Shown piece after piece: positions 1 to 64,000 of a stretch of DNA of 64,000 nucleotides. The notes under the pieces are model-generated. The model saw nothing but the letters and a program-made list of their open reading frames with translations, was not told the origin of the DNA and made no database searches. A program made the translations under genes and the position numbers. How positions within the stretch are numbered: the stretch's first letter is position 1; every line of letters begins with the position of its first letter. The DNA comes from Ignavibacteriota bacterium (GTDB lineage Bacteria; Bacteroidota; Ignavibacteria; UBA10030; UBA6906), in assembly GCA_963801355.1 (NCBI GenBank), contig CAWDEM010000004.1, forward strand, positions 640,001-704,000, read 5' to 3'.

Positions 1-158
1 TGGACAAAGAGTTCGCGGTTGTGGATCTTGCATCCCAGCACGCGTTGGAGGCGCCGGACCGTCGGGGGATCCAGATCAGCCGGGAGGGGTTCCTCATCGT
101 CAAGCCGCGCCCCGCGGAGGCGGGGGACGATTTTCCGTATAAGGGACTTCAGCGGCAC
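1..158 (-). CDS. rnc: Ribonuclease III, N-terminal part (runs off the window start)
   Basis: Manual translation from GTG at 158 gives MPLKSLIRK...RRLQRVLGCKIHNRELFVQ, resembling the RNase III N-terminal LxxxLGxxFxNxxL pattern. It lies directly downstream of fabF, a common gene order. Not in the ORF track because it is truncated. Confidence 0.7.
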   Translation of the reverse strand, partial: MPLKSLIRKIVPRLRGARLDDEEPLPADLDPPTVRRLQRVLGCKIHNRELFV

Positions 159-168
159 GTGAGACCGG

Positions 169-1425
169 CTATTCCAGGGGGTATCTTTTGAAGAGCAACG
201 ATGCGTTGTGGCCGCCGAAACCGAATGTATTGCTCAGGCCGTGGCGGAGTGTCTTCTGCACCGGCACATTGGGCGTATAGTTGAGATCACAGGCCGGATC
301 GGGTGTCTCATAATTGATGGTTGGCGGGATTCTTCCCAACCGCAGGGCCAGAATGGTGGCAATGGCTTCCACTGCGCCGGCGGCGCCGAGGAGGTGCCCC
401 GTCATGGACTTGGTGGAGCTGACGTTGAGCGCGTACGCATGATCACCGAACACCGTCTTGATCGCCTGTGATTCACTTGCATCATTCAGCTGTGTCGAAG
501 TGCCGTGCGCGTTGATGTAGTCCACCTGGTCGGGTGTGATGCCGGCGTCGTTGATGGCGCGACGCATGGATCGGACTGCACCCTCGCCCCCTTCAGAAGG
601 GGCGGTAATATGATGGGCGTCAGCAGTGAATCCCAAGCCGACGATTTCGGCATAGATGTTTTTTGCACCGCGTTTCAGGGCGAACTCAAGCTCTTCCAGC
701 ATGAGTGCACCGCCGCCTTCCCCAATAACAAAGCCGTCGCGACCCGCATCGAACGGCCGGCTGGCTTTTTCCGGAGCATCGTTCCGGGAAGAGAGTGCCT
801 TCATGTTGTCGAACCCGCCAAGCCCCATTGGTGTAATCGGTGCTTCCGATCCTCCGCACAGCATCGCATCGGCATCGCCATATTGAATGATCCGGTACGC
901 ATCGCCGATCGCGTGCGAGGCGGTCGCACAGGCCGAAACGGTGGCATAGTTCGGCCCCTTGAAACCATGTTTGATGGAAATGTTTCCTGCTGCGATGTCC
1001 GGTATCAGCATCGGGATGAAAAACGGGCTGATGCGGCGCGGACCGCCCTCCATGTAATTCGTAAACTGGGCGTCATAGGTGATCATTCCACCGATGCCTG
1101 ACCCGTAGACCACACCAATGCGGTCGGGATCAGTATCCTTTGCCAGAAGACCCGAATCGAGAACGGCCATGTCGGCAGTGATGACGGCGTACTGGGAAAA
1201 CGGATCCATCCGTTGCGAGGCCTTCCGGTCCAGGAAGTCCATCGCTTTGAACCCCTTGAGCTCACACCCGAAGCGGGTTCCATACGCCGCCGTGTCAAAA
1301 CGGGTGATGGGAGCCGCACCGCTGCGTCCGCTCATCATCGAGGCCCAAAAATCCTCGACATTGAGCCCGACCGGCGACAAAACCCCCATACCTGTGACAA
1401 CCACTCTGCGATTGCCGTTCTTCAT
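169..1425 (-). CDS. fabF: 3-oxoacyl-ACP synthase II
   Basis: RRVVVTGMG start, SACAT active-site Cys, [25 protein letters not shown]. Confidence 0.97.
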
Positions 1426-1494
1426 ACAGTGATCCGTTCAATACCTGCGATTCGTCTCTCCCGGCCGCACTGGGACGGGTCAGAAAGTATAAAG

Positions 1495-1731
1495 TTAGGC
1501 TTGTTTTCCCTGGATGTACTTGATGGCATCGCCAACCGTGGAGATCTTCTCGGCATCCTCGTCCGGGATCTGGAGGTTAAAGGCCTTCTCAAACTCCATC
1601 ACGAGCTCCACCGTGTCGAGAGAATCGGCGCCCAGGTCGTTCGTGAAAGACGCCGCCGGGGTTACCTGTCCCTCGTCCACGCCAAGCTTGTTCATGATGA
1701 TTTCCTTTACCTTAGCCTCAATGTCTGCCAT
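1495..1731 (-). CDS. acpP: Acyl carrier protein
   Basis: [14 protein letters not shown] phosphopantetheine motif, 78 aa, acidic. Confidence 0.98.
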
Positions 1732-1791
1732 GACGCGACCTCCTGTATGATGATGGAAAAAGTATATGTCTTCAGCGTTTGGAATGCATGC

Positions 1792-2538
1792 TCACATCGT
1801 CAGGCCACCGTCGATGGCAAGAACCTGGCCGGTAATATAGTCGGCCCGTGACGACGCAAGGAATGTGACAACTCCGGCAATTTCGTCCGGAGTACAGCCC
1901 CTCTTCAGAGGGATGACGTTCAGGAAAGCCGCCCGTGCCTCCTGGCTGAGGGCCGCGGTCATTTCGGTCTCAACATAGCCCGGTGCAATGGCGTTGACCG
2001 TGATGTTCCGCGATGCCAGTTCTTTTGCCGCCGACTTCGTCAAACCAATGAGCCCTGCTTTCGATGCCGAGTAGTTGGCCTGGCCGGCATTCCCCATCAG
2101 CCCAACCACCGAACTCACGTTGATGATCTTCCCCTTCCGTTGCCGCATCATCACCTTGCTGACCGCACGGGTCATGATGAACGACCCTTTCAGGTTCACC
2201 TTCAGGACAATGTCCCAGTCGTCGTCCGTCATCCGCATCATGAGCTTGTCGCGTGTGATGCCGGCATTATTGACGAGAACATCAATCCGTCCGAGTTCGG
2301 CGGCGACCTCTTCGCAGGCTTTTTCCGCTGACGGCGTATCAGTGATGTCCAGGGATTTTTGGACGATCTTGCGCCCCATTCCTTTGATCGTTTCGGCAAA
2401 GCCCGGGAAATCATCCGGGAAGGCCCTGTCGAAAATTGCAACATGAGCGCCTTCGGAGGCAAGATCCCTGGCAATGGCCCGGCCGATGCCGCGCCCACCG
2501 CCCGTTACGATGGCAACCTGGTCTCGAAGCAGATCCAT
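1792..2538 (-). CDS. fabG: 3-oxoacyl-ACP reductase
   Basis: TGGGRGIG, NNAGITRD, YSASK SDR motifs; fab operon context. Confidence 0.96.
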   Translation of the reverse strand: MDLLRDQVAIVTGGGRGIGRAIARDLASEGAHVAIFDRAFPDDFPGFAETIKGMGRKIVQKSLDITDTPSAEKACEEVAAELGRIDVLVNNAGITRDKLMMRMTDDDWDIVLKVNLKGSFIMTRAVSKVMMRQRKGKIINVSSVVGLMGNAGQANYSASKAGLIGLTKSAAKELASRNITVNAIAPGYVETEMTAALSQEARAAFLNVIPLKRGCTPDEIAGVVTFLASSRADYITGQVLAIDGGLTM

Positions 2539-2574
2539 GCAATCCCTGGATTCGGTGGCAAAACGCGTAAGCAG

Positions 2575-3177
2575 CTAAATATTGCTAGAACTCTTCTCTT
2601 TTGCAAGCCCTTGATAGTATGCCTCCAGCCGGGCATAGCCATCCTCCCCCAGGAGGTGCACTAATTCCGACTTGCAGGCCCGAAAAAGGGGTATCTCATG
2701 ACTTTCACCAATCGAACAACAGGGCTTTTCGTCCTGCAACATGGGGTCAAATCCCACTACCGCATCCGATATTTCGATCGGGTAGAGGATGCAGTAGAGA
2801 GGTTTCCATGCCCAGCGGTCCAGGCCTTCTGCAACCGCGGCGAGCTGGATCGAACAATGCCCTCGCGCGTTGAGAAAGGCACACTTGTCGTTTACGATCG
2901 ATGTACCAACGCAGTGTCCCGACGGAAAATCTGCATCTTCCTGGATGTTCTCTTCGAACCAGAGGTTTTCATCCCTCGTCTGTGTCTCGTCCATGTGCGG
3001 CTTGATCTTTTCCTTCAGGGAAAGGATCTTCGCACGCTCTTCAAGATCGGCATGCACGCCGCCGGCGCAGCAGTCGGAAGAGCACATACATGGCCCTCCG
3101 CCGGTCCTGTACCCGCGGAGGAAGAGCTCCGGCGAAAAGGTCAAGCCCTTAACGGTGAATCCTTCCTGTTGGCTCAT
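2575..3177 (-). CDS. DUF3109-like Cys-rich protein (possible Zn/Fe-S binder)
   Basis: CMCSSDCC, KCAFL..GHCSIQ, WKPLYCILYPI pattern; overlaps the fabD stop. Confidence 0.7.
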   Translation of the reverse strand: MSQQEGFTVKGLTFSPELFLRGYRTGGGPCMCSSDCCAGGVHADLEERAKILSLKEKIKPHMDETQTRDENLWFEENIQEDADFPSGHCVGTSIVNDKCAFLNARGHCSIQLAAVAEGLDRWAWKPLYCILYPIEISDAVVGFDPMLQDEKPCCSIGESHEIPLFRACKSELVHLLGEDGYARLEAYYQGLAKEKSSSNI

Positions 3178-4097
3178 GTCCCGGCCTCAAGCGTTTCAAC
3201 ATCAGCATACTTGTCAACACCCGACGTCTTCACATCGGCGTTGGTCCTTTTGATCAGGCCCTGGAGTACCTTGCCGGGCCCGATCTCGATAAACCTGTCC
3301 GCTCCATCGCGCACCATATTCCGCACTGTCTGTTCCCATCGTACCGGGTGTGTTAACTGGCGCACCAGGAGCTCCCGGATGTCCGACGACCTGGTGACCG
3401 GCTCGGCGGTGACGTTCGCATACACGGGGATGCGCGCATCGTTGATGGTCGTGCTCTCCAGGGCGGTTTTGAGGCCCTCGCGCGCTGATTCCATGAGGGG
3501 AGAATGGAATGCCCCGCTGACAACCAGCTCTTTTGCGATCTTTGCTCCTTTTCGACGGGAAATCTCCATCGCATTCCGAACACCCTCCACCGAGCCGGAG
3601 ATGACAATCTGTCCGGGAGAATTGAAATTCGCCGGCTGGACGATGCCTGCCGAGGATGCTTCGCGGCAGAGTGCTTCTACGGCATCCGGGTCGAGCCCCA
3701 CGATGGCTGCCATTGTGCCCTTCTGCTGCTCGCCCGCGCGCTGCATGAGTTCCCCTCGGAGCCTCACGAGGCGGAGGCCGTCTTCAAAAGAGAGGGCTTC
3801 CGCCGCGACAAGTGCTGAATACTCTCCCAGCGAATGTCCCGCGACCATGGCAGGAGGGAAGGCTCTAAGCGTGCGCACGGCCACCATGCTATGCAGGAAT
3901 ATCGCGGGTTGTGTATTCCGGGTTTGACGGAGTTCGTCCTCCGGACCCGCAAAGCAGATCGTGCTCAGAGGTACGCCGGTGATTGCATCGGCGGACGAAA
4001 TCATTTCGCGTGCGCCGGGTGCCGTGTCATAGAAATCCCGTGCCATTCCCACGTACTGCGATCCCTGGCCGGGAAAGACATAAGCGATCGTTGCCAT
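3174..4097 (-). CDS. fabD: Malonyl-CoA:ACP transacylase
   Basis: FPGQGSQ, GHSLGEY, VSGAFHS. Confidence 0.97.
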   Translation of the reverse strand: MATIAYVFPGQGSQYVGMARDFYDTAPGAREMISSADAITGVPLSTICFAGPEDELRQTRNTQPAIFLHSMVAVRTLRAFPPAMVAGHSLGEYSALVAAEALSFEDGLRLVRLRGELMQRAGEQQKGTMAAIVGLDPDAVEALCREASSAGIVQPANFNSPGQIVISGSVEGVRNAMEISRRKGAKIAKELVVSGAFHSPLMESAREGLKTALESTTINDARIPVYANVTAEPVTRSSDIRELLVRQLTHPVRWEQTVRNMVRDGADRFIEIGPGKVLQGLIKRTNADVKTSGVDKYADVETLEAGT

Positions 4098-4112
4098 TGA
4101 GTTCTTGGGGAG

Positions 4113-5117
4113 TTATGCCGCGTTGTCGACTGTCCAGCGAAGAAGAACAGATCCCCAGGTAAAACCGGCGCCGAAGGCTGCCAGGACCAGGGTTTGGCCT
4201 TTCCGAAGTTTGCCCGCCTGCCACCACTCGGATAGGCACAGGGGAATTGTTGCCGCGGTCGTATTGCCGTATTTGTTGATGTTGATCATGATTTTTGACT
4301 TGTCCAGCCCCATCCGGTGCCCGGTTGCATCGATGATGCGGAGGTTCGCCTGGTGAGGAACTAGCCAGTCGACATCCTTGCCGGTAAGATGATTGCGCTC
4401 GACAAGTTCGGCGGCGACATCGGCCATTCCCACCACCGCGAACTTGAACACAGCCTTACCGTCCTGGTAAATATAGTGCATCTTCTTGTCGACGGTCTCG
4501 TGTGTCGACGGATGGAGAGAGCCGCCGCCGCGCATGTGGAGCACCTCTTCGCCGCTGCCGTCGCACCGCAGGATATGGTCGAGGATGCCGGCATCCGGCT
4601 GGTCTGTGGCCTCGAGCATCACTGCGCCGGCGGCATCGCCGAACAGGATGCAATTATTGCGGTCCGTGTAGTCGGTGATAGAGGTCATCTTGTCGGCGCC
4701 GACAACGACGACACGCTTATACGAGCCGTTTTCCACGAATTGGGCGCCCGTGACGAGCGCAAAAAGAAATCCCGAGCATGCCGCCGACAGATCAAATCCG
4801 AACGCATTCTTCGCGTGCACTTTTTCCTGGATGAGGCAGGCGGTGGACGGGAAAAACATGTCCGGGGTGACGGTGGCGACAATGATCAGATCGATGTCGC
4901 CGGCCGACAGGCCGCGATTCTTCAGCATCGCCTCTACCGCAGCGGCCCCCAGGTCCGACGTCGCCCCGTGCTCGAGAACTCTCCGCTCGCTGATCCCTGT
5001 CCGGGTACGTATCCATTCGTCGTTCGTGTCAACGAGCTTTTCGAGATCCCTGTTGGAAAGCACCTTTTCGGGCACATAGTGTCCGACAGCTGTAATCGTT
5101 GCCCTGAGCTTACTCAT
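4113..5117 (-). CDS. fabH: 3-oxoacyl-ACP synthase III
   Basis: AACSGF, HQANLRI, YGNTTAA; start adjusted to ATG 5117. Confidence 0.97.
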   Translation of the reverse strand: MSKLRATITAVGHYVPEKVLSNRDLEKLVDTNDEWIRTRTGISERRVLEHGATSDLGAAAVEAMLKNRGLSAGDIDLIIVATVTPDMFFPSTACLIQEKVHAKNAFGFDLSAACSGFLFALVTGAQFVENGSYKRVVVVGADKMTSITDYTDRNNCILFGDAAGAVMLEATDQPDAGILDHILRCDGSGEEVLHMRGGGSLHPSTHETVDKKMHYIYQDGKAVFKFAVVGMADVAAELVERNHLTGKDVDWLVPHQANLRIIDATGHRMGLDKSKIMININKYGNTTAATIPLCLSEWWQAGKLRKGQTLVLAAFGAGFTWGSVLLRWTVDNAA

Positions 5118-6153
5118 TGATGCTCGCAAGTGACTCCTGGATATTCTTGTTCACGGCCTTCACCACCATTTCTTCGGCTCGATAGATCATGTTCTTGAAG
5201 GCCCGGGGGGTGGATTTGCCGTGTCCGATAATTGCGACCCCGTTCACACCAAGCAAGGGCACTCCGCCGTGTTCCTGATAGTCCAGATCCTTCATCACAC
5301 GCCGGAGCGCATTGCGGACCAGCAGACCCATGACTTTGTTGGTAACACTGACTTCAGCGAACGCCTTGAACTTGGTCTTCAAGAAATGGGGAAAGCTTTC
5401 CCCGAATTTCAGCAGAATGTTCCCGACAAAGCCGTCGCACACGATCACATCCAGGTCACCGCTGAAGATATCGCGTCCTTCGACGTTTCCCACGAAATTG
5501 AGACCGCTCTTGCGGAGCAATTTCAAGGCGGCGACACTGGCTTCGTTTCCTTTGCTGTCCTCCTCGCCGATACTGAGCAAGCCGACCCGCGGGTTCGGGA
5601 TGTTCTGTGACGCCGAAATGTACTTCGAGCCCATGACGGCGAATTCCAGAAGATGCTGCGGACGGCAATCCACATTGGCGCCCGCATCCACCAGAAGACA
5701 CGGCGACTTGGCTGTTGGAACGAGCGCGCCGATCGTCGGCCGGCCGATGCCGTGGATCCGGCCCAGGATCAGGGTTGCTGCGGAGAGGACCGCCCCTGTG
5801 TTCCCGGCACTGACGAACGCATCTGCCTTGCCGTCTTTCTGAAGATGCAGCCCGACACCGATTGAGGATTTGCGTTTGGTCTTCAGTGCAGCGTTGGGGA
5901 GGTCATGCATATCGATGATCTCCGGCGCATGCACGATGTCGTATGACCCCGAGGGAGGAGTGAACGCCGCGGAATGCCGGCTGTATTCACGCAGGGAGGC
6001 GCGAATCGTATCCTCCGGTCCGACGAAGATCAGATGGAGCCGATCGCCCGATTCGTGAATGGCTTCACATGCCCCGGCTACGACGTTGGCCGGAGCATAA
6101 TCTCCCCCCATCGCGTCCACTGCAATCCTGATCTGGTTTTCCCTGGACTTCAC
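5110..6153 (-). CDS. plsX: Phosphate acyltransferase PlsX
   Basis: IAVDAMGGD, SAGNTGA, DGFVGN, GHGKS; probable GTG start at 6153 avoids overlap with rpmF. Confidence 0.95.
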   Translation of the reverse strand: MKSRENQIRIAVDAMGGDYAPANVVAGACEAIHESGDRLHLIFVGPEDTIRASLREYSRHSAAFTPPSGSYDIVHAPEIIDMHDLPNAALKTKRKSSIGVGLHLQKDGKADAFVSAGNTGAVLSAATLILGRIHGIGRPTIGALVPTAKSPCLLVDAGANVDCRPQHLLEFAVMGSKYISASQNIPNPRVGLLSIGEEDSKGNEASVAALKLLRKSGLNFVGNVEGRDIFSGDLDVIVCDGFVGNILLKFGESFPHFLKTKFKAFAEVSVTNKVMGLLVRNALRRVMKDLDYQEHGGVPLLGVNGVAIIGHGKSTPRAFKNMIYRAEEMVVKAVNKNIQESLASINE

Positions 6154-6182
6154 GAGACGGTGGTCGTCGCTGTTCGTGCAGT

Positions 6183-6365
6183 TTACGAAGTCTTTGGAAC
6201 GACAATCGACCTGCCATTGTAGAAGCCGCAATTAGGGCAGGCTCTGTGCGATAGCCGCTGCGAGTGGCAGTTCGGGCATTCGGAGAGAGTGGGCAATACG
6301 GCTTTGTAGTGCGTACGCCTCTTGCGGCCGCGCGTCTTCGAATGGCGTCGTTTCGGATTCGGCAT
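6183..6365 (-). CDS. rpmF: 50S ribosomal protein L32
   Basis: [12 protein letters not shown], two CPNC zinc knuckles. Confidence 0.97.
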
Positions 6366-6399
6366 AGCGGAAAATCTCCTTGGTTACGGTACACGCAAT

Positions 6400-6903
6400 T
6401 CAGTTGTGTTTTCCCCCGAGTTCGCGCAAAGGCGCCCAGCGGGCATCCAGCGTTTCGGGGGAACAGCTGCATGACTCTTTGTTCAGATCGGCCCCGCAAC
6501 GGGGGCACAACCCCCTGCATTCATCCTTGCACAAGAGCTTCAACGGTACTGCCAGGAGAACCGTCTGTCGGACGTCCTCCGCCAGATCTATTGCCGGGAG
6601 CCCCGGCGGGATCACCTGAACCTGGGAAGGATCCTGAAGTTCGACGTCCCGGGGATCCCATACGTAATACATCCGGAAGGGGGCCCGCAACGCGAGAGAA
6701 AACGGACTCGTGCAGCGATCACAGGGAAACATCCCCTGTGCGCGCACGTCCGCATCCACATACAACTGCTTTCCGGATTTCTCCAGCATCACGTCAACCT
6801 CGACCTCCCCGCTGAATTCCTTCCCGAGGTCGACGTCCGTCACGGGTTCGCGGAAGCTGAAATGATGAACACCTTCCGAGAGTCCGGCAATCTGTATTTT
6901 CAT
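6400..6903 (-). CDS. yceD: YceD/DUF177 family protein
   Basis: CDRC ... LCKDECRGLCPRCGADLN...DARW; upstream of rpmF. Confidence 0.92.
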   Translation of the reverse strand: MKIQIAGLSEGVHHFSFREPVTDVDLGKEFSGEVEVDVMLEKSGKQLYVDADVRAQGMFPCDRCTSPFSLALRAPFRMYYVWDPRDVELQDPSQVQVIPPGLPAIDLAEDVRQTVLLAVPLKLLCKDECRGLCPRCGADLNKESCSCSPETLDARWAPLRELGGKHN

Positions 6904-6921
6904 TGCTCTTCACCAAACAAT

Positions 6922-6946
6922 CAAATGGGGCCCATGGCCCCATTTG
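6922..6946. repeat. Perfect 11-bp inverted repeat in the yceD leader
   Basis: caaatggggcc-cat-ggccccatttg. Confidence 0.8.
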
Positions 6947-6970
6947 TCAAGTGAACCGAAAAAGTACGAC

Positions 6971-6999
6971 AATATAGCCACAAATACCCTGAGAGTCAA
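6971..6999 (-). promoter_or_regulatory. sigma70-like promoter for the yceD-rpmF-plsX-fab operon
   Basis: Minus strand TTGACT-17 bp-TATATT, about 70 bp upstream of yceD. Confidence 0.65.
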
Positions 7000-7082
7000 C
7001 CAATGCCGCACCGGTCCCCGCACCCGGAAAGGGGCACATCGCTACCATGTTGTCTCCGGGGCAATCCTCCGGGCCGGCGTGA

Positions 7083-7358
7083 TCACGCCCCGGGAACTGC
7101 GGCTCCCTGGTGCTCCAGCAGGTTGGTCTGCACATGTTCTACGGTCTCCGCCAACGCCTCCCGGAACTTCTCAAAATCCTCTTTATACAGGAAGATTTTG
7201 TGCTTCTCGTACTCATCATCACCTACCCGCTTGCTCTCGGTGATGGTGATATAGAAATCCTTTTCGGACTTGGTCGATTTGACGTCGAAGAAATACGTGC
7301 GTTTGCCGGCCCTCACACGTTTCGTGAAGATTTCATCTTTGTAGCCGTCGTTCTCCAA
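7083..7358 (-). CDS. DUF3276 / PUR-like nucleic-acid-binding protein
   Basis: IFTKRVRAGKRTYFFDVK...YITITESK...HKIFLYKEDF; TTG start at 7358 preceded by AGGAGGA. Confidence 0.85.
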   Translation of the reverse strand: MENDGYKDEIFTKRVRAGKRTYFFDVKSTKSEKDFYITITESKRVGDDEYEKHKIFLYKEDFEKFREALAETVEHVQTNLLEHQGAAVPGA

Positions 7359-7434
7359 GTGAGTCCTCCTCGCAGAGAGAGTTGTTGGTGGATGAAGACT
7401 TGGGTTGTCCGGCGGATGTGCCGGTTCCGTGGCG

Positions 7435-9708
7435 TCAGTGTTTGATAACGGCGACTTTGCCGTTTGCCACAGCGCTTCCATCTTCTGAATAAGTGACAAT
7501 AAGGTATACTCCAGATGATACATCGTTGCCGTTGTTGTCTCTGCCGTCCCAGAATCCTACGAGTCCGCCCGGCGTCCGCACGTCGCGGATGACGGTGCCA
7601 TCCATGGTCATGATCTTCATGGAAGAATTCTCCACCAGGCCGCTCACCGTCATCTGGGTGGCGGCGGGGATATGGAAGGGATTCGGGTAAATTGTCAAAC
7701 CATCAAATGACGCCCTCGGGGCTGCCGCGGCAGTGGTGAGGCTGGCCAGCCCGTACGCGGTACCGAAGTACACCGTGCCGGACTTGCCGTCGACGGCGAT
7801 GGACTTCACGTCGTTGTCCATCAGTTTTCCCGCGGTGTTATCCACGGTATAGGATTCTATGGTGCGGGTGCCGTCGGAGGTCAGGAGAAACACACCCTCG
7901 GTGGTGCCGACCCATTTCTGATTGAGTGGATCGACGGCAATCGTGTTGATCACCAGTCCATTCAGAGGCCTGTAGGCGGCAACACCTCCCGTCCGGCGGG
8001 GGTTGGAGGGATCGAGAATGATGGCGATGCCGCGGTCCGTCCCCACCCAGACATCGTTATCGCGGTCCACGACGATGGTCTTGACTTCGTTGCTCGGCAG
8101 ACCGTCCGTGCTTGAGAGCAGGAATGCCGACGTACTGTCGATGGTGCCGCTGTTGCCGAGCGACAGAACGCCACGGTAGGCAGGATCGCGAACGGTCATC
8201 CAGATATTGTCAAAGGCATCGACGGCAAGGCAACGGTCCACCGGACGATCCATGAGATTCGTGAGCTTCACGCCGCTCACGGTCACCGGGAAGAACTTCC
8301 ATGTGCCCCCGGGCTGCCGTACGATGAGGAGGTTTTTGTCAGCGGCAAGAACAACGGTCATCCAGACGTTGCCCCGGCTGTCACACACGGCGTTGCTCGG
8401 GACCACATAGTTCGGATCGTTGGGAATGCCGATCATGCCGACGTTGCGGCCATAGATCCGCGAAGGGTCGATCTGATTGGAGCCGCGGGGGATTTCCACA
8501 ATGCCGCGGCCATAGGTGCTTGCCCAGACGGACCCGTCGCATCCGATGGACATCCGGTACACTTCGTTTGCCGGCAGGGCGCTGTTGGCGGTCGTGAAGT
8601 TCGTCCACGTCGAACCGTCATACCTGTACAAACCGTATCCGGTGAAATCGCCTGATCCGGCCCAGATCACGCCGTCGGGATCGACAACGATGCTCTGGAA
8701 TGAGCTTCCGTTTGGTCCGTTGGGTGAGTGGGAAATCCAGGATGCGGACAACGTCAACACACCCCCGCCGGTGGACCCGATCACCGCATTCCCGCCCGGA
8801 TCTGCGGCGATAGCGCTTGCCGGGTAGGGAAGTGATTCCCCGATCTGCGTGGCGGACTGTTGTTGGTCCAGCGCGTGCACTGTACGTCCAGCGGTTGCGA
8901 TGAAGAGTGATGCCGGGGAGGCCGCTGTCGCGAGGATGGAATTCGCCGTGGAAACTCCTGCAACCGCAGTCCAACCACCCCCGTCCTCTCTGTAGAGTCC
9001 TGCGCTCGTCCCGGAATAGAGAGCCCCGTTGAACATGGTGAGGGTCCTGGGGACCGTTCCCGGACTCCCGACAACCTGCAGGGTCCACGACTCAGGAGGG
9101 AGAAGATTGGGGTTTGCGAGATCTGCAGATGCGACCGCATTGTTCGTTGTGCCGTCTGAAACGCACGCCCAGAGTCTGCCTGCGTGTATCAGAGCGGCGG
9201 AGACGGCGGTGCGCGTTCCGGCAGGGATGGTGCCGAAACGCGAATACGTATCGCCAAATTCAAATTTGCTCACATGGAAAACCGTCAGCCCAAAATCCGT
9301 GCAGATCAGCGCTGTATCGCCCTGAATGATGATGGCATTGATGCGCTTGTTTGTCTGGTCCCTGGCCATGGCGATGTCGAGGATCGTGCGGATGGAGCCC
9401 GTGGAGGGATCGTAGACATGGATGATCCCGGTGGAGGCACCGGACCAGATATTTCCTGAACCGTCAGCGGCAATCGCGGTGAGATCGATACTGCGCAGCC
9501 CGTCGGCGTTCGTCAGCAATTGGTAGGAGTCGTTGGCAGGGGTCCAATGGAAGAGGCCGCCGGAAGTCGCCGCCCAGAAACCCGAGCCGTCGTTCACGAT
9601 AGCCCGGACATCATACATCGAAGTAAAGTTCTTCCAGATGCCGGTAGCTGCTTGTCCAGTCAGCGCGCCGAGGAGAACCGCCACACATACCACCCACGCA
9701 CGTCTCAT
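7435..9708 (-). CDS. porZ: PorZ-like beta-propeller protein with a C-terminal T9SS-type/FlgD-Ig domain
   Basis: Signal peptide MRRAWVVCVAVLLG, repeated D..G..W.GT..G blades, C-terminal IYPNPF...WDGRD..G..VSSGVY..K.AVIK. Confidence 0.7.
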   Translation of the reverse strand: MRRAWVVCVAVLLGALTGQAATGIWKNFTSMYDVRAIVNDGSGFWAATSGGLFHWTPANDSYQLLTNADGLRSIDLTAIAADGSGNIWSGASTGIIHVYDPSTGSIRTILDIAMARDQTNKRINAIIIQGDTALICTDFGLTVFHVSKFEFGDTYSRFGTIPAGTRTAVSAALIHAGRLWACVSDGTTNNAVASADLANPNLLPPESWTLQVVGSPGTVPRTLTMFNGALYSGTSAGLYREDGGGWTAVAGVSTANSILATAASPASLFIATAGRTVHALDQQQSATQIGESLPYPASAIAADPGGNAVIGSTGGGVLTLSASWISHSPNGPNGSSFQSIVVDPDGVIWAGSGDFTGYGLYRYDGSTWTNFTTANSALPANEVYRMSIGCDGSVWASTYGRGIVEIPRGSNQIDPSRIYGRNVGMIGIPNDPNYVVPSNAVCDSRGNVWMTVVLAADKNLLIVRQPGGTWKFFPVTVSGVKLTNLMDRPVDRCLAVDAFDNIWMTVRDPAYRGVLSLGNSGTIDSTSAFLLSSTDGLPSNEVKTIVVDRDNDVWVGTDRGIAIILDPSNPRRTGGVAAYRPLNGLVINTIAVDPLNQKWVGTTEGVFLLTSDGTRTIESYTVDNTAGKLMDNDVKSIAVDGKSGTVYFGTAYGLASLTTAAAAPRASFDGLTIYPNPFHIPAATQMTVSGLVENSSMKIMTMDGTVIRDVRTPGGLVGFWDGRDNNGNDVSSGVYLIVTYSEDGSAVANGKVAVIKH

Positions 9709-9734
9709 ACGCCGGCCCTCGTGCCTCCCCTCCG

Positions 9735-10205
9735 TTACTTCTTCTTCAATTGAGAATGGACCTGGAGGAGTTCCATGGCGCTCATCGCCGCGTCCCACCC
9801 CTTGTTGCCTGCTTTTGCTCCGGCACGCTCAAGTGCCTGTTCGAGGTTGTCAGTTGTCAGGATGCCAAAACCCACGGGAACGCCGGTCTGGAGCGCGATG
9901 TGGCCGAGCCCGCGTGTGACTTCAGCAGCGAGATAGTCGAAATGGGGGGTTTCGCCCCGGATGATACACCCGAGGCAGATCACGGAATCAAAACGTCCCG
10001 AGCTTGCCATCTTGATTGCGACCTGGGGGATTTCAAAGGAACCCGGGACATAGGCGACGGTGAGCGCTGCATCGGTGCAGCCGTGCCGCGTCAAACAATC
10101 GATGGCGCCGTTGAGCAGCTGGGATGTGACCAGCGAATTGAAACGGCTTACCACGATGCCGAAGGTACGGCCTTCAGCAGAAAGTGTGCCTTGAATGACA
10201 TGCAT
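9735..10205 (-). CDS. ribH: 6,7-dimethyl-8-ribityllumazine synthase
   Basis: IVVSRFN, VPGSFEIP, IRGETPHFDY, AGNKG; ATG 10205 with GAGGA RBS. Confidence 0.96.
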   Translation of the reverse strand: MHVIQGTLSAEGRTFGIVVSRFNSLVTSQLLNGAIDCLTRHGCTDAALTVAYVPGSFEIPQVAIKMASSGRFDSVICLGCIIRGETPHFDYLAAEVTRGLGHIALQTGVPVGFGILTTDNLEQALERAGAKAGNKGWDAAMSAMELLQVHSQLKKK

Positions 10206-10367
10206 GGTTGGATTCCTCATGAGCTCGCGCCGCACAAATCCCGTCGACACCTTCTCGGCAGGGAGACTACACGCCCCCGGCGCCGCAAAGCGCACAAACC
10301 GACATCACTTCCCTATGCAAGGGAATCAGTGAGATACCGGACCGGAGGAGAAAGAACGTGGAATGGG

Positions 10368-11066
10368 CTACAGGTACCTGGTTTTGAATTGCTCATAGTC
10401 GTTGATGATCAGCTTGCCCCTCTCGATTTCGATATGGCCGTCGCGGATGAATGCGTGGATCATCCGGGAGATGGTCTCGCGCGAAGTTCCGGCCATATTC
10501 GCGAGATCCTGCTGCAGGGGCAACTCATCAATTTCAACACGACCCTTACGTATTTTCCCGATGTCGTCTGCAAGCTGAAGGACGACGTTAGCTACGCGTC
10601 CGGCAGCATCTTTCAGCGACAAGCTCTTTATCATTGCGTCCGCCTTGCGCAGGCGCATCGTCAGTTCTTTAAGGAGGGCAATCGCCACCGAGGGGAAATC
10701 GTGGAGGAGCTTGAGAAAATCCCTGCGGTGGATCATGAACAATTCGGATTTCGTGGTGGCAACGACGCTCGCCGACCGTGCAAGACCGTCCAGAATTGCC
10801 ATTTCCCCGAAGAAATCACTTTCCCCCAGAATGGAGAGAATCACTTCCCGTCCGTCATCATCCATTCTGGCAATTTTTACCTTTCCGGAGGCAATGACGA
10901 ACAACGCCGCACCGGCCTCTTCTTCCAGCAGGATGATGCTCCCCTTCTTGTATTTCTTTCGTACTCCGACCTTGGCGATGGTTTCGAGATCCATCGGTTC
11001 AAGGTCGCTCAAGATGGGGACATTCTTCAGGAACTCGATGTCGTCTTTCACTTGGGACGGTGTCAA
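10368..11066 (-). CDS. Crp/Fnr family transcriptional regulator
   Basis: cNMP-binding FFGEMA..RSA and HTH GTSRETISR; no FNR cysteine cluster. Confidence 0.93.
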   Translation of the reverse strand: MTPSQVKDDIEFLKNVPILSDLEPMDLETIAKVGVRKKYKKGSIILLEEEAGAALFVIASGKVKIARMDDDGREVILSILGESDFFGEMAILDGLARSASVVATTKSELFMIHRRDFLKLLHDFPSVAIALLKELTMRLRKADAMIKSLSLKDAAGRVANVVLQLADDIGKIRKGRVEIDELPLQQDLANMAGTSRETISRMIHAFIRDGHIEIERGKLIINDYEQFKTRYL

Positions 11067-11172
11067 TGGGGTTTCTGTAAGTGTGACAAAACGACGTCTC
11101 GCGACCCACCAATATAGAAGGTGCGCCTTAGAAAGTCAAGAACAACAACGATTTGGGGCATCCAACCGGGGG

Positions 11173-11796
11173 TTATTCCGCGAGGAGGAGATAGGAAAAG
11201 ACGGCGAAGCCGACCTGCATTGCAGCGAAAGCCCACCCTGAAGCCGTATCGAGCCTGCGGCGTTCATCAAGCAGGGCAGGGTTTCCGGTCGTCAGGTAAG
11301 CGGCGTTTCGGTCATCCGCGGAGATTTTGAGGTATGCGGCAGCAACCCCGGCGGCGACGGCGATACTCCCGCTGGCGTAGAGGGCAACCAGGCGCCCGGT
11401 TTGACCGTTCTCGGTCCGGAGGAGCGGAGAGACCTCCGGCAACGTCGTCAGCCCGAGACGGACGGGCGTCAGAAATGAAAACATGATATGGCGGGCTTCT
11501 CCGGGTGCCAGGACGACGGTCAGCGAATCGCTCCCGGAGAACCAGCTGGCGGGATTCCGGCCCACCACCAGGAGCTTCCGTGTGCCAGAACGGACCGAAT
11601 CGAGCGACAGGGGAGTCACGCCCTTTGCCTGACCATCAATATAGACCGTGGCGCTGTCTGCATCGGCGCTGACGGTAAGCCGCGAAAATGGCGTGACCGA
11701 CGTCGAATCGTCCGGACTGCTTTCAGTCGCGGATCCCATCGCGACGATCAGGCACTGCATCGACATCAGTATCGGCCCAACGCCCGGCAGCTTCAT
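11173..11796 (-). CDS. PEGA-domain envelope protein
   Basis: LTVSA..ATVYIDG..KGVTPL PEGA pattern, hydrophobic C-terminal segments. Confidence 0.7.
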   Translation of the reverse strand: MKLPGVGPILMSMQCLIVAMGSATESSPDDSTSVTPFSRLTVSADADSATVYIDGQAKGVTPLSLDSVRSGTRKLLVVGRNPASWFSGSDSLTVVLAPGEARHIMFSFLTPVRLGLTTLPEVSPLLRTENGQTGRLVALYASGSIAVAAGVAAAYLKISADDRNAAYLTTGNPALLDERRRLDTASGWAFAAMQVGFAVFSYLLLAE

Positions 11797-12944
11797 TCGC
11801 TTCCTCCGAACGCCTGGATGAGCCGGTCATCAGTCGCCACGATCACGCGGTTCCCTCCGGCGATCGGGGCAGTCTTCACCCGGCCTGAAAGCGTCTCCCG
11901 CCACAGGATCGTGCCGTTGGCCGGGTCGATGGCAATCAGTTCTTTCCGGAGTGTGCCCACGTAGAGGGCGTTGTTCACCGCCAGCACACCGCTATTGATG
12001 GGGGCGTGGATGTCGCATGACCAGGCGATCGCGCCGGTGCGCTGATCAAGGGCAAAAACCGTTCCTCCCGTTGTGCCGAATATGCAGAGGCCGGAATGGA
12101 TCAGCGGAGGAGCATAGACAGACGAACCTGCATCGCGGCGCCAGCGGAGAGATCCATCCGCCAGACGGATGGCATAGACGGTGCCCCGGAGTGTTCCGAC
12201 GAACGCCGTCGAATCGGCGATCGAGGGTGCCGCCTGGATAGCGCCATCCACTTCATACCGCCAGTGGAGAATTCCTGTGCCGGGGTCCAGATCATACACT
12301 GCACCGTCATCGGCGCCGAACACCACATGCTGCAACCAGCCCGCCGGTGAAGAACGGATGCCTTTGAGTGCTATATTGCGCGGGAGCTCAAAACGCCAGA
12401 GCACAACGCCCGTCAGCTTATCAACGGCGAAGAGGGTTCCCTGGGTGTTGCCGACAAAAACGCGCGCATCCATCACCAGGGGCGACGTGTGGATATCCCC
12501 GAGCGATGCCCGCCAGCGTACGGTTCCCTGGACAAGGTCAAAGGCAACAAGTGATTCGTGGGATCCCGCCAGCGGAACGATGGCAAGGTCACGTTCTATC
12601 GCCGGAGTTCCTTCGATGGAAGCCCCCAGCGATACCCAGCCGATCCTTTTTCCCGTGCGCAGATTCAGCGCATACAGCTCACCGCGTAAATTGCCGACAA
12701 AGACGATGCTGTCGACGAGAAGAGGGGATCCCGGACCGGTGGCGGCCGAGATATCGTATTGCCACACCAGCGTCAGCGGCGGCGTGACGGTGACGGGCAG
12801 TGCATTCACCCGCAACGCGGAGCGGGCAAATGTCGGCGTATCCAGTTCGCCGGTGTGCAATGCCAGGGGAAGTCGCAAGCTGCTGCAACCCGCACCGAGG
12901 AGCAGGACACACACACTCAGATTCAGGACAAGGGACCTGGCCAT
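11793..12944 (-). CDS. PQQ-repeat beta-propeller lipoprotein (BamB-like)
   Basis: Lipobox LGAGC, about 8 A.D..TG...W blades. Confidence 0.8.
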   Translation of the reverse strand: MARSLVLNLSVCVLLLGAGCSSLRLPLALHTGELDTPTFARSALRVNALPVTVTPPLTLVWQYDISAATGPGSPLLVDSIVFVGNLRGELYALNLRTGKRIGWVSLGASIEGTPAIERDLAIVPLAGSHESLVAFDLVQGTVRWRASLGDIHTSPLVMDARVFVGNTQGTLFAVDKLTGVVLWRFELPRNIALKGIRSSPAGWLQHVVFGADDGAVYDLDPGTGILHWRYEVDGAIQAAPSIADSTAFVGTLRGTVYAIRLADGSLRWRRDAGSSVYAPPLIHSGLCIFGTTGGTVFALDQRTGAIAWSCDIHAPINSGVLAVNNALYVGTLRKELIAIDPANGTILWRETLSGRVKTAPIAGGNRVIVATDDRLIQAFGGSE

Positions 12945-15766
12945 CAGAAATCGTACCCGAAGAAAAATTGGTGGAACATACCGTCCTGAAATCTTGTGAA
13001 GTTGTCTTCAATCCGTTTCCCGACGTCATACCGGAGTACAAGAACGCCGCCGAGATTCAGACGGAGTCCGCCGCCGAGACTCCCGTATGTCTGCTCGTAT
13101 GCGCGATCCCAGGCACTGCCTGCATCAAAGAAGAGCGCGCCGCGGATTGAAAAGAAACTCAGTCCAAAGACGGGGAAGCGGATCGCCAGTTCATCAACAA
13201 AGGGGAAACGCAATTCGTGGCTGGTGAGCCAGAGTTTTTCTCCGCGAATGCTCCATCGGTCGTATCCCCGCAGATCCCAGCTGCCGCCCATGACAAATCT
13301 TCGCGATTCCTTTCCGTGGTTATAGAAGACCCAGAATCGGGAGGCGAAAGCGCTCCGCTGCCCCAGCCGGATGTAGTGACGGTAGTCGGCGATGACGGAA
13401 AAGTAGTTGACGTTTGAGTACTGGATGTCAGTGGTATATGCCAGCATCAGGTTGAAGCGGTTTCCGTCGAGGGGTCCGCTGGGTCCCCAGAGTGAGTTAT
13501 CGTGCGTGAAAGAGAGCGAATTGGAGGTCAGGAGGGCCTTGCGTTCTTCAATTGTGCCGTCGACTTCCCTGTTGGAATTGCTGATGCTGATACCCGATTC
13601 AATCCTGTCAAACTTGGAAATCGGATAGCTCAAAGCGAAGTATCCGCCGAACACGCGCTCGTAGTAGAATTCATCGCGGGCGGTCAGATCGTACCTTCTG
13701 CCTGTGAATCGATAGATGCCGTATGCGTAGCTGGTGCGCTGGCTGAGGGAGATGCGTGAAATGGCAATATTGAAGCTCGACAGAAGTTCATCCTGGGTTT
13801 CCGCCGTATTGTAGAGGAGAAAATAGTATTGTTCATTTCCCAGGACATCGCTCAGCGCAACAAATGCGCCGCCGGATGTGCCGAAAACGGGATCTGTCGA
13901 GATCGCACTCTGCGCGACATCAAGGCTGTACTCTCCCCGGTACTTGGAGTGTTCCCGTTCGTTGTCTCCGCTCAGGCTTCGCGGCTCCCAGGGGGATCCA
14001 TGATGCGCGACATCCATCGCCTTGATGGTCGTTGCGGTGTCCAGAACCGCCTGCACGTGCGGCATCACCTGCAGGTTGAAGCTGAATTTCTCGAATGCCG
14101 TGAACACCAGGTCGCCGGACGATGTCCAGGCCGGGTCGAACGCGGATGTGAGAAATGCGCTTACCCGGGTCATCGTGCGGACTCCCTGCGGGTGAGGGGA
14201 TTGCATGTCCATGACCCAGATGTTGTTCATGCCGTCGGCATTACAGGTGAACGCCAGCTTTGCCCCATCCCGTGACCAGGCGGGGGCGCTCACACTCTCT
14301 TTGCCGTAGGTCAGGTATTCGATGTCATGAGTCGTGATATCATACCGGAAGAGGTTGTAGATCCCTTCCGTGCCAAATGACGTCCGGTCCGAGGTGAAGG
14401 CAATACAGTCACCGTTGGGGGACCATGCAGGATCACGGTCATCGTAGCTGTCGTTGGTCAGCCGGCGGTGTTCCTGTGTGTCGGTGTTCAGAACGTAGAG
14501 GTCGTTTTGGCCGGCGCGATCGATGGCGGCGAAGACAATCTGCCGTCCATCCGGACTCCAGGACACCGATCCGATGCTCACGATCTGAGCGTGTCTGAAG
14601 GTGTTCACCATGGACTCCGTGACGACGTCGTAGAGGTGGAGCACGTCCTGTTCGCCGCTCTTTGTGACGAAGGCGAGAAGACCATCGCCGGACACATCGA
14701 TACGGCTGCGCATCGGATGGAAGGCCTCGAAGGCATCGGTCCGTTCACCCTCAATGATGTTGACTGCCGGTGATTCCGGATCGGGATCGTTCAGGGACTT
14801 TTTGAAGATGCCCGTGTAGCCCGTACGATTGCCCACGAAGTAGACGTCGCGGGTGGTGTCGTGTTCGAACACCACCGGTTTTGCGTTGAAGCCCTCTGTC
14901 ACAAATTTGCGGGTCACACGGCTGGGGGGGTCGGTGTGAGCGAGTAGCGGATAGTATTGCTTCTTGAGAGCGTACAGCCATTCTTCGTCGAATTCCTTGT
15001 ACTTCTTGCCGAGCGTCAGTGCGAAGACATCGTTGAATGAAGATTCCTTCCAGATGTTTTCGAGGAAGAGGAGGACCTTTTCTTCGCCATAGTGCTCTGC
15101 AATATGCATAAGGGCGTTTTGACCTTCTTTGTACATCAGGAACGAGCCGTAGATTCTATCCATGTTGTCGAGTCCGACCACAATACCGTTATGGACCGCA
15201 TCGCGCATCACCATCTCGGCCTGGGTGTCCCATTCGGTGGACCAGTATTCCGCGAGCCCTTCGACAAACCAGAGCGGGGGGTAGCGATCCTGCGTCCTCC
15301 GGTGGTCTGACAGCACGCGGTTCACCTTGCTGTGCATGAACACATGGACGAGTTCATGGCGGATGACGTGCCGGAACTGGGGGAGTGAACCGTCGGATGG
15401 TATGACGACGCGTCCTTTGAGGAACTCGAAGAAGCCGCCTACGCCCTCCGGGATGAATCCCCCGGTGGTATTGGTTTGCTGGAAATGGAGATGGGAGCTG
15501 TAGAAAATCAGCGGGACCCGGTCGCCCAGCGAGTGGTTGAACCGGACCTCAAGGCGTGTGTACGCCTCTTCGGCGAAGAACGCGCCACGCTCGGCGAGGT
15601 CCTTCATATCGGCGTAATAATAGATGTCGAAGTGTTCGGTGCGGAGGACGTGCCAGTCGAAATCGGTGTACTGCACCTTGTTCCTGCCGAAATAGAAGAA
15701 CTGCGCCGGCGCAGTGGAACTGACGGTGAGAAAGAGTACCAGAGTAAAAATGATGGAATGCTTCAT
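12944..15766 (-). CDS. Omp85/BamA-type barrel protein with N-terminal zinc-peptidase-like (HELVH) and TolB/PD40 propeller domains
   Basis: Signal peptide, RHELVH..EGLAEY, PAWSP.G repeats, LRGY motif, FFDAG, C-terminal F. Confidence 0.8.
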   Translation of the reverse strand: MKHSIIFTLVLFLTVSSTAPAQFFYFGRNKVQYTDFDWHVLRTEHFDIYYYADMKDLAERGAFFAEEAYTRLEVRFNHSLGDRVPLIFYSSHLHFQQTNTTGGFIPEGVGGFFEFLKGRVVIPSDGSLPQFRHVIRHELVHVFMHSKVNRVLSDHRRTQDRYPPLWFVEGLAEYWSTEWDTQAEMVMRDAVHNGIVVGLDNMDRIYGSFLMYKEGQNALMHIAEHYGEEKVLLFLENIWKESSFNDVFALTLGKKYKEFDEEWLYALKKQYYPLLAHTDPPSRVTRKFVTEGFNAKPVVFEHDTTRDVYFVGNRTGYTGIFKKSLNDPDPESPAVNIIEGERTDAFEAFHPMRSRIDVSGDGLLAFVTKSGEQDVLHLYDVVTESMVNTFRHAQIVSIGSVSWSPDGRQIVFAAIDRAGQNDLYVLNTDTQEHRRLTNDSYDDRDPAWSPNGDCIAFTSDRTSFGTEGIYNLFRYDITTHDIEYLTYGKESVSAPAWSRDGAKLAFTCNADGMNNIWVMDMQSPHPQGVRTMTRVSAFLTSAFDPAWTSSGDLVFTAFEKFSFNLQVMPHVQAVLDTATTIKAMDVAHHGSPWEPRSLSGDNEREHSKYRGEYSLDVAQSAISTDPVFGTSGGAFVALSDVLGNEQYYFLLYNTAETQDELLSSFNIAISRISLSQRTSYAYGIYRFTGRRYDLTARDEFYYERVFGGYFALSYPISKFDRIESGISISNSNREVDGTIEERKALLTSNSLSFTHDNSLWGPSGPLDGNRFNLMLAYTTDIQYSNVNYFSVIADYRHYIRLGQRSAFASRFWVFYNHGKESRRFVMGGSWDLRGYDRWSIRGEKLWLTSHELRFPFVDELAIRFPVFGLSFFSIRGALFFDAGSAWDRAYEQTYGSLGGGLRLNLGGVLVLRYDVGKRIEDNFTRFQDGMFHQFFFGYDF

Positions 15767-15842
15767 GGCCGGCCCTGCAAAGAGCTATCCCCGCAACGTG
15801 TACGGGCATTGTAGGAAGTTTCCGGAGAAGAATCAACCGGTG

Positions 15843-16892
15843 CTACCGCTGGGCGAGAGACTGCTTCAGGTAGTCAATCACCGCCACCGGCGTCGGGTCT
15901 TCACCGTGGAGCACGGCCAGGTAGAAGCTCAACCAATCGCCCAGTTGTACCAGCGAGAAGATACGTGCGAGCGGGCTCATTCCCTCACTCCACACTTCCT
16001 CGACGTGTTCGGTATAGCGGCTGATGATTTCGCGCGTCAAATCCATGCGCATCTGCACTCTCTGGTGGTCACCCTTATCGCGCAGGAAGATGACCACCAT
16101 CTCACGCATCTGGTTTTCCAGGACCTTCCACCCCACAAGCTCGTTATGATTCATCTCGGGGAGTACGTGGCCGAATGCCAGCGATTTGGCATTCTCGGCA
16201 ATCTGGCCACGCCAGCGGGTGTTGACCGCATCGAAACGCTCGGTGGAGGAATAACAGATGGCGATACGGTGATGCAGTTTCTGTGCGAGGGCGAGCGCCG
16301 GATTTGACGCGGATTCCAGGCCCGCGAAGCGCTTGGCGTTCTCATCCAGCAGGGCGAGGGTTTCTGCGATTTCCTTCTGCCGGTTCTTGATAAATCCGGC
16401 TTTCGTGAGGGCGATCAGGAGCGGAAAGAAGGAGTAAGCGAGGGCGGCCCGCGGAGGGAGCCCGCCGGGAACTTTGATGAACGGCGAATGGGCCCGTCGC
16501 GCGAGCTGCTCGGTGGTCCCGTCGGACGACACGCACAGCAGGCGGGCTTTCCTCCGCAGCGCCTCGCGGTGGGCGGTTGTCGTTTCCTCCGTTTTTCCGG
16601 AATAGCTGGAGATCACGACCAGCGAGTCCGGGCCGACGAATTTCGGCAGGAGGTAATAGCGGTTCACGATGAAGGGGATCTTCAGCTCACCGGCAAGATA
16701 ACTGCGGAGCAGGTCCCCGCCGATGGCGGAGCCTCCGAGTCCGCACATCACGATATTCCGGATGCCGGCGGACTTCAATCGCACGTCGGCGTTTCCGCCG
16801 ATCGCGAGCGCATCGCGGACCTGGTTGGGGAACTCGCGCAGGAGAGTCAACATGCCGGCGTGGTCGATTTTGTCAATATCGTCAGAAGTCAT
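15843..16892 (-). CDS. Bifunctional phosphoglucose/phosphomannose isomerase
   Basis: GLGGSAIGG, SYSG.TEET, ENAK, PEMNHNE. Confidence 0.92.
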   Translation of the reverse strand: MTSDDIDKIDHAGMLTLLREFPNQVRDALAIGGNADVRLKSAGIRNIVMCGLGGSAIGGDLLRSYLAGELKIPFIVNRYYLLPKFVGPDSLVVISSYSGKTEETTTAHREALRRKARLLCVSSDGTTEQLARRAHSPFIKVPGGLPPRAALAYSFFPLLIALTKAGFIKNRQKEIAETLALLDENAKRFAGLESASNPALALAQKLHHRIAICYSSTERFDAVNTRWRGQIAENAKSLAFGHVLPEMNHNELVGWKVLENQMREMVVIFLRDKGDHQRVQMRMDLTREIISRYTEHVEEVWSEGMSPLARIFSLVQLGDWLSFYLAVLHGEDPTPVAVIDYLKQSLAQR

Positions 16893-16921
16893 GGGTGGAT
16901 TCCCGGTGCGTGCTGGAATGG

Positions 16922-18685
16922 TCAGAGTTCGTAGGGGATTTCCGGCACTTTGTTTTTGATGATGGAAGAGAGGAACGCCCGGATTTCGGCTTCGGTGTGA
17001 AGCGCGCAGACCTTGTCGGCAACCCGCTTGGCGTCTTTGAATTTGATGGAACGGATGATTTTTTTGATTTCCGGGAGAACCGGCGGGATGACGCTCAGCT
17101 CATCGACACCGATGCCCACCAGAAGCACCGTGGCCAGGGGGTCTCCCGCCATCTCACCGCAGACGCCCACCCAGTTATTTTTCCGATGTGCGGCATCGAC
17201 GATGTTGCGGAGTGTGCGCACCACGGCCGGGTGGAACGGCTGGAAGAGGGAGGCGACGGCATCATTTCCCCGATCCACCGCCATCACATATTGCGTCAGG
17301 TCGTTGGTGCCGATGCTCAGAAAATGCGTCTCGGCGGCAAGCTGTTCCGCCATCATGGCGGCAGCGGGGACCTCGATCATGGCGCCGACTTTGATCCGCG
17401 TGTCATATTTCACCCCGCGCGTCTTCAGCTCCTCCATGGCCTGCTTGAGGAAGCTCTTGGCCTTCAGCACTTCACCAAGTGTGGAGATCATCGGAAACAT
17501 GATGCGGACGTTCCGATGCGCGCTGGCCCGGAGGATCGCGCGGAGCTGATCCAGGAATATATCCGGCCGGTCGAGCATCACACGTATGCCGCGCCAGCCA
17601 AGGAACGGGTTTTCTTCATGCAGGCCATCCGGGGCAAGCTTGTCCCCTCCCACATCGAACGTGCGGAAAATGACGGGATGCGGAAACGATGCCTCCGCAA
17701 CCTTGGCATACAGGGCGGCCTGCTCGTCTTCGCCGGGGTAGTCGGCCCGGCCGACCAGCTGCATCTCTGTGCGGAAAAGCCCGACGCCTTCCGATCCCTG
17801 CATGCGGGCGAAGTCGATCTCCTCTGCAAATTCGATGTTCGATGAAAGCTCGATGTGTTTCTTGTCCAGCGTGTCTGCCGGCAGGGCGGCGATGCCGGCG
17901 AGTTGCTGCTCGAAGGCGAAGAACCGATCCGCCCGGGCCTGAAGGATCCGCAGCGTCTCCGCCGTGGGGTTGATGATCAGCAGGCCGGCATAGCCGTCAA
18001 TGGCAAGGAGGTCTCCGGTCTTGATCTGTTTTGTCGCGGTGTGCAGGCCTACGACTGCCGGTATTTTCAGAGAGCGGGACAGCAGGGCTGCGTGCGATGT
18101 GACGCCCCCGAGGTCTGTCGCATACCCCAGTGTTTGGTTGCGGCTGAAGATCACCGTGTCGGCCGGCGCCAGTGTCTCGGACACGATGATGGAGGCACCC
18201 TCAAGTCGGGAATAGAGCTTCTGATCCCGGATGTTCCGGATGATCCTGTTCATGACGTCGTCCACATCACGCGCGCGTTCGTGCATGTACTCGTCGGGCG
18301 ACGCCATCATCATCTGCCGGTACTTGTTGATTTCCGTGCTGACGACGTACTCGGCGTTCATCAACTCGTCAGCGATGCGTTTCTTGATCGTGCCCATCAG
18401 GATCGCATCCGAGAGGATCATGACCTGGGCTTCGAAGATCGTTGCGCTTTCGGAGCCGAGTTTCTGCTCGGCAAACGCGAGAATTTTACGCAACTCCTTT
18501 TCCGAACGCGCATTTGCCGCGGTCAGCCGCTCGACCTCCGCTTCCACGTCCTCGGGCGCGATGTGTTTGGGTTCGACGTGCGGCGCCTGTTTGGTGAACA
18601 GGTACGCCGGCCCGGTGGCGATGCCGGGTGCTGCGGCGATCCCTTTGATGATAATCTCGTCCGGCGTGAGGGTTGTGTCGTTCAT
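16922..18685 (-). CDS. ptsI: PTS enzyme I
   Basis: GGVTSHAA phospho-His, GLFRTE, EENPFLGWRGIR, SIGTNDLTQY, GVCGEMAG; start adjusted to 18685. Confidence 0.95.
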   Translation of the reverse strand: MNDTTLTPDEIIIKGIAAAPGIATGPAYLFTKQAPHVEPKHIAPEDVEAEVERLTAANARSEKELRKILAFAEQKLGSESATIFEAQVMILSDAILMGTIKKRIADELMNAEYVVSTEINKYRQMMMASPDEYMHERARDVDDVMNRIIRNIRDQKLYSRLEGASIIVSETLAPADTVIFSRNQTLGYATDLGGVTSHAALLSRSLKIPAVVGLHTATKQIKTGDLLAIDGYAGLLIINPTAETLRILQARADRFFAFEQQLAGIAALPADTLDKKHIELSSNIEFAEEIDFARMQGSEGVGLFRTEMQLVGRADYPGEDEQAALYAKVAEASFPHPVIFRTFDVGGDKLAPDGLHEENPFLGWRGIRVMLDRPDIFLDQLRAILRASAHRNVRIMFPMISTLGEVLKAKSFLKQAMEELKTRGVKYDTRIKVGAMIEVPAAAMMAEQLAAETHFLSIGTNDLTQYVMAVDRGNDAVASLFQPFHPAVVRTLRNIVDAAHRKNNWVGVCGEMAGDPLATVLLVGIGVDELSVIPPVLPEIKKIIRSIKFKDAKRVADKVCALHTEAEIRAFLSSIIKNKVPEIPYEL

Positions 18686-18686
18686 G

Positions 18687-18953
18687 TCATTCTTCGTCGA
18701 AGCCGCGCTCGATGAGATCCACCACCGCCGCGGCGGCGTATTCTTCGTCGGGTCCGTCAAACCTCAATAAGAGGCTGGATCCCTTTTCGGCGGCGAGGGT
18801 CATGACGCCGATGATACTCTTTCCGTTAATCTCGAAGGCATCTTTCTTGATGGTGAATTCAGCCTTAAATTTTGCCGCTGTTTTCACCAGAGCTGCCGCC
18901 GGGCGTGTGTGCATCCCCGCTCTATTGCGGATGGTCACGGTACGTTCGATCAT
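18687..18953 (-). CDS. ptsH: Phosphocarrier protein HPr
   Basis: GMHTRPAA (His15), NGKSIIGVMTL (Ser46). Confidence 0.95.
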   Translation of the reverse strand: MIERTVTIRNRAGMHTRPAAALVKTAAKFKAEFTIKKDAFEINGKSIIGVMTLAAEKGSSLLLRFDGPDEEYAAAAVVDLIERGFDEE

Positions 18954-18956
18954 GGC

Positions 18957-19967
18957 TCAGGATGCACGGTCAAGCAGAGAGAGTGAAAGCCAGTGAAGCA
19001 TTGCACGTGCCGGCGAAGCCGGGACGGCGGCGAGCGAACGGTGCGCGCGCAGCGTATACAGCTCCACCTTGTGACGGGTCGCGTCGATGACGCCGCAGGA
19101 CTCGTAGATGGTGCGGACCTTGCGTACCATCGAGCGCCGGTCCGCCGCTGACAGGAGTTGTGGTATCCCGGTTTTGCGCCGTGCGATCCGCTCCAGCAGC
19201 CTGCGATCACTCCCCCGCGCCCGTTCGAGCGCGGTCAACAACAGAAATGTGCGTTTACCTTCGATAATGTCTCCGCCGATCGCCTTCCCGAAATGATGTT
19301 CGTCGCCGACAACGTCCAGCAGATCATCCTGCAGCTGGAAGGCCCTCCCCAGGTGGTCTCCGAATGCCCTCAACGCGCGAAGGGTCCCGGGCGATGCGCC
19401 GCCAATCAGCGCTCCCAGCTCGGTGGAGGTGGTGATCAGTCGGCCGGTCTTCCGCGCGATCATATCAAAGTATTCCTGCACGCTGACATCGTCGCGCTTC
19501 TCAAACGACAGGTCCAGAGCCTGACCTTCGCAGACATCGTACACGCCGCGGGTGAAGAGACGGATGAGCCTGCCCAGGTCGTCGTGCCGGGTTTTCAAGA
19601 GTTGACTGTACGCGACGGCGAGGAGGGTATCGCCCGCCAGGAGCGCCGTGTTCAGGTCCCATTTCACGTGGACGGTGGGCACTCCGCGCCGGGAGGGCGC
19701 ATGATCCATGACGTCGTCATGGACAAGAGTGAAATTGTGCATGATCTCCACCGCCGCCGCAGCCGGCAGAGCTTGGCGTGCCGTGCCTCCTGCCGCTTCG
19801 CTGGAAAGCATCACCAGCACCGCACGCAGGCGTTTTCCCCCCGTAGTGAGAACGTAGTTGCAGGCATCGCGGAGCGTGCCGGGCGTGCGGAGCTGCAGCA
19901 GCGTTGCCAGGTAAGCGTCTACCAGGAGGCGGAGTTTGTCGTAGCGCCGTGCAAAGTGCCGGTTCAT
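18957..19967 (-). CDS. Polyprenyl diphosphate synthase (GGPP-synthase-like)
   Basis: GGKRLR, FTLVHDDVMD, FQLQDDLLD; ATG overlaps the fni stop. Confidence 0.92.
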   Translation of the reverse strand: MNRHFARRYDKLRLLVDAYLATLLQLRTPGTLRDACNYVLTTGGKRLRAVLVMLSSEAAGGTARQALPAAAAVEIMHNFTLVHDDVMDHAPSRRGVPTVHVKWDLNTALLAGDTLLAVAYSQLLKTRHDDLGRLIRLFTRGVYDVCEGQALDLSFEKRDDVSVQEYFDMIARKTGRLITTSTELGALIGGASPGTLRALRAFGDHLGRAFQLQDDLLDVVGDEHHFGKAIGGDIIEGKRTFLLLTALERARGSDRRLLERIARRKTGIPQLLSAADRRSMVRKVRTIYESCGVIDATRHKVELYTLRAHRSLAAVPASPARAMLHWLSLSLLDRAS

Positions 19968-21019
19968 GGTCGTTGTGTCCGTCGGAGAGGAACGCTCTGG
20001 AGATCGGTCAGCGTCCGCGCGCCGGTGAGAAACATCGCACTTTTCAGTTCGAACACCCATGCGTCGAGAAATCGGCGTGCCCCCGTGGCGCCGTCGCGTG
20101 TAAGCGCCTGCAACACCGGCCGCGCTGATGCCACGAGATCAGCACCCAGCGCGAAGCACTTTGCTGCGTCAAGTCCTGCCCCAATCCCCCCCGAAGCAGT
20201 AATGTGCAGCGAAGGGTTTGTGTGCTTCAGGGTAGCCACTTCCCGTACAGCGTCAGCCGTGGGGATCCCCCAGTCCCAGAATCTCACCGCGGCTCTGTGG
20301 CCCCGGCGGCGCAGAATTTCCACTCCGGCCCAGCTTGTGCCTCCTGCACCCGCCACGTCGATGTAGTGCACACCGGCGTCAAGCAAGCGCCGTGCGACGT
20401 CGGTGGAGATGCCGGCCCCGATTTCCTTGACGATGATCGGGACCGGGAGTTCACGCACCAGCATTGCGATTCCCTTCAGCACTCCGCGAAACGCCGGGGT
20501 ACCCTCGGGCTGGAGGAGTTCCTGCACAGGATTGAGATGCACGGCCAGCGCGTCGGCACGAACGAGCGCGACAAGGGACAACGCCGGAGCCGGTCCTTTC
20601 ATCATGGCGACTTCAGCGGCTCCAATGTTCCCAACGACGGGAATTTCGGGTGCCACCTCCCGGACGACAGAGAACGAGCGGTGGAATCTCGTATCCTCCA
20701 GGGTCTGCCGCTGGCTGCCGACGCCCATGGCAATGCCCCTGGCCGCGCACAGTTCGGCCAGGCTGCGATTGATACGCAGCGCTTCGGCGTATCCGCCGGT
20801 CATGCAGGAAACCATGAAGGGCAGATCCAGGCGCCGCCCCAGAAACGTTGTCGATGGGTCAATCTCGGAAAAGTTCAGCTCCGGAAGTGCGTTGTGGACG
20901 AACTCCCATGCCTCAAGTCCATTCGTTTTCGCGCGGAATGCCACATCCTGTGTGAGGACGGTGTGGACGTGCTGCTGCTTGCGGCTGCTTGTGCCGCGTT
21001 GAGGAGAATTCCGGGGCAT
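19964..21019 (-). CDS. fni: Type 2 isopentenyl-diphosphate isomerase
   Basis: RKQQHV, MTGG, GVGSQR, HLNPVQE, VKEIGAG, AGAGGTSW. Confidence 0.93.
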   Translation of the reverse strand: MPRNSPQRGTSSRKQQHVHTVLTQDVAFRAKTNGLEAWEFVHNALPELNFSEIDPSTTFLGRRLDLPFMVSCMTGGYAEALRINRSLAELCAARGIAMGVGSQRQTLEDTRFHRSFSVVREVAPEIPVVGNIGAAEVAMMKGPAPALSLVALVRADALAVHLNPVQELLQPEGTPAFRGVLKGIAMLVRELPVPIIVKEIGAGISTDVARRLLDAGVHYIDVAGAGGTSWAGVEILRRRGHRAAVRFWDWGIPTADAVREVATLKHTNPSLHITASGGIGAGLDAAKCFALGADLVASARPVLQALTRDGATGARRFLDAWVFELKSAMFLTGARTLTDLQSVPLRRTQRP

Positions 21020-21186
21020 GCAACACTGGCGTGAGTGAGACAACACATGTTGCAGGGATGATAAGGATTTCATCCTCCAGAATCAACGCATGCGCATGTG
21101 CCGGCCGTCACAGAACCCTTGTGATTCCTTGCTTCTCGTGCTGGAGTTGCGTACAATGTAACGATTTTGTTAACCTGGACCCTAAC

Positions 21187-22164
21187 ATGCATGCAATAAT
21201 ACCGGTTGCGGGAATCGGGACGCGTCTCCGTCCGCACACCTTTACCCAGCCCAAAGTGCTGCTGAATGTTGCCGGCAAGCCCATTCTCGGCCACATCATT
21301 GACAAAGTCATTGCCGAAGGCGTCACTTCGGCGACGATTGTCGTCGGCCACATGAGCGACATGATCAAGGACTTTGTCCGCTCTGCATATGCCGGCTTCC
21401 CCGTGGATTTTACGGAACAGGACATGCCGCTGGGTCTCGGACACGCAATTTACGCCGCAAGAAAAGCCTTGGACAAGGACCCGGTGCTGATAATTCTGGG
21501 AGACACGATTTTTGACGTGGATCTGCGTCCGGTCCTCCGGCGTCCGGTCAGCGCGATCGGCGTGAAAGCGGTGGATGATCCCCGGCGTTTCGGCGTTGCC
21601 GAGACGAACGACGGTGTCATCACCCGATTGGTGGAAAAACCGGACCATCCCGCGACGAACCTAGCGGTTGTCGGGCTCTATTATATTGCCCACACCCCGT
21701 TGCTGCGTGAATGCCTGGATGACGTCGTTACCCGCGACATCCGCACCAAGGGGGAGTACCAGTTGACGGACGTGCTTCAGCTGATGATAGATCGCGGCGA
21801 GCGCATGGAGACATTTCACGTCGAGGGGTGGTATGATTGCGGCAAACCCGAGACCCTGCTCTCCACCAACCGCGCATTGCTCCAGAAGCAGTCGACGTAC
21901 CGTCCGATCCCGGGTGTCGTCATCACCGAGCCGGTGTACATTTCGCCCACCGCGACGCTTCGTGATTGCGTTGTCGGCCCGAATACGACGGTGGGTGACG
22001 GTGCAGAACTCAGCGAGGCGGTTGTGCGCAATACGATTATCGGCTCGCAAGCCCGCGTCAGCCGTGTTCTCCTCGAAAACTCCATCATCGGCAACGCGGC
22101 AGTCGTCCAGGGAAGCTACAAGCGCTTCAACGTGGGAGATTCCTCAGAACTTGAATTTCAGTAA
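21187..22164 (+). CDS. Sugar-phosphate nucleotidyltransferase (G1P thymidylyltransferase-like, with LbH tail)
   Basis: AIIPVAGIGTRLRP..PK, LVEKP, GEYQLTD, WYDCGK; start ATG 21187. Confidence 0.9.
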   Translation: MHAIIPVAGIGTRLRPHTFTQPKVLLNVAGKPILGHIIDKVIAEGVTSATIVVGHMSDMIKDFVRSAYAGFPVDFTEQDMPLGLGHAIYAARKALDKDPVLIILGDTIFDVDLRPVLRRPVSAIGVKAVDDPRRFGVAETNDGVITRLVEKPDHPATNLAVVGLYYIAHTPLLRECLDDVVTRDIRTKGEYQLTDVLQLMIDRGERMETFHVEGWYDCGKPETLLSTNRALLQKQSTYRPIPGVVITEPVYISPTATLRDCVVGPNTTVGDGAELSEAVVRNTIIGSQARVSRVLLENSIIGNAAVVQGSYKRFNVGDSSELEFQ

Positions 22165-22189
22165 CATCTATTAACAATTGAGGCAGACC

Positions 22190-23332
22190 ATGTCGTATCT
22201 TTTCACATCCGAGTCCGTGTCCGAAGGACATCCTGACAAAGTGTGCGATCAGATCTCCGATGCCGTTCTGGACGCCCTTCTTGCGCAGGACAAGCATTCG
22301 CGGGTTGCGTGCGAGTGCTTTGTGACCACCGGCCTCGCTCTCGTTGGCGGAGAAATCACGACCAACGGTTACATCGAGGTTCAGGACATCGTCCGCAGCG
22401 TGATCAGGGACATCGGCTACACGAAGGCGGAGTACCGGTTCGATGCCGAAAGCTGCTCCGTGATCTCATCGATTCACTCCCAGTCGGCCGATATCGCCCG
22501 CGGGGTTGATACGGGCGGGGCGGGAGATCAGGGGATGATGTTCGGCTACGCATCCAACGAGACCCCCGAGTACATGCCGATGCCCATCATGTTTGCCCAC
22601 AAACTCGTGAAGCGGCTCTCCGAGATACGGAAGAAAGAGCTGAAGTTGATGCCCTATCTCCGGCCGGACGCGAAATCCCAGGTGACGATCGAGTATCACG
22701 GCCGCAAACCTGTCCGGGTGCACACGGTGGTGATTTCCACGCAGCATGACCCCGGTGTTTCCCAGAAGAAGATACGGGAAGACGTCATCCGCCACGTCGT
22801 CAGACACGTCATTCCAGCGGAGATGCTGGACAAGAGTACGGTGTTTCACGTCAACCCCACGGGGCGGTTCGAAATCGGCGGTCCGCACGGTGACACCGGC
22901 CTCACCGGACGCAAAATCATTGTTGACACGTACGGCGGGCGTGCGCCCCACGGCGGCGGTGCATTCTCCGGTAAAGACCCGTCCAAAGTTGACCGCAGCG
23001 CGGCATATGCAACGCGCCATTTGGCGAAAAATCTTGTCGCGTCAGGACTGGCCGATGAGTGCCTGATCCAGGTCTCCTATGCCATCGGCGTTGCAGAGCC
23101 GGTGTCCGTCCACGTGAACACCTACGGGACGGGACGGATTCCCGACATGGAATTGGAGAAGGTGGTACTGAACGAAATCGACATGACCCCGCGGGGGATC
23201 ATCAAGCGTCTGAATCTCCTGCGCCCGATTTATCGCAAGACCGCTGCATACGGTCACTTCGGGCGAAATGACAAGGACTTCAGCTGGGAGAAGCTGGACC
23301 TTGTCGATGTCATCCTGAAGGCGATCAAGTAA
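22190..23332 (+). CDS. metK: S-adenosylmethionine synthetase
   Basis: [28 protein letters not shown]. Confidence 0.98.
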
Positions 23333-23370
23333 TTCACACACATGAACTCTCACAACAGCAGATACTACAC

Positions 23371-24651
23371 ATGGACCAGAAAGCCGGCACGTATAAAGTT
23401 CGCGACCTGAAGCTTGCGAAGGACGGATCGAAGCTCGTCGAGTGGGCCGAATCCCGCATGCCTGTCCTGATGGCACTTCGCGAGAAGTACAGCAGGACCA
23501 AGCCGTTCAAGGGATACAAGATCGCAGGATGTCTGCACGTCACAAAGGAAACCGCAGTTCTGGTGAAAACCTTTGAGGCTGCGGGAGCGGAAGTGAGCTG
23601 GAGTGGATGCAACCCGCTTTCGACCAATGATGCGGTGGCCGCAACTCTGGCCGCCGGGGGTATTTCGATTTTCGCCTGGCACGGCATGAACGTGAAGGAG
23701 TTCTACTGGTGCATCGAGGAGACACTGAAATTCCACCCGAACCTGACACTTGACGACGGGGCAGATCTCATTTTTACGATTCACAAAAACCATCCCGAGT
23801 TTGCCAAGCGGTACGTCATCGGTGGAACGGAGGAGACGACAACAGGTGTTCACCGCCTCCGCGCGATGGCAGCCGACGGTGCGTTGCGGTATCCTGTGAT
23901 TGCCGTCAACGATGCCGAAACCAAATGGGATTTCGACAATGTCTACGGAACCGGCCAGTCTACTCTGGATGGCATCTTGCGGGCAACCAGCGTCCTGTTC
24001 GCCGGCAAGAATTTCGTGGTGGCCGGGTTCGGCCACTGCGGTCGCGGCGTCGCGAATCGGGCGAAAGGCCTCGGTGCCAACGTCATCGTCACGGAGGTCA
24101 AACCCACCGCCGCGTTGAAGGCGACCCTGGAAGGGTTCCGCGTGATGAAGATGGATGAGGCTGCGACCGTCGGCGACATCTTCGTGACCGCCACCGGCGT
24201 GAAGGATGTGATCGTGAAACGTCACTTCCGGTCGATGAAGAACGGTGCTATCGTTTGCAACACCGGGCACTACGATTGCGAGATCAACATTCCGGACCTC
24301 GCCGCGGTGTCAAAGGGGAAACGCGAAATCCGCAGCAACAACGAGGAGTATACGCTGAAGAACGGCCGGAAGATCTACCTGCTGGCGAAGGGACGGCTGG
24401 TGAACCTCGCGGCGGCGGAAGGGCATCCCTCCGAGGTGATGGATATGTCGTTTGCCAACCAGTTTATGTCGCAACTCCGGCTGGTGGAACTGCACAGGAA
24501 GGGAGTGCGCCTCGAGAACGCCGTACACGATATCCCCGTATCCCAGGATCAGGAGATCGCACTCGTCAAACTGGGAACGCAGGGGCACGCGATCGACAAA
24601 CTCACGCCCGCGCAGGTGAAGTACAATGAGGATTACAGCGCCGGCACATAG
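23371..24651 (+). CDS. ahcY: Adenosylhomocysteinase
   Basis: GCLH, CNPLST, EETTTG, FDNVYGT, GRLVNL..AEGHP. Confidence 0.97.
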   Translation: MDQKAGTYKVRDLKLAKDGSKLVEWAESRMPVLMALREKYSRTKPFKGYKIAGCLHVTKETAVLVKTFEAAGAEVSWSGCNPLSTNDAVAATLAAGGISIFAWHGMNVKEFYWCIEETLKFHPNLTLDDGADLIFTIHKNHPEFAKRYVIGGTEETTTGVHRLRAMAADGALRYPVIAVNDAETKWDFDNVYGTGQSTLDGILRATSVLFAGKNFVVAGFGHCGRGVANRAKGLGANVIVTEVKPTAALKATLEGFRVMKMDEAATVGDIFVTATGVKDVIVKRHFRSMKNGAIVCNTGHYDCEINIPDLAAVSKGKREIRSNNEEYTLKNGRKIYLLAKGRLVNLAAAEGHPSEVMDMSFANQFMSQLRLVELHRKGVRLENAVHDIPVSQDQEIALVKLGTQGHAIDKLTPAQVKYNEDYSAGT

Positions 24652-24674
24652 CGCAGGGCCTCCGGTACATCCAC

Positions 24675-24708
24675 AGGGCGGGCTGCAGGTGCGGCCCGCC
24701 TTTTGTTT
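24675..24708 (+). terminator. Rho-independent terminator after ahcY
   Basis: ggcgggctgc-aggt-gcggcccgcc hairpin followed by ttttgttt. Confidence 0.75.
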
Positions 24709-24750
24709 GGAAAACCCCCCTGAAATTGGTATGTTCCCTCTGTCTGACGA

Positions 24751-26175
24751 ATGGCTCTCCCACCGGAAATACTCCAGCAGGTTCTCGATCTCGTCCCGGA
24801 CATGTGTTTTGTGCTGAGATCCGACCTGACCATCATTGACTGCAACCGCAGGGCTCGTGCGGTCACAGGTCTCTCCCCCGCGTCACACGGGACGGTGACA
24901 TTTCCGGCGCTCCTCACATCCGATTCCCCGCGTCCGCCGTTCGATACGCTCGGCGGCATCAATGGATTCAGCGAAACAGAAGTCCGATTCCATCAGGCCG
25001 GCCGCAGGGCGATGGATGTCCTCGTTTCCGTGCGGTGCATCGAAACGAACGACAACCGGCTGTTCTTCGTCTTCGGGCGCGATATTTCGGAATTAAAGCA
25101 GCGGGAACTGGACCTCCTCCGCTTTTCCAACGTGGTGCACTATACCGTCAATCCCATCCAGATAACGGATGCGCAGGGCCGGATGATCTACGTCAACCCG
25201 GCCTTCGAGCGCTCAACCGGTTATAGCAAGGAGGAATTGATCGGACGTAATCCCAGCGTCATCTCCAGCAAGAAGTACACCAAGGAATTCTGGGGCCGCG
25301 TCTGGGACACCATCAGCGCGGGTCAGGTGTGGAACTCCGAGGTGGAAAACCGCCGTAAGGATGGGACCCCGATCTTCGCCCAGCTGCTGATCTCCCCGAT
25401 CATGGACATGGACGGCAAGGTGGTGGGATACCTCGGGTCACACCGTGACATCACCGAACAGAAAGCCCTCGAGCAACAGCTGATGCATTCGCAGAAGATG
25501 GAGAGTATTGGCACGCTTGCCGCGGGCATCGCCCATGAAGTAGGCAATCCCCTGACGTCCATCTCCTCCATCGTGCAGGTGCTCCAGCGCACCATCGATG
25601 ATGAATTTGCGCGGGACAAGCTGGGACTTGTACAGGCGCAGGTGCACCGCATCACCAAGATCATCCGCGACCTGGTCGATTTTTCCCGTCCATCCAACTA
25701 TCAGGTCCAGCCGACGAACGTGGTGAAGGTTCTGACCGATGCCGTGGAAATCGTGAAGATGGGAAAGAAGGCAAAGCAGGTCACGTTTTCGACGAATGTG
25801 CGGCATCAGATCCCGCTGCTTTCTCTTGTCCCCGATCAACTCGCACAGGTGTTCATCAATATTCTGCTGAACGCCGTGGATGCCCTGCAGGGGAAACCGG
25901 GCATCATCGCCACTGATTTTGAGCGGGATGACAACTCCGTCCATGTCACCATCACGGATAACGGCGAGGGGATTCCGGCGGAGAACCTCTCGAAGGTGTT
26001 CGAGCCGTTCTTTACCACGAAACGTGCCGGCGAGGGAACGGGTTTGGGGCTCTGGGTCAGCTACGGCATCATCAGGAGTTTCCGGGGAGACATCACCATC
26101 AGCAGTGAACGGGGGAAGGGGACGTCATTCCGCATCCAGGTCCCGTTGAATCCGAAGGACTATTCGCATGCCTGA
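24751..26175 (+). CDS. Cytoplasmic PAS-PAS sensor histidine kinase (NtrB-like)
   Basis: Two PAS domains, AHEVGNP H-box, NILLNA, DNGEG, FFTTK..GTGLGL; no transmembrane segment. Confidence 0.93.
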
Positions 26176-27532
26176 ATCCATTCTCATCGTTGATGACGAG
26201 GAAATTATACGGGAATCGCTCTCCTTTGTTCTCGCCAAGGAAGGCTTCCGTGTTCAGGAGGCGGCGAACGGCCGCTTCGCACTCGACATGATCCGCGAGC
26301 AGACGTTCGACCTGGTCATCACCGATCTGGAAATGCCGGAGATGAAAGGCATTGAATTGCTGGAGCAGGTGACGCTGCACAGTCCGGAAACACTTGTGGT
26401 GATCATCACCGCGTACGGATCCATCGACACCGCCATCGCCGCCCTCCGCAAGGGCGCGGTGGACTACATCCTGAAGCCGGTGGAATTCGATGAGCTGATC
26501 GTGAAGATCTCCCGGTTACTGTCCAGCCGGCGGCTGACCGTGGAGAACAAGCTTCTCCGGGGCGAGTTGCACCGTCAATACAACTTCGATCAGATTATCG
26601 GACAGAGCCCGGCGATGCAGCGGGTGTTCGACACCATCAAGAAGGTTGCATCGACGGACGGAACGGTGCTGGTCAACGGAAAAAGCGGGACCGGGAAGGA
26701 ACTGGTGGCCCGGGCGATTCACTTCAGCAGTCATCGCGCCACGCGTCCATTTGTTGCGGTCAACTGCGGCGCGATCGTCGAGAACCTCTTCGAAAGCGAG
26801 CTGTTCGGTCACAGGAGGGGAGCGTTTACCGGCGCGACCATGGACAAGGAAGGATATTTCAAAGCGGCGGATGGCGGGACGATCTTTTTTGATGAAGTGA
26901 GTGAGATCCCGCTGCACCTGCAGGTAAAGCTTCTTCGCTCCATCGAACTCAAGGAGGTAACGCCGGTCGGGATGTCGATGCCGATATACGTCGACGTGCG
27001 CATCATTGCCTCGACGAACAAGAACCTGCAGAAGGAAGTCGAGGCGGGAAGATATCGCGAAGATCTTTTCTACCGCCTCAACATCGTGGAGATCAATCTT
27101 CCCTCGCTTTCCGAACGGGTGGATGACATCCCCCTTCTCGTGCAGCATTTCGTGTCGAAGTACTCCCATGAAATGAGCAAGAACATCCACGGTGTGGACA
27201 ACGAAGTGATGAAGTGCCTCATCGGGCACTCCTGGAAGGGGGAAATCCGCGAGCTGGAGAATATCATCGAGCGGGCGGTGATTTTTGCCGAGGGCTCCAT
27301 CATCACCAAGAAGGAGCTTCCCGCGTTCTTCGATCAGCGCACGGACGCAGTGTATTCCTTTGATGCCCGTCGCTCGATGAAGGAGGCTGTGGACGATTTT
27401 GAGCGGCAGTACATCAGTCATGTGTTGCGGACGAACCAGTACAACAAAGAGCTGACCGCCAAGGCCCTCAAGATCAGCCTCTCCTCCCTGTACAGGAAGC
27501 TGGAGGAGTTGAACGTGCCTTCGCAGGGTTAG
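26168..27532 (+). CDS. sigma54-dependent response regulator (NtrC family)
   Basis: Receiver domain, GKSGTGKE Walker A, GAFTGA loop, YREDLFYRL, C-terminal Fis-type HTH. Confidence 0.96.
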   Translation: MPESILIVDDEEIIRESLSFVLAKEGFRVQEAANGRFALDMIREQTFDLVITDLEMPEMKGIELLEQVTLHSPETLVVIITAYGSIDTAIAALRKGAVDYILKPVEFDELIVKISRLLSSRRLTVENKLLRGELHRQYNFDQIIGQSPAMQRVFDTIKKVASTDGTVLVNGKSGTGKELVARAIHFSSHRATRPFVAVNCGAIVENLFESELFGHRRGAFTGATMDKEGYFKAADGGTIFFDEVSEIPLHLQVKLLRSIELKEVTPVGMSMPIYVDVRIIASTNKNLQKEVEAGRYREDLFYRLNIVEINLPSLSERVDDIPLLVQHFVSKYSHEMSKNIHGVDNEVMKCLIGHSWKGEIRELENIIERAVIFAEGSIITKKELPAFFDQRTDAVYSFDARRSMKEAVDDFERQYISHVLRTNQYNKELTAKALKISLSSLYRKLEELNVPSQG

Positions 27533-27549
27533 GAATTTCTGCCCCGGCA

Positions 27550-27565
27550 TTCCCACAATTCGGAA
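27550..27565. promoter_or_regulatory. Putative enhancer-binding (UAS) palindrome, copy 1
   Basis: TTCCCA-caat-TCGGAA, 98 bp upstream of TGGCAC; a matching copy lies at 43030. Confidence 0.55.
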
Positions 27566-27647
27566 ACTTTTCTACGCACCCGGGGTGAGAACACTGCTTT
27601 TTCGCTCGAATTTGGACCTCTTGCCCCTCCCGCCGCGTTTTCCCCTT

Positions 27648-27662
27648 TGGCACAACTATTGA
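27648..27662 (+). promoter_or_regulatory. sigma54 -24/-12 promoter, copy 1
   Basis: TGGCAC-aacta-TTGA, 34 bp before the usp ATG, directly downstream of a sigma54 activator gene. Confidence 0.7.
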
Positions 27663-27695
27663 AAAACAGCCCACTGTGAAGGGCGGTCACGGTCC

Positions 27696-28178
27696 ATGAT
27701 CTTCTTGAAGAAAATACTGGTCACAACGGATCTTTCTCCCTATTCGCTTGCTGCAGTGGAGCATGCGGCCTCTTTCGGCACCCTGTATGCGTCCCGGCTC
27801 TACTTTCTCCTGGTGATCGACAAGAAGGAAGGGCATCACATGCGGGAGGCACACCTGCACTTCAGCACCGAGAAGGAAGCGGAGAAGGCCCTCGAAGAGT
27901 TTGCAGAAAAGAATCTTCCTCCTGAGCTCCGGATGCACCTCGTCGTGCGTACGGGCACGCCGACGGAAGGCATACTGCGGTTCGCCGAGGAGGAAGGGAT
28001 AGACATGATCGTTATGGCAACGCACGGCCATACAGGCCTCCGACACATGATGATGGGCAACGTCACTGAAAAGGTGGTGCGACATTCGCAGGTTCCGGTC
28101 CTCACGGTGAAGCCACGGCCGCTCAGAGAGAACCTCATCAAAGACGAAGACGTGGAACGCGAACTCCACTTACGGTAG
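27696..28178 (+). CDS. Universal stress protein
   Basis: KKILVTTDLS, DMIVMATHG.TG....MGNVTEKVVR.S.VPVLTV. Confidence 0.93.
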   Translation: MIFLKKILVTTDLSPYSLAAVEHAASFGTLYASRLYFLLVIDKKEGHHMREAHLHFSTEKEAEKALEEFAEKNLPPELRMHLVVRTGTPTEGILRFAEEEGIDMIVMATHGHTGLRHMMMGNVTEKVVRHSQVPVLTVKPRPLRENLIKDEDVERELHLR

Positions 28179-28200
28179 GCCGACAGCGGACTTCCGCTCA

Positions 28201-28629
28201 ATGAAACAGACGCCACATACAGACTCGCAGAAGCGTGCGGGCGCTCCGGAAGGTGATTCCGGCGAAGCCAAGAAGACCATCATCCTGTACAGCCCGGATC
28301 TGAACTTCTGTTTCAGCCTATCCATGTTGTTCCAGGACCGGTTCAACGTGATCACCACCACCAACCTGGGTATGCTGGATCATCTTGTCGCGGACTACTC
28401 GGCAGACCTGGTGCTGGTCGACGCGGTCCCCTCCCAAAAACTGATCGAACGCGTGGAATGCCTCCGCGGATTGAGTCCCAAGCTCCCGATCATTCTCCTC
28501 TACGTGTACAACTCCAGGGAAACGGTCCTCGATCGGGCGATCCGGGAACACGTTGACTCGGTGTTCTACAAGCCCCTGGAAATTGCACCGATCTCCAGAC
28601 GTATTGAGGAGTTGCTGACGCCTTCGTGA
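28201..28629 (+). CDS. Stand-alone atypical receiver-domain protein
   Basis: CheY-like pattern DLVLVD...LPIILL...FYKP, but the N-terminal acidic pair is missing (YSPD). Confidence 0.6.
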   Translation: MKQTPHTDSQKRAGAPEGDSGEAKKTIILYSPDLNFCFSLSMLFQDRFNVITTTNLGMLDHLVADYSADLVLVDAVPSQKLIERVECLRGLSPKLPIILLYVYNSRETVLDRAIREHVDSVFYKPLEIAPISRRIEELLTPS

Positions 28630-28721
28630 GCCGATCAGTCCGACCTCCATGCCATTCCCAGATATGCAAATCCGCCTCAATGGTGTTTCATTTTTTGAGA
28701 ATTTCTAAGGAGAGGATACTT

Positions 28722-30863
28722 GTGAGGCATTTCTTACTACTGTTCGCCTTTGGATTGCTCGCTGTTCCGACAGCCGCGCAAACAAATTCGGAGTGCCTCG
28801 CGTGTCATGGTGACAAGTCATTGTCAATGACCAAAAAGGGGAAGACGGTTTCCCTGTTTGTGGATGCAACAGCCTATGGCACATCGGCTCACAACGGATT
28901 GGGATGTGTGGGATGTCATGAGGGGTTCAATCCCAATGAGCTTCCTCACAAACCGAGGATTACGCCGGCCACGTGCAGCACCTGCCACTCGGGTGACCAA
29001 TTTGCGGGCTTTGCTACAAGTGTTCACGGCCGGAACCGGGGGAGGAAGGGACCGGCAGCCGCATGCGGGGATTGCCACACGACGCACGCCGTACAAAGTG
29101 TCTCCTCGCAGGAAGCCGCAAGTCGAAAAGCGTATGCGGAAAACATATGTGCCCGATGCCACGGCGAGGTGAATGCTCGCTATGTCCAGTCTGATCATGG
29201 TGTGGCGCTTCTGGCAGGAGTGAAGGGGGCACCGAGTTGCATCGATTGCCATGGCGAGCACAACGTGGAATCACCGCAGGATTCGAGTTCGACTACAGCC
29301 CACGGCAATCAGGCAAGAGTCTGTCTCGCGTGTCATCTCGATAACCCTGATGTCCGTGCCCGTGTCGGACCGTCGGCGGGTTTTGTGTCGAGCTACGAGG
29401 CGAGCGTTCACGGGCAGGCGGTAAAGGCCGGGAACAACGCAGCGGCGACATGCACTGATTGTCACGGCAGCCACGACATGAAGAAGGGGTCGAATCCGAC
29501 CTCGACTGTTGCCAAGGCCAATATCGCAAACACGTGCGCGCGATGCCATTCTGCCATCCGCGAGCAATACGACTATAGTATCCATGGCGTCGCACTCAGG
29601 CGCGGTGTTGGCGCGTCGCCGACGTGTACCGACTGCCATGGAGAACACAACATCCTTTCTCCCAAGGACATCCGGTCTCCGGTGGCTGCGGCCAATGTGT
29701 CTGCACAAGTCTGTTCCCCCTGCCATGCCTCAGTGAAGCTCACCGAAAAATTCGGTCTCTCCAGTGACAGGTTCAAGAGTTATCAAGATAGTTATCACGG
29801 TCTCGCTGAACAGGCTGGTGCGGTTGAAGTGGCCAACTGTGCAAGCTGTCACGGCATCCATGACATCAAGCCTTCCACCGATTCAACCTCGCGGATCCAC
29901 CCGGCAAACCTGAGCAGGACGTGTGGGACCTGTCATCCGGGCGCCAACCAGAATTTCACGCGGGGGAAAGTGCACATTATCGCCGCCTCCGGATCGGATG
30001 ACATCCTGTACTTCGTTTCCAACGGCTATATCGTTCTGATCGTTGTGCTCATCGGCGGGATGTTTCTCCACAACGTACTGGACTTCGTAAAGAAGTCCCG
30101 CCGGCAACTCGGGTATCGCCGTGGAGAAATTGTACGACCGTATGCTCCCCACCGCCTGTATGTGCGGATGAGTCTTGGCGAACGAATACAGCATGGGACG
30201 CTGTTGGTGAGTTTTTTCACTCTCGTGTTCACCGGGTTTGCCCTCCGGTATCCAGATGCCTGGTGGGTCTCGCCGATCATGAACGTGAGTCCGGTGATTT
30301 TCGAGTTGCGGGGCATTTTGCATCGCCTTGCCGGTGTCGCCATGGTCGCGGCCGGGCTGTACCACATCTTTTATATCCTGTACGTCCCCCGCGGCAAGGA
30401 GCTCATACGCGACCTGCTTCCGCGCAGGCAGGATCTCCTTGATGCCCTGGCGGTGCTGAAATACAACATCGGCATGTCTCCACTGAAGCCGAAGTTTGGG
30501 CGATTCAGCTACATCGAGAAAAGCGAGTACTGGGCGCTCGTGTGGGGGACTATTGTCATGGCGCTGACGGGTTTCATCCTGTGGTTTGACAATGTCACCC
30601 TCGGTCTGCTTACCAAGAGTTGGTGGGATGTCGCGCGGACGGTGCACTTCTACGAAGCCTGGCTTGCGACGCTTGCCATTTTGGTTTGGCACTTCTATTT
30701 CGTTATCTTCAACCCTGACACGTATCCCATCAATCTTGCTTTCTGGAAGGGAACGTTGACAGAAGAGGAGATGGAGGAAGAACACCCTCTCGAATTGGAG
30801 GCGCACAGGCTTCGCCAGCGTCAGGCGGAGGAAGAGGCGGAAGAAGGCGCGGAAAAGGTTTGA
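28722..30863 (+). CDS. CbcL-like fusion: 13-heme periplasmic cytochrome c plus FdnI-type cytochrome b membrane domain
   Basis: GTG start with AGGAGAGG RBS, signal peptide, 13 CxxCH, then ERIQH..LHR..FGRFSYIEK..VHFYEA..WHFY cytochrome b helices. Confidence 0.88.
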   Translation: MRHFLLLFAFGLLAVPTAAQTNSECLACHGDKSLSMTKKGKTVSLFVDATAYGTSAHNGLGCVGCHEGFNPNELPHKPRITPATCSTCHSGDQFAGFATSVHGRNRGRKGPAAACGDCHTTHAVQSVSSQEAASRKAYAENICARCHGEVNARYVQSDHGVALLAGVKGAPSCIDCHGEHNVESPQDSSSTTAHGNQARVCLACHLDNPDVRARVGPSAGFVSSYEASVHGQAVKAGNNAAATCTDCHGSHDMKKGSNPTSTVAKANIANTCARCHSAIREQYDYSIHGVALRRGVGASPTCTDCHGEHNILSPKDIRSPVAAANVSAQVCSPCHASVKLTEKFGLSSDRFKSYQDSYHGLAEQAGAVEVANCASCHGIHDIKPSTDSTSRIHPANLSRTCGTCHPGANQNFTRGKVHIIAASGSDDILYFVSNGYIVLIVVLIGGMFLHNVLDFVKKSRRQLGYRRGEIVRPYAPHRLYVRMSLGERIQHGTLLVSFFTLVFTGFALRYPDAWWVSPIMNVSPVIFELRGILHRLAGVAMVAAGLYHIFYILYVPRGKELIRDLLPRRQDLLDALAVLKYNIGMSPLKPKFGRFSYIEKSEYWALVWGTIVMALTGFILWFDNVTLGLLTKSWWDVARTVHFYEAWLATLAILVWHFYFVIFNPDTYPINLAFWKGTLTEEEMEEEHPLELEAHRLRQRQAEEEAEEGAEKV

Positions 30864-30867
30864 TCTG

Positions 30868-32868
30868 ATGACCGCTCGCTCGTCCATCGTCCGTATCCTT
30901 GCCATTGTGGCTCTCTTGCTGGTGAGCAGGCTCTTTGTTGCGGCGCAGGAGTCGAGCGATTGCCTTGCCTGTCACGACGATAAGTCTCTGGAAGGAACCA
31001 AGCAGGGTAAGACCGTTTCTATGTACGTCGACGCCAGGAAGTTTGCCGGGTCCGTGCATGGGTCCGTTCCTTGCGTTGGATGTCACAAGGATGTGGAAGG
31101 CAAGGAGCTGCCGCACGAAGACGCCTTGGCTCCCGCAGTCTGCTCTGACTGCCATGCGAAGGAAGTGCAACTGCACGCTGAGTCGTTGCACGGCAAAGCT
31201 GCAAAGCGTGGTGATCCTCTTGCTCCCCGATGCGCCGACTGTCACGGTGCTCATGCCATCGTACCAATAAAAGATGTGCGCTCTTCGGTCTCTCCTCTCA
31301 AGATTCCCTTTCTCTGCGGCAAATGCCACCAGGAAGGCGCGCCGGTGGCACGACGGCGGACTATTCACCAGGATCATATCCTGGAGAACTTCTCAGAGAG
31401 CATACACGGTGAAGGATTGTTGCGGAAGGGCCTGATCGTTTCAGCAACCTGCGCCTCATGTCATACGGCGCACTCGATACTGCCGCACACGGACCCCGCA
31501 TCCTCCATCGCGCGGAGAAATATTGCGGCAACCTGCACCAAGTGTCATGCGCAAATCGAGATGGTGCATCGCAAGGTGATCAAAGGCGAACTGTGGGAGA
31601 AGGAAGCTCATGTGCTGCCGGCGTGTGTTGACTGTCACCAGCCCCACAAGGCACGGCGTGTGTTCTACGATCAGGGAATGGCTGACAAAGACTGCATGCG
31701 CTGTCACGAACGGGCAGATCTTGTAGCCGCCAAAGATCGGCGGACCATGGCGGTAAATCCCGCGGAGCTTGCCGGATCGCGCCACGCACGCATCTCGTGC
31801 AGCCAGTGCCATGCAGGAGTCAACGTCGCCAAGGAACGTCCCTGCGAAACAATCATACTGAAGGTCGACTGCGCCTCCTGTCATGCCGAGGTCGGTCAAC
31901 AGTATGTGAAAAGCACACACGGACAACTCAACGCCAAGAACGATCCGAATGCACCGACCTGTAAGGAGTGTCACGGTACACATGGGGTGCTGGGGAAGGC
32001 ACAAGCCCGGTCTGCGACATTCCCGACCAATGTGCCCGATCTCTGTGCTCGCTGCCACCGTGAAGGGCAAAAAGCTGCGGTGCGCTACACCGGAGACCAG
32101 AAACAGATTGTCGAACGGTATCGTGAAAGCACTCACGGCAAGGGAATTGCCAAGGGTGGATTGACTGTCACAGCGATGTGCACAAGCTGTCACACCGCTC
32201 ACTCCGTCCTTCCGAGGAGCGACTCGCTCTCGAGCATTCATCCCGCCAACGTCCCCTCGACATGTGGCAAATGCCACCATGGTGTGGAAGAGCAGTTTGC
32301 CTCAAGCGTCCACGTGACCCAGCGCGGCAAAACGGACAAGACACTTCCGGTATGCGACGACTGCCACAGCGCCCATACCATTCGACGGGCGGATGAAGAG
32401 GGATTCAAGCTCACCATCATGAATCAGTGCGGTCGCTGCCATGAGTCTATCGCCAGGACGTATTTTGAAACCTACCATGGCAAAGTCTCCCAACTCGGAT
32501 ACACCAAGACAGCAAAGTGCTATGATTGCCATGGGGCACATGACATACGGGCGATTGGTGACCCGCGGTCTCGTCTCAGCCGCGACAATGTCGTAGCTAC
32601 CTGTCAACAATGCCACAGTGGCGCGAACAGACGGTTCGCGGGCTATCTGACACACGCGACGCATCATGACCCCGAGAAATATCCCTGGTTATTCTGGACA
32701 TTCTGGGGGATGACCGGACTCCTCATTGGGACGTTTGTTGTCAGCGGTGTTCACACATTGCTGTGGCTGCCGCGGGCGTTGAGCTGGAAGCGCCAGCGCG
32801 CGAAGGCGGCGCTCGAGGAACAAGCGAAGGCAACATCTGCAGAAGGCGAGACAACCGATGGCGCTTGA
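30868..32868 (+). CDS. 19-heme cytochrome c with a C-terminal membrane anchor
   Basis: Signal peptide, 19 CxxCH counted, C-terminal WLFWTFWGMTGLLIGTFVVSGVHTLLWL helix. Confidence 0.9.
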   Translation: MTARSSIVRILAIVALLLVSRLFVAAQESSDCLACHDDKSLEGTKQGKTVSMYVDARKFAGSVHGSVPCVGCHKDVEGKELPHEDALAPAVCSDCHAKEVQLHAESLHGKAAKRGDPLAPRCADCHGAHAIVPIKDVRSSVSPLKIPFLCGKCHQEGAPVARRRTIHQDHILENFSESIHGEGLLRKGLIVSATCASCHTAHSILPHTDPASSIARRNIAATCTKCHAQIEMVHRKVIKGELWEKEAHVLPACVDCHQPHKARRVFYDQGMADKDCMRCHERADLVAAKDRRTMAVNPAELAGSRHARISCSQCHAGVNVAKERPCETIILKVDCASCHAEVGQQYVKSTHGQLNAKNDPNAPTCKECHGTHGVLGKAQARSATFPTNVPDLCARCHREGQKAAVRYTGDQKQIVERYRESTHGKGIAKGGLTVTAMCTSCHTAHSVLPRSDSLSSIHPANVPSTCGKCHHGVEEQFASSVHVTQRGKTDKTLPVCDDCHSAHTIRRADEEGFKLTIMNQCGRCHESIARTYFETYHGKVSQLGYTKTAKCYDCHGAHDIRAIGDPRSRLSRDNVVATCQQCHSGANRRFAGYLTHATHHDPEKYPWLFWTFWGMTGLLIGTFVVSGVHTLLWLPRALSWKRQRAKAALEEQAKATSAEGETTDGA

Positions 32869-33712
32869 CAGCACAGAGCAGAGAAACGAACGTCAGTTCC
32901 TGCGGTTTTCGCGATTGAACAGGATCCTGCACGCTCTGATGATCGTGTGCTTCCTCAGCCTGGCACTCACAGGGATGACGCTGAAGTTTTCGTACACTGC
33001 CTGGGCGTCAATTCTGTCCCGGTTGTTCGGAGGATATGAAATCGCCGGCTATGTGCACCGCTTTGCCGCCACGGTCATGATCGGCGTCTTTGTCACGCAC
33101 TTGATTGACCTCTTTCATCGGGCAAAGAGGGAACGTGGCGGCTGGAAGGGTCTGCTCTTCGGGCCGGATACGATGTTGCCAACGCGCCGGGACCTTGATG
33201 AATCGTTCAAATCGCTCAAATGGTTCCTCGGCCTGGGAGAACGGCCGCAATTCGGCAGGTGGACCTATTGGGAAAAATTTGATTATTTTGCCGTATTCTG
33301 GGGAATGGTCGTGATCGGGTCCACGGGTCTGACCCTCTGGTTCCCCGAGGTCTTTACTGTGATTTTTCCTGGCTGGCTCATCAACGTCGCGACAATTATT
33401 CATAGCGATGAAGCATTACTGGCGACGGGATTCATTTTTACGGTCCATTTCTTTAATACCCACCTCCGCCCCGAGAAGTTTCCGATGGACCTTGTGATTT
33501 TCACGGGTCGGATGGCCGTTGAGGAGCTCAAGGAGGATAAACCGGCAGAGTACGATCGGCTCGTCAACGATGGAACGTTGGAGCAGCATCTCGTCGAATC
33601 ATATCAGCCCATCGTGATTCGCTCTATCCGTGTCTTCGCGTGGCTTGCGTTGGGCATCGGGTTCAGCATGGTCGTGTGGATCATTTACGCGATGCTGTTC
33701 GCGTACCAATGA
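32858..33712 (+). CDS. FdnI/CbcB-type diheme cytochrome b
   Basis: [32 protein letters not shown]; overlaps the upstream cytochrome gene. Confidence 0.88.
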
Positions 33713-33755
33713 TCCGGCCAGCACTGTTGTTTCACCACCGCTGTCAGGCAGTATC

Positions 33756-35249
33756 ATGAAAAGGATCTTCCCTGCATCGTTCTACAATCTTGTATCGCTC
33801 ATTGGTTTTGCGATTGCCGGTGTCAGCCTCGGACTCATCTTCTTCCTCATGCTGCTCGAGGTCATGTCGGGGACCCCGAAACCCTACATGGGAATCCTTG
33901 CCTTCGTGGTGCTGCCGGCGATTCTTCTCCTCGGCCTCATTATTGCCATTGTCGGGATATTCCGTGCACATCGGGATGCCCGCAAGGGACACCCGCACGG
34001 GATGCACCTGCCCCGCATCGACCTGAACAATCCACATCACAGATCGGCTTTCGTTGCCGTGTCGTTCGGGGCCATACTTCTGCTGCTCCTGTCGGCATTC
34101 GGCAGCTTCAAGGCGTACGAACATACGGATTCGGATCAATTCTGCGGGGAAACATGTCACCAGGTCATGGAACCGGAGTATACCGCATACCAGTATTCCC
34201 CGCATGCCCGAGTCGGCTGCGTAAAATGTCATATCGGCTCGGGTGCTGACTGGTTTGTCCGATCGAAACTCTCCGGGACATACCAGCTGTACGCTACAAC
34301 ATTCAACAAGTATCCCCGCCCGATTCCGACGCCCATCGAAAACCTGCGTCCGGCTCAGGAAACTTGTGAACAGTGTCACTGGCCGAAACACTTCTTCAGC
34401 GAGAAGCTGATGAAGAATACCTACTTTCTTTCAGATGACCAGAATACGACATGGTCGATTGATCTTCTGATCAAGATCGGCGGCGGGAATTCAGAGGCCG
34501 GGCCGACTTCGGGCATCCACTGGCACATGAATATCGCAAATGAGCTGACCTATCTCCCGGCGGATTCGTCCCGTCAGACAATTCCCTGGATCCGTTCACG
34601 GGGTCCGGATGGGAAGGTGGTAATCTATAAGAGCACTGAGAGCACGCTCACTGATGAGGAGATGCGGAACGCCAAAACCCGACGAATGGATTGTATCGAC
34701 TGTCACAATCGTCCCACCCATATCTACCATCCGCCGGCCCGGTCTGTGAATCGTGTGATGGCGATGGGGTGGATTGACCCGACCCTTCCTGGAGTGAAGG
34801 GGCTCGCGGTGAACGCGCTTGAAAATCCCTACGCGTTAAGGCAGGGGGCGCTGGACAGCATCAAACTGACCATTGAGGATTACTATCGCACCACGTATCC
34901 AGACCTGGCTGTCGCCAAGAAGAAACAAATCGACAGTGCAGTCGCCGAGGTCCAGAAGATTTACAGCCGCAATTATTTTCCTGAGATGCGTGTAAATTGG
35001 AAATTCTTCCCGAACAATATCGGACATTTGTACTACCCTGGCTGTTTCCGCTGTCACGATGGGAAGCATGTGTCGGAGGACGGGAAAGTGCTGTCGCGAG
35101 ACTGCAACGTCTGTCACACGATTCTTGCCCAGCAGTTCCAGCAGGATACCGCGCGGGTCTCGCTGACCGGCATCGAGTATCGGCATCCGACGGACATCGG
35201 AGACGCATGGAAAGAGACAAATTGCAGCGATTGTCATAATCAGCAATGA
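33756..35249 (+). CDS. ImcH-like NapC/NirT-family inner-membrane 7-heme cytochrome
   Basis: Three N-terminal TM helices, FCGETCH (CX3CH) plus 6 CxxCH, WFVRSKLSG..YPRPIPTP; this architecture matches Geobacter ImcH. Confidence 0.8.
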   Translation: MKRIFPASFYNLVSLIGFAIAGVSLGLIFFLMLLEVMSGTPKPYMGILAFVVLPAILLLGLIIAIVGIFRAHRDARKGHPHGMHLPRIDLNNPHHRSAFVAVSFGAILLLLLSAFGSFKAYEHTDSDQFCGETCHQVMEPEYTAYQYSPHARVGCVKCHIGSGADWFVRSKLSGTYQLYATTFNKYPRPIPTPIENLRPAQETCEQCHWPKHFFSEKLMKNTYFLSDDQNTTWSIDLLIKIGGGNSEAGPTSGIHWHMNIANELTYLPADSSRQTIPWIRSRGPDGKVVIYKSTESTLTDEEMRNAKTRRMDCIDCHNRPTHIYHPPARSVNRVMAMGWIDPTLPGVKGLAVNALENPYALRQGALDSIKLTIEDYYRTTYPDLAVAKKKQIDSAVAEVQKIYSRNYFPEMRVNWKFFPNNIGHLYYPGCFRCHDGKHVSEDGKVLSRDCNVCHTILAQQFQQDTARVSLTGIEYRHPTDIGDAWKETNCSDCHNQQ

Positions 35250-35302
35250 ACAGTCGCACACGATCTGGCGATCCACTCCATGAACCTCCCCAGAGAACTG
35301 TC

Positions 35303-35752
35303 ATGAACGAGATCGATACGAATCATCAAGGGAAAAGGGATTTTCTTAAATACCTGCTCGGGGGGGGGCTGGTTGCCTGGACCGTTTCGGTGCTGTATCC
35401 TCTGTTTGCGTACATGCGGCCACCCGTGCAGGCGGAAGTGGAAGTCAGCAGTGTCAATGCAGGAAAGCTGAGCACATTTGAGAAAGACAGCGGGGCCATC
35501 ATCCGCTTCGGCAACAAACCGGTGATTTTGATCCGGTCGTCTGCCGGAGAACTCCGCGCCTTTTCTGCGACCTGCACCCATCTCGATTGCACGGTGCAAT
35601 ACCGGAAGGACTTGGGGGTGATATGGTGTGCATGCCACAATGGGAAATATGACTTGAACGGTTCCAATATTGCGGGTCCGCCGCCCCGGCCGCTGGATGA
35701 GTACAGAGTAGTCGTTCGGGGGGATGATATCCTCATCTCAAAGAAAACATGA
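35303..35752 (+). CDS. Rieske 2Fe-2S protein
   Basis: Tat-like KRDFLK plus TM helix, CTHLDC and CACHNG boxes, GPPPRPL. Confidence 0.92.
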
Positions 35753-36828
35753 AGACGATCTGGAACAGACTCTACACATGGATAGATGAACGGGTACAGC
35801 TCGACGACCTGATAGCGTTTATGGCGAAGAAGTACGTGCCCGTTCATCGCGGCTCGATCTGGTACTATTTCGGAGGCGTGTCGCTCTTTCTGTTCATTAT
35901 TCAGGTCGTGACAGGCATCCTTCTTCTCCTGTACTATAAAGGAAGCGAATCGCTGGCGTTCGAAAGCATTCAGTTTATCATGTCAAAGGTGAGCTTTGGC
36001 TGGCTGATCCGATCCATCCATAGCTGGACGGCGAACCTGTTTATTCTTGCGGCGCTCATCCACATGTTCAGTGTCTTCTTTGAGCGGGCGTACCGGCGCC
36101 CCCGTGAGCTTACGTGGTTTACCGGCATGGTGATGCTTTTTGTCGGGCTCGGGTTTGGCTTCAGTGGCTATCTGCTTCCCTGGAATGAGCTGGCTTTTTT
36201 TGCGACGAAAGTGGGAACCGATATCGCCGGTGTGATCCCCGTCGTCGGCAAACCGATAATGATCTTCCTCCGGGGCGGACCCGACGTCACAGGCGCGACG
36301 CTCTCACGATTCTTCGGTTTTCATATTGCGGTGCTGCCGGGAATTTTCACCGTATGCCTGGCCGTTCACCTCCTGCTGGTCCAACGTCAGGGCATGAGTC
36401 AGCCGCAGGAGTTCGAATCGAAGCCTGACGAAAACCCGAAGACCATGCCGTTCTTCCCAAACTTCCTCCTTCGCGACCTCCTGTTTTGGCTGATCATTCT
36501 CAATATCCTGGCTATGCTGGCGGTGTTCTTCCCGTGGGAGCTCGGAAGGAAGGCAGATCCGTTCGCGTCTGCTCCCGCCGGCATAAGGCCGGAATGGTAT
36601 TTTCTCTTCATGTTCCAGTCGCTGAAGTATATCCCTGCACGACTCTGGTTTATTGACGGTGAGGTGTTTGGAGTTCTCGCATTCGGAGCAGCGGGTCTGC
36701 TCTGGCTCCTGGTACCGGTCTGGGACCGCAAGAGCTCCCGGGGGGAACGAAACCGGCTGATCACCTACGTAGGGTTGTTTGTGGTGATCTACATTGTTAT
36801 CTTTACACTACTGGGGTGGTTCCTGTGA
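35749..36828 (+). CDS. Cytochrome b of a Rieske/cytochrome b complex (b6 and subunit IV fused)
   Basis: WLIRSIH..IH, GYLLPW, FHI..VH, PFFP, RPEWYF. Confidence 0.93.
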
Positions 36829-38327
36829 GTACGAACCTCATGCGACCCGTCGTGTGCGCGGCGGTGGTCTGCGTCGGTCTTTGTGTGACCACAGCTCTGG
36901 CTGCAGACAAATGTCTGCTCTGTCATGGCGCTGTGGGGGACAAGCCGTCGTCGCTCTATAAGCGAGATATTCATCATCTGAAAAGCATCAGTTGTGCAGG
37001 ATGCCATGGAGGCGACTCCTCCACAGATGATATGGAGAAGGCGATGGATCGCGGGGCAGGATTCATCGGTGTTCCCCAGGGTGATGATATTTCGGCGGTG
37101 TGTGCCCGGTGCCACTCCGAGGCGGCACGGATGGAAGGGTTTCGCTCTAAGCTTCCCACCGACCAGTATGTTCTTTTACAGTCAAGTGTGCACGGCAAGT
37201 TGTCGATCAGCGGGAAAGCACGCATCGTCCAATGCACGACGTGCCACAATGCACACGGCATTGCACGAGTCACTGATCCCGCCTCACCGGTCTATCCGCT
37301 CAACGCAGTAACTACATGTTCCCGTTGTCATGGCGACGCGGGATTTATGCGGGCGTACAACCCATCGTTGCCGGTCGACCAGAGGGAAAAATATCGCACG
37401 AGCGTCCACGGGGCCAAGAATGCCGCCGGTGATGCCAAGACTGCGGAATGTGTGAGTTGCCATGGGAGTCACGATATCCTTTCGGTCAAGGATGTCAAGT
37501 CGAAAGTGTATCCGACGAATATTCCTGCGACCTGCGCCTCGTGCCACAGCAACGCGAGCTATATGAAAGGGTATGCCGTCCCGACCGACCAATTCGAGAA
37601 GTATGCGAAGGGCGTACACGGCGTGGCGCTGCTCGAAAAGCGCGATCTCGGCGCACCCGCGTGCAACAGCTGCCACGGAAATCACGGGGCTACTCCTCCG
37701 GGAGTGGAATCGATCTCGAAGGTGTGCGGCACATGTCACGCGCTGAACGCCGACCTGTTCTCGTCGAGCCCTCACAAGAAGGGTTTCGACGAAATGGGAA
37801 TGCCGGAGTGCGAAACATGCCATGGGAACCATGAGGTTGTAGCCGCAGGGGATGTTCTGCTGGGAACTTCTCCAGGGACTACGTGCAGCCGCTGCCACAG
37901 CCGGCAGGAGCGGGAGAAAGGCTATATCGCAGCGGGTAACATGCGGATCGTGATGGATAGTCTGGAGCGTGCCGAAGACCGGGCACGGAGCCTTGTGGAT
38001 GAAGCGGAGCAAAAAGGCATGGAGATCGGCGAGGCGAAATTCAAGCTTCGTGACATCCGGCAGGCGCGGTTGGAAACACGAACGATGGTCCATGCCTTCA
38101 ATGAAGAAAAATTCCGGGAGACGGCGGTGAAGGGGTTTGCCGTGGCCACGGTCGTCATCGGCGACGCAGAACATGCCGTCGACGAATACTTTTTCCGGCG
38201 CATCGGACTCGGAGCAGCAACGCTGATCATTACCATCCTTGCTGTTTCCCTCTACCTGTATATTCGAAGGATTGAGCGAAGCCAGCGACACGCTGAAGCA
38301 ACACGTCAACAACCACGATCACATTAA
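36825..38327 (+). CDS. 11-heme membrane-anchored cytochrome c (probable acceptor subunit of the Rieske/b complex)
   Basis: Signal peptide, 11 CxxCH, helical stalk, C-terminal TM helix; start is GTG 36825 or ATG 36840. Confidence 0.88.
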
Positions 38328-38345
38328 CCTTCAAGGAGAAACAGT

Positions 38346-38882
38346 ATGCGGTATCTACGCATGTTGAGTGGAGTTCTGGTGTTCGCGATCGTCCTCGCGT
38401 TCACGGGCATTGCAGAGAACAAGTACGTTGGGACGAAATCGTGCGCTATGTGCCACAAAGCAAAGGACAAAGGAGAAACCTTTGTGATCTGGCAGAAGAG
38501 CGCCCATGCGAATGCGTTCAAGACGCTTGAATCGGAGGCAGCCAAGAAAATCGCCAAGGAGAAAGGCATTGAGAAACTTCCTACAGAAGCCCCCGAATGC
38601 CTCTCGTGTCATGTGACCGGCGGCGGCACGGCAAAAAATGTCGAAGCCACTTTTAGTGTGAAGGAAGGTGTCACCTGCGAGGCATGCCACGGTCCGGCGT
38701 CCGGGTTCAAGATGATCCACAACAAGCCCGAGAACAAGGCGAAAGCAGTTCAGGCCGGCCTGATCATCGGCGACAAAGCGAAGACGTGCGAAACCTGTCA
38801 CAACGCGAAGAGCCCGACCTTCAAGGGATTCAAGATGGAGGAGATGTGGGCGAAGATCGAGCACAAACTACCGAAGAAATAG
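38346..38882 (+). CDS. Periplasmic tetraheme cytochrome c (c554-like)
   Basis: Signal peptide, YVG..SCAMCH, W..SAH, CLSCH, GVTCEACHGP, CETCH; very Lys-rich; AAGGAG RBS. Confidence 0.87.
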   Translation: MRYLRMLSGVLVFAIVLAFTGIAENKYVGTKSCAMCHKAKDKGETFVIWQKSAHANAFKTLESEAAKKIAKEKGIEKLPTEAPECLSCHVTGGGTAKNVEATFSVKEGVTCEACHGPASGFKMIHNKPENKAKAVQAGLIIGDKAKTCETCHNAKSPTFKGFKMEEMWAKIEHKLPKK

Positions 38883-38988
38883 CGGTCCGGGGTTGAAGGG
38901 AACCACAGGGCCGCCACACGGCGGCCCGGGATCCCTGTGCGGGGAGCACCTCCTCATTGCCATAAGGCGGTCTTGAAAGGGAATTGGT

Positions 38989-40302
38989 ATGAATGGAATA
39001 CGCCTTCTCAGTCTCATCATGCTGGTGGTCTTCAGCGTGGCGATGGCAACCGCCCAACTGGTGACGGGACGCCTGGCGACATCGTTCTATGCCTGGGAAC
39101 AATTCGACACCGTCGGGACATCGCACCAATCGGTGCGTGCGTTCCAGGCCGTCCAGCTGTCGGCCGCCCAGGGTGATGTCGCCCTGCACACATCGCTCCT
39201 GGGGACGACAAATGTCGTGGGCGAGTTCGGTGACGCGGGAAGGGTGCGCCTCTTCAATCTGTATGTGAGCTGGCTGAACATCGGCAAGAGCGTGGACCTG
39301 CATCTCGGCCGCCAGCTGGTGTTCGCGGGAGTCGGCAACGGTTCCATCGACGGGCTCGTGGCGCAGGCCTATTTCCTCAACCGCGGGATCCGCGTGACGG
39401 GCTTCGGCGGGGCAACCGTGTCGCCCGAGTTCGCCGGTGTGAGGAAGAACATGCACGAGAACTACCATGTTGGCGCACAGATTGTCACTACGATGATCCC
39501 CGACGCCCGCATCGGCATCAGCTATGCCAACCGCCGGGAAGAGCGTGATCCCTACATGGCGCTCCGCACGCGCGATACATCCTTTACTCCTGTGTCGTAC
39601 CTGGTCATGCATGACGCCGACGCCGAAGAACTGGGGAGTGCCGACGCTTCCTACACGTTCCGCGACCGGTTGTCGGTGTACGGACGGTACGACTACGATT
39701 TCAAGAATGTGCGGACCTCCCGGGCACAGGGCGGCGTACGCGTCAACGTCACCAGTGACCTTGCCGTCACCGGTGACTATATCCACCGTCTTCCGCGCAT
39801 CTCCTTCAATTCCATCTTCTCGGCATTCGTCACGAATGCGGTGGATGAGATTGAAGGCGGGGTGGACTACGGCTTTACGCCGATGCTTCGCGCCTTCGGC
39901 CGCCTGGCACATGTCTCCTACGCGGAAGATGAACAGAGCACGCGGTGGACCCTCGGTGTGAACAGCGCCTACGGGAGTGCAAGTTATTCCGGCAGTGACG
40001 GCTATGCGGGAGAGCTGCAGTCGGTCAGTCTGCAGGGCACGTATCCGTTCTGGGGAAAGACTGTCGTGCCGATGGCCGGTGTCTCGTACGCATCGTACCG
40101 CTTGAGCAGGGAAAGCGAGCGTGAGAGTGCGTTCGGCGTTCTGGCCGGGGCCATCGTGCGACCCGCCCCTTCATTCTCGCTGGATGTGCAGGGGCAATGG
40201 CTGAACAACACCTTGATGCGGCGCGATCTGCGCGTGCAGGTGAAACTCATGTACTGGTTTGCAGAGCGGCTTTCACTCTTCAACGGGGAGGGCACACGAT
40301 GA
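38989..40302 (+). CDS. Outer-membrane beta-barrel (putative porin of a porin-cytochrome conduit)
   Basis: Signal peptide, no Cys, alternating amphipathic strands rich in Y/F/G (LHLGRQ, YGRYDYDF); flanked by multiheme genes. Confidence 0.75.
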   Translation: MNGIRLLSLIMLVVFSVAMATAQLVTGRLATSFYAWEQFDTVGTSHQSVRAFQAVQLSAAQGDVALHTSLLGTTNVVGEFGDAGRVRLFNLYVSWLNIGKSVDLHLGRQLVFAGVGNGSIDGLVAQAYFLNRGIRVTGFGGATVSPEFAGVRKNMHENYHVGAQIVTTMIPDARIGISYANRREERDPYMALRTRDTSFTPVSYLVMHDADAEELGSADASYTFRDRLSVYGRYDYDFKNVRTSRAQGGVRVNVTSDLAVTGDYIHRLPRISFNSIFSAFVTNAVDEIEGGVDYGFTPMLRAFGRLAHVSYAEDEQSTRWTLGVNSAYGSASYSGSDGYAGELQSVSLQGTYPFWGKTVVPMAGVSYASYRLSRESERESAFGVLAGAIVRPAPSFSLDVQGQWLNNTLMRRDLRVQVKLMYWFAERLSLFNGEGTR

Positions 40303-41507
40303 ACCGGCGCTCGTCTATCGTTCTGGTGGTTGCGGCCGGCCTGCTCGTGACGGCGGCCCTCGCGGTTCGCCCGGCGGCACAGATCGGGTGGCCCCGGCTT
40401 GATGACAGCACGCACATGAAATTCTCACACAAAACGCACATCGAAGGCGCGGGTGTCGGTTGCGAGACGTGTCATCCCAACGCATCCACCAGCAAACTCT
40501 CCGCCGACAATCTCCGCAGTGTGCACGACAACTGCATGTCCTGCCATGAGGAACAGATCAACAATCAGTGTGATTTCTGCCACGTTGATCCGGACAACGT
40601 ACAGGCGGCCCCTGGGCAGGTGCGTGAGATCCAGTTCTCGCACGTCCAGCATGTGGGTATGCCCGGCGTGCAATGTACGACATGCCATGCGGGGCTGAAT
40701 GAAGCCGATTTTGCAGGTCCGGAACATATGCCTGCGATGGCTGTCTGCGCGACGTGTCACAATGATAGGAAAGCCAGCAACGCGTGCGAATCCTGTCACA
40801 CACAGCTGACAGGTCTGATACCTCCGGATCACCTTGTGGCGGGGTTCAAGAGGAATCACAAGAACCTGACCCGTCTGAGTGGCATGGAGACCAATTGCAG
40901 TACCTGTCATACACAGAATTTCTGCGGCGAATGCCACACGCCGGGTGCGGTGATGCAGTTCGGGAACGGTCCGCTGATGAGCGATCCCAATCCGCGTGTC
41001 TTTCCCGGAACGTCGGTACCGCAAACGACGCTGCAGCGCGCTCACGATATGAACTATCGCTTCACCCATGGTATCGACGCAAAGTCAAAATCGTCGGAAT
41101 GCTACACCTGCCATGCGGCACAGGAGTTTTGCGGTGAATGCCACGCGGCGGGAGACAATATCACATCGTATTCCTTCAAACCATCGTGGCACCTTGGTGC
41201 CGGTTTCACGACGCTCGGCGTCGGGAGCGGCGGGGGCCGTCATGCCCAACTCGCCCGGCGCGACATCGAGTCCTGCGTGAACTGCCATGATACACAGGGC
41301 AATGACCCGATCTGCATTACCTGTCACGCCGATGGCGATGGTTTCAAAAATACGGATCCCCGGACACATCAGGCGGGGTACATGCGAGGGGAACACGGTG
41401 CATGGCACGTCAATAGCGGCGCCACGTGCTATAATTGTCACACAGACCTCAATGCGCGTCCTGACGGGGTCAAAGGCAGAAACTTCTGCGGCTATTGCCA
41501 CGGCTAA
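40299..41507 (+). CDS. 14-heme periplasmic cytochrome c (c3/c7-like modules)
   Basis: ATG overlaps the porin stop, signal peptide, FSH..H...CxxCH modules, 14 CxxCH. Confidence 0.9.
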   Translation: MNRRSSIVLVVAAGLLVTAALAVRPAAQIGWPRLDDSTHMKFSHKTHIEGAGVGCETCHPNASTSKLSADNLRSVHDNCMSCHEEQINNQCDFCHVDPDNVQAAPGQVREIQFSHVQHVGMPGVQCTTCHAGLNEADFAGPEHMPAMAVCATCHNDRKASNACESCHTQLTGLIPPDHLVAGFKRNHKNLTRLSGMETNCSTCHTQNFCGECHTPGAVMQFGNGPLMSDPNPRVFPGTSVPQTTLQRAHDMNYRFTHGIDAKSKSSECYTCHAAQEFCGECHAAGDNITSYSFKPSWHLGAGFTTLGVGSGGGRHAQLARRDIESCVNCHDTQGNDPICITCHADGDGFKNTDPRTHQAGYMRGEHGAWHVNSGATCYNCHTDLNARPDGVKGRNFCGYCHG

Positions 41508-41523
41508 GGAGGATGGAATATCC

Positions 41524-42930
41524 ATGAGAGCATTGATGAGGTCGTTAGGGAGTGCCATCATTACTATTCTCCTCGGTCTGGGAGCCGCGGGTTGCGGTGC
41601 GCTGAACGAAGACCTTCCCGCGCCCAACAAACCGGAATCACAAATCCATGAGACCGGCTGGAATGACCAGACGTCTGCGAACTTCCACGGTACAATCCTG
41701 CAGGCCGGCAACTATGATTACGCGAAGTGCGTGACCTGTCACGCAAAGTCGTTTGCGGGCGGGACCAGCGGCGTGGGCTGCTTTTCCTGCCATCAATCCT
41801 TCCCTCACAAAGCCGGCTGGCTTGATGCCTCATCAAACAACTTCCATGGCAAGTTCCTCCGCCTTGGCATGGGTCAGCTGGTTGATTGTGCGAAATGCCA
41901 TGGCACAGGGTTTGACGGCGGGACCAGCGGCAAGTCATGCTACACATGTCATGCCTCCTACCCGCACAAGTCCGGATGGTTGGATCCTGCATCGTCGGTC
42001 TCACACGGGAAATTCCTGAAGACAAAGAACTGGCAGGTGGTAGAGTGTGCACAGTGCCACGGAAGTGATTTTGCCGGCGGAAGCAGCGGGAAAGCCTGCT
42101 TCACATGTCATGCATCGTATCCCCACACCGTGTTTGTCGCCGCGTCCGGGCATGCGGGCTACCTGTTGAGTCACGGGTATCCCCTTGCTCAGTGCAAGAG
42201 CTGCCACGGCAACGCATATACAGGCGGATCGGTCGTGAACGTCTCCTGCTCAACCGCAGGATGCCATGTGGACAACACCGGAGCGGCTAAATCGCCGGAG
42301 GCGTGCAATACCTGTCACGGACAATTCCGCGCGTTGGCGAGCGATGCCCTCTCGGCCGCGCCGCCCAAAAGCGTGCTGGGTGATTCTCTCACGAGCGCGC
42401 GAGGGGTCGGCGCGCATGCCAAACATCTGTTGTCCGGCACCCTGGGCAGGCCAGTGAAGTGCGCGGAGTGCCATGCGAAGCCGGCGTCGTTGTTCGCTTC
42501 CGGACATGTCGATACACCGCTGCCGGCCGAAGTGGCGTTCAATGACACTCTCGCCCGACTGAAAACAGGGGGAGGGACCTTCGATCCCGCTCCAACATAC
42601 AATCCGACAACACTGAAGTGTGCCAACACCTATTGCCACGGCAACTGGCAGATGAAGAAGTCCGAATCCATTTATGCGTATATCTTCACGGACTCGGTAA
42701 TGGTCGGTGCCTCAGCGGGACCGTCGTGGAGCGAAGGAGCTTCGGTGGCATCATGCGGCAGTTGCCATGGCACAGCGGAGTCCGTCACGCCAAAGGGTCA
42801 CATGGCGTTCAATCTGAACAGCTGCGTCAACTGCCACATCGGCGTTGTCAATGGCTCAGGCCAGATCATCAATCAGGCACTGCACATCAATGGCAAGGCC
42901 AACAGCTTTGGTTCCGAGCGGTCATTCTGA
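41524..42930 (+). CDS. Outer-membrane lipoprotein multiheme cytochrome (11 CxxCH plus 2 CX4CH)
   Basis: Lipobox GAAGC, CSTAGCH and CANTYCH, Geobacter-type CX4CH...CxxCH...HING C-terminus. Confidence 0.87.
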   Translation: MRALMRSLGSAIITILLGLGAAGCGALNEDLPAPNKPESQIHETGWNDQTSANFHGTILQAGNYDYAKCVTCHAKSFAGGTSGVGCFSCHQSFPHKAGWLDASSNNFHGKFLRLGMGQLVDCAKCHGTGFDGGTSGKSCYTCHASYPHKSGWLDPASSVSHGKFLKTKNWQVVECAQCHGSDFAGGSSGKACFTCHASYPHTVFVAASGHAGYLLSHGYPLAQCKSCHGNAYTGGSVVNVSCSTAGCHVDNTGAAKSPEACNTCHGQFRALASDALSAAPPKSVLGDSLTSARGVGAHAKHLLSGTLGRPVKCAECHAKPASLFASGHVDTPLPAEVAFNDTLARLKTGGGTFDPAPTYNPTTLKCANTYCHGNWQMKKSESIYAYIFTDSVMVGASAGPSWSEGASVASCGSCHGTAESVTPKGHMAFNLNSCVNCHIGVVNGSGQIINQALHINGKANSFGSERSF

Positions 42931-42970
42931 CGTCACACTGAACGGCTAGGGAGCACACTCCCTGTGCAAT

Positions 42971-43012
42971 GAATCCCGGTTCCGCTCATGCGGGGCCGGG
43001 ATTCCTGCTTTT
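42971..43012 (+). terminator. Terminator hairpin ending the cytochrome operon
   Basis: gaatcccggttccgc-tcat-gcggggccgggattc (15-bp stem, 2 G-U pairs) followed by ctgctttt. Confidence 0.7.
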
Positions 43013-43029
43013 GCACTCCTGCAAAGGTT

Positions 43030-43045
43030 TTCCCAGAGATTGGAA
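43030..43045. promoter_or_regulatory. Putative enhancer-binding (UAS) palindrome, copy 2
   Basis: TTCCCA-gaga-TTGGAA, 97 bp upstream of TGGCAC. Confidence 0.55.
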
Positions 43046-43126
43046 TCCCATTGAGCGCAGAAGAGCGCAAATTCCCTCAAATCGCTATCTAATGGTCGTT
43101 TTTGCGTGTTTGTGATGGTGGACCGG

Positions 43127-43141
43127 TGGCACGCAACTTGA
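43127..43141 (+). promoter_or_regulatory. sigma54 -24/-12 promoter, copy 2
   Basis: TGGCAC-gcaac-TTGA, 36 bp before the ccmF ATG. Confidence 0.7.
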
Positions 43142-43176
43142 ACGGTATAGGGCACCCAAGCATCTGTGGAGTACCA

Positions 43177-45402
43177 ATGACTGTTCTTGCACATTATGTT
43201 CTGCTTCTTGCACTGTTGACCTCGGTGTCCTCGGCGGTACTGTATTTCCGTGCCGCCTCTACACGGGACGAAAGGTTGACCGTCCCGCGCGCACTGCTTC
43301 TCTCCAGCGTCTCACTTGTTGTTATCGCCTGCGCCATCCTGATCTTGTTGCTTATCCGGCATGATTTCAGCAATGCCTATGTGTACGGGTACAGCGATAG
43401 ATCGCTGCCGCTCCATTTTCTTCTCTCTGCGTTTTACGCAGGGCAGGAAGGGAGTTTCCTTTTCTGGACTCTCTGCTCGTCGCTCATCGCCCTCTGGTTG
43501 ATGCGGTCGCGGTCAGCTACACCAGCCGTGCTCACGGTCTACCTGTTCGTGAACTCGATGCTCCTGCTCCTCGTGTTTGCGAAAACCCCTTTCCACTCGA
43601 TCTGGGATGCGTACCCCGGCGTGCCGGCGGGCCAGATACCCGCGGACGGCCACGGCCTCAATCCGCTGCTGCAGAACTTCTGGATGGTCATCCATCCTCC
43701 CGTCCTGTTTCTGGGTTTTGCTCTGATGGGTGTGCCATTCTGCCAGGCCGTCGCAGCACTCTGGACACGGCAGTATGACGCATTTGCCCGGGACGGATTG
43801 GGGTGGGTGTTGACGGGTGCCTTCGTGCTGGGACTGGGCATCATGCTCGGCGCCTATTGGGCATACGGTGTGCTGGGCTGGGGCGGCTACTGGGGGTGGG
43901 ACCCTGTTGAGAACTCCTCACTGATCCCATGGCTGACGGCCATTGCTCTCGTGCATACGCTGCTTGCACAGCGGAGGACCGGCAAGTACCGCCGGACGAA
44001 CTTCTTCCTTGCCATTGTCACGTTCTTTCTTGTCATCTACAGCACATTTCTGACCCGGAGCGGGATCCTGGGCGATGCTTCGGTGCATTCGTTCTCCGAT
44101 CCGGGCGCATCGGTGTATGTCCTGCTCCTCATCTTTCTTGCATTGATCGCGGTCATGGGCATCGCCGTCATGGTCCTGCGCATGCGCGACCTGGCACCGC
44201 CACACGCCGGCACGGGATGGTTGACGCGTGAGATTCTGCTCGGTGCCGGAGCCATCGCGCTCCTGCTCTGCGCGGTGGTGATTCTCTTCGGCACAAGCCT
44301 TCCGATATTCTCCACTACCCGTGTCGAAACCTCTTTCTACGACATCACGAATCTGCCGGTCGGCATCCTTTTCGGATTGCTCATCGGCATCAGTCTGTAC
44401 ACGCAGTGGGAGGAGCAGGACATCCGCTTCACGATCCAGAAATCGTGGAAGGCTCTCCTCGCGGCGCTCCTCATCACCGCCGTACTCGTGGCGGCGGGGA
44501 TGCGGGACCCTCTGACGAGTGCAATGGTATGCACGGCGATTTTTGCGCTCCTTGTCAATATCGACATCGGGGCAAGGGGACTCCGCGGCGGCATACTGCT
44601 GCTTGGCGGCAAGCTGGCCCACATCGGTATTGCGCTGTTCTTGATCGGTGTGGTCAGCACCGGCGTGTACGATGAAACAGCACACGTCGGCTTGCCCCAG
44701 CACGAACCCGTGCAGGTGCTCGGACATACACTCTCCTACGACGGATACACTGTCCGCCCTGACGGCAAGTACGAATTTCGCGTCACAGCCACCGAAGGAA
44801 CACGGACATTTACTATTCTTCCGGTGATGTTTGAAGCACCCCAGCAAGGGATCATGCGGAATCCCGACATTGTCTCGTCGCTGACGTCGGACTTCTATCT
44901 GTCGCCGGTTTCTCTGGAGCCCGCCGAAGGCGGGACGGTGCCCGAAGAGCACGAACTGGCGAAGGGGGCCACAATCGTGCACGATAATGCCCGGGTGAAG
45001 TTTGTCCGGTTTGATATGGGCCCGGACAGGGGGGGAATGGGCGCACACGGCTCAACCGTGGCCATTGCAGCGGTGCTGGAAGTGGAGCGTGGCAAAGCCC
45101 GCGAGACATTATTCCCCGCCCTCGCACAGCGCGAGACGGGCGAAACCGACTACCGGCCTGCCATGTCGAAGCTGCTCGGGACAGAGGTGCGCCTGTTGAA
45201 GGTCAACGTGGGGATGGGTGATGCATCACCTTCGAAGATTGTCGTGGGATTTCAACGCGCGCATGCCCCACCGGCCCGGCCTGAGACATTGATGGTCGAA
45301 GCGAGTGTCAAGCCCTTCATCATTCTGTTGTGGGGAGGGACGTTGGTCATGATGGCAGGATTTGTCCTGGCAATCATCAAACGTATGAGGGAGGCAGCAT
45401 GA
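43177..45402 (+). CDS. ccmF: Cytochrome c heme lyase, CcmF/NrfE family
   Basis: GQEGSFLFW, GLNPLLQ..MVIHPP, WGGYWGWDPVENSS WWD motif, FLTRSG..SVHSF. Confidence 0.93.
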   Translation: MTVLAHYVLLLALLTSVSSAVLYFRAASTRDERLTVPRALLLSSVSLVVIACAILILLLIRHDFSNAYVYGYSDRSLPLHFLLSAFYAGQEGSFLFWTLCSSLIALWLMRSRSATPAVLTVYLFVNSMLLLLVFAKTPFHSIWDAYPGVPAGQIPADGHGLNPLLQNFWMVIHPPVLFLGFALMGVPFCQAVAALWTRQYDAFARDGLGWVLTGAFVLGLGIMLGAYWAYGVLGWGGYWGWDPVENSSLIPWLTAIALVHTLLAQRRTGKYRRTNFFLAIVTFFLVIYSTFLTRSGILGDASVHSFSDPGASVYVLLLIFLALIAVMGIAVMVLRMRDLAPPHAGTGWLTREILLGAGAIALLLCAVVILFGTSLPIFSTTRVETSFYDITNLPVGILFGLLIGISLYTQWEEQDIRFTIQKSWKALLAALLITAVLVAAGMRDPLTSAMVCTAIFALLVNIDIGARGLRGGILLLGGKLAHIGIALFLIGVVSTGVYDETAHVGLPQHEPVQVLGHTLSYDGYTVRPDGKYEFRVTATEGTRTFTILPVMFEAPQQGIMRNPDIVSSLTSDFYLSPVSLEPAEGGTVPEEHELAKGATIVHDNARVKFVRFDMGPDRGGMGAHGSTVAIAAVLEVERGKARETLFPALAQRETGETDYRPAMSKLLGTEVRLLKVNVGMGDASPSKIVVGFQRAHAPPARPETLMVEASVKPFIILLWGGTLVMMAGFVLAIIKRMREAA

Positions 45403-45665
45403 ATGAAGTGGCGGCGAAAACGCTCCGGCGCCTGCCGGCTAATGTCGGAGGACGGTTCTTCACCACCGAGGATTGCGATGGATGTGCATATTGCGCATCC
45501 ATTGCACCCGACAATTTTGATTACCAGAAGGAGACCAACACCTATTTCGTTTCCCGGCAGCCCCGAACGAAGGCCGAGGAAGATGAAATGATGGAGGCAT
45601 TGGAGGATTGTCCGGTGGATGCCATCCGTTTGGGAAGCGACGGCAACGGAAAGGTCCGGGAGTGA
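45399..45665 (+). CDS. Single-cluster ferredoxin
   Basis: CDGCAYC...CPVDAI; ATG overlaps the ccmF stop. Confidence 0.87.
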   Translation: MNEVAAKTLRRLPANVGGRFFTTEDCDGCAYCASIAPDNFDYQKETNTYFVSRQPRTKAEEDEMMEALEDCPVDAIRLGSDGNGKVRE

Positions 45666-46708
45666 AACCCGCTCTAGAGGCAGATCTGACGGTCGCCGGG
45701 CCGCTCGACGCCCCCCCATCCACCGGAAGCTGGACGGAGCAGATGATGTTTCTGCTCCGCTCCGCGGTGCTCGCACCGTCCACCTACAACACGCAGCCGT
45801 GGAAATTCCGGGTGACAGCAGACGGCGTTGACGTGTATGCCGATTATACCCGCCGTATGCCCGCGGCAGATCCAGACGGCAGGGAAATGATGATGAGTAT
45901 CGGGGCCGCGGTGATGAATCTGCGCGTTGCCGCGGCATTTGCAGGCTACATATGCGATGTCATCTACAACTACAGCGGATCGAGCGAAGAACCTCTTGCC
46001 TCCGTCCGCCTGACGCCATGCCGGGATTGTCCTCCGGAGACGCTGGATCTGGCCGGGCTCTACGGGTTCATTGCACAGCGTCACACCAACAGGCACCCTT
46101 TCCTGCTCAGCAGGATCCCCGCGGCAGTTCTGGAGCGGGTGCGCGGTCTTGCGCACGGGACCGATCTGATGGTGATGGTATCGACGGACGGGGATCGCAA
46201 CGAACGCATTGCCGACGTGATTACCCGGGGTGACAGGATGCTCCTGGAAAATGCGGATTACCGGCGGAATGTCTCCGCCTGGCTCCACATGCATGCACAG
46301 TCTCATCCGGACGGACTTCCGGCACAGGCTTGCGGCCTCGACGCGAAGGTGGTCGCTGCAGCCCCGTGGGCGGCGCGGGTAATCGACATCGGGAAGATCC
46401 GGGCTGCACATGACAGGCATCTCTGCCTCGAAGCACCCGGCTTGATAGCGCTCTGCAGCGAAGACCATGTCCCACACTATGTTGCAGTCGGTGAACTCCT
46501 TGAACAGATACTCCTGGTGCTGACAGGTGAAGGACTCCATGCCAGTTTCTTCAACATGCCGATCCAGGTTCCAGTATTGCGCACGCAATTGCAGCAGATT
46601 CTCGGGGCCGCAGTGCCGCCGCAGCTGCTCTTGCGCCTCGGCTACTCCCTCTCCGAGCCGATCCGGACTGCCCGTCGCCCTCTGGAGGATGTTCTGTTGC
46701 GTGTATGA
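45662..46708 (+). CDS. Acg-family FMN-binding nitroreductase
   Basis: AVLAPSTYNTQPWKF, DPDGRE..MSIGAA, RHTNR, PQLLLRLGY, TARRP. Confidence 0.85.
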   Translation: MKPALEADLTVAGPLDAPPSTGSWTEQMMFLLRSAVLAPSTYNTQPWKFRVTADGVDVYADYTRRMPAADPDGREMMMSIGAAVMNLRVAAAFAGYICDVIYNYSGSSEEPLASVRLTPCRDCPPETLDLAGLYGFIAQRHTNRHPFLLSRIPAAVLERVRGLAHGTDLMVMVSTDGDRNERIADVITRGDRMLLENADYRRNVSAWLHMHAQSHPDGLPAQACGLDAKVVAAAPWAARVIDIGKIRAAHDRHLCLEAPGLIALCSEDHVPHYVAVGELLEQILLVLTGEGLHASFFNMPIQVPVLRTQLQQILGAAVPPQLLLRLGYSLSEPIRTARRPLEDVLLRV

Positions 46709-46744
46709 CGGAGTTACAGGTTCTCTTGAACATCAGGAAATCAG

Positions 46745-48079
46745 GTGTCTATGGATACAACAAAGGACGGTCCCGAGAACACAAGCGATCAAAGTCATTC
46801 CACTGAAGCCCATTTGATCTACGGCCGCATGGATGATCCCCGGTGGGACTACAGTCATCATTTGTTGCCGCCCATATCCGCCTCAGCGACGTACCGCCTC
46901 GACAGTGCACAGCGGGGGGCGCAGGGATTCACGGAATTCGCGCACACGACGGACGAGGTGGATGTGACACGCAAAGTGCCCATCTACATTTACGACCGTC
47001 TCGGCGAGCCGAACAAGGACATGCTCGAAGAGAATCTCGCGTATGCAGAGGGTGGTGACATCGCGGTCACGTTTGCCAGCGGGATGGCGGCAATTTCGGG
47101 GGTGCTGGGCATTCTCACCGGCTCCGGCAGCGAAGTGCTGGCCCACAAGGTGCTGTACGGCTGCACCTATTCGCTGCTGACGAACTGGTACCCGCGCCTC
47201 AAGATCGGCGTGCAGTTTGTCGATTTCAGTGATGCCGCGGAAGTGGCTGCAGCGATTACAAAACACACGCGTGTACTGTACATGGAATCGCCGGTGAATC
47301 CCACCATGCGGCTCGTGGATCTCAAGGCGATTGCCGACGTTGCAGCCCGCGTCAATGCCGGCCGCGATCCCAAGGATCGGGTGTACACCGTTGTGGACAG
47401 CACATTTGCGACGCCCTTCTGCCAGCGTCCGATCGCTCTCGGCATCGATTTTGTCGTTCACTCCCTGACAAAAGGGATCGGAGGATTCGGCACGGATATC
47501 GGGGGAGCTGTGGTCGGGCCCCGGTGGAGCCACGACCAGTTGTTGTTGTTCCGGAAGGATTTTGGCGGCATTCTCTCGTCAAAGTCGGCCTGGCCCGTGC
47601 TGGTGGTGGGACTCCCTTCGCTTGCGGTGAGGATGCGGCAAATGCAGGCGACGGCGGAGCGCGTTGCCGAATTTCTTGAAACCCGTCCGGAAGTTGAGCG
47701 TGTGCTATACCCGGGGCTGGCGTCGTTCCCCCAGGCCGAGCTTGCCCGGCGGCAGATGCGGGACTTCGAAGGGAATTTCGCGCCGGGTTCCATGATCTAT
47801 TTCGTCATGAAAGGCGCCGGTCCCCAGGACGCGTTGAAGCGCGCCGAACGATTCATCAATACCCTTGCACAGGAAGCGTACTGCGTGACGCTGGCAGTCA
47901 GCCTCGGCAATATCCGCACGTTGATCGAGCATCCCGCGTCGATGACCCACTCGGCAATTCCCGCTGAAATGCAAGCAGCCAAAGGCCTGGATCCGGGCGG
48001 GGTCCGCCTGGCCATCGGTCTGGAGAAACCGGAAGATATCATCAAAGATCTTGAACATGTATTGAACCGCACCCGGTGA
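46745..48079 (+). CDS. Methionine gamma-lyase-like PLP enzyme (Cys/Met metabolism family)
   Basis: YIYDRLG, FASGMAAI, LYGCTY (MGL-type Cys), ESPVNP, HSLTK, LAVSLG..TLIEHPASMTH. Confidence 0.8.
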   Translation: MSMDTTKDGPENTSDQSHSTEAHLIYGRMDDPRWDYSHHLLPPISASATYRLDSAQRGAQGFTEFAHTTDEVDVTRKVPIYIYDRLGEPNKDMLEENLAYAEGGDIAVTFASGMAAISGVLGILTGSGSEVLAHKVLYGCTYSLLTNWYPRLKIGVQFVDFSDAAEVAAAITKHTRVLYMESPVNPTMRLVDLKAIADVAARVNAGRDPKDRVYTVVDSTFATPFCQRPIALGIDFVVHSLTKGIGGFGTDIGGAVVGPRWSHDQLLLFRKDFGGILSSKSAWPVLVVGLPSLAVRMRQMQATAERVAEFLETRPEVERVLYPGLASFPQAELARRQMRDFEGNFAPGSMIYFVMKGAGPQDALKRAERFINTLAQEAYCVTLAVSLGNIRTLIEHPASMTHSAIPAEMQAAKGLDPGGVRLAIGLEKPEDIIKDLEHVLNRTR

Positions 48080-48135
48080 GGCACAGTCCGCCGGGTGGTG
48101 TATGAACAACCCAAGCCCAGGAAGGAGAATCGCTG

Positions 48136-48426
48136 ATGGCCAAAGGTAAAGTGACTTTTGACATCGAAACCTGCAAGGGATGTGAACTCTGCATTGAAGC
48201 ATGTCCCCAGGAGAGTCTCGCACTCTCCCCGAAAATCAACGCTCAGGGTTACCATTATGCAGTGCTGGTAAAAGACAACTGTACGGGGTGCACGAATTGT
48301 GCGCTTGTGTGTCCCGATGCCGTCATCACGGTGTACCGTGAAAAGAAGAAGGGGAAGACCCCTATTGCGCGGATCACCAACGTGACGCAGAACATCACCG
48401 TGACGATTGACGACGAAAGGAAATAG
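48136..48426 (+). CDS. 2-oxoacid:ferredoxin oxidoreductase delta (2x[4Fe-4S]) subunit
   Basis: CKGCELCIEACP, CTGCTNCALVCP. Confidence 0.9.
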   Translation: MAKGKVTFDIETCKGCELCIEACPQESLALSPKINAQGYHYAVLVKDNCTGCTNCALVCPDAVITVYREKKKGKTPIARITNVTQNITVTIDDERK

Positions 48427-48428
48427 CC

Positions 48429-49517
48429 GTGGGAGACATTCGACTCATGAAAGGCAATGAGGCGCTGGCGGAGGCGGCGATTCGCGCAGGCTGCCAGGCC
48501 TACTTTGGATATCCCATTACCCCGCAGTCCGAAGTGCTGGAATATCTCGCAGGCGAAGGGCGCAAACGCGGCATGATCGTCTTGCAGGCCGAAAGCGAAG
48601 TAGCTTCGATCAATATGGTATTCGGCGGAGCAGGTGCTGGTGCGCGCGTGATGACCTCCTCCTCAAGTCCCGGAATCAGCCTGATGCAGGAAGGCATATC
48701 GTACATTGCCTGCGCGGAGCTGCCGTGTCTGATCGTGAACGTCAATCGTGGCGGCCCCGGTCTCGGCACCATACAACCGTCGCAGGGTGACTACTTCCAG
48801 TCGGTGAAAGGAGGCGGCCATGGCGACTACCGTCTCATCGTCCTCGCGCCGTCCGGCGTGCAGGAGATGGCGGATTTTGTGTACGATGCGTTTGATCTTG
48901 CCGACACATACCGGACACCGGTGCTGATTCTTGCTGATGGGGCCCTCGGACAGATGATGGAGAAAGTGGAATTCCGTGACTACGTTCCTGCCGAGCACAT
49001 TCCGCCGAAGCCCTGGGCGACCACGGGAAAGGGCAAGGAGCATCCCCGGACGTTCATCACGACGCTCCACATGCAGCCCGAACAGATGGAAGAAGTGAAC
49101 CGGCACCTGCAGGCAAAATTCCAGAAGATTGCTGAACGTGAGGTCCGGTACGAACTCGTGAACACGGAAGACGCGGAGTATGTGATTGTTGCTTATGGCC
49201 TTGCCGCGCGGATTGCCCATCGCGCGGTGCAGCTTCTGCGTAAGGAAGGAATCCGGGTAGGTCTGCTGCGGCCGATCACCTTGTGGCCCTATCCCTCGGC
49301 GGTGTTGCGGACACTGGCGCCGGGGTTGCAGGGAGTGCTCGTGGTCGAAATGAATTCAGGGCAAATGGTGGAGGATGTCCGTCTCGCGGTCGAAGGGCGC
49401 ACACCGGTGCATTTCTACGGGCGGATGGGAGGCATCATCCCCGCCCCGGATGAAGTCGTGAGTGCATTGCGCTCGATGATCCACACCGAGGTTCCACAAG
49501 CGGCGGAGGCGCACTGA
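48429..49517 (+). CDS. vorB: 2-oxoacid:ferredoxin oxidoreductase alpha subunit (VorB-type)
   Basis: MKGNEA, YFGYPITPQSE, QAESE, TSSSSPG, RGGPGLG. Confidence 0.88.
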   Translation: MGDIRLMKGNEALAEAAIRAGCQAYFGYPITPQSEVLEYLAGEGRKRGMIVLQAESEVASINMVFGGAGAGARVMTSSSSPGISLMQEGISYIACAELPCLIVNVNRGGPGLGTIQPSQGDYFQSVKGGGHGDYRLIVLAPSGVQEMADFVYDAFDLADTYRTPVLILADGALGQMMEKVEFRDYVPAEHIPPKPWATTGKGKEHPRTFITTLHMQPEQMEEVNRHLQAKFQKIAEREVRYELVNTEDAEYVIVAYGLAARIAHRAVQLLRKEGIRVGLLRPITLWPYPSAVLRTLAPGLQGVLVVEMNSGQMVEDVRLAVEGRTPVHFYGRMGGIIPAPDEVVSALRSMIHTEVPQAAEAH

Positions 49518-49518
49518 C

Positions 49519-50304
49519 ATGTCTCAGGAAACCACACAGGATCTGACGGTGGAAGAGCAGGAACTGCTCGAGTGCGTCTACGCAAAGCCGCATACCCTCA
49601 CCGATACACGGTTCCATTACTGCCCCGGCTGCGGCCACAGCGTTATCCACCGGGTATTGATGGAGGTGATTGAGGAACTGGACATACAGGACAAGACCAT
49701 CGGTATCGCGCCGGTGGGTTGTTCGGTCTTCGCCTACAACTACATGAATATCGACATGCAGGGCACCGCGCACGGAAGAGCGAGCGCTGTCGCAACGGCG
49801 GTCAAACGCATTCTCCCGGACAGATACGTGTTCTCCTATCAGGGAGACGGCGATCTTGCGGCGATCGGTACCGCGGAGACCATCCATACTTGTAATCGCG
49901 GCGAGAACATCATGATCGTGTTCATCAACAATGCGATCTATGGCATGACCGGCGGGCAGATGGCTCCCACAACGCTGATCGGCATGAAGACGTCGACTTC
50001 ACCCACCGGCCGCAACGTGGAGACCGGCGGCTATCCGATAAGGATGACGGAGATCGTGGCAACGTTCCCGGGTGTGTACTACGTGACGCGCCAGTCCGTG
50101 CACACGCCCAATGCCGTCCGGCAACTCAAGAAGGCCTTCACCAAGGGCTTTCAATATCAGAAGGAAAAGAAAGGCACATGTTTCATTGAAGTAGTCTCCA
50201 ATTGTCCCTCCGGGTGGAAGATGACCCCGCTCCAGGCAAATGAGTGGCTGGTGGAGAACATGTTCCCCTTCTATCCGCCCGGCGACATCAAAGTCCCGAA
50301 ATGA
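49519..50304 (+). CDS. 2-oxoacid:ferredoxin oxidoreductase beta (TPP-binding) subunit
   Basis: YCPGCGH, PVGC, HGRA, QGDGD, NNAIYGMTGGQ, CP. Confidence 0.92.
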   Translation: MSQETTQDLTVEEQELLECVYAKPHTLTDTRFHYCPGCGHSVIHRVLMEVIEELDIQDKTIGIAPVGCSVFAYNYMNIDMQGTAHGRASAVATAVKRILPDRYVFSYQGDGDLAAIGTAETIHTCNRGENIMIVFINNAIYGMTGGQMAPTTLIGMKTSTSPTGRNVETGGYPIRMTEIVATFPGVYYVTRQSVHTPNAVRQLKKAFTKGFQYQKEKKGTCFIEVVSNCPSGWKMTPLQANEWLVENMFPFYPPGDIKVPK

Positions 50305-50343
50305 ACTGAACGAATCGCAGACTGTCGACAAAAGGATGCACTT

Positions 50344-50895
50344 ATGACTCATGAACTCTTAGCCGCCGGCTTTGGCGGACAGGGTGTGCTCTCGTTGGGA
50401 GCGACCCTGGCGTATGCCGGCATGATCGAGAACAAGGAAATCACCTGGATGCCTTCGTACGGTCCGGAAATGCGCGGTGGGACGGCGAATTGCATCATCA
50501 TTGTCTCGGACGAACGGATCAGTTCGCCTATCGTCACGACCTTTGATACGGTCATCGCGCTGAACCAGCCGTCGCTCGAAAAATTTGAAAAGGCCGTGAA
50601 GCCCGGCGGGCTGTTGATTTATGACTCGACGAGCATGCTGACGCCGCCGCGCCGCACGGATATCCAGGTGGTCCCGATCCCCGCGGGGGATGAGGCCTTG
50701 AAGCTGAAGAACACCAAAGTGCTGAACATGATCGTTCTGGGCGCTTTTCTCGAGAGAACCCATGTCGTGGAAATCGATGCGATCATGAAAGCCCTGCGCA
50801 AGGCCCTGCCCGAACGGTACCATAACCTGTTACCGCTGAACGAGCAGGCATTGCGGCGGGGAATGGAACTCGCCGGCCAACCGGCAATGGTCTGA
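50344..50895 (+). CDS. 2-oxoacid:ferredoxin oxidoreductase gamma subunit
   Basis: AGFGGQG, PSYGPEMRGG. Confidence 0.92.
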   Translation: MTHELLAAGFGGQGVLSLGATLAYAGMIENKEITWMPSYGPEMRGGTANCIIIVSDERISSPIVTTFDTVIALNQPSLEKFEKAVKPGGLLIYDSTSMLTPPRRTDIQVVPIPAGDEALKLKNTKVLNMIVLGAFLERTHVVEIDAIMKALRKALPERYHNLLPLNEQALRRGMELAGQPAMV

Positions 50896-50904
50896 CGGGG
50901 CAGA

Positions 50905-51192
50905 ATGCCCGCAGCACTGGACGTTCAACAACGCGAGGAGCTTATGGAGCGGACGTGTGTGCATTCGTGCAAAGGTCTGTGCAATGCGCTGGACGTGATG
51001 GAACGCCGGGAGCAGGAAGCCATCGCGTTGTACCGTCAGTACGCCGCGGAGTGTGACTACCCCGACGTGAAGGAATTGCTTGATGCGTTGATCGCCGATC
51101 GCGAGCGGGGATTGCACCTGCTGCGGGAGAAACGGGAGACCCTGACCGCGAAATTCGCGGTCACCGACCGGATCAATGACAGCTTCGCCTGA
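50905..51192 (+). CDS. Small ferritin-like/rubrerythrin-half helical protein
   Basis: E.EAIALY...DVKELLDALIAD pattern; fills the gap in the operon. Confidence 0.55.
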   Translation: MPAALDVQQREELMERTCVHSCKGLCNALDVMERREQEAIALYRQYAAECDYPDVKELLDALIADRERGLHLLREKRETLTAKFAVTDRINDSFA

Positions 51193-51225
51193 CCAACTTC
51201 AAGGACAAGGAGTGCCGGAACCCCT

Positions 51226-52347
51226 ATGAGCAAATACACAATTGCCTGGCTGCCCGGGGATGGAATCGGAAAAGACGTGATGGACGCCACGCGCCTGGTC
51301 CTCGACCGGATCAAGCTCGACGCGGAATATGTGCACGGGGATATTGGCTGGGAATTCTGGTGCAAGGAGGGGGACGCCCTTCCCCAGCGGACAATCGATC
51401 TCTTGCGGCGCGTCAACGCCGCGATGTTTGGTGCCATCACCTCGAAACCCGTCAAGGCTGCCGAAGCGGAACTGATTCCCGAGCTGAAGGGGAAGGGGTT
51501 GGTGTACCGCTCGCCCATTGTGCGGATGCGGCAGATGTTCGACCTGTATATCTGTCTCCGCCCGTGCAAAGCCTATCCGGCCAACCCTCTGAACTTCAAA
51601 GACGGCATTGACCTGGTGGTGTTCAGAGAGAACACGGAAGACCTCTATGCCGGCGTTGAGTTCTTTCCGGTGCCCAAGGAGCTTTCGGATATGCTGTCGA
51701 AGCTTTCGAAGCCGTTCACTGCCTTCCGCGATTTGCAGGGCGATCAGTTCGCCATCTCCTGCAAGGTCAACACCAAGCGGGGATCGGAACGGATTGTCCG
51801 GGCGGCATTTGAATTCGCCAGGAAACACAACCGGCGGAAAGTGACGATCGTACACAAAGCAAATGTGGTGCGTGCAACTGACGGCCTTTTTCTCGAGGAG
51901 GCCCGGCATGTGGCGCGTGAGTATCCCGGGATACAGTTCGATGAAGCCAACGTAGATGCAATCTGCATGTGGCTGATGAAGAACCCCTTCAGCTACGACG
52001 TTCTTGTGGCCCCGAACCTCTACGGCGATATTATCTCCGACCTTGCCGCCCAGATGGTGGGCGGGCTCGGCTTCGGATGCTCCGGGAATATCGGACACCG
52101 GCTCGCCGTGTTCGAACCCTCTCACGGTTCGGCACCAAAATATGCAGGCCAGAACAAGGTGAACCCGATTGCGACAATTCTCGCCGCAAAAATGATGCTC
52201 GACTGGCTCGGTGAGACGGAAAAAGGCGCGCAGATCGAAAAGGCGACGGCTGCGGTGATCAGAGAAGGGAAGATCCGCACCTACGATATGGGAGGATCGC
52301 ACTCGACGACGGATATTGCCGAAGCGATAGCCGCACATCTATGCTGA
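51226..52347 (+). CDS. Beta-decarboxylating dehydrogenase (isocitrate/isopropylmalate/homoisocitrate family)
   Basis: PGDGIG, RENTEDLY, VHKANV, NLYGDIISD, FEPSHGSAP. Confidence 0.92.
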   Translation: MSKYTIAWLPGDGIGKDVMDATRLVLDRIKLDAEYVHGDIGWEFWCKEGDALPQRTIDLLRRVNAAMFGAITSKPVKAAEAELIPELKGKGLVYRSPIVRMRQMFDLYICLRPCKAYPANPLNFKDGIDLVVFRENTEDLYAGVEFFPVPKELSDMLSKLSKPFTAFRDLQGDQFAISCKVNTKRGSERIVRAAFEFARKHNRRKVTIVHKANVVRATDGLFLEEARHVAREYPGIQFDEANVDAICMWLMKNPFSYDVLVAPNLYGDIISDLAAQMVGGLGFGCSGNIGHRLAVFEPSHGSAPKYAGQNKVNPIATILAAKMMLDWLGETEKGAQIEKATAAVIREGKIRTYDMGGSHSTTDIAEAIAAHLC

Positions 52348-53252
52348 CACCACACATCGTCCTGCATGAAGTCGGTCTGCGGGATGGACTGCAGATGGAA
52401 ACTGCATCCGTCCCGACCGCGCAAAAACTCCAATGGGTCCGTGCTCTCGCCGCGGCCGGGATGGACGTCATCCAGGTCGGATCGTTCGTGCATCCTGTCA
52501 AGGTGCCGCAAATGGCGGACACCGATCAGGTGTTCCGTGAGCTTACAGCGCCGGGGGCGAGGCCGCCGGGGGTCGTGCTTTCGGGTCTTGTGCTGAACGA
52601 GAAGGGGCTCGAGCGCGGCATGGCATGTGGCGTGGACATGTTCTGCATGGGAGTTTCTGCAAGTGAGACACACAGCCGCAAGAATACCGGCATGCCGACG
52701 GCCGAAGCCACCGATCGAATCATCGGCATGGCCGTGTCAGCATTGAAAGCCGGAAAGGCCATCCAGGTTTCCGTGCAGTCCGCTTTCGGCTGTGGGTATG
52801 AAGGCGCAGTTCCTCCGGCCCGCGCAGTCGCGATTGTGCGGCGGTACCTCGAGGCCGGCCTGACAAGCATCAGTCTTGCAGATACGGCCGGCCATGCTAC
52901 ACCCGCGATGGTGGAGAATTTGTTCGAGGCCATCCGGGCCATGGACGACACGATCGAGTTGGCCTGTCATTTTCACAACACGTACGGCATGGCGATCGCC
53001 AACTGCTCTGCGGCGCTCCGGGTGGGTGTCCAGTCGGTTGAATCTTCGATTGCCGGCCTGGGTGGATGCCCGTATACGAAAATTGCGGGCGGCAATGTCT
53101 GCACAGAGGACTTCGTGCACATGCTCCAGCGGATGAACCTCCGGAAAGACGTCAATCTCGACGGCCTGATAGCTGTAGCCCGTGAGGTTGCTGCTTTCTT
53201 CAATCGGGATATGCCCGGTATGGTATACAAAACAGGCCCCATTCCTCAGTAG
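52341..53252 (+). CDS. HMG-CoA-lyase family (DRE-TIM) acyl-CoA lyase
   Basis: EVGLRDGLQ, LADTAG, HFHNTYG, GLGGCPY, GNVCTED. Confidence 0.9.
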   Translation: MLTPHIVLHEVGLRDGLQMETASVPTAQKLQWVRALAAAGMDVIQVGSFVHPVKVPQMADTDQVFRELTAPGARPPGVVLSGLVLNEKGLERGMACGVDMFCMGVSASETHSRKNTGMPTAEATDRIIGMAVSALKAGKAIQVSVQSAFGCGYEGAVPPARAVAIVRRYLEAGLTSISLADTAGHATPAMVENLFEAIRAMDDTIELACHFHNTYGMAIANCSAALRVGVQSVESSIAGLGGCPYTKIAGGNVCTEDFVHMLQRMNLRKDVNLDGLIAVAREVAAFFNRDMPGMVYKTGPIPQ

Positions 53253-53271
53253 CCTCAAGCGCGACACGGAC

Positions 53272-54480
53272 ATGACATCATCTGCAGCATCGCTTCTTTC
53301 GGGAATCAGAGTTCTTGACATGACAAACGTGCTTTCGGGCCCGTTTGCCACGTTGCACCTCGCCCTGCTCGGCGCGGAGGTCATCAAGGTGGAAAATCCG
53401 GCGGACGGTGATCTGGCGCGCAAACTCGGATGTGTTCCGGAATACAACCGGCGGCTCATGGGAACGAGTTTTCTTGCCCAGAATGCCAACAAGAAGTCGC
53501 TCACCCTGAATCTCAAAGCGCCTGAGGGGAAGGAGATTTTCAAGAAGCTGGCCGCGACCGCGGATGTCGTGGTGGAGAATTTCCGTCCGGACGTTATGGG
53601 TCGCCTGGGTCTTTCGTATGAAGTGCTGCGTGCCATCAATCCGAGGCTCATCTACTGCGGTATTTCCGGTTTCGGCCAATCCGGCCCGGACGCTTTGAAG
53701 CCCGCCTACGATCAGATCATCCAGGGGCTGAGCGGGGAGATGGCCATCAATGGCGATGAGCAACTGAGTCCGTTGCGTGCGGGTTTTCCCGTGTGCGACA
53801 CTGTCGGCGGATTGAATGCTGCGTTCGCCATCATGGCGGCTCTCTACTGGCGAGAGCGTTCGGGGGAAGGCCAATGGATTGATGTGGCACTCCTGGATTC
53901 CATCATGCCATTGATGGGCTGGGTGGTGGCGAATCTGCTGATCGGCGGCCAGCAACCGGTTCTCATGGGAAATGACAATTTTACCGCCGCTCCCTCCGGG
54001 TCGTTCCGCACCAGGGATGGAAGCATCAATATTGCTGCAAACAAACAGGAGCAGTGGGAAGCCGTCACCGATGTCCTCGGCGTGCCGGAACTCAGGAACG
54101 ACCCGAGGTTCTCCGAGCGTGATACCAGGAAGAAGAACCGGAAGGCACTCACACTGTTGCTGGAGGAAAAACTCCAGGAGCGGGAAACTGGGTACTGGGT
54201 GGAAGTGTTGAACAATCACGATGTGCCGTCGGGCGCCATTCTGAGCCTGGACGCCGCGCTGCACCAGCCGCAGGTGACCCACCGGAACACATTCAGCACG
54301 GTCGATGTTGAAGGAATAGGCTCAATTCCGTTGTTCAATTTGACCGCCAAGTTTGAGAAGACCCCTGGGACTGTCACAGCTCCACCGCCAGCGCTCGGCG
54401 CGCACACCGCGGAAGTGCTCAAAGAACTCGGATATGAAGATGCGCAGATTACAGCATTGAAAGAAAAGCGTGTGGTGTGA
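53272..54480 (+). CDS. Family III CoA-transferase (CaiB/BaiF)
   Basis: L.GIRVLD, GAEVIKVE, NKKSLTLNLK, ENFRP, AYDQIIQ catalytic Asp. Confidence 0.93.
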   Translation: MTSSAASLLSGIRVLDMTNVLSGPFATLHLALLGAEVIKVENPADGDLARKLGCVPEYNRRLMGTSFLAQNANKKSLTLNLKAPEGKEIFKKLAATADVVVENFRPDVMGRLGLSYEVLRAINPRLIYCGISGFGQSGPDALKPAYDQIIQGLSGEMAINGDEQLSPLRAGFPVCDTVGGLNAAFAIMAALYWRERSGEGQWIDVALLDSIMPLMGWVVANLLIGGQQPVLMGNDNFTAAPSGSFRTRDGSINIAANKQEQWEAVTDVLGVPELRNDPRFSERDTRKKNRKALTLLLEEKLQERETGYWVEVLNNHDVPSGAILSLDAALHQPQVTHRNTFSTVDVEGIGSIPLFNLTAKFEKTPGTVTAPPPALGAHTAEVLKELGYEDAQITALKEKRVV

Positions 54481-54503
54481 ACCCGGAACAGGAAAGGCAT
54501 CTC

Positions 54504-55793
54504 ATGGGAATGACAGTCGTCGAAAAGATTCTTGCGCGTGCAAGCGGACAGGCTGTTGTGAAGGCAGGCGACGTGCTCGAACCGAAGGTGGATCTGGCGA
54601 TGTCGCACGAAAATGCCGCGCTGGTGGTGAATCAGTTCCTGGAAATTTTCAAGGATACCGGCCGTGAGGCACGTGTCTGGGATCCGTCTCGAGTGGCGAT
54701 CATCTTTGATCACCGGGTTCCCGCGGAATCACCGAAGACGGCCACCAACCAGAAGAAGGTCCGTGAATTTGTAGCGCGCCACATGATCAGCAAGTTCCAT
54801 GACATCCGCGGTGATCTCGGCGGTATTTGTCACCAGATTCTCCCCGAAAGCGGTTATGTCCGTCCCGGCGCGGTGGTGGTAGGTACCGATTCCCACACCA
54901 CGAGCCATGGCGCTCTTGGCGCGTTCTCGTTCGGCATCGGTGCGACGGAGATGGCCAGTGTCTGGACGCTGGGGTATGCGGTGAACGTTGAAGTGCCGGC
55001 GACTATCAAGGTGGTGATTCACGGCAGATTTCCGCGGATGGTAGGACCGAAGGATCTGATCCTTCATCTGATCGGGAAACTGACCTCCCAGGGGGCGAAC
55101 TTCCGTGTCATTGAGTTCCACGGCGAGACTATCCGGGCAATGCCCACATCCGGCAGACTGGTGATCTGCAATATGTCTGTCGAGGCAGGGGCCACGTCGG
55201 GCATCGTGCCGGCCGATGAAGAGACGGTGCAGTATCTCCGGGAGGAATCGGGAGTGACCGATCCCCTTGACCTTGTGCAACCTGATGAGGACGCGGTCTA
55301 CGCGCAGACCCTTACGATTGATGTCTCGAAGCTCGAGCCGCAAGTTGCCTGTCCGCATTCCGTGGACAATGTGAAGCCCCTCGGTGCCGTGGTGGGGACA
55401 AGGGTAGATCAGGTGGTGATTGGTTCATGTACGAACGGCAGGCTCGACGACATCGAGGTTGCGGCGTCGCTTTTGCGGGGGAAGAAGGTTGCCCGGAACA
55501 CCCGTATGCTGGTTTTTCCGGCGTCGGGCCGGATTTATCAGCGGGCGCTCGAACGCGGTTATATCGCCGATATCATGCGCGCAGGTGCAGTGGTGATGAA
55601 CCCGGGCTGCGGTCCCTGCCTGGGCGTGCATGAGGGTGCGCTGGGAGACGGTGAGGTTGCGCTGTCGACCACGAACCGGAATTTTAAAGGCCGGATGGGA
55701 AATCCCACGGCGGACGTGTATCTTTGTTCGCCCGCTGTCGCCGCTGCTTCAGCCGTGGCGGGAATGATCGCCGATCCGAGAAAAGGAGTGTAA
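54504..55793 (+). CDS. Isopropylmalate/homoaconitate-type hydratase, large subunit
   Basis: FDHRVP, GICHQ, DSHT, IGSCTNGR, CGPCLG, STTNRNF.GRMG. Confidence 0.92.
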   Translation: MGMTVVEKILARASGQAVVKAGDVLEPKVDLAMSHENAALVVNQFLEIFKDTGREARVWDPSRVAIIFDHRVPAESPKTATNQKKVREFVARHMISKFHDIRGDLGGICHQILPESGYVRPGAVVVGTDSHTTSHGALGAFSFGIGATEMASVWTLGYAVNVEVPATIKVVIHGRFPRMVGPKDLILHLIGKLTSQGANFRVIEFHGETIRAMPTSGRLVICNMSVEAGATSGIVPADEETVQYLREESGVTDPLDLVQPDEDAVYAQTLTIDVSKLEPQVACPHSVDNVKPLGAVVGTRVDQVVIGSCTNGRLDDIEVAASLLRGKKVARNTRMLVFPASGRIYQRALERGYIADIMRAGAVVMNPGCGPCLGVHEGALGDGEVALSTTNRNFKGRMGNPTADVYLCSPAVAAASAVAGMIADPRKGV

Positions 55794-55798
55794 ACACC

Positions 55799-56296
55799 AT
55801 GGCACAAGTGGTCTATGTCGTCGGCGATGACATTTCAACGGATGTCATTTATCCGGGCCGGTACATGGCAACGGTGCTTCCGACGGAAACACCGCAGTTC
55901 GCGTTTGTTGACGATGCGGAGTTCAATGGCAGACTCAGGAACAGACAGATTCCCGCCGGCAGTATCATTGTTGCGGGAAGTAACTTCGGCTGCGGTTCCT
56001 CCCGCGAACAGGCTGTGTCCACGCTCAAGGGGCATGAGTTGATCATCGTCGCACGCAGTGTCGCGCGGATATTCATGCAGAACGCCATCAACCTGGGATT
56101 GCGTCTCGTTGTCTCACCAGGGATCACCGCGGCTGCAGGAGATGACCTGGTCATCGAGAGCAATCGCGTGGTGAACACAACCAGCGGAGCGGCCTTCCCG
56201 CTCGAGCCACTGCCGCGTGCGCGTCAGGTCATCGTCGACTCGGGAGGCCTGATTGCCTATACGAGAAAACGGATGCTCGAGCGTCCGGCTCTCTGA
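55799..56296 (+). CDS. Isopropylmalate/homoaconitate-type hydratase, small subunit
   Basis: DDISTDVIYPGRY, NFGCGSSREQA, ARIF..NAIN.G. Confidence 0.9.
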   Translation: MAQVVYVVGDDISTDVIYPGRYMATVLPTETPQFAFVDDAEFNGRLRNRQIPAGSIIVAGSNFGCGSSREQAVSTLKGHELIIVARSVARIFMQNAINLGLRLVVSPGITAAAGDDLVIESNRVVNTTSGAAFPLEPLPRARQVIVDSGGLIAYTRKRMLERPAL

Positions 56297-56342
56297 TCGC
56301 CCGGATGTTCAGCCTGGCGGTGGATGACGGAAAGAGGAGCTG

Positions 56343-57734
56343 ATGGAAGGCGCGATTGCGAATATCGATGTCAGCCTGTTAAAGAAGTACGACAGACCCG
56401 GCCCACGCTACACCAGCTATCCGACCGCTCCGCTGTTCAGCCCTGCATTCACGGCGGACGATTTTCGCCGGGAAATTGCAGCGACGAACACCCCGGACGC
56501 CTCTCCGGATCTTTCACTCTACTTTCATTTTCCCTTCTGCGATACGCTCTGCTATTTTTGCGGATGCACGATGCTCGTGACGCGGGACCGCAAACGCATT
56601 GAGGAATACAACCGTTATCTGCAGAAGGAAATGGCTCTTGTCGCGCCGCTGATCGCTCCGCACAGGCGGGCCACACAGCTGCACTGGGGCGGCGGCACTC
56701 CGTCGCATCTCTCGCCCGACCAGATCGTCTCCATCGCGGGCGCAATCCGGTCCGCATTTGCGATCGCCGCGGACGCCGAGACAAGTGTGGAAATCGATCC
56801 GCGGGAACTCTCCCTCCCGCACCTGGAAGCACTCCGGGAGGCAGGTTTCAACCGCATGAGCATGGGGATTCAGGATTTCGATCCTCACGTGCAGGCGGCG
56901 GTGAACCGTGTGCAACCACCGGAGACTTCCCGGCAGGTCTATACCTGGGCGCGTGAGCTCGGCTTCACGAGCATCAACCTCGATCTGATGTACGGACTGC
57001 CATTCCAGACGCTGGCATCGTTTGAGCGGACGGTTCGCGACATCATTGCCTACGGCGCCGACCGGATTGCCGTGTTCAACTACGCCCATGTCCCCTGGCT
57101 GAAACCCCATCAGAAACTCATTCGTCCCGAAGACCTCCCGTCACCGGAACTGAAACTCGATATGCTCAAAATGACCATCGAGAAGCTGACGCAGAACGGG
57201 TACGAGTACATCGGCATGGACCATTTTGCCAAGCCTGACGACGAACTTTCCCGCGCGCGGGCGGCCCGGACACTTTACAGGAATTTTCAGGGTTACTCGA
57301 CTCGGGCGGGGGCCGATCTGTACGGTTTCGGGATGTCGTCCATCAGCCATTTCCGGAATATCTATGCACAGAACGCCAAGAATCTCCCGGAGTATTACCG
57401 GGCACTCGATGCCAGACATCATGCAACGCACCTCGGCTATCGCATGACCGGCGACGATCACCTCAGGAAGTTCGTGATCATGCGCTTGATGTGTGACCTC
57501 GAGCTGGACTTTGCGACGGTCGAACGGAAATTCTCTATTGATTTCCCTGCGGTGTTTGCCACTGCGCTCGAAGGGCTCAAGCCCCTCGCGTCGGATGGCC
57601 TGGTGGAGCTTACCGATTCGGGTGTCCGGGTCGTCGGTCCCGGCCGCCTGCTACTGCGTAATATTGCGATGTGCTTCGATGCGTATCTGGAACGAATGAC
57701 GCGCGAGAAGCCGATCTTCTCACGAACAGTGTGA
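56343..57734 (+). CDS. hemN: Oxygen-independent coproporphyrinogen III oxidase
   Basis: GPRYTSYPTA, CDTLCYFC radical-SAM motif, GGGTP, IGMDHF, RNFQGY. Confidence 0.95.
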   Translation: MEGAIANIDVSLLKKYDRPGPRYTSYPTAPLFSPAFTADDFRREIAATNTPDASPDLSLYFHFPFCDTLCYFCGCTMLVTRDRKRIEEYNRYLQKEMALVAPLIAPHRRATQLHWGGGTPSHLSPDQIVSIAGAIRSAFAIAADAETSVEIDPRELSLPHLEALREAGFNRMSMGIQDFDPHVQAAVNRVQPPETSRQVYTWARELGFTSINLDLMYGLPFQTLASFERTVRDIIAYGADRIAVFNYAHVPWLKPHQKLIRPEDLPSPELKLDMLKMTIEKLTQNGYEYIGMDHFAKPDDELSRARAARTLYRNFQGYSTRAGADLYGFGMSSISHFRNIYAQNAKNLPEYYRALDARHHATHLGYRMTGDDHLRKFVIMRLMCDLELDFATVERKFSIDFPAVFATALEGLKPLASDGLVELTDSGVRVVGPGRLLLRNIAMCFDAYLERMTREKPIFSRTV

Positions 57735-57777
57735 GGTCATTCTTCAGAGCCGCAAATCACGCAAGGAGACACTTTCC

Positions 57778-60700
57778 ATGACCGCCAGAGTCGTTTCTCT
57801 TGCATTCCTTCTCTTCCTCATCAGTGCCTGCCCCATATCCTCTCCGTCCCAGATCAACCGTATATACGAGGGTTGGCGATGGGTGCGGTTCGGAACAGAA
57901 TCCGGACTGCCGTCAGAGCGGATTCTCAAGGTGCTGGAAACGCCCCGGGGTGAAGTGTGGGCGCAGACGTCCCACGGATTGGCCTGGTTCGATGAATTCC
58001 GGTGGAATCATGTGCCCATTGCCGAAGTCAGTTACAGCGTACAGGCAAAGTACGGATTTGCCCCTGATTCAATCGGTTTACTCCTTTTTACCTCTAAAAA
58101 GGCTTACCATGTCGATCAGGATACTGTCCATCCGATTGACCTCCGGAGCAATGGCAAAGCTGTGCGTTTGCTTGCCGGGCAATGGTCACAGGGGGTGAGA
58201 ATCTTTGTTGGTGATAGTCTGCTGCTCCGGGAGTCGGGTGGCACGCTGCAACCATTCCCCTCACCGTACGACACGCATCTGAAACCAAACGCGCCCCCGC
58301 GAGTCTTCATGAGCGGGATCACCTTCACGCGCCACTCCATGCTGGTGAATACGCAGGAAGCTCTGTATCGCTACAATGGCCATCAGTGGGACAAGTTGAT
58401 CTCTTCTCCAATATACTACCTGCGAGTAACCCACTTCGAGGAAAACGACGCGGGCTCGGGGGCGGCGGTCCTCGAGACGACAATCGGCAGACCGGATGTC
58501 TACTTCTGGAATCCGGGGGGAGAGTTGCGGCATCGCCCTCAGGAAGGAGGAGACGGGGTCATTTCGTTGGATGTCTCTCCCGACGGGGAGACACTGCTTC
58601 TGCTTGCATCGGGAGAGTTGCGTCTCCACACACGAAGCGGCACACAGACACTTCCTCCGTTTCCGTCTCCCGTGAATTTTCCCCGGTATATCCGGTTCCG
58701 CCCGAATGGCGATCTCTGGGTGTGCACCGAACGCGGCCTGTTTCTCTGCCGGTTGAAATCAAATCGCTGGTCCAGCTGGGCAACCGGAAAGACCATGGCC
58801 GGGAAGATCGTTAGCAGTATAGCCCGATCGCGCGATGGTTCGTTCTGGGTTGGCACGCGGGAGGGGCTCTACGTGCGATCCGCTGACGGCAGCAGCAGGT
58901 TCATTCGATCGATTGGCGGACAGGCATTGAATCGCGTTACGGCAATCACCGAGGACCGTGAGGGGAACATGTGGATCGGAAGCGGGAGCACGTTTCCCGG
59001 GGCGTATCGGTGGGATGGCAAGAAATGGCGCCATTTTGGTCCGGCAGAGGGCCTCGACGCTCCCCGCGTCCATGAGATTGTACTCACCAGAAGCGGCAAA
59101 CTCTGGTTCATGGGGATGGCAGCCGGACAGATATACAGAATTCCTCCGGCGGAGCCGGGGGTGTTTTGTTACGAAGGCGGCACGTTTTCGCATATCGGCC
59201 CGGCCGACGGACTTCTCGACGGCCGTGCATACGCGATGGTGGAGGATCGGGACAGCGCACTCTGGTTTGGCACTCTCACGGGACTCAGCAGGTTGTTTCA
59301 CGGTACGTGGCAATATTGGAGGTGCGGTCAGGAGTTCTCAAATCATGCGGTATTCACACTCGCGGTAGATTCCACGAATCGTCTCTGGTTTGGTCGAAGG
59401 TGGGAAGGATTGGGATATATCGACAGCACGGGGACAGCGCGCTCATATACGGTCGAGGATGGATTGGTCAGCAACCAGGTCTGGGATCTTCAGGTGGATC
59501 CGGACGGGCGCCTCTGGATAGGAACGATGGAGGGCATAGGAAGCTACGATGGCACGACATGGATGAATTTTGAAGCAAGCGCAGGGCTCACAAATAGCGA
59601 GATCTGGTCCATCCTCTACGCGGACCGGCGTATCTACGCGGGTTCTCAGGGGGGAGGCGTCAGCATTCTCGACCTGGACCAAATCGATGCCATTCCGCCC
59701 AGGCTCACACTGGAAACGCCGCTCGTCGACGAGGGGCGCGCTACGCTGTCATGGACCGTCAACGCGTACTGGGGGGATGTCGCTCCGGCGGAGATACGGA
59801 CGCGCCATCGTCTCGGGGACTCGCCCTGGTCCGCCTGGAATCCGGAGCGCACGGTCTCCTTTAGCCTTCTCAGACCGGGCAATTACCGGTTTGATGTCGA
59901 ATTGCATCCTGCGTCGCGGAAGGGGCCGGCCAAAATCGCCAGTGTCGACTTCTCCATCCCGCCTCCGCTCTACCTCCGTCCGTCAGTTGCTGTTCCGCTG
60001 GTGCTCCTGGGGATACTTGTGCTGGCCCTGGCTGCAGCCATCTGGGAACGCAAACGCCGGTTTGACCGGGCTGTACGAGAGAGCGAGGCCCGTTTTCGTG
60101 CACAATATAGAAGCAATCCCATCCCGACCTTTACCTGGAAACACAGCGGGAAGGAACTCTACCTTGTGGACGTCAATGACGCGGCACTGGCGCTGTCCCT
60201 CGGCAGCGTGGCAGCATGGGTGGGCAGATCCCTTCGAGAGATTATAAAGGATATGCCGGAGTCCATTGCACAGATCGAGCAGTGTTATGCGTCACAATCA
60301 GTGGTCCGCGAGGAAAGGCAGTACCGTTCTCTTACGGAGGCACGAACGGCGGATCTCATTGTGATTCACTCGTACGTGCCCCCGGACATGGTGTTGACCC
60401 ACGTTGAAGATGTCACCGAGCGAAAGCTTGCGGAGGGCAAGGTCCGTGAATCCCGTGAACAGCTGCGCGCACTCGCCGCCCGGCTGGAATCGGTGCGGGA
60501 AGAGGAACGAACCCAGTTGTCACGGGAGATTCACGACGAACTGGGCCAATTGATGACCGGGCTGAAGATGGATCTCTCCTGGCTGCGCAAGCGGGTGCAC
60601 GAGATGGGTGGGCGGGTCGCCGATGGCATAGAGGGTCGCATCCAGCAGATGAACGGGATGCTGGATGATTCTATCCATACGGTGAGGAAGATTGCCGGCC

Positions 60701-61128
60701 AGTTGCGGCCTGCCCTGCTGGATCAACTCGGCCTTATGGCGGCGATGGAATGGCAGGCAAAGGAATGGGAGGCCCGCACGGGTATTACATGCTGCCTCCA
60801 CAAACAGTCCGAGGAGCCACACGTTTCCCACGAGCAGGCAACCCAACTCTTTCGTATCTTCCAGGAGCTGCTTACCAATGTGGCCAGGCACGCCCACGCG
60901 ACATCGGTCGAAGTGATCCTGGGCTATGCCGCAGACGAATTGTATCTGGAGGTCAGTGACAACGGCCAGGGAATTCATGAAGAAGAAATTCATCGCCCTA
61001 AGTCACTCGGCATTGTCGGCATGGAGGAACGTGCGGCGCGAATCGGAGGGAGCATGCACTTCACCGGACAGCCCGGCGGCGGCACGACGGTTCGTGTGAC
61101 CTTTCCCATCGAACAGGGTGAACTATGA
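57778..61128 (+). CDS. Membrane sensor kinase: periplasmic beta-propellers, Y_Y_Y-like domain, TM, PAS and NarX-type HisKA_3 kinase
   Basis: Repeated D..G..W.GT blades, TM helix, EEER..SREIHDELGQ, LRP..LD..GL, QELLTNVARHA. Confidence 0.9.
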   Translation: MTARVVSLAFLLFLISACPISSPSQINRIYEGWRWVRFGTESGLPSERILKVLETPRGEVWAQTSHGLAWFDEFRWNHVPIAEVSYSVQAKYGFAPDSIGLLLFTSKKAYHVDQDTVHPIDLRSNGKAVRLLAGQWSQGVRIFVGDSLLLRESGGTLQPFPSPYDTHLKPNAPPRVFMSGITFTRHSMLVNTQEALYRYNGHQWDKLISSPIYYLRVTHFEENDAGSGAAVLETTIGRPDVYFWNPGGELRHRPQEGGDGVISLDVSPDGETLLLLASGELRLHTRSGTQTLPPFPSPVNFPRYIRFRPNGDLWVCTERGLFLCRLKSNRWSSWATGKTMAGKIVSSIARSRDGSFWVGTREGLYVRSADGSSRFIRSIGGQALNRVTAITEDREGNMWIGSGSTFPGAYRWDGKKWRHFGPAEGLDAPRVHEIVLTRSGKLWFMGMAAGQIYRIPPAEPGVFCYEGGTFSHIGPADGLLDGRAYAMVEDRDSALWFGTLTGLSRLFHGTWQYWRCGQEFSNHAVFTLAVDSTNRLWFGRRWEGLGYIDSTGTARSYTVEDGLVSNQVWDLQVDPDGRLWIGTMEGIGSYDGTTWMNFEASAGLTNSEIWSILYADRRIYAGSQGGGVSILDLDQIDAIPPRLTLETPLVDEGRATLSWTVNAYWGDVAPAEIRTRHRLGDSPWSAWNPERTVSFSLLRPGNYRFDVELHPASRKGPAKIASVDFSIPPPLYLRPSVAVPLVLLGILVLALAAAIWERKRRFDRAVRESEARFRAQYRSNPIPTFTWKHSGKELYLVDVNDAALALSLGSVAAWVGRSLREIIKDMPESIAQIEQCYASQSVVREERQYRSLTEARTADLIVIHSYVPPDMVLTHVEDVTERKLAEGKVRESREQLRALAARLESVREEERTQLSREIHDELGQLMTGLKMDLSWLRKRVHEMGGRVADGIEGRIQQMNGMLDDSIHTVRKIAGQLRPALLDQLGLMAAMEWQAKEWEARTGITCCLHKQSEEPHVSHEQATQLFRIFQELLTNVARHAHATSVEVILGYAADELYLEVSDNGQGIHEEEIHRPKSLGIVGMEERAARIGGSMHFTGQPGGGTTVRVTFPIEQGEL

Positions 61129-61757
61129 TTCGAATCTTGATCGCGGATGATCATCCCGTCGTGCGTCGGGGCGTACGGCAGACCCTGGCTGAAGAATTCG
61201 CCGGCTGTGAAGTCGTTGAAGCGGAAACCGCGGCGGAGCTGATCTCACTTGTCCATTCCGGCGTCTGGAGCGTCGTGATTCTGGATCTCTCTCTTCCTGA
61301 CAGGAACGGACTCGATGTGCTGAAAGAATTGCAGGTTGATTATCCGGACCTGCCGGTGGTGATCCTGAGCATGCATCCGGAGGACCAGTTTGCCGTCCGG
61401 ATGATGCGGGCGGGTGCCTCGGCATATATTACCAAGGAAAGCGCCTCCGACGAGCTGGCACAGGCTGTCCGTCACGCTCTCGCCCACAGAAAGTACATGA
61501 GCGCGGCGCTCAGCGAGCGGCTGGCTCTGGAAGCAGTCCTGGAAGACGGCGCCAAGTCTCAAATGCTCTCTGATCGGGAGATGCAGGTGCTGTGTCTGAT
61601 CGCGGAGGGGAAGACCCTCACAGAAATCTCCGAAATCCTGATCCTGAGCGTCAAGACTGTAAGTACATACAGAGCAAGGCTTCTGGAGAAGCTTGATGTC
61701 AAGACGAACGCGGATCTCGTGCATTATGCGATTTCGCACGGATATGCGAGGATGTAG
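61125..61757 (+). CDS. NarL/LuxR-family response regulator
   Basis: IADDH, LDLSLP, LSDRE...SVKTVSTYR HTH. Confidence 0.95.
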   Translation: MIRILIADDHPVVRRGVRQTLAEEFAGCEVVEAETAAELISLVHSGVWSVVILDLSLPDRNGLDVLKELQVDYPDLPVVILSMHPEDQFAVRMMRAGASAYITKESASDELAQAVRHALAHRKYMSAALSERLALEAVLEDGAKSQMLSDREMQVLCLIAEGKTLTEISEILILSVKTVSTYRARLLEKLDVKTNADLVHYAISHGYARM

Positions 61758-61762
61758 CCGTC

Positions 61763-61823
61763 TGTAGGAATCTTCCTACAGGCCCTTCCGAAATTCCTAC
61801 ATGTACCTTCCTGTTTTCCTACA
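61763..61823. promoter_or_regulatory. Array of TTCCTACA operator boxes (one palindrome plus phased direct repeats)
   Basis: TGTAGGAA-tc-TTCCTACA at 61763-61780; TTCCTACA again at 61794 and 61816. Confidence 0.7.
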
Positions 61824-61934
61824 CGAGAATCAGCGTTTCAGGAATTGACCCTCTCCTCGCACCGGTGTACATTGCCCGCACTGGAGTGCAGCTGGAAGTT
61901 TGATAAAACCGCCGGGATCCATCGGGGGGAGCGT

Positions 61935-62357
61935 ATGGTTGAGATTGCAGGTTTGACCGTGGCGGTTGGTCACGGGCATGCACATGTGCGCGACGGAATC
62001 AGACAGATCCTTCTTGGAGAGATTCACGCCGCACGTGTTGTAGAAGCAAGGAACGCCAAAGAGATGGAAGCGCTGCTGAAGCAACACCACCCGCGTGTGA
62101 TCGTGCTGAGCGATTCTTTTCCGGGGCAGCCGATCCAGGAACAGTTGGCGATTTTTCGGAAAATTGACCAATCCATGCGATGCATTGTCCTGAGCGGTTA
62201 TCCTCATGACAGCGTCAATGCGCTCCTGTTAGAAGCTGGAGCAGACGCCGTCATCATGGAAGAGAAAATTATAGACGATCTTGTTCCTGTCGTAAAGAGT
62301 GTGCTTGGGGAGGAAAACAATTCCTGTCGGGGCCTCGTGGAAGACAGTTTGCGGTAG
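61935..62357 (+). CDS. Pseudo-receiver domain protein
   Basis: NarL-like receiver pattern (VRDGIRQIL, VVEA, CIVLSG, AGADA) without the acidic pocket or conserved Lys. Confidence 0.6.
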   Translation: MVEIAGLTVAVGHGHAHVRDGIRQILLGEIHAARVVEARNAKEMEALLKQHHPRVIVLSDSFPGQPIQEQLAIFRKIDQSMRCIVLSGYPHDSVNALLLEAGADAVIMEEKIIDDLVPVVKSVLGEENNSCRGLVEDSLR

Positions 62358-62534
62358 ACGGCTGAGCTCGGGGAAGAGCCGTCTGTGTCCGCACTGTCTT
62401 CCAAGGACCTTTGCAGATCACGTCCCACCCCGGATGTACTCATCCACTCCTCCTCTCTCCAGCCATTACCTCATCAATCTCATTGCAGCTGACACTCCTC
62501 CATTGTATCTTTGGAAGTCCACACCAGTCATCCT

Positions 62535-64000
62535 ATGACCGATCCGCATCGTCAACTCGCCGCATTCCGCGCCTTGCTGAACCGCCTGCAGGTGGAGATC
62601 GGCAAAAGGGAACAGGCTCACCGCGCCGCCCTTGAGGCCGTCGACCCTTCATTGCGCGGGAGCGCCCGCAATTTCCTGGCGTTCCTGGCTGTGCAGGACA
62701 GCTCGACGCCGGCGCTGAAGAGATTTTTCGAGACCCTCGGGATGCAATTCCCGGCCGTACGGCCCGCGCGCATCACCATAGGAATCCAGAGGGCGCGCTG
62801 GTTATTGGAGGCTCTCACAGGCGTTGGACAGACGCCCCCCCTCCTTCATCGTGAACAGGACGACGGGCTTGCACAACGGTCGGAAGATCTGCTGGGCCGG
62901 AAGCGCAAAGGCTTCTCCTCGCACATCATGGTGACACTTCCCGATGCAGCGGTGACCGACCGGAACGTGGTGAAAGATCTCCTCAAAGCGGGAATGACCA
63001 TCGCCCGGATCAATTGTGCGCAGAACGGCAGGCGGGAGTGGAATGCGATGATCCGGAATGTCCGCCTTGCAAGCCGTACAACCAGACTGCCGTGCCGGAT
63101 CCTGATGGACCTCTCTGGCCCGAAACTCCGGACGGGGCATATGGTTCCCGGACCACGGGTTGCGCATCTGCGGCCGCGCCGGGACCTTTTTGGCCGCACC
63201 GCGGCACCCGCAGTCGTCAGGCTTAGCCGACCCTCCTCGCGTCCACAAGAAGGCCATCCCACGGTCATTCCCGTGCCGCAGCGCTGGCTCGCCGGAATTC
63301 GCAGAGGCGACCGGATATCATTCATCGATGTACGGGGAAAGAAACGCAGGTTGACTGCCGGGAGAAGTCAGTCCGGTGTTCGGCTGGCGGAGATCCACGA
63401 GACGGCATACGTGCAGAGCGGGACACGGCTGGATCATGTGGATCGGCGCGGTCGTCACCGCATCGCGCGAATCGGCGTACTCCCGCGCGTGGAAATGAAG
63501 ATTCCTCTGCGTCCGGGTGACATCCTGGTCGTCCACAACGACCCCCGGCCCGGCGAACCCGCGCAACACAATGCGAACGGCAAGGTGCTCCGTCCGGCTC
63601 ACATCTCCTGTACTCTGCCCGGGGTGTTTCAGTGTGTCAGAGCGGGAGATCCCGTGATGTTCGACAACGGGATCATCCAGGGTGTCGTTCAGAAGAAGTC
63701 CAGAAGAGAATTCCGGGTGCGTATCGCCCGGACAGCCGGTGAAGAACGGACGTTGCGTGCCGACAAGGGGATGAATCTTCCCCGTACGGTGGTGCATACC
63801 CCGGTGCTGACGGCGAAAGACCGCAGGGATCTCCGGTTCGCCGCAAACCACGCGGATCTTGTGAGCCTGTCATTCGTGAGAACAGCGGAGGATGTGGAGC
63901 GACTGCAGGAGAGCGTGGAGCGGGTACGGGGAAGAAAACCCGGGATCGTGATCAAGATCGAAACGTGCGAAGCGGTGCGACAGCTTCCGTCAATAGTCCT
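62535..64000 (+). CDS. pyk: Pyruvate kinase, long type (runs off the window end)
   Basis: Manual translation from ATG 62535: SARNFLAFL, HIMVTLP, GMTIARINCA, ILMDLSGPKLRTG, DKGMNLP, SLSFVR, IVIKIET. Absent from the ORF track because there is no stop codon in the window. Confidence 0.88.
   Translation, partial: MTDPHRQLAAFRALLNRLQVEIGKREQAHRAALEAVDPSLRGSARNFLAFLAVQDSSTPALKRFFETLGMQFPAVRPARITIGIQRARWLLEALTGVGQTPPLLHREQDDGLAQRSEDLLGRKRKGFSSHIMVTLPDAAVTDRNVVKDLLKAGMTIARINCAQNGRREWNAMIRNVRLASRTTRLPCRILMDLSGPKLRTGHMVPGPRVAHLRPRRDLFGRTAAPAVVRLSRPSSRPQEGHPTVIPVPQRWLAGIRRGDRISFIDVRGKKRRLTAGRSQSGVRLAEIHETAYVQSGTRLDHVDRRGRHRIARIGVLPRVEMKIPLRPGDILVVHNDPRPGEPAQHNANGKVLRPAHISCTLPGVFQCVRAGDPVMFDNGIIQGVVQKKSRREFRVRIARTAGEERTLRADKGMNLPRTVVHTPVLTAKDRRDLRFAANHADLVSLSFVRTAEDVERLQESVERVRGRKPGIVIKIETCEAVRQLPSIV

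Follow-up and report, generated by a model that had tools for sequence, protein, structure and literature searches.

In the window (the whole 64,000-nt stretch of DNA analysed), a putatively sigma-54-controlled operon, probably of 13 genes, may encode cytochromes that link the membrane quinone pool to the cell surface. From the sequence, we give this reading a probability of about 0.6. The parts run from inside to outside as the original prediction had it: inner-membrane quinol modules, a tetraheme cytochrome, a barrel, a 14-heme cytochrome and a lipoprotein cytochrome. The features are as follows.

24751..26175, +, cytoplasmic PAS histidine kinase (Pfam PAS_9, HisKA, HATPase_c; no TM-like segment)
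26168..27532, +, sigma-54-dependent response regulator: receiver (Response_reg), AAA+ (Sigma54_activat, 229 bits) and HTH_8
27648..27662, +, sigma-54-type element P1, TGGCAC-N5-TTGA, 34 nt 5' of the USP start codon
27696..28178, +, universal stress protein (USP; Pfam Usp, 109.7 bits), syntenic in relatives
28201..28629, +, small conserved protein, weakly receiver-like (Response_reg 15.8 bits, below the 30.2 cut-off)
28677..30863, +, g1, CbcL-type fusion protein: 13-heme periplasmic domain (13 CxxCH) followed at the C-terminus by an FdnI/HydC-like cytochrome b membrane domain
30868..32868, +, g2, 19-heme cytochrome (19 CxxCH) with one C-terminal TM helix
32858..33712, +, g3, FdnI/HydC-like cytochrome b (PF01292 31.5 bits, cut-off 30.1)
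33756..35249, +, g4, ImcH-type heptaheme quinol oxidoreductase, NapC/NirT family (PF03264 43.2 bits vs 24.1; 6 CxxCH and 1 CxxxCH)
35246..35752, +, g5, Rieske 2Fe-2S subunit (PF00355 46.6 bits; N-terminal anchor; CTHLDC and CACH boxes)
35749..36828, +, g6, cytochrome b, b6/bc type (PF00033 166 bits, PF00032 48.7 bits)
36816..38327, +, g7, 11-heme cytochrome (11 CxxCH; C-terminal TM-like segment 459-477)
38346..38882, +, g8, soluble c554-type tetraheme cytochrome (4 CxxCH, signal peptide, PF13435 67 bits)
38989..40302, +, g9, outer-membrane beta-barrel (437 aa, 22-24 strands, without plug domain)
40299..41507, +, g10, 14-heme periplasmic cytochrome (402 aa, 14 CxxCH)
41524..42930, +, g11, lipoprotein cytochrome (11 CxxCH and 2 Cx4CH; lipobox LGAAG|C)
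42971..43004, +, intrinsic terminator-like hairpin that ends the unit (15-pair stem, 10 G-C pairs, T-rich tail)
43102..45402, +, CcmF/NrfE-family heme lyase paralogue, probable start 43177 (PF01578 107 bits, PF16327 59 bits)
43127..43141, +, sigma-54-type element P2, TGGCAC-N5-TTGA, 50 nt 5' of the probable CcmF start

Gene layout and heme content

Eleven co-oriented ORFs on the + strand span 28677-42930, with starts refined by signal peptides. Neighbouring genes overlap by 4-13 nt at g2/g3, g4/g5, g5/g6, g6/g7 and g9/g10, with exactly four nt at g4/g5, g5/g6 and g9/g10. The remaining junctions are gaps of 4 (g1/g2), 43 (g3/g4), 18 (g7/g8), 106 (g8/g9) and 16 nt (g10/g11). The eleven co-oriented genes, small gaps and terminator that had been proposed were all found, with no gap above 106 nt and a 15-bp stem at the end. 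The hairpin is by far the strongest site of a terminator scan that was otherwise near chance overall (20 sites vs 14.9 expected). The gene set was also as predicted, but the start given at 28722 was not: g1 begins about 45 nt earlier, at 28677, and the transcription unit probably begins two genes earlier still, at 27696, with a sigma-54-type element before it. We infer co-transcription of what would be a sigma-54-controlled unit of 13 genes, 27696-42930. The 106-nt gap 5' of g9 could hold an internal promoter.

A recount of c-type heme motifs in the eleven genes agrees with the predicted total of 81, made up of 78 canonical CxxCH, one CxxxCH and two Cx4CH. Only 12 ORFs in the whole 4.8-Mb genome have at least three CxxCH. 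Seven of these 12 are in the operon, which holds 78 of their 113 CxxCH, and this concentration is no chance pattern. Each of g4-g11 is single copy in the genome.

Inner-membrane quinol modules

Judged by domains and motifs, four different modules of the operon look like membrane cytochrome systems that oxidise quinol. Domains and architecture confirm the predicted inner-membrane quinol modules, with one exception: the bc-like module is a Rieske/cytochrome b one, and no pair resembling CbcBA was identified. In g1, TM-like segments lie within residues 446-678, and residues 497-679 match PF01292 (54 bits, cut-off 30.1); the protein also matches TIGR01583, formate-DH gamma. The g2 and g3 products are the predicted cytochrome and membrane halves, respectively, of a split CbcL/MtoC/MtrH-type protein. 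The motif spacing of g2 is that of a 19-heme, 6-TM Ignavibacteria homologue (Shi 2018 Table S2) at an offset of 23-24 residues, and g3 is 32% identical to the g1 C-terminal domain. Among 23 relatives, g2 and g3 form one fused protein in 10 and two genes in 13.

The g4 product has three TM-like segments, a CxxxCH motif first, at residue 130, and CxxCH at 155, 204, 313, 430, 450 and 490. With ImcH-type features defined after PMC4251993 and PMC6295460, this architecture fits ImcH homologues (Shi 2018 Table S3), and one of the listed homologues, from Ignavibacteriales, has its motifs at almost the same positions. The N- and C-terminal cytochrome b parts are joined in one protein in g6, for which NF040969 (ExtP) is the second-best NCBIfam match at 203.5 bits, below the 290 cut-off. 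Since g5 and g6 are the only Rieske and cytochrome b copies of the genome, the pair may also serve other respiratory branches. We take g7 as their putative cytochrome c partner; it accompanies g5 and g6 wherever found in relatives.

Tetraheme cytochrome and porin-cytochrome trio

The tetraheme g8 matches cytochrome c554 (1bvb) with an E value of 2.6e-11 and is likely a periplasmic carrier. The original prediction depended on the 38989-40302 product being a barrel, and the predicted fold of g9 is a large plug-less outer-membrane barrel, which upholds that point. The AF2 model, built from 102 sequences, has a pLDDT of 94.0, a pTM of 0.86 and 24 DSSP strands. In fold comparison it comes closest to FyuA (Z 19.4), FimD (19.1) and Cir (18.9), 22- or 24-strand barrels that normally enclose a plug or pilus subunit; g9 has no such domain. 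MtrB is a 26-strand barrel. It ranks 29th, with a Z score of 15.6, below the TonB-dependent receptor barrels, and an rmsd of 6.3 over 356 residues. Foldseek also likens g9 to substrate channels, among them AlgE and Occ porins. At the sequence level, no Pfam or NCBIfam family matched g9, and a PDB profile search returned only TbuX (E 8.5e-4) and EstA (E 0.033), with no link to OmbB or MtrB.

All 14 heme motifs of g10 are invariant across 53 sequences. Its N-terminal part matches the multiheme chain 3ov0 (E 3.6e-31). With the DmsE/MtrA family model, g10 reaches 16 bits (cut-off 192), and a profile of g10 homologues reaches only E 0.007 with 6r2q chain A. We presume that g10 is a wire inserted in the barrel.

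The lipobox of g11 bears out the predicted 13-heme lipoprotein, and the TIGR01904 CxxxxCH/CxxCH domain is matched at 43.1 bits (cut-off 27). A rule-based search finds a lipobox in 57/68 g11 homologues. Heme number varies among these relatives from about 5 upward, mostly 5-13, g11 itself having 13 motifs. Of these 57, 11 also have a strict K-(D/E)2 or Q-A-(D/E)2; g11 itself has N-E-D, and its N-terminus is only a loose fit to the Bacteroidetes surface-export signal. The protein is presumed to be the cytochrome of the outer face.

Regulators, promoter elements and heme lyase

The PAS kinase, likely the sensor for the cluster, has homologues 76-88% identical in the equivalent position in relatives. 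Fourteen loci extend at least 2.6 kb 5' of g1; six of them, all in the closer clade, have the sigma-54 regulator ahead of the cluster. P1 has one mismatch to TGGCAC-N5-TTGC, its -12 part reading TTGA, not the canonical TTGC. It is found at the equivalent place in 9/9 relatives that keep the regulator-to-next-gene spacer, within flanks that have diverged, and rpoN is present in the genome. The USP gene is probably the first of the unit; the small protein after it has syntenic homologues 51-77% identical.

Beyond the terminator, the CcmF/NrfE paralogue may be a lyase dedicated to the atypical heme motifs. Of the 46 loci with enough sequence, 31 have it no more than 2.5 kb 3' of g11, and a P2-like element stands directly 5' of it in 23/36 relatives. 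The other CcmF/NrfE copy of the genome, on contig C8, is 44% identical.

Distribution among relatives

The nearest relatives are MAGs named as Ignavibacteriae/Bacteroidota, in keeping with an Ignavibacteria-type host. The barrel is present in 186/301 sampled genomes of the class; the multiheme barrel locus is not rare, and the arrangement is common in the class. Among the 47 loci with the full 10 kb upstream of the barrel, 43 have at least part of an inner-membrane module within that distance 5', and 10 have the complete set. Thirteen different module combinations occur in these 47 loci, and content differs even inside one taxonomic family.

Comparison with known systems

Porin-cytochrome sets were said to have been predicted in Ignavibacteria, and they have: IALB_1837-1840 of Ignavibacterium album form the same four-gene tail of periplasmic c-cytochrome, porin-like protein, 14-heme cytochrome and outer-membrane cytochrome (PMC4245776). 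IALB_1838 (400 aa, 14 motifs, periplasmic) resembles g10 (402 aa, 14 hemes), and IALB_1837 has atypical heme motifs like g11 (PMC4245776). The I. album proteins are described there as "distantly related" to the rest (Shi 2014, PMC4245776). That account, in the part describing the locus, covers the Pcc genes and an adjacent c-cytochrome; the operon adds quinol modules, regulators and a heme lyase. A MAG named I. album has the same neighbours, and its proteins are 37% (barrel), 49% (14-heme) and 36% (lipoprotein) identical to those of the operon.

The order barrel, periplasmic multiheme, lipoprotein multiheme is shared with OmbB-OmaB-OmcB of Geobacter sulfurreducens. Heme counts differ, with 8 and 12 in the Geobacter conduit and 9 in CbcL against 14, 13 and 13/19 here. 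ImcH- and CbcL-type architectures are both in the operon, whereas in Geobacter the inner-membrane quinol oxidases are at separate loci. The earlier statement that the Geobacter systems lie at separate loci holds for OmbB-OmaB-OmcB, ImcH and CbcL, but extHIJKLMNOPQS unites a porin-like protein, c-cytochromes and a Rieske/cytochrome b pair, as the operon does (PMC5877670). As described in that work, the ext cluster further includes a selenocysteine cytochrome and a protein like rhodanese, is without ImcH- or CbcL-type genes and is linked to selenite/tellurite reduction; g6 falls below the ExtP equivalog cut-off.

Shewanella MtrCAB (PDB 6R2Q), with a cytochrome wire in a large barrel and a surface lipoprotein cytochrome, has a plan like that proposed for the operon. 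Quinol-side genes are clustered with conduit genes, as here, in Rhodoferax, where cymA and mtrH adjoin mtrABC, and in Fe(II) oxidisers (PMC6295460). A "Bacteroidetes_1" MAG, likened here by its published description, has six multihemes, some with TM helices, and one beta-barrel: seven genes against 11-13 in the operon (PMC8258643). Its best database matches were in Bacteroidetes and Ignavibacteriae, its authors propose an uncharacterised EET cluster, and the organism rose 39-fold on an anode (PMC8258643). The passages that describe this cluster do not mention a Rieske/cytochrome b pair, regulators or a lyase, all features of the operon (PMC8258643).

Alternative readings

The direction of electron flow is something that sequence cannot tell. 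The flow could instead run inward, with Fe(II), a cathode, reduced humics or a syntrophic partner supplying electrons at the surface and the quinone pool, or else periplasmic reductases or oxidases, receiving them, the Rieske/cytochrome b and CbcL/MtoC-type modules working in reverse or splitting the flow. CbcL/MtoC/MtrH-family proteins are known in Fe(II) oxidisers as well as metal reducers, with no sequence feature that separates the directions (PMC6295460); the genome's sole Rieske/cytochrome b complex sits in the operon, and full-cluster relatives are described from nitrate-reducing reactor communities. We nevertheless consider inward flow unlikely, as ImcH has so far been tied to quinol oxidation only (PMC6295460) and published descriptions of cultured Ignavibacteria speak of Fe(III) reducers or heterotrophs, with members of the group enriched on anodes (PMC7399161, PMC8258643).

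The Geobacter ext cluster, reported to affect selenite/tellurite but not Fe(III) citrate reduction (PMC5877670), brings up a soluble or colloidal substrate (selenite/tellurite, polysulfide/S0, nitrogen or arsenic oxyanions) respired in the periplasm or at the barrel. The barrel would then mainly let substrate through or serve as an anchor, the role suggested for Geobacter ExtI, and would not sheathe a cytochrome wire; the rank of ExtP for g6 and the likeness to AlgE and Occ porins fit this. However, the ExtP match is sub-threshold, and profile searches of 27696-45402 found no catalytic subunit of molybdopterin, rhodanese or NrfA/HAO type. Plain import would also give the 27 channel-flanking hemes no obvious role, and the barrel, 14-heme and lipoprotein-cytochrome triad with its 4-nt coupling is the porin-cytochrome pattern, which makes a soluble substrate improbable in our view. 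We also doubt strongly that the genes are independent respiratory modules with partners elsewhere, co-located through genome organisation or repeated recombination. The 13 module combinations, varying within one family, would suit that view, as would the distance between g8 and g9 and a g4-g7 block closest to lineages with more distant barrels. Yet in the 43 loci with modules these stand directly 5' of the same barrel trio in the same orientation, start/stop overlaps couple neighbouring genes, and there is just one strong terminator. Since nearly all multihemes of the genome are in the operon, few partners would be left elsewhere.

Proposed electron path

In the preferred reading, from quinone pool to surface, electrons would enter the periplasm through four alternative inner-membrane modules acting as quinol:cytochrome c oxidoreductases: the 13-heme CbcL-type fusion, the split 19-heme CbcL/MtoC-type pair, the ImcH-type heptaheme protein and the Rieske/cytochrome b/11-heme complex. 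The modules may differ in the range of redox potential that they cover, as is the case for ImcH and CbcL in Geobacter. Transit through the periplasm could be via the long anchored heme chains themselves or via the c554-like tetraheme. The 14-heme cytochrome, threaded in the plug-less 22-24-strand barrel, would carry electrons across the outer membrane and hand them over to the 13-heme lipoprotein at the outer face. Heme attachment at the CX3CH and CX4CH motifs is probably the task of the second CcmF/NrfE lyase, whose promoter is of the same type. The cell would most likely use the path to respire anaerobically on acceptors outside the cell, for example Fe(III)/Mn(IV) minerals, humics, electrodes or partner cells. 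Counting against this reading are the occurrence of CbcL/MtoC/MtrH-family proteins in Fe(II) oxidisers, the genome's sole Rieske/cytochrome b pair, the missing sequence link of g9 to OmbB or MtrB, the loose export-signal fit of g11, the TTGA of P1 and the gap 5' of g9. Published accounts place Fe(III) reducers among cultured Ignavibacteria and report anode enrichment of Ignavibacteria and of the Bacteroidetes MAG with the seven-gene multiheme/barrel cluster (PMC7399161, PMC8258643).

The porin-cytochrome part and ImcH/CbcL homologues of Ignavibacteria are already in print, and the operon is a very complete instance. If read in this way, it would likely let electrons pass between the respiratory chain and the cell surface, outward, by a path whose outer part has already been predicted and is common in Ignavibacteria.

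Organization and boundaries of the operon

The original prediction described a single operon of eleven co-oriented genes with 81 c-type heme motifs, closed by a terminator and forming a possible electron conduit from quinone to the cell surface. We found eleven plus-strand open reading frames between 28.6 and 42.9 kb of the window, joined by overlaps of 4–13 nt or by gaps of 4–106 nt.

Operon genes g1 to g11 (ORF calls, with starts refined via signal peptides and hydrophobic segments)
g1, 28677-30863, +, 13-heme cytochrome with a C-terminal cytochrome b
g2, 30868-32868, +, 19-heme cytochrome
g3, 32858-33712, +, cytochrome b
g4, 33756-35249, +, putative ImcH-type cytochrome
g5, 35246-35752, +, Rieske protein
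g6, 35749-36828, +, fused b6-type cytochrome b
g7, 36816-38327, +, 11-heme cytochrome
g8, 38346-38882, +, tetraheme cytochrome
g9, 38989-40302, +, predicted barrel
g10, 40299-41507, +, 14-heme cytochrome
g11, 41524-42930, +, putative lipoprotein cytochrome

A recount of the heme motifs gave the same total of 81, made up of 78 canonical and 3 atypical motifs: 13 in g1, 19 in g2, 6 plus one CxxxCH in g4, 11 in g7, 4 in g8, 14 in g10, and 11 plus two Cx4CH in g11. The entire genome (4.8 Mb, completeness 100) has 12 ORFs with at least three CxxCH motifs. Seven of these 12 belong to the operon and contribute 78 of the 113 motifs found in such ORFs; the heme-motif density of the operon is not a matter of chance. 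The terminator is also present, as a hairpin at 42971-43004 with a 15-pair stem that includes 10 G-C pairs. Base composition dips to a G+C of 0.533 in the 34-36 kb region, versus ~0.57 around it.

The upstream boundary required revision. All eleven genes exist, but the unit probably does not begin at 28722 as proposed: g1 itself starts at 28677, and further genes precede it. A cytoplasmic PAS histidine kinase and a sigma-54-dependent response regulator lie upstream, followed by a 163-nt spacer. Inside this spacer is a sigma-54-type element (P1, TGGCAC-N5-TTGA, 27648-27662). It is located 34 nt upstream of a gene for a universal stress protein, after which come a small conserved gene and g1. 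P1 is found at the same position in 9/9 relatives that keep the spacer, while the flanks have diverged. Given this conservation and the position of P1 upstream of the two additional genes and g1, we take the unit to begin at 27696, so that it probably comprises 13 genes. The kinase and regulator were seen only in the closer clade, at 6 of the 14 loci with room upstream.

The genome encodes rpoN. The -12 part of P1 is TTGA, as opposed to TTGC. Genome-wide, TGGCAC-N5-TTGA and the TTGC version occur at 21 sites each, versus 10 with G and 8 with T at the last position, despite A being the rarer base. This parity may reflect a lineage-specific sigma-54 -12 element; the count is no proof of function. 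A scan for sigma-70 promoters was uninformative, as the 8 sites found equal the expected 8.0.

Four short metatranscriptomic contigs from one library (241-296 nt, ~93-98% alike) matched g1, g7, and g9 at 28925-29589, 37672-37912, and 39152-39447. They come from a close relative, and DNA carry-over is possible. A fifth contig had a match of only 34 nt, within g11. No contig bridged a gene junction of the operon, and we do not count these matches as evidence of expression.

Predicted inner-membrane quinol modules and the tetraheme cytochrome

Inner-membrane quinol modules had been proposed for this locus, and the CbcL and ImcH types were recognized: g1 and the g2/g3 pair fit the CbcL/MtoC/MtrH design, and g4 fits the ImcH architecture. 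None of the gene pairs was assigned to CbcBA, in which a b-type cytochrome (CbcB) is paired with a multiheme cytochrome (CbcA). The g1 protein has 13 CxxCH motifs followed by a C-terminal FdnI/HydC-like cytochrome b (PF01292, 54 bits versus a cut-off of 30.1, residues 497-679). Judged from its sequence, it has the CbcL architecture of an N-terminal periplasmic multiheme domain and a C-terminal HydC/FdnI-like membrane domain. The CbcL of Geobacter is a 619-aa protein with 9 hemes and 6 TM segments (Shi 2018 Table S2), as compared to the 13 hemes of g1. The g2 protein has 19 hemes and a single C-terminal helix, and g3 is a cytochrome b of the same family as the tail of g1, with 32% identity to it. 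Together, g2 and g3 appear to be a split version of the CbcL/MtoC/MtrH design. The 19 motif positions of g2 are those of OGU58019.1, at a constant offset of 23-24 residues; OGU58019.1 is a 952-aa, 19-heme, 6-TM Ignavibacteria protein listed among the CbcL/MtoC/MtrH homologues (Shi 2018). The 19-heme cytochrome/cytochrome b pair is one ORF in 10/23 related loci and two ORFs in 13/23. In the window (30868-33712), the pair is split, with an 11-nt overlap.

The architectural criteria for ImcH are three TM segments, NapC/NirT homology, and a first motif of the CX3CH type followed by six CX2CH motifs (PMC4251993, PMC6295460). The 497-aa g4 protein has TM-like segments at 7-25, 47-65, and 98-116, a match to PF03264 (43.2 bits versus a cut-off of 24.1), and CGETCH (CX3CH) at residue 130 as the first motif, with six CxxCH after it. 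Its sequence is thus predicted to be of the ImcH type by every one of these criteria. Its motif and TM positions are near those of PIU45462.1, an Ignavibacteriales ImcH homologue (Shi 2018 Table S3). Physiologically, ImcH is characterized by being needed to reduce high-potential extracellular acceptors. In the ESM Atlas, g4 sits with NapC/NirT-type clusters (449-512 aa) of Bacteroidota, Acidobacteriota, and Thermodesulfobacteriota.

The next three genes encode a Rieske 2Fe-2S protein (g5; PF00355, 46.6 bits), a fused b6-type cytochrome b (g6; PF00033, 166 bits; PF00032, 48.7 bits), and an 11-heme cytochrome with a C-terminal membrane anchor (g7). By family assignment, these represent a predicted set of Rieske protein, cytochrome b, and c-type cytochrome partner. 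Homologues of g5, g6, and g7 always co-occur in relatives, and g5 and g6 are the sole Rieske and cytochrome b genes of the genome. We considered g6 as an ExtP orthologue and rejected this assignment, as it scores 203.5 bits against the NCBIfam equivalog NF040969 with a cut-off of 290. The g8 protein is a soluble, c554-type tetraheme cytochrome. At related locus L001, the g8 homologue stands before the ImcH-type gene.

The predicted outer-membrane barrel and the two adjacent cytochromes

No Pfam or NCBIfam family matched g9. Relatives at E ≤ 0.001 numbered 194 proteins among 8000 candidates scored, two of them named (Ignavibacteriae and Bacteroidota), and 281 representatives also reached E ≤ 0.001. 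In the ESM Atlas, all 30 of the 30 nearest clusters lacked a Pfam family. The distant relatives that could be named, from 10 clusters looked up, belong to KSB1 and Handelsmanbacteria. A g9 profile searched against PDB sequences matched only TbuX (E 8.5e-4) and EstA (E 0.033), with no sequence match to MtrB.

An initial AF2 model of g9 from 28 sequences was poor (pLDDT 58.5) and was superseded by a model from 102 diverse sequences, with a pLDDT of 94.0 and a pTM of 0.86. The latter is all-beta, with 24 DSSP strands and no plug domain, so the product of 38989-40302 is confidently predicted to be a barrel, as first proposed. The best fold matches are 22- and 24-strand barrels with Z scores of 18.5-19.4: the TonB-dependent receptor barrel FyuA (Z 19.4, 4.8 Å rmsd over 364 residues), the FimD usher barrel (Z 19.1, 4.8 Å over 326 residues), and the TonB-dependent receptor barrel Cir (Z 18.9, 3.7 Å over 343 residues). 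TonB-dependent receptors form 22-strand barrels, and the usher forms a 24-strand one. MtrB (6r2q_B) ranks 29th, with a Z score of 15.6 and an rmsd of 6.3 Å over 356 residues. Because the model has no plug and its best matches are barrels of this kind, g9 is predicted to be a large, empty transmembrane barrel of a size class that normally encloses a protein domain. Such a predicted barrel is what a cytochrome sheath needs. Published HMM and BLAST searches, in the available text of PMC7399161 and PMC4245776, describe Ignavibacteria porins as OmbB-like but distant. An apparent fusion of the barrel to the 14-heme cytochrome in nine loci was ruled out by a stop codon in each.

The trio g9-g11 is contiguous, with a 4-nt overlap between g9 and g10 and a 16-nt gap between g10 and g11, and the same trio is seen in related loci. 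In the 402-aa g10 protein, all 14 CxxCH motifs and a set of distal histidines are invariant in 53 homologues. Its N-terminal part is homologous to c7 cytochromes and to the multiheme chain 3ov0 (E 3.6e-31), which we take to be the Geobacter dodecaheme GSU1996. We discarded g10 as a DmsE/MtrA-family decaheme, the wire of MtrCAB, based on its 14 hemes and a TIGR03508 score of 16.0 bits versus 192.2.

The g11 protein has a lipobox (LGAAG|C), a CxxxxCH/CxxCH domain, and two Cx4CH motifs; a search against PDB sequences found nothing. Its homologues share the mature N-terminus C-S-E-L-K-x-D-L-P, and that of the window's g11 is C-G-A-L-N-E-D-L-P. The strict Bacteroidetes surface-export signal is K-(D/E)2 or Q-A-(D/E)2 (PMC5080379, available text). 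We examined 68 g11 homologues and found a lipobox by rule in 57, a few of these hits being visibly false. The strict signal is present in 11/57 and a looser [KQN]-(D/E)2 in 16/57; in 40/57, two or more of the first eight residues are acidic. The N-terminus of g11 thus fits the export signal loosely, which is suggestive only and makes g11 a candidate for surface exposure.

In Ignavibacterium album, the published cluster comprises a periplasmic cytochrome (IALB_1840), a porin-like protein (IALB_1839), a 400-aa protein with 14 motifs (IALB_1838), and an outer cytochrome with atypical motifs (IALB_1837), as given in the available text of PMC4245776. The g9-g11 products agree with it in having a barrel, a ~400-aa 14-heme protein, and an atypical-motif outer cytochrome. 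By gene content, g9-g11 can be assigned to the Ignavibacterium-type porin-cytochrome (Pcc) gene clusters, with the transmembrane complex itself a prediction.

A linked heme lyase and other multiheme genes

A second sigma-54-type element (P2, 43127-43141) lies after the terminator and precedes a CcmF/NrfE-family heme lyase gene with a probable start at 43177 (window 43127-45402). This assignment holds at the domain level only (PF01578, 107 bits; PF16327, 59 bits), since the TIGR00353 score of 256 bits is below the cut-off of 569. The genome has a second, housekeeping-like CcmF/NrfE copy on contig C8, 44% identical. Of 46 loci whose sequence extends far enough, 31 have the CcmF paralogue no more than 2.5 kb downstream of g11. 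A P2-like element precedes it in 23/36 loci, and in several others the gene begins ~40 nt after g11. From this linkage, it is a reasonable inference that the paralogue would serve specifically as the lyase of the CX3CH and CX4CH motifs.

Elsewhere in the genome (G000), a 726-aa octaheme cytochrome is encoded at G000:C4:1119159-1121339. A type A sorting domain of the T9SS system was recognized in it (TIGR04183, 41.1 bits versus 23), so it is probably secreted or surface-attached. A sigma-54-type element, TTGGCACAACAGTTGAAA, is located at G000:C4:1118921, 238 nt upstream of the octaheme gene, and is near-identical to P1. The octaheme cytochrome may thus be an extracellular partner whose gene shares the operon's regulation. 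The genome's other multiheme ORFs are a 13-heme protein at G000:C4:1619264-1620778 (minus strand), with several sigma-54 activator-like genes nearby; two pentahemes of ~190-200 aa at C8:473466-474041 and C8:2014526-2015128; and a 4-heme, 451-aa protein at C4:726014-727369. Also within the window, a 940-aa beta-propeller and Omp85-superfamily protein (11793-15766, minus strand) adjoins a BamB-like PQQ-repeat protein; these look like outer-membrane biogenesis genes.

Distribution, modularity, and mosaicism

In a scan with one genome per species, 127 stretches encode a relative of the barrel. We kept 80 barrel loci, nearly all from Ignavibacteriota, Ignavibacteriae, or Bacteroidota MAGs. The barrel is present in 186 of 301 genomes in an even sample of the window's class, in 167/264 of the high-quality genomes, and in 88/136 when counted by genus. 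It is near-universal in some families and absent from others as sampled (e.g., 0/35 and 0/21).

Synteny across Ignavibacteria MAGs shows the barrel trio and upstream modules recurring with variable sets. At least part of an inner-membrane module was present upstream of the barrel in 43 of the 47 loci with a full 10 kb on that side, and none was seen in 4/47. The complete module set was found in 10 loci, all but the 19-heme pair in 9, all but the Rieske set in 7, and just the tetraheme with CbcL-type and ImcH-type genes in 6; these counts over 47 loci are lower bounds, as the 10-kb flank cuts long clusters.

Cluster content differs even inside the window's own family. L001 has the closest barrel relative (93% identical); its ImcH-type gene is only 54% identical, and it has no Rieske set. 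Lineages with 51-58% identical barrels carry g4-g7 homologues at 57-80% (compare L009-L023). By these identities, the locus appears to be a mosaic in which the g4-g7 block (33756-38327) is closest to lineages with a more distant barrel trio.

Interpretation and relation to known systems

Ignavibacteria are frequent inhabitants of sediments, aquifers, peat, wastewater granules, and anode biofilms. To our knowledge, their extracellular electron transfer has so far been inferred only from scattered gene hits.

That Pcc gene sets are predicted in Ignavibacteria, as the original prediction stated, is in print for I. album and M. roseus and for MAGs from aquifers, hot springs, lakes, and anodes (including PMC4245776 and PMC7399161, available text). 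ImcH and CbcL homologues of Ignavibacteriae have been tabulated (PMC6295460; Shi 2018 tables), and an anode-enriched Bacteroidetes MAG has a seven-gene cluster of a barrel and multihemes that its authors noted as uncharacterised (PMC8258643, available text). Quinol-side and outer-membrane parts are also joined in a Rhodoferax cluster (PMC6295460) and in the Geobacter ext locus (PMC5877670, available text). The Melioribacter multi-omics paper (PMC5492636) has no mention of multiheme, porin, Rieske, ImcH, or CbcL. Our literature search, which covered the text and a few supplements of openly accessible papers, turned up no account of the complete 11-13-gene arrangement, nor of its modular variation, sigma-54 elements, or linked heme lyase. 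The locus is a very complete member of a widespread family of Ignavibacteria porin-cytochrome clusters, with some anatomical detail that is new. The boundaries and regulation, namely the regulator pair, P1, the 13-gene extent, and P2 with the lyase, are new in this analysis.

Interpretation of the locus as a quinone-to-surface conduit is sound as a bioinformatic prediction, though unproven. Four inner-membrane modules would probably act as alternative quinol oxidants, and electrons would then pass along the anchored 11-, 13-, or 19-heme chains or via the tetraheme. From there, the 14-heme wire inside the barrel would deliver them to the lipoprotein cytochrome and an external acceptor. We infer the contacts along this route as well as its direction. 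The presence of several quinol modules has a counterpart in Geobacter, which uses ImcH and CbcL in a potential-specific way (PMC4251993, PMC6295460).

With its direction reversed, the same chain of cytochromes would serve Fe(II) oxidation or electron uptake, a reading we consider unlikely. An ext-type system that reduces a substrate in the periplasm seems more doubtful still. We give similarly long odds to a mere assembly of independent modules, a reading that has to be set beside both the variable module sets and the recurrence of modules upstream of a constant trio.

Beyond the outward conduit, the locus could be a self-contained, modular "electron-export cassette," although this is tentative and we would wager against it. 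One sigma-54 switch (PAS kinase and activator) would turn on the conduit and the lineage-specific quinol-oxidase modules. These modules would be interchangeable, each suited to its own range of acceptor potential, and recombination would exchange them among Ignavibacteria lineages. The regulon would take in the dedicated heme lyase for CX3CH and CX4CH sites, and the T9SS-secreted octaheme (G000:C4:1119159) may join it as the true extracellular terminal reductase. If this were true, a single ~18 kb piece of DNA would be enough to transplant complete extracellular respiration.

The finding leaves the concept of the porin-cytochrome conduit unchanged. In this class, the presumed route from quinol to the surface is usually one co-oriented block. 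Its inner-membrane part is built from variable modules, and the block as a whole can bring along a regulator pair and, in many loci, a heme lyase. The block is a compact unit for expression studies in cultured relatives, heterologous transfer, and structural work. For predicting metal or humic respiration from metagenomes, it is also a better marker than the barrel by itself.

Follow-up and report, generated by a model that had tools for sequence, protein, structure and literature searches.

A widely conserved and undescribed five-gene module of an Ignavibacteriota bacterium, with a possible function in 2-oxoadipate shortening during lysine breakdown

Within the stretch of Ignavibacteriota DNA analysed here (64,000 nucleotides, referred to as the window), a string of genes raises the question of which pathway would employ a LeuCD-like isomerase and a LeuB-like dehydrogenase together with an acyl-CoA lyase and a CoA-transferase. 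According to the ORF list of the window, the string consists of eleven co-oriented and tightly packed ORFs on the + strand (46745-56296), whose intergenic distances amount to 9-56 bp where the ORFs do not slightly overlap. The outer ORF coordinates of all eleven genes agree with a first-pass annotation (46745 to 56296, +), and its assignment of these ORFs to MGL, OFOR, dehydrogenase, lyase, CoA-transferase and LeuCD families was confirmed by Pfam and NCBIfam models. No gene for LeuA, CimA or homocitrate synthase is present within the cluster and, as that annotation had pointed out, the lyase and the CoA-transferase stand in the position of the synthase. Terminator-like sites are not enriched in the cluster (13 versus 10.5 expected from shuffles) and all of them lie within coding sequence.

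The downstream part of the string constitutes a five-gene block, which is headed by a beta-decarboxylating dehydrogenase of the LeuB/IDH family (DH; 51226..52347, +; PF00180, Iso_dh, 299 bits), a putative homoisocitrate dehydrogenase acting in the direction of reductive carboxylation. Its best NCBIfam match is the homoisocitrate dehydrogenase AksF2 (339 bits, below the cut-off of 540), leuB scores 199.8 (below 353), and its best PDB matches are NAD-dependent IDH and the homoisocitrate dehydrogenase (HICDH) of Thermus. The next gene (52341..53252, +) encodes an acyl-CoA lyase of the HMGL family (PF00682, 149 bits), proposed to be a homocitryl-CoA lyase, which passes the HMG-CoA lyase subfamily model NF004283 (280.8 > 246) and matches HMG-CoA lyases best in the PDB. 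It is followed by a family III CoA-transferase (CoAT; ORF 53182..54480, +, likely start ATG 53272; PF02515, CoA_transf_3, 401 bits), which occurs as a single copy in the genome and whose best NCBIfam match, succinate-glutarate CoA-transferase, remains below its cut-off (295.7 < 750). The LeuC-like protein (ORF 54477..55793, +, likely start ATG 54504 or 54510; Aconitase; PRK00402, 551 > 385) exceeds the cut-off of the hacA_fam model TIGR01343 (512.5 > 385.7) but misses those of HacA_Meth (473.7 < 550) and LEU2 (447 < 611), and would represent the large subunit of an archaeal-type (homo)aconitase/isopropylmalate (IPM) isomerase. Its small subunit is probably provided by the LeuD-like protein (ORF 55724..56296, +, likely start ATG 55799; Aconitase_C). 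The real starts of CoAT, LeuC and LeuD thus likely lie downstream of their ORF openings.

Upstream of this block, the string opens with a PLP enzyme resembling methionine gamma-lyase (MGL; 46745..48079, +, likely start ATG 46751; PF01053, Cys_Met_Meta_PP, 317.7 bits). MGL equivalogs are its best NCBIfam matches at 318 bits, below their cut-offs of 549-666, but its top 18 PDB matches are all MGLs, with which the YGCT motif and the PLP-lysine SLTKG align. Then follow the four subunits of a 2-oxoacid:ferredoxin oxidoreductase (OFOR): delta, a 2x[4Fe-4S] ferredoxin-like protein (48136..48426, +; Fer4_7 and other Fer4 families), alpha (48429..49517, +; POR_N and PFOR_II), the TPP-binding beta (49519..50304, +; PF02775, TPP_enzyme_C, 74.4 bits) and gamma (50344..50895, +; PF01558, POR, 129.4 bits). 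Alpha passes the 'VorB' subfamily model NF005507 (545.7 > 399), whereas delta best matches OorD/OGOR delta below the cut-off and beta the 2-oxoglutarate:ferredoxin oxidoreductase beta subunit (121 bits, cut-off 364). The small ORF after gamma (50905..51192, +), previously described as ferritin-like, encodes a 95-aa product that matches no Pfam or NCBIfam family; by tblastn, some 20 related loci carry a homologue of 32-89% identity behind OFOR gamma.

Inspection of the host genome separates the block from canonical metabolism. A complete ilvD-ilvB-ilvN-leuA-leuC-leuD-leuB-ilvC operon, with genes above the NCBIfam cut-offs, is located elsewhere, along with citrate synthase and two paralogous IDHs with the S-x-N motif, so that the block serves neither leucine synthesis nor as a substitute for the TCA cycle. 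In line with this, the block proteins form a distinct paralogous set: they are 25-38% identical to the leu and IDH counterparts of the genome, and 25-33% to the canonical Leu set. The sole other HMGL-like protein of the genome is the true LeuA. Neither a threonine dehydratase (IlvA; none among seven PALP proteins) nor CimA was found in this 100% complete genome, and an ilv/leu operon lacking both implies that some source of 2-oxobutyrate is needed.

Conservation across genomes reveals what belongs together. Of 80 loci retrieved with the lyase, 41 contain the full set DH-lyase-CoAT-LeuC-LeuD; among the 49 that are long enough to hold five genes, the number is 37. This recurrence places the arrangement far from chance. 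Lyase and CoAT are adjacent in 69 of the 80. The block-bearing MAGs are labelled Ignavibacteriota/Bacteroidota, Acidobacteriota, Gemmatimonadales, Calditrichia, Armatimonadetes and Chrysiogenales. The five-gene module is hence widely conserved across phyla, as the synteny check suggested by the first-pass annotation bears out, and it is undescribed: a literature search found no publication describing its route. The MGL-like gene adjoins the block in only 14 of the 80 loci, all from close relatives (MGL 73-94% identical), and is probably a peripheral, lineage-specific neighbour of the core module. OFOR genes do so in 20 of the 80, in two arrangements, and also occur at an actinomycetotal type-B locus (L148).

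A second set of 80 loci, fetched with a lyase of the ICL/PEP-mutase family, demonstrates a non-orthologous replacement. In 34 of them, spanning more than ten phyla, this CoA-independent lyase sits between DH and LeuC while lyase and CoAT are absent. The dehydrogenase is 71-79% identical to that of the window in 30 of these loci and 66-71% to a paralogous DH' in four; LeuC is 68-76% identical to the window protein in 32 and 42-43% in two. A lyase without need of CoA in the same slot fits cleavage of the LeuCD product, and thus a catabolic direction. Other neighbours of the block are of catabolic type: L075 features a Glu/Leu-type dehydrogenase with an aminotransferase, the block-bearing locus L060 of an Ignavibacterium album MAG an ammonia-lyase for aromatic amino acids, and L057 a permease for amino acids.

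Further contexts involve lysine. Variants of the module share operons with L-lysine 6-transaminase (LAT), P6C dehydrogenase-type aldehyde dehydrogenases (ALDHs) and class III aminotransferases in MAGs of the class Ignavibacteria, of Verrucomicrobiota and of Planctomycetota. In genome G188 (locus L093), the order is ALDH, LAT, DH (77%), ICL-like lyase, orf122, LeuC (74%) and LeuD (63%), with LAT (TIGR03251, 645.9 > 520.8) 18 bp from DH. An Opitutaceae MAG (L146) features P6C dehydrogenase (NF050084, 756.4 > 730), a class III aminotransferase, DH (76%), the ICL-like lyase and LeuC, and two Planctomycetota loci (L160, L168) carry ALDH, an aminotransferase of the L146 family, DH', the ICL-like lyase and LeuCD. 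ALDH-LAT-CoAT (71%) adjoins the lyase itself in L062 and in G120 (L095, on a MAG contig shared with L072). The window, L093, L146, L160 and L168 share identical DH motifs, GAITSKP and SPIVRMRQ, and the LeuD loop PGR[YF]MATVLP, invariant in 25 of 25 orthologues, is identical between the window and L093. Sets of orthologues with identical motifs in the lysine-gene operons of three phyla point to 2-oxoadipate and homocitrate. LAT is present in all eight genomes with the module or its halves among 50 sampled; since 43 of these 50 genomes of the class carry LAT whether or not they bear the module, its presence alone is uninformative. Adjacency of LAT/ALDH is rare in the lyase set (2/80); in the ICL set it amounts to 5/80 for ALDH and 8/80 for LAT-like aminotransferases, several of them on the opposite strand. 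It is the MGL-like gene, and not LAT, that neighbours the window's own block, and its enzyme would yield 2-oxobutyrate.

From these gene neighbours we infer the substrates of a route to which we assign a probability of about 0.5: the module would convert 2-oxoadipate, CO2 and NADH via homoisocitrate, homocitrate and homocitryl-CoA to 2-oxoglutarate and acetyl-CoA in the breakdown of lysine. It would thereby shorten a 2-oxoacid by running the chemistry of chain elongation, namely the upper alpha-aminoadipate pathway, in reverse. Lysine may reach 2-oxoadipate via 2-aminoadipate by means of LAT (62%) and the adjacent ALDH (73%) encoded elsewhere in the genome (C8:2399028-2402187), in which a 2-aminoadipate aminotransferase was not identified. 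DH would then carboxylate 2-oxoadipate reductively to homoisocitrate, presumably at the expense of NAD(P)H, and LeuCD would isomerise the latter to homocitrate. Subsequently, CoAT might transfer CoA to homocitrate from, e.g., succinyl-CoA (or acetyl-CoA), and the lyase would cleave the resulting homocitryl-CoA to 2-oxoglutarate and acetyl-CoA, keeping the thioester. The likely task of the cluster OFOR is to oxidise one of the 2-oxoacids of the route; if this were 2-oxoglutarate, succinyl-CoA as CoA donor would be regenerated with release of CO2. The case for 2-oxoglutarate is weakened by the other OFORs of the genome, which encodes two POR_N proteins besides the cluster alpha subunit, one of PFOR type (1194 aa) and one of KorA type (619 aa).

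The first-pass annotation had instead favoured an interconversion of 2-oxobutyrate with pyruvate and acetyl-CoA via 3-methylmalate, (R)-citramalate and (R)-citramalyl-CoA, fed from methionine by MGL and linked to propionyl-CoA by OFOR. We regard this rival reading as unlikely. It would account for the MGL-like gene in the tight string and supply the 2-oxobutyrate that the genome needs, and Chloroflexus aurantiacus reportedly pairs a succinyl-CoA:(R)-citramalate CoA-transferase of family III with an HMGL-type (R)-citramalyl-CoA lyase. Residues are also consistent with it. DH features a hydrophobic Ile-Val at the position of Asn115-Val116 of E. coli IDH and a Val in place of the homoisocitrate-recognising Arg85 of Thermus HICDH; LeuD has Ala where the homoaconitase small subunit of Methanocaldococcus jannaschii has Arg, and matches MJ1277, the small subunit of IPM/citramalate isomerase (3vba, 98.5 bits), better than the homoaconitase subunit MJ1271 (2pkp, 84.2 bits). 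However, the Arg rules for HICDH and homoaconitase failed their controls: the true LeuD of the genome reads FLKV, and a homoaconitase-linked DH paralogue reads SPIVSMRQ. The latter belongs to the group of paralogues closest to DH (17 genomes, 52-57% identity), which adjoins a fused homoaconitase in the three loci read, all with SPIV[SG][ML]RQ; the homoaconitase was scored in L094 only (TIGR00139, 877 > 530). Moreover, the MGL link is limited to close relatives and OFOR genes separate MGL from the block, whereas the motif-identical orthologues accompany lysine-catabolic genes in three phyla. The isoleucine gap, too, is peculiar to the window genome: block-positive G036, G052 and G152 encode two or three LeuA_dimer proteins (LeuA and CimA), while G144 has none and its sole HMGL-like protein is the lyase, so that provision of 2-oxobutyrate for isoleucine is not a general role.

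Broad specificity or another 2-oxoacid appears improbable, e.g. conversion of leucine-derived 2-oxoisocaproate to 2-oxoisovalerate and acetyl-CoA via isopropylmalyl-CoA, with a VorB-type OFOR taking the branched product. The alpha subunit model, the Glu/Leu/Phe/Val-type dehydrogenase upstream in L075, the hydrophobic DH and LeuD residues, which suit an alkyl substituent, and the differing entry enzymes (MGL here, LAT elsewhere) would agree with it, but subfamily names such as VorB do not amount to tested functions, neither a branched-chain aminotransferase nor any leucine-specific gene was seen to recur beside the block, and near-invariant loops across phyla suggest a single defined substrate. 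A CO2-fixing operation, also raised by the first-pass annotation, in which OFOR carboxylates an acyl-CoA, the lyase adds acetyl-CoA as a synthase and the transferase passes the thioester on, seems decidedly improbable. Every step is reversible in principle, OFOR adjoins the block repeatedly and the genome lacks CimA and IlvA; yet the CoA-independent variant in many genomes and the LAT/P6C dehydrogenase operons fit degradation, G144 retains the block without any LeuA-type synthase, and the LysA of the DAP pathway in the genome means that 2-oxoadipate is not required for lysine synthesis. It is hardly credible, finally, that an ordinary HMG-CoA lyase of leucine or ketone-body metabolism lies by chance beside spare leuBCD paralogues of no shared pathway. 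The orthologues are named 'hydroxymethylglutaryl-CoA lyase' in the source annotation and NF004283 is passed, but gene order is kept across phyla, coding regions overlap, lyase and CoAT are exchanged for another lyase in the same position, and no methylcrotonyl-CoA carboxylase or hydratase genes occur among the recurring neighbours.

The proposed lysine route shares its intermediates with the upper alpha-aminoadipate pathway of lysine biosynthesis in Thermus and fungi, and the enzyme families of two of three steps (LeuCD/HacAB isomerase and LeuB/IDH dehydrogenase), Thermus HICDH being among the best PDB matches of DH. It differs by CoAT and an HMGL-family (elsewhere ICL-family) lyase instead of homocitrate synthase, by its presumably degradative direction, and by a DH and a LeuC-like protein that miss the NCBIfam homoisocitrate dehydrogenase and HacA equivalog cut-offs, besides Val for Arg85. 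Likewise, elongation by LeuABCD or CimA-LeuCD-LeuB has the isomerase-dehydrogenase logic and protein families in common with the module, which lacks a synthase and likely runs in the opposite direction. The Chloroflexus pair, likened here by its description, is said to cleave a 3-hydroxy-3-carboxyacyl-CoA to a 2-oxoacid and acetyl-CoA in the same manner, though with citramalate as substrate and no linked LeuCD or dehydrogenase. In the reductive TCA cycle, 2-oxoglutarate is converted via isocitrate, citrate and citryl-CoA to oxaloacetate and acetyl-CoA, in Hydrogenobacter by citryl-CoA synthetase and lyase. The likeness of the module to this carboxylating arm, noted early on, holds for the order of reactions, from reductive carboxylation through isomerisation of the aconitase type and activation with CoA to cleavage by a lyase, as well as for the adjoining OFOR. 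In contrast, the proposed substrate is one carbon longer, activation would proceed by CoA transfer and not by ATP, the lyase is an HMGL-family enzyme rather than one of the citrate-synthase/CitE type, and normal citrate synthase and IDHs are encoded in the genome. In bacteria, 2-oxoadipate is known to be oxidised to glutaryl-CoA by 2-oxoadipate dehydrogenase or, in Pseudomonas putida, to follow a route to 2-hydroxyglutarate. Entry from lysine via 2-aminoadipate would be the same, and the Pseudomonas route also ends at 2-oxoglutarate, but the carboxylation, isomerisation and retro-Claisen/aldol cleavage to acetyl-CoA proposed here are entirely different chemistry.

In 25 of the 80 ICL loci, the ICL-like lyase (about 80% identical) stands alone. 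In many of these, mostly from MAGs labelled Aminicenantes, it is adjoined by a lactate permease (16/25) and sometimes by PEPCK (7/25); its activity may hence be more general.

The eleven plus-strand ORFs at 46745-56296 of the window have the boundaries given in the first-pass annotation and follow one another closely, separated by 9-56 bp or overlapping slightly. The gene string is uniform in base composition, and its terminator-like sites, which lie within coding sequence, do not exceed the frequency in shuffles (13 found, 10.5 expected). The enzyme families assigned at that earlier stage were borne out by Pfam and NCBIfam. The Cys/Met-PLP enzyme scores 318 bits, below the NCBIfam equivalog cut-offs (549-666), though models of methionine gamma-lyase (MGL) remain its best matches; its 18 best PDB matches are all MGLs, and the PLP lysine as well as YGCT, which we take to be the MGL-type active-site Cys motif, align. 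Adjacent genes encode the delta, alpha, beta and gamma subunits of a four-subunit 2-oxoacid:ferredoxin oxidoreductase (OFOR) with POR_N plus PFOR_II, TPP_enzyme_C, POR and Fer4 domains, the alpha subfamily model 'VorB' being the sole substrate-type model passed. A plus-strand ORF of 95 aa (50905-51192) belongs to no Pfam or NCBIfam family, is always located 3' of the OFOR gamma gene in relatives possessing an OFOR of the window type, and may represent a fifth OFOR subunit or a maturation factor.

The 3' part of the string (51226-56296, plus strand) encodes a LeuB/IDH-family dehydrogenase (DH), a lyase, a family III CoA-transferase (CoAT) and LeuC- and LeuD-like subunits, LeuD being the final ORF; likely true starts are 53272 for CoAT, 54504 or 54510 for LeuC and 55799 for LeuD. 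DH is a member of Iso_dh whose best-scoring models are those of homoisocitrate dehydrogenase, even though it stays below their equivalog cut-offs (AksF2_Meth, 339.4 < 540; AksF_Meth, 301.3 < 500) and below that of LeuB (TIGR00169, 199.8 < 353.2). CoAT covers positions 1-366 of the 366 of PF02515 (401.4 > 23.3) and reaches no NCBIfam equivalog cut-off, the best being succinate-glutarate CoA-transferase (295.7 < 750). The LeuC-like protein passes the archaeal-type isopropylmalate (IPM) isomerase/homoaconitase subfamily models (PRK00402, 551.1 > 385; TIGR02086, 520.6 > 410; TIGR01343, 512.5 > 385.7) and falls below the equivalog cut-offs of HacA_Meth (473.7 < 550) and LEU2 (447.4 < 610.65). The lyase is HMGL-like (PF00682, 149.3 > 29), passes the HMG-CoA lyase subfamily model NF004283 (280.8 > 246) and has HMG-CoA lyases as best PDB matches (1ydo, 6nds, 2cw6). 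Its context, consisting of LeuCD, DH and CoAT, argues for a 3-hydroxy-3-substituted acyl-CoA other than HMG-CoA as the predicted substrate, and no leucine-catabolic carboxylase or hydratase was seen among the neighbours of the block in related loci. The 120 homologues listed of 7963 scored are near orthologues, either unnamed or carrying automatic 'HMG-CoA lyase' labels, which were discarded as a clue to function.

The five-gene block is conserved across phyla. In the 80 best loci (of 468 relatives) fetched with the lyase, with presence set at a minimum of 50% identity, all five genes occur in 41, and the whole block is found in 37 of the 49 loci with room for it; in the other 12 the lyase, accompanied by CoAT or not, is isolated or the order is rearranged. 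CoAT adjoins the lyase in 69/80. According to record titles, the bearers comprise Ignavibacteriota/Bacteroidota, Acidobacteriota, Gemmatimonadales, Calditrichia, Armatimonadetes, Chrysiogenales and others; one such locus (L060) stems from an Ignavibacterium album MAG. The OFOR alpha gene occurs in 20/80 of these loci, either on the same strand upstream of the block or convergent to it on the downstream side, and MGL is confined to 14/80, all close relatives, and no further widely recurring neighbour family was detected in the set. Among 201 sampled genomes of the phylum, seven carry DH orthologues at least 76% identical (the source genome G000 as well as G052, G144, G036, G188, G152 and G180) and 17 carry a paralogous group of 52-57% identity; CoAT orthologues at least 71% identical occur in only 6 of 50 genomes of the class.

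According to the first-pass annotation, ordinary leucine synthesis would follow if these were the only leuBCD genes of the organism, with a leuA elsewhere. A tblastn search of the 4.8 Mb, 100%-complete source genome with the eleven proteins, however, retrieved a second, distant set, an ilvD-ilvB-ilvN-leuA-leuC-leuD-leuB-ilvC operon at 1597.5-1607.5 kb of the same contig (C4; locus L091), every member of which passes its equivalog cut-off, including the true LeuB (491.5 bits). The possibility that the block is the sole leuBCD of the genome is thereby ruled out. Likewise, a substitute for part of the TCA cycle, consisting of citryl-CoA lyase, aconitase and isocitrate dehydrogenase (IDH), was considered and rejected: the genome encodes citrate synthase as well as a pair of IDH paralogues bearing S-x-N, and a citrate-type reading is therefore unnecessary. 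LysA is encoded as well; its match (G000:C4:327072-328319, 453 bits) contains one TGA inside the matched stretch.

A role in isoleucine supply was also considered. No threonine dehydratase was found among the seven PALP proteins of the source genome (two threonine synthases, CysK, two D-cysteine-desulfhydrase-like proteins, one TrpB-like and one unassigned protein), PF00585 finds nothing, and the only LeuA-family synthase is the true LeuA, with no citramalate synthase (CimA). LeuA_dimer proteins occur in 26 of 50 class genomes, 24 of which possess two about 3 kb apart, presumably LeuA plus CimA, and one possesses three; the source genome alone has one. MGL, OFOR and the block are hence candidates for its 2-oxobutyrate source. 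The block-positive genomes G036, G052 and G152, on the contrary, carry a second synthase, and the likewise positive G144 lacks any LeuA_dimer protein and has the lyase as its only HMGL-like protein; therefore, isoleucine supply cannot be the general role of the module. Overall, there is good support (probability roughly 0.8) for the general idea that the block works as a synthase-free, CoA-dependent and reversible module for 2-oxoacids, separate from the synthesis of leucine.

A second form of the module came to light in G180 and G188, which possess DH and LeuCD orthologues, lack lyase and CoAT, and have an isocitrate-lyase/PEP-mutase-family (ICL-like) gene between DH and LeuC. Across its 80 best loci, which span more than ten phyla, this protein is 78-85% identical, and in 34 of them it is flanked by DH and LeuC (type B). 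Here DH shares 71-79% identity with that of the window in 30 loci and 66-71% with a paralogous type (DH') in four, while LeuC shares 68-76% identity in 32 and 42-43% in two. Another 20/80 combine the ICL-like gene with LeuC in the absence of DH, and a single locus, at a contig end, has DH only. The remaining 25/80 (within L108-L165), mostly Aminicenantes-labelled MAGs, lack both DH and LeuCD; a lactate permease adjoins in 16 and PEPCK in seven, and signalling proteins occur too. These neighbours gave no clue to the substrate and weaken the inference about the enzyme, the activity of which may be broader than the module. Both systems stand in a row in an Ignavibacteria-labelled MAG (L170), in the order lyase, CoAT, a 400-aa protein with no NCBIfam match at E <= 1e-30, ICL-like, LeuC and LeuD, with no DH adjacent to that row. 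Replacement of a transferase plus acyl-CoA lyase by a CoA-independent lyase most simply means that the product of LeuCD is cleaved, and thus that the pathway is degradative. A catabolic direction therefore appears more likely than the CO2-fixing one that the first-pass annotation had offered as one of two options.

Candidate substrates emerge from genes beside the module. In G188 (L093), ALDH (aldehyde dehydrogenase), L-lysine 6-transaminase (LAT), DH, ICL-like, a 122-aa ORF, LeuC and LeuD form one operon, in which LAT passes TIGR03251 (645.9 > 520.8) and is separated from DH by 18 bp. In G120 (L095, whose MAG contig is also that of L072) as well as L062, ALDH, LAT and CoAT form one string adjoining the lyase; the DH of G120 belongs to the paralogue type and is encoded elsewhere in the genome, beside a fused homoaconitase whose L094 homologue passes TIGR00139. 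In an Opitutaceae MAG (L146), DH, ICL-like and LeuC come immediately after a piperideine-6-carboxylate dehydrogenase passing NF050084 (756.4 > 730) and an aminotransferase of class III, and in two Planctomycetota MAGs (L160, L168) DH', ICL-like and LeuCD follow an ALDH that shares 57% identity with the L093 enzyme and an aminotransferase of the L146 family. Genes for the conversion of lysine to 2-aminoadipate are therefore joined to one or the other half of the module in three phyla. Since the window, L093, L146, L160 and L168 share identical DH motifs (GAITSKP and SPIVRMRQ), and the window and L093 also agree exactly in the LeuD loop PGR[YF]MATVLP, the same substrate is likely. The source genome has LAT (62%) and ALDH (73%) adjacent on contig C8, where unrelated housekeeping genes are the only neighbours, and only matches of 29-38% identity to the L146/L160 aminotransferase, an orthologue of which was not found. 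The presence of LAT itself is uninformative, as it occurs in 43/50 genomes of the class (8/8 module-bearing, 35/42 others).

On the strength of these operons, the 2-oxoadipate/homocitrate series has about an even chance of being the carbon series of the module. The first-pass annotation had proposed a route linking propionyl-CoA, 2-oxobutyrate, 3-methylmalate, (R)-citramalate, citramalyl-CoA and pyruvate plus acetyl-CoA; its synthase-free, CoA-dependent design separate from leucine synthesis is well supported, while the 2-oxobutyrate/citramalate series appears rather improbable in view of the lysine-linked operons. Specificity residues would, under rules from the literature, favour the alkyl, citramalate-type substrate. 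The recognition segment of DH reads Ser-Pro-Ile-Val-Arg-Met-Arg, compared with Ser113-Leu-Asn115-Val-Ala-Leu-Arg119 in E. coli IDH (aligned to 1ai2-type chains), Gly-Ala-Ile-Arg85-Tyr-Leu-Arg88 in Thermus homoisocitrate dehydrogenase (HICDH; 3asj/1x0l) and Gly-Leu-Leu-Arg-Leu-Arg in LeuB of the source genome. Of the residues that we take to govern recognition, Ser113 is kept, Asn115, which the S-x-N paralogues retain, is replaced by Ile, and Val stands opposite Arg85 of HICDH. The LeuD loop, invariant in 25/25 orthologues, reads Y-M-A-T, compared with Y-L-R-T in homoaconitase and Y-L-V-Y in isomerase MJ1277 of M. jannaschii, where Arg presumably marks homoaconitase and a hydrophobic residue IPM isomerase. 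These rules failed their controls: a DH paralogue beside a TIGR00139 homoaconitase shares SPIV and likewise lacks Arg85, the true LeuD of the source genome reads F-L-K-V, in which Lys takes the place of Arg, and the loop of a Lys4-type homoaconitase, Y-T-Y-N, has no Arg. Because the rules do not transfer, the residues were given no weight.

With the 2-oxoadipate/homocitrate series, the module would be the aminoadipate pathway run backwards as a route of lysine catabolism. OFOR would convert 2-oxoglutarate to succinyl-CoA and CO2, thereby replenishing both the CoA donor and the CO2 that DH consumes, so that CO2, fixed by DH and released by OFOR, would be catalytic only, and CoA transfer would conserve the thioester. 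The net effect would be the conversion of 2-oxoadipate to acetyl-CoA and succinate while NADH yields reduced ferredoxin. A functional tie between OFOR and block is likely, because the link recurs in two arrangements and once in an actinomycetotal type-B locus (L148). The source genome has PFOR-type and KorA-type OFORs and one E1-type dehydrogenase besides, and 2-oxoadipate or 2-oxobutyrate are therefore equally possible substrates of this OFOR. MGL is best treated as a lineage-specific neighbour, the product of which may share OFOR. Since all the reactions are reversible in principle, the cassette could work in the forward direction as well, as a chain elongation that needs no synthase and is energy-neutral. 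Taken as a whole, a new and widespread lysine catabolism by a reversed aminoadipate pathway, with catalytic CO2, electron transfer from NADH to ferredoxin and a possibly reversible cassette, is a tentative proposal drawn from gene context.

If true, lysine, or another amino-acid-derived 2-oxoacid, would be broken down in many uncultured bacteria of soil and sediment, spread over more than ten phyla, by a route of which we found no description, and this would account for hundreds of genes automatically named 'HMG-CoA lyase', 'CoA transferase' or '3-isopropylmalate dehydratase/dehydrogenase'. It would also follow that the classic elongation of 2-oxoacids has a natural counterpart running in reverse, where the irreversible synthase has given way to an ICL-family lyase or to a pair of CoA-transferase and lyase, and metabolic engineers would gain a reversible, ATP-free module for C2 extension and shortening. 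In the openly accessible literature that was searched, we found no description of the gene combination or of such a lysine/2-oxoadipate/homocitrate route, nor any paper on 'homocitryl-CoA' or 'homocitrate lyase'.

Other families of the class (L094, at G096:C1:1698000-1716000, L096 and L097) harbour a cluster of the DH paralogue (52-57%) with a fused Lys4-type homoaconitase, which in L094 passes TIGR00139 (877 > 530); additional genes encode a CstA-like transporter (L094/L096), a small HD-domain ORF (L094/L097) and a PrpD-like protein (L094). G096 lacks an HMGL-like protein and possesses LysA. Fungal homocitrate isomerisation requires aconitase as well as homoaconitase (PMC3556520), and this may be why L094 has a PrpD-like gene next to its Lys4-type enzyme. 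Downstream of LeuD in the window lies a HemN-like radical SAM gene (56343-57734), and a homologue of about 468 aa is located downstream in about ten related loci. The region upstream of the string (41287-45402) encodes a multihaem cytochrome with c3/c7 and Geobacter-type motifs and a CcmF-like haem lyase, and multihaem cytochromes flank the block in L031 and L024 too.
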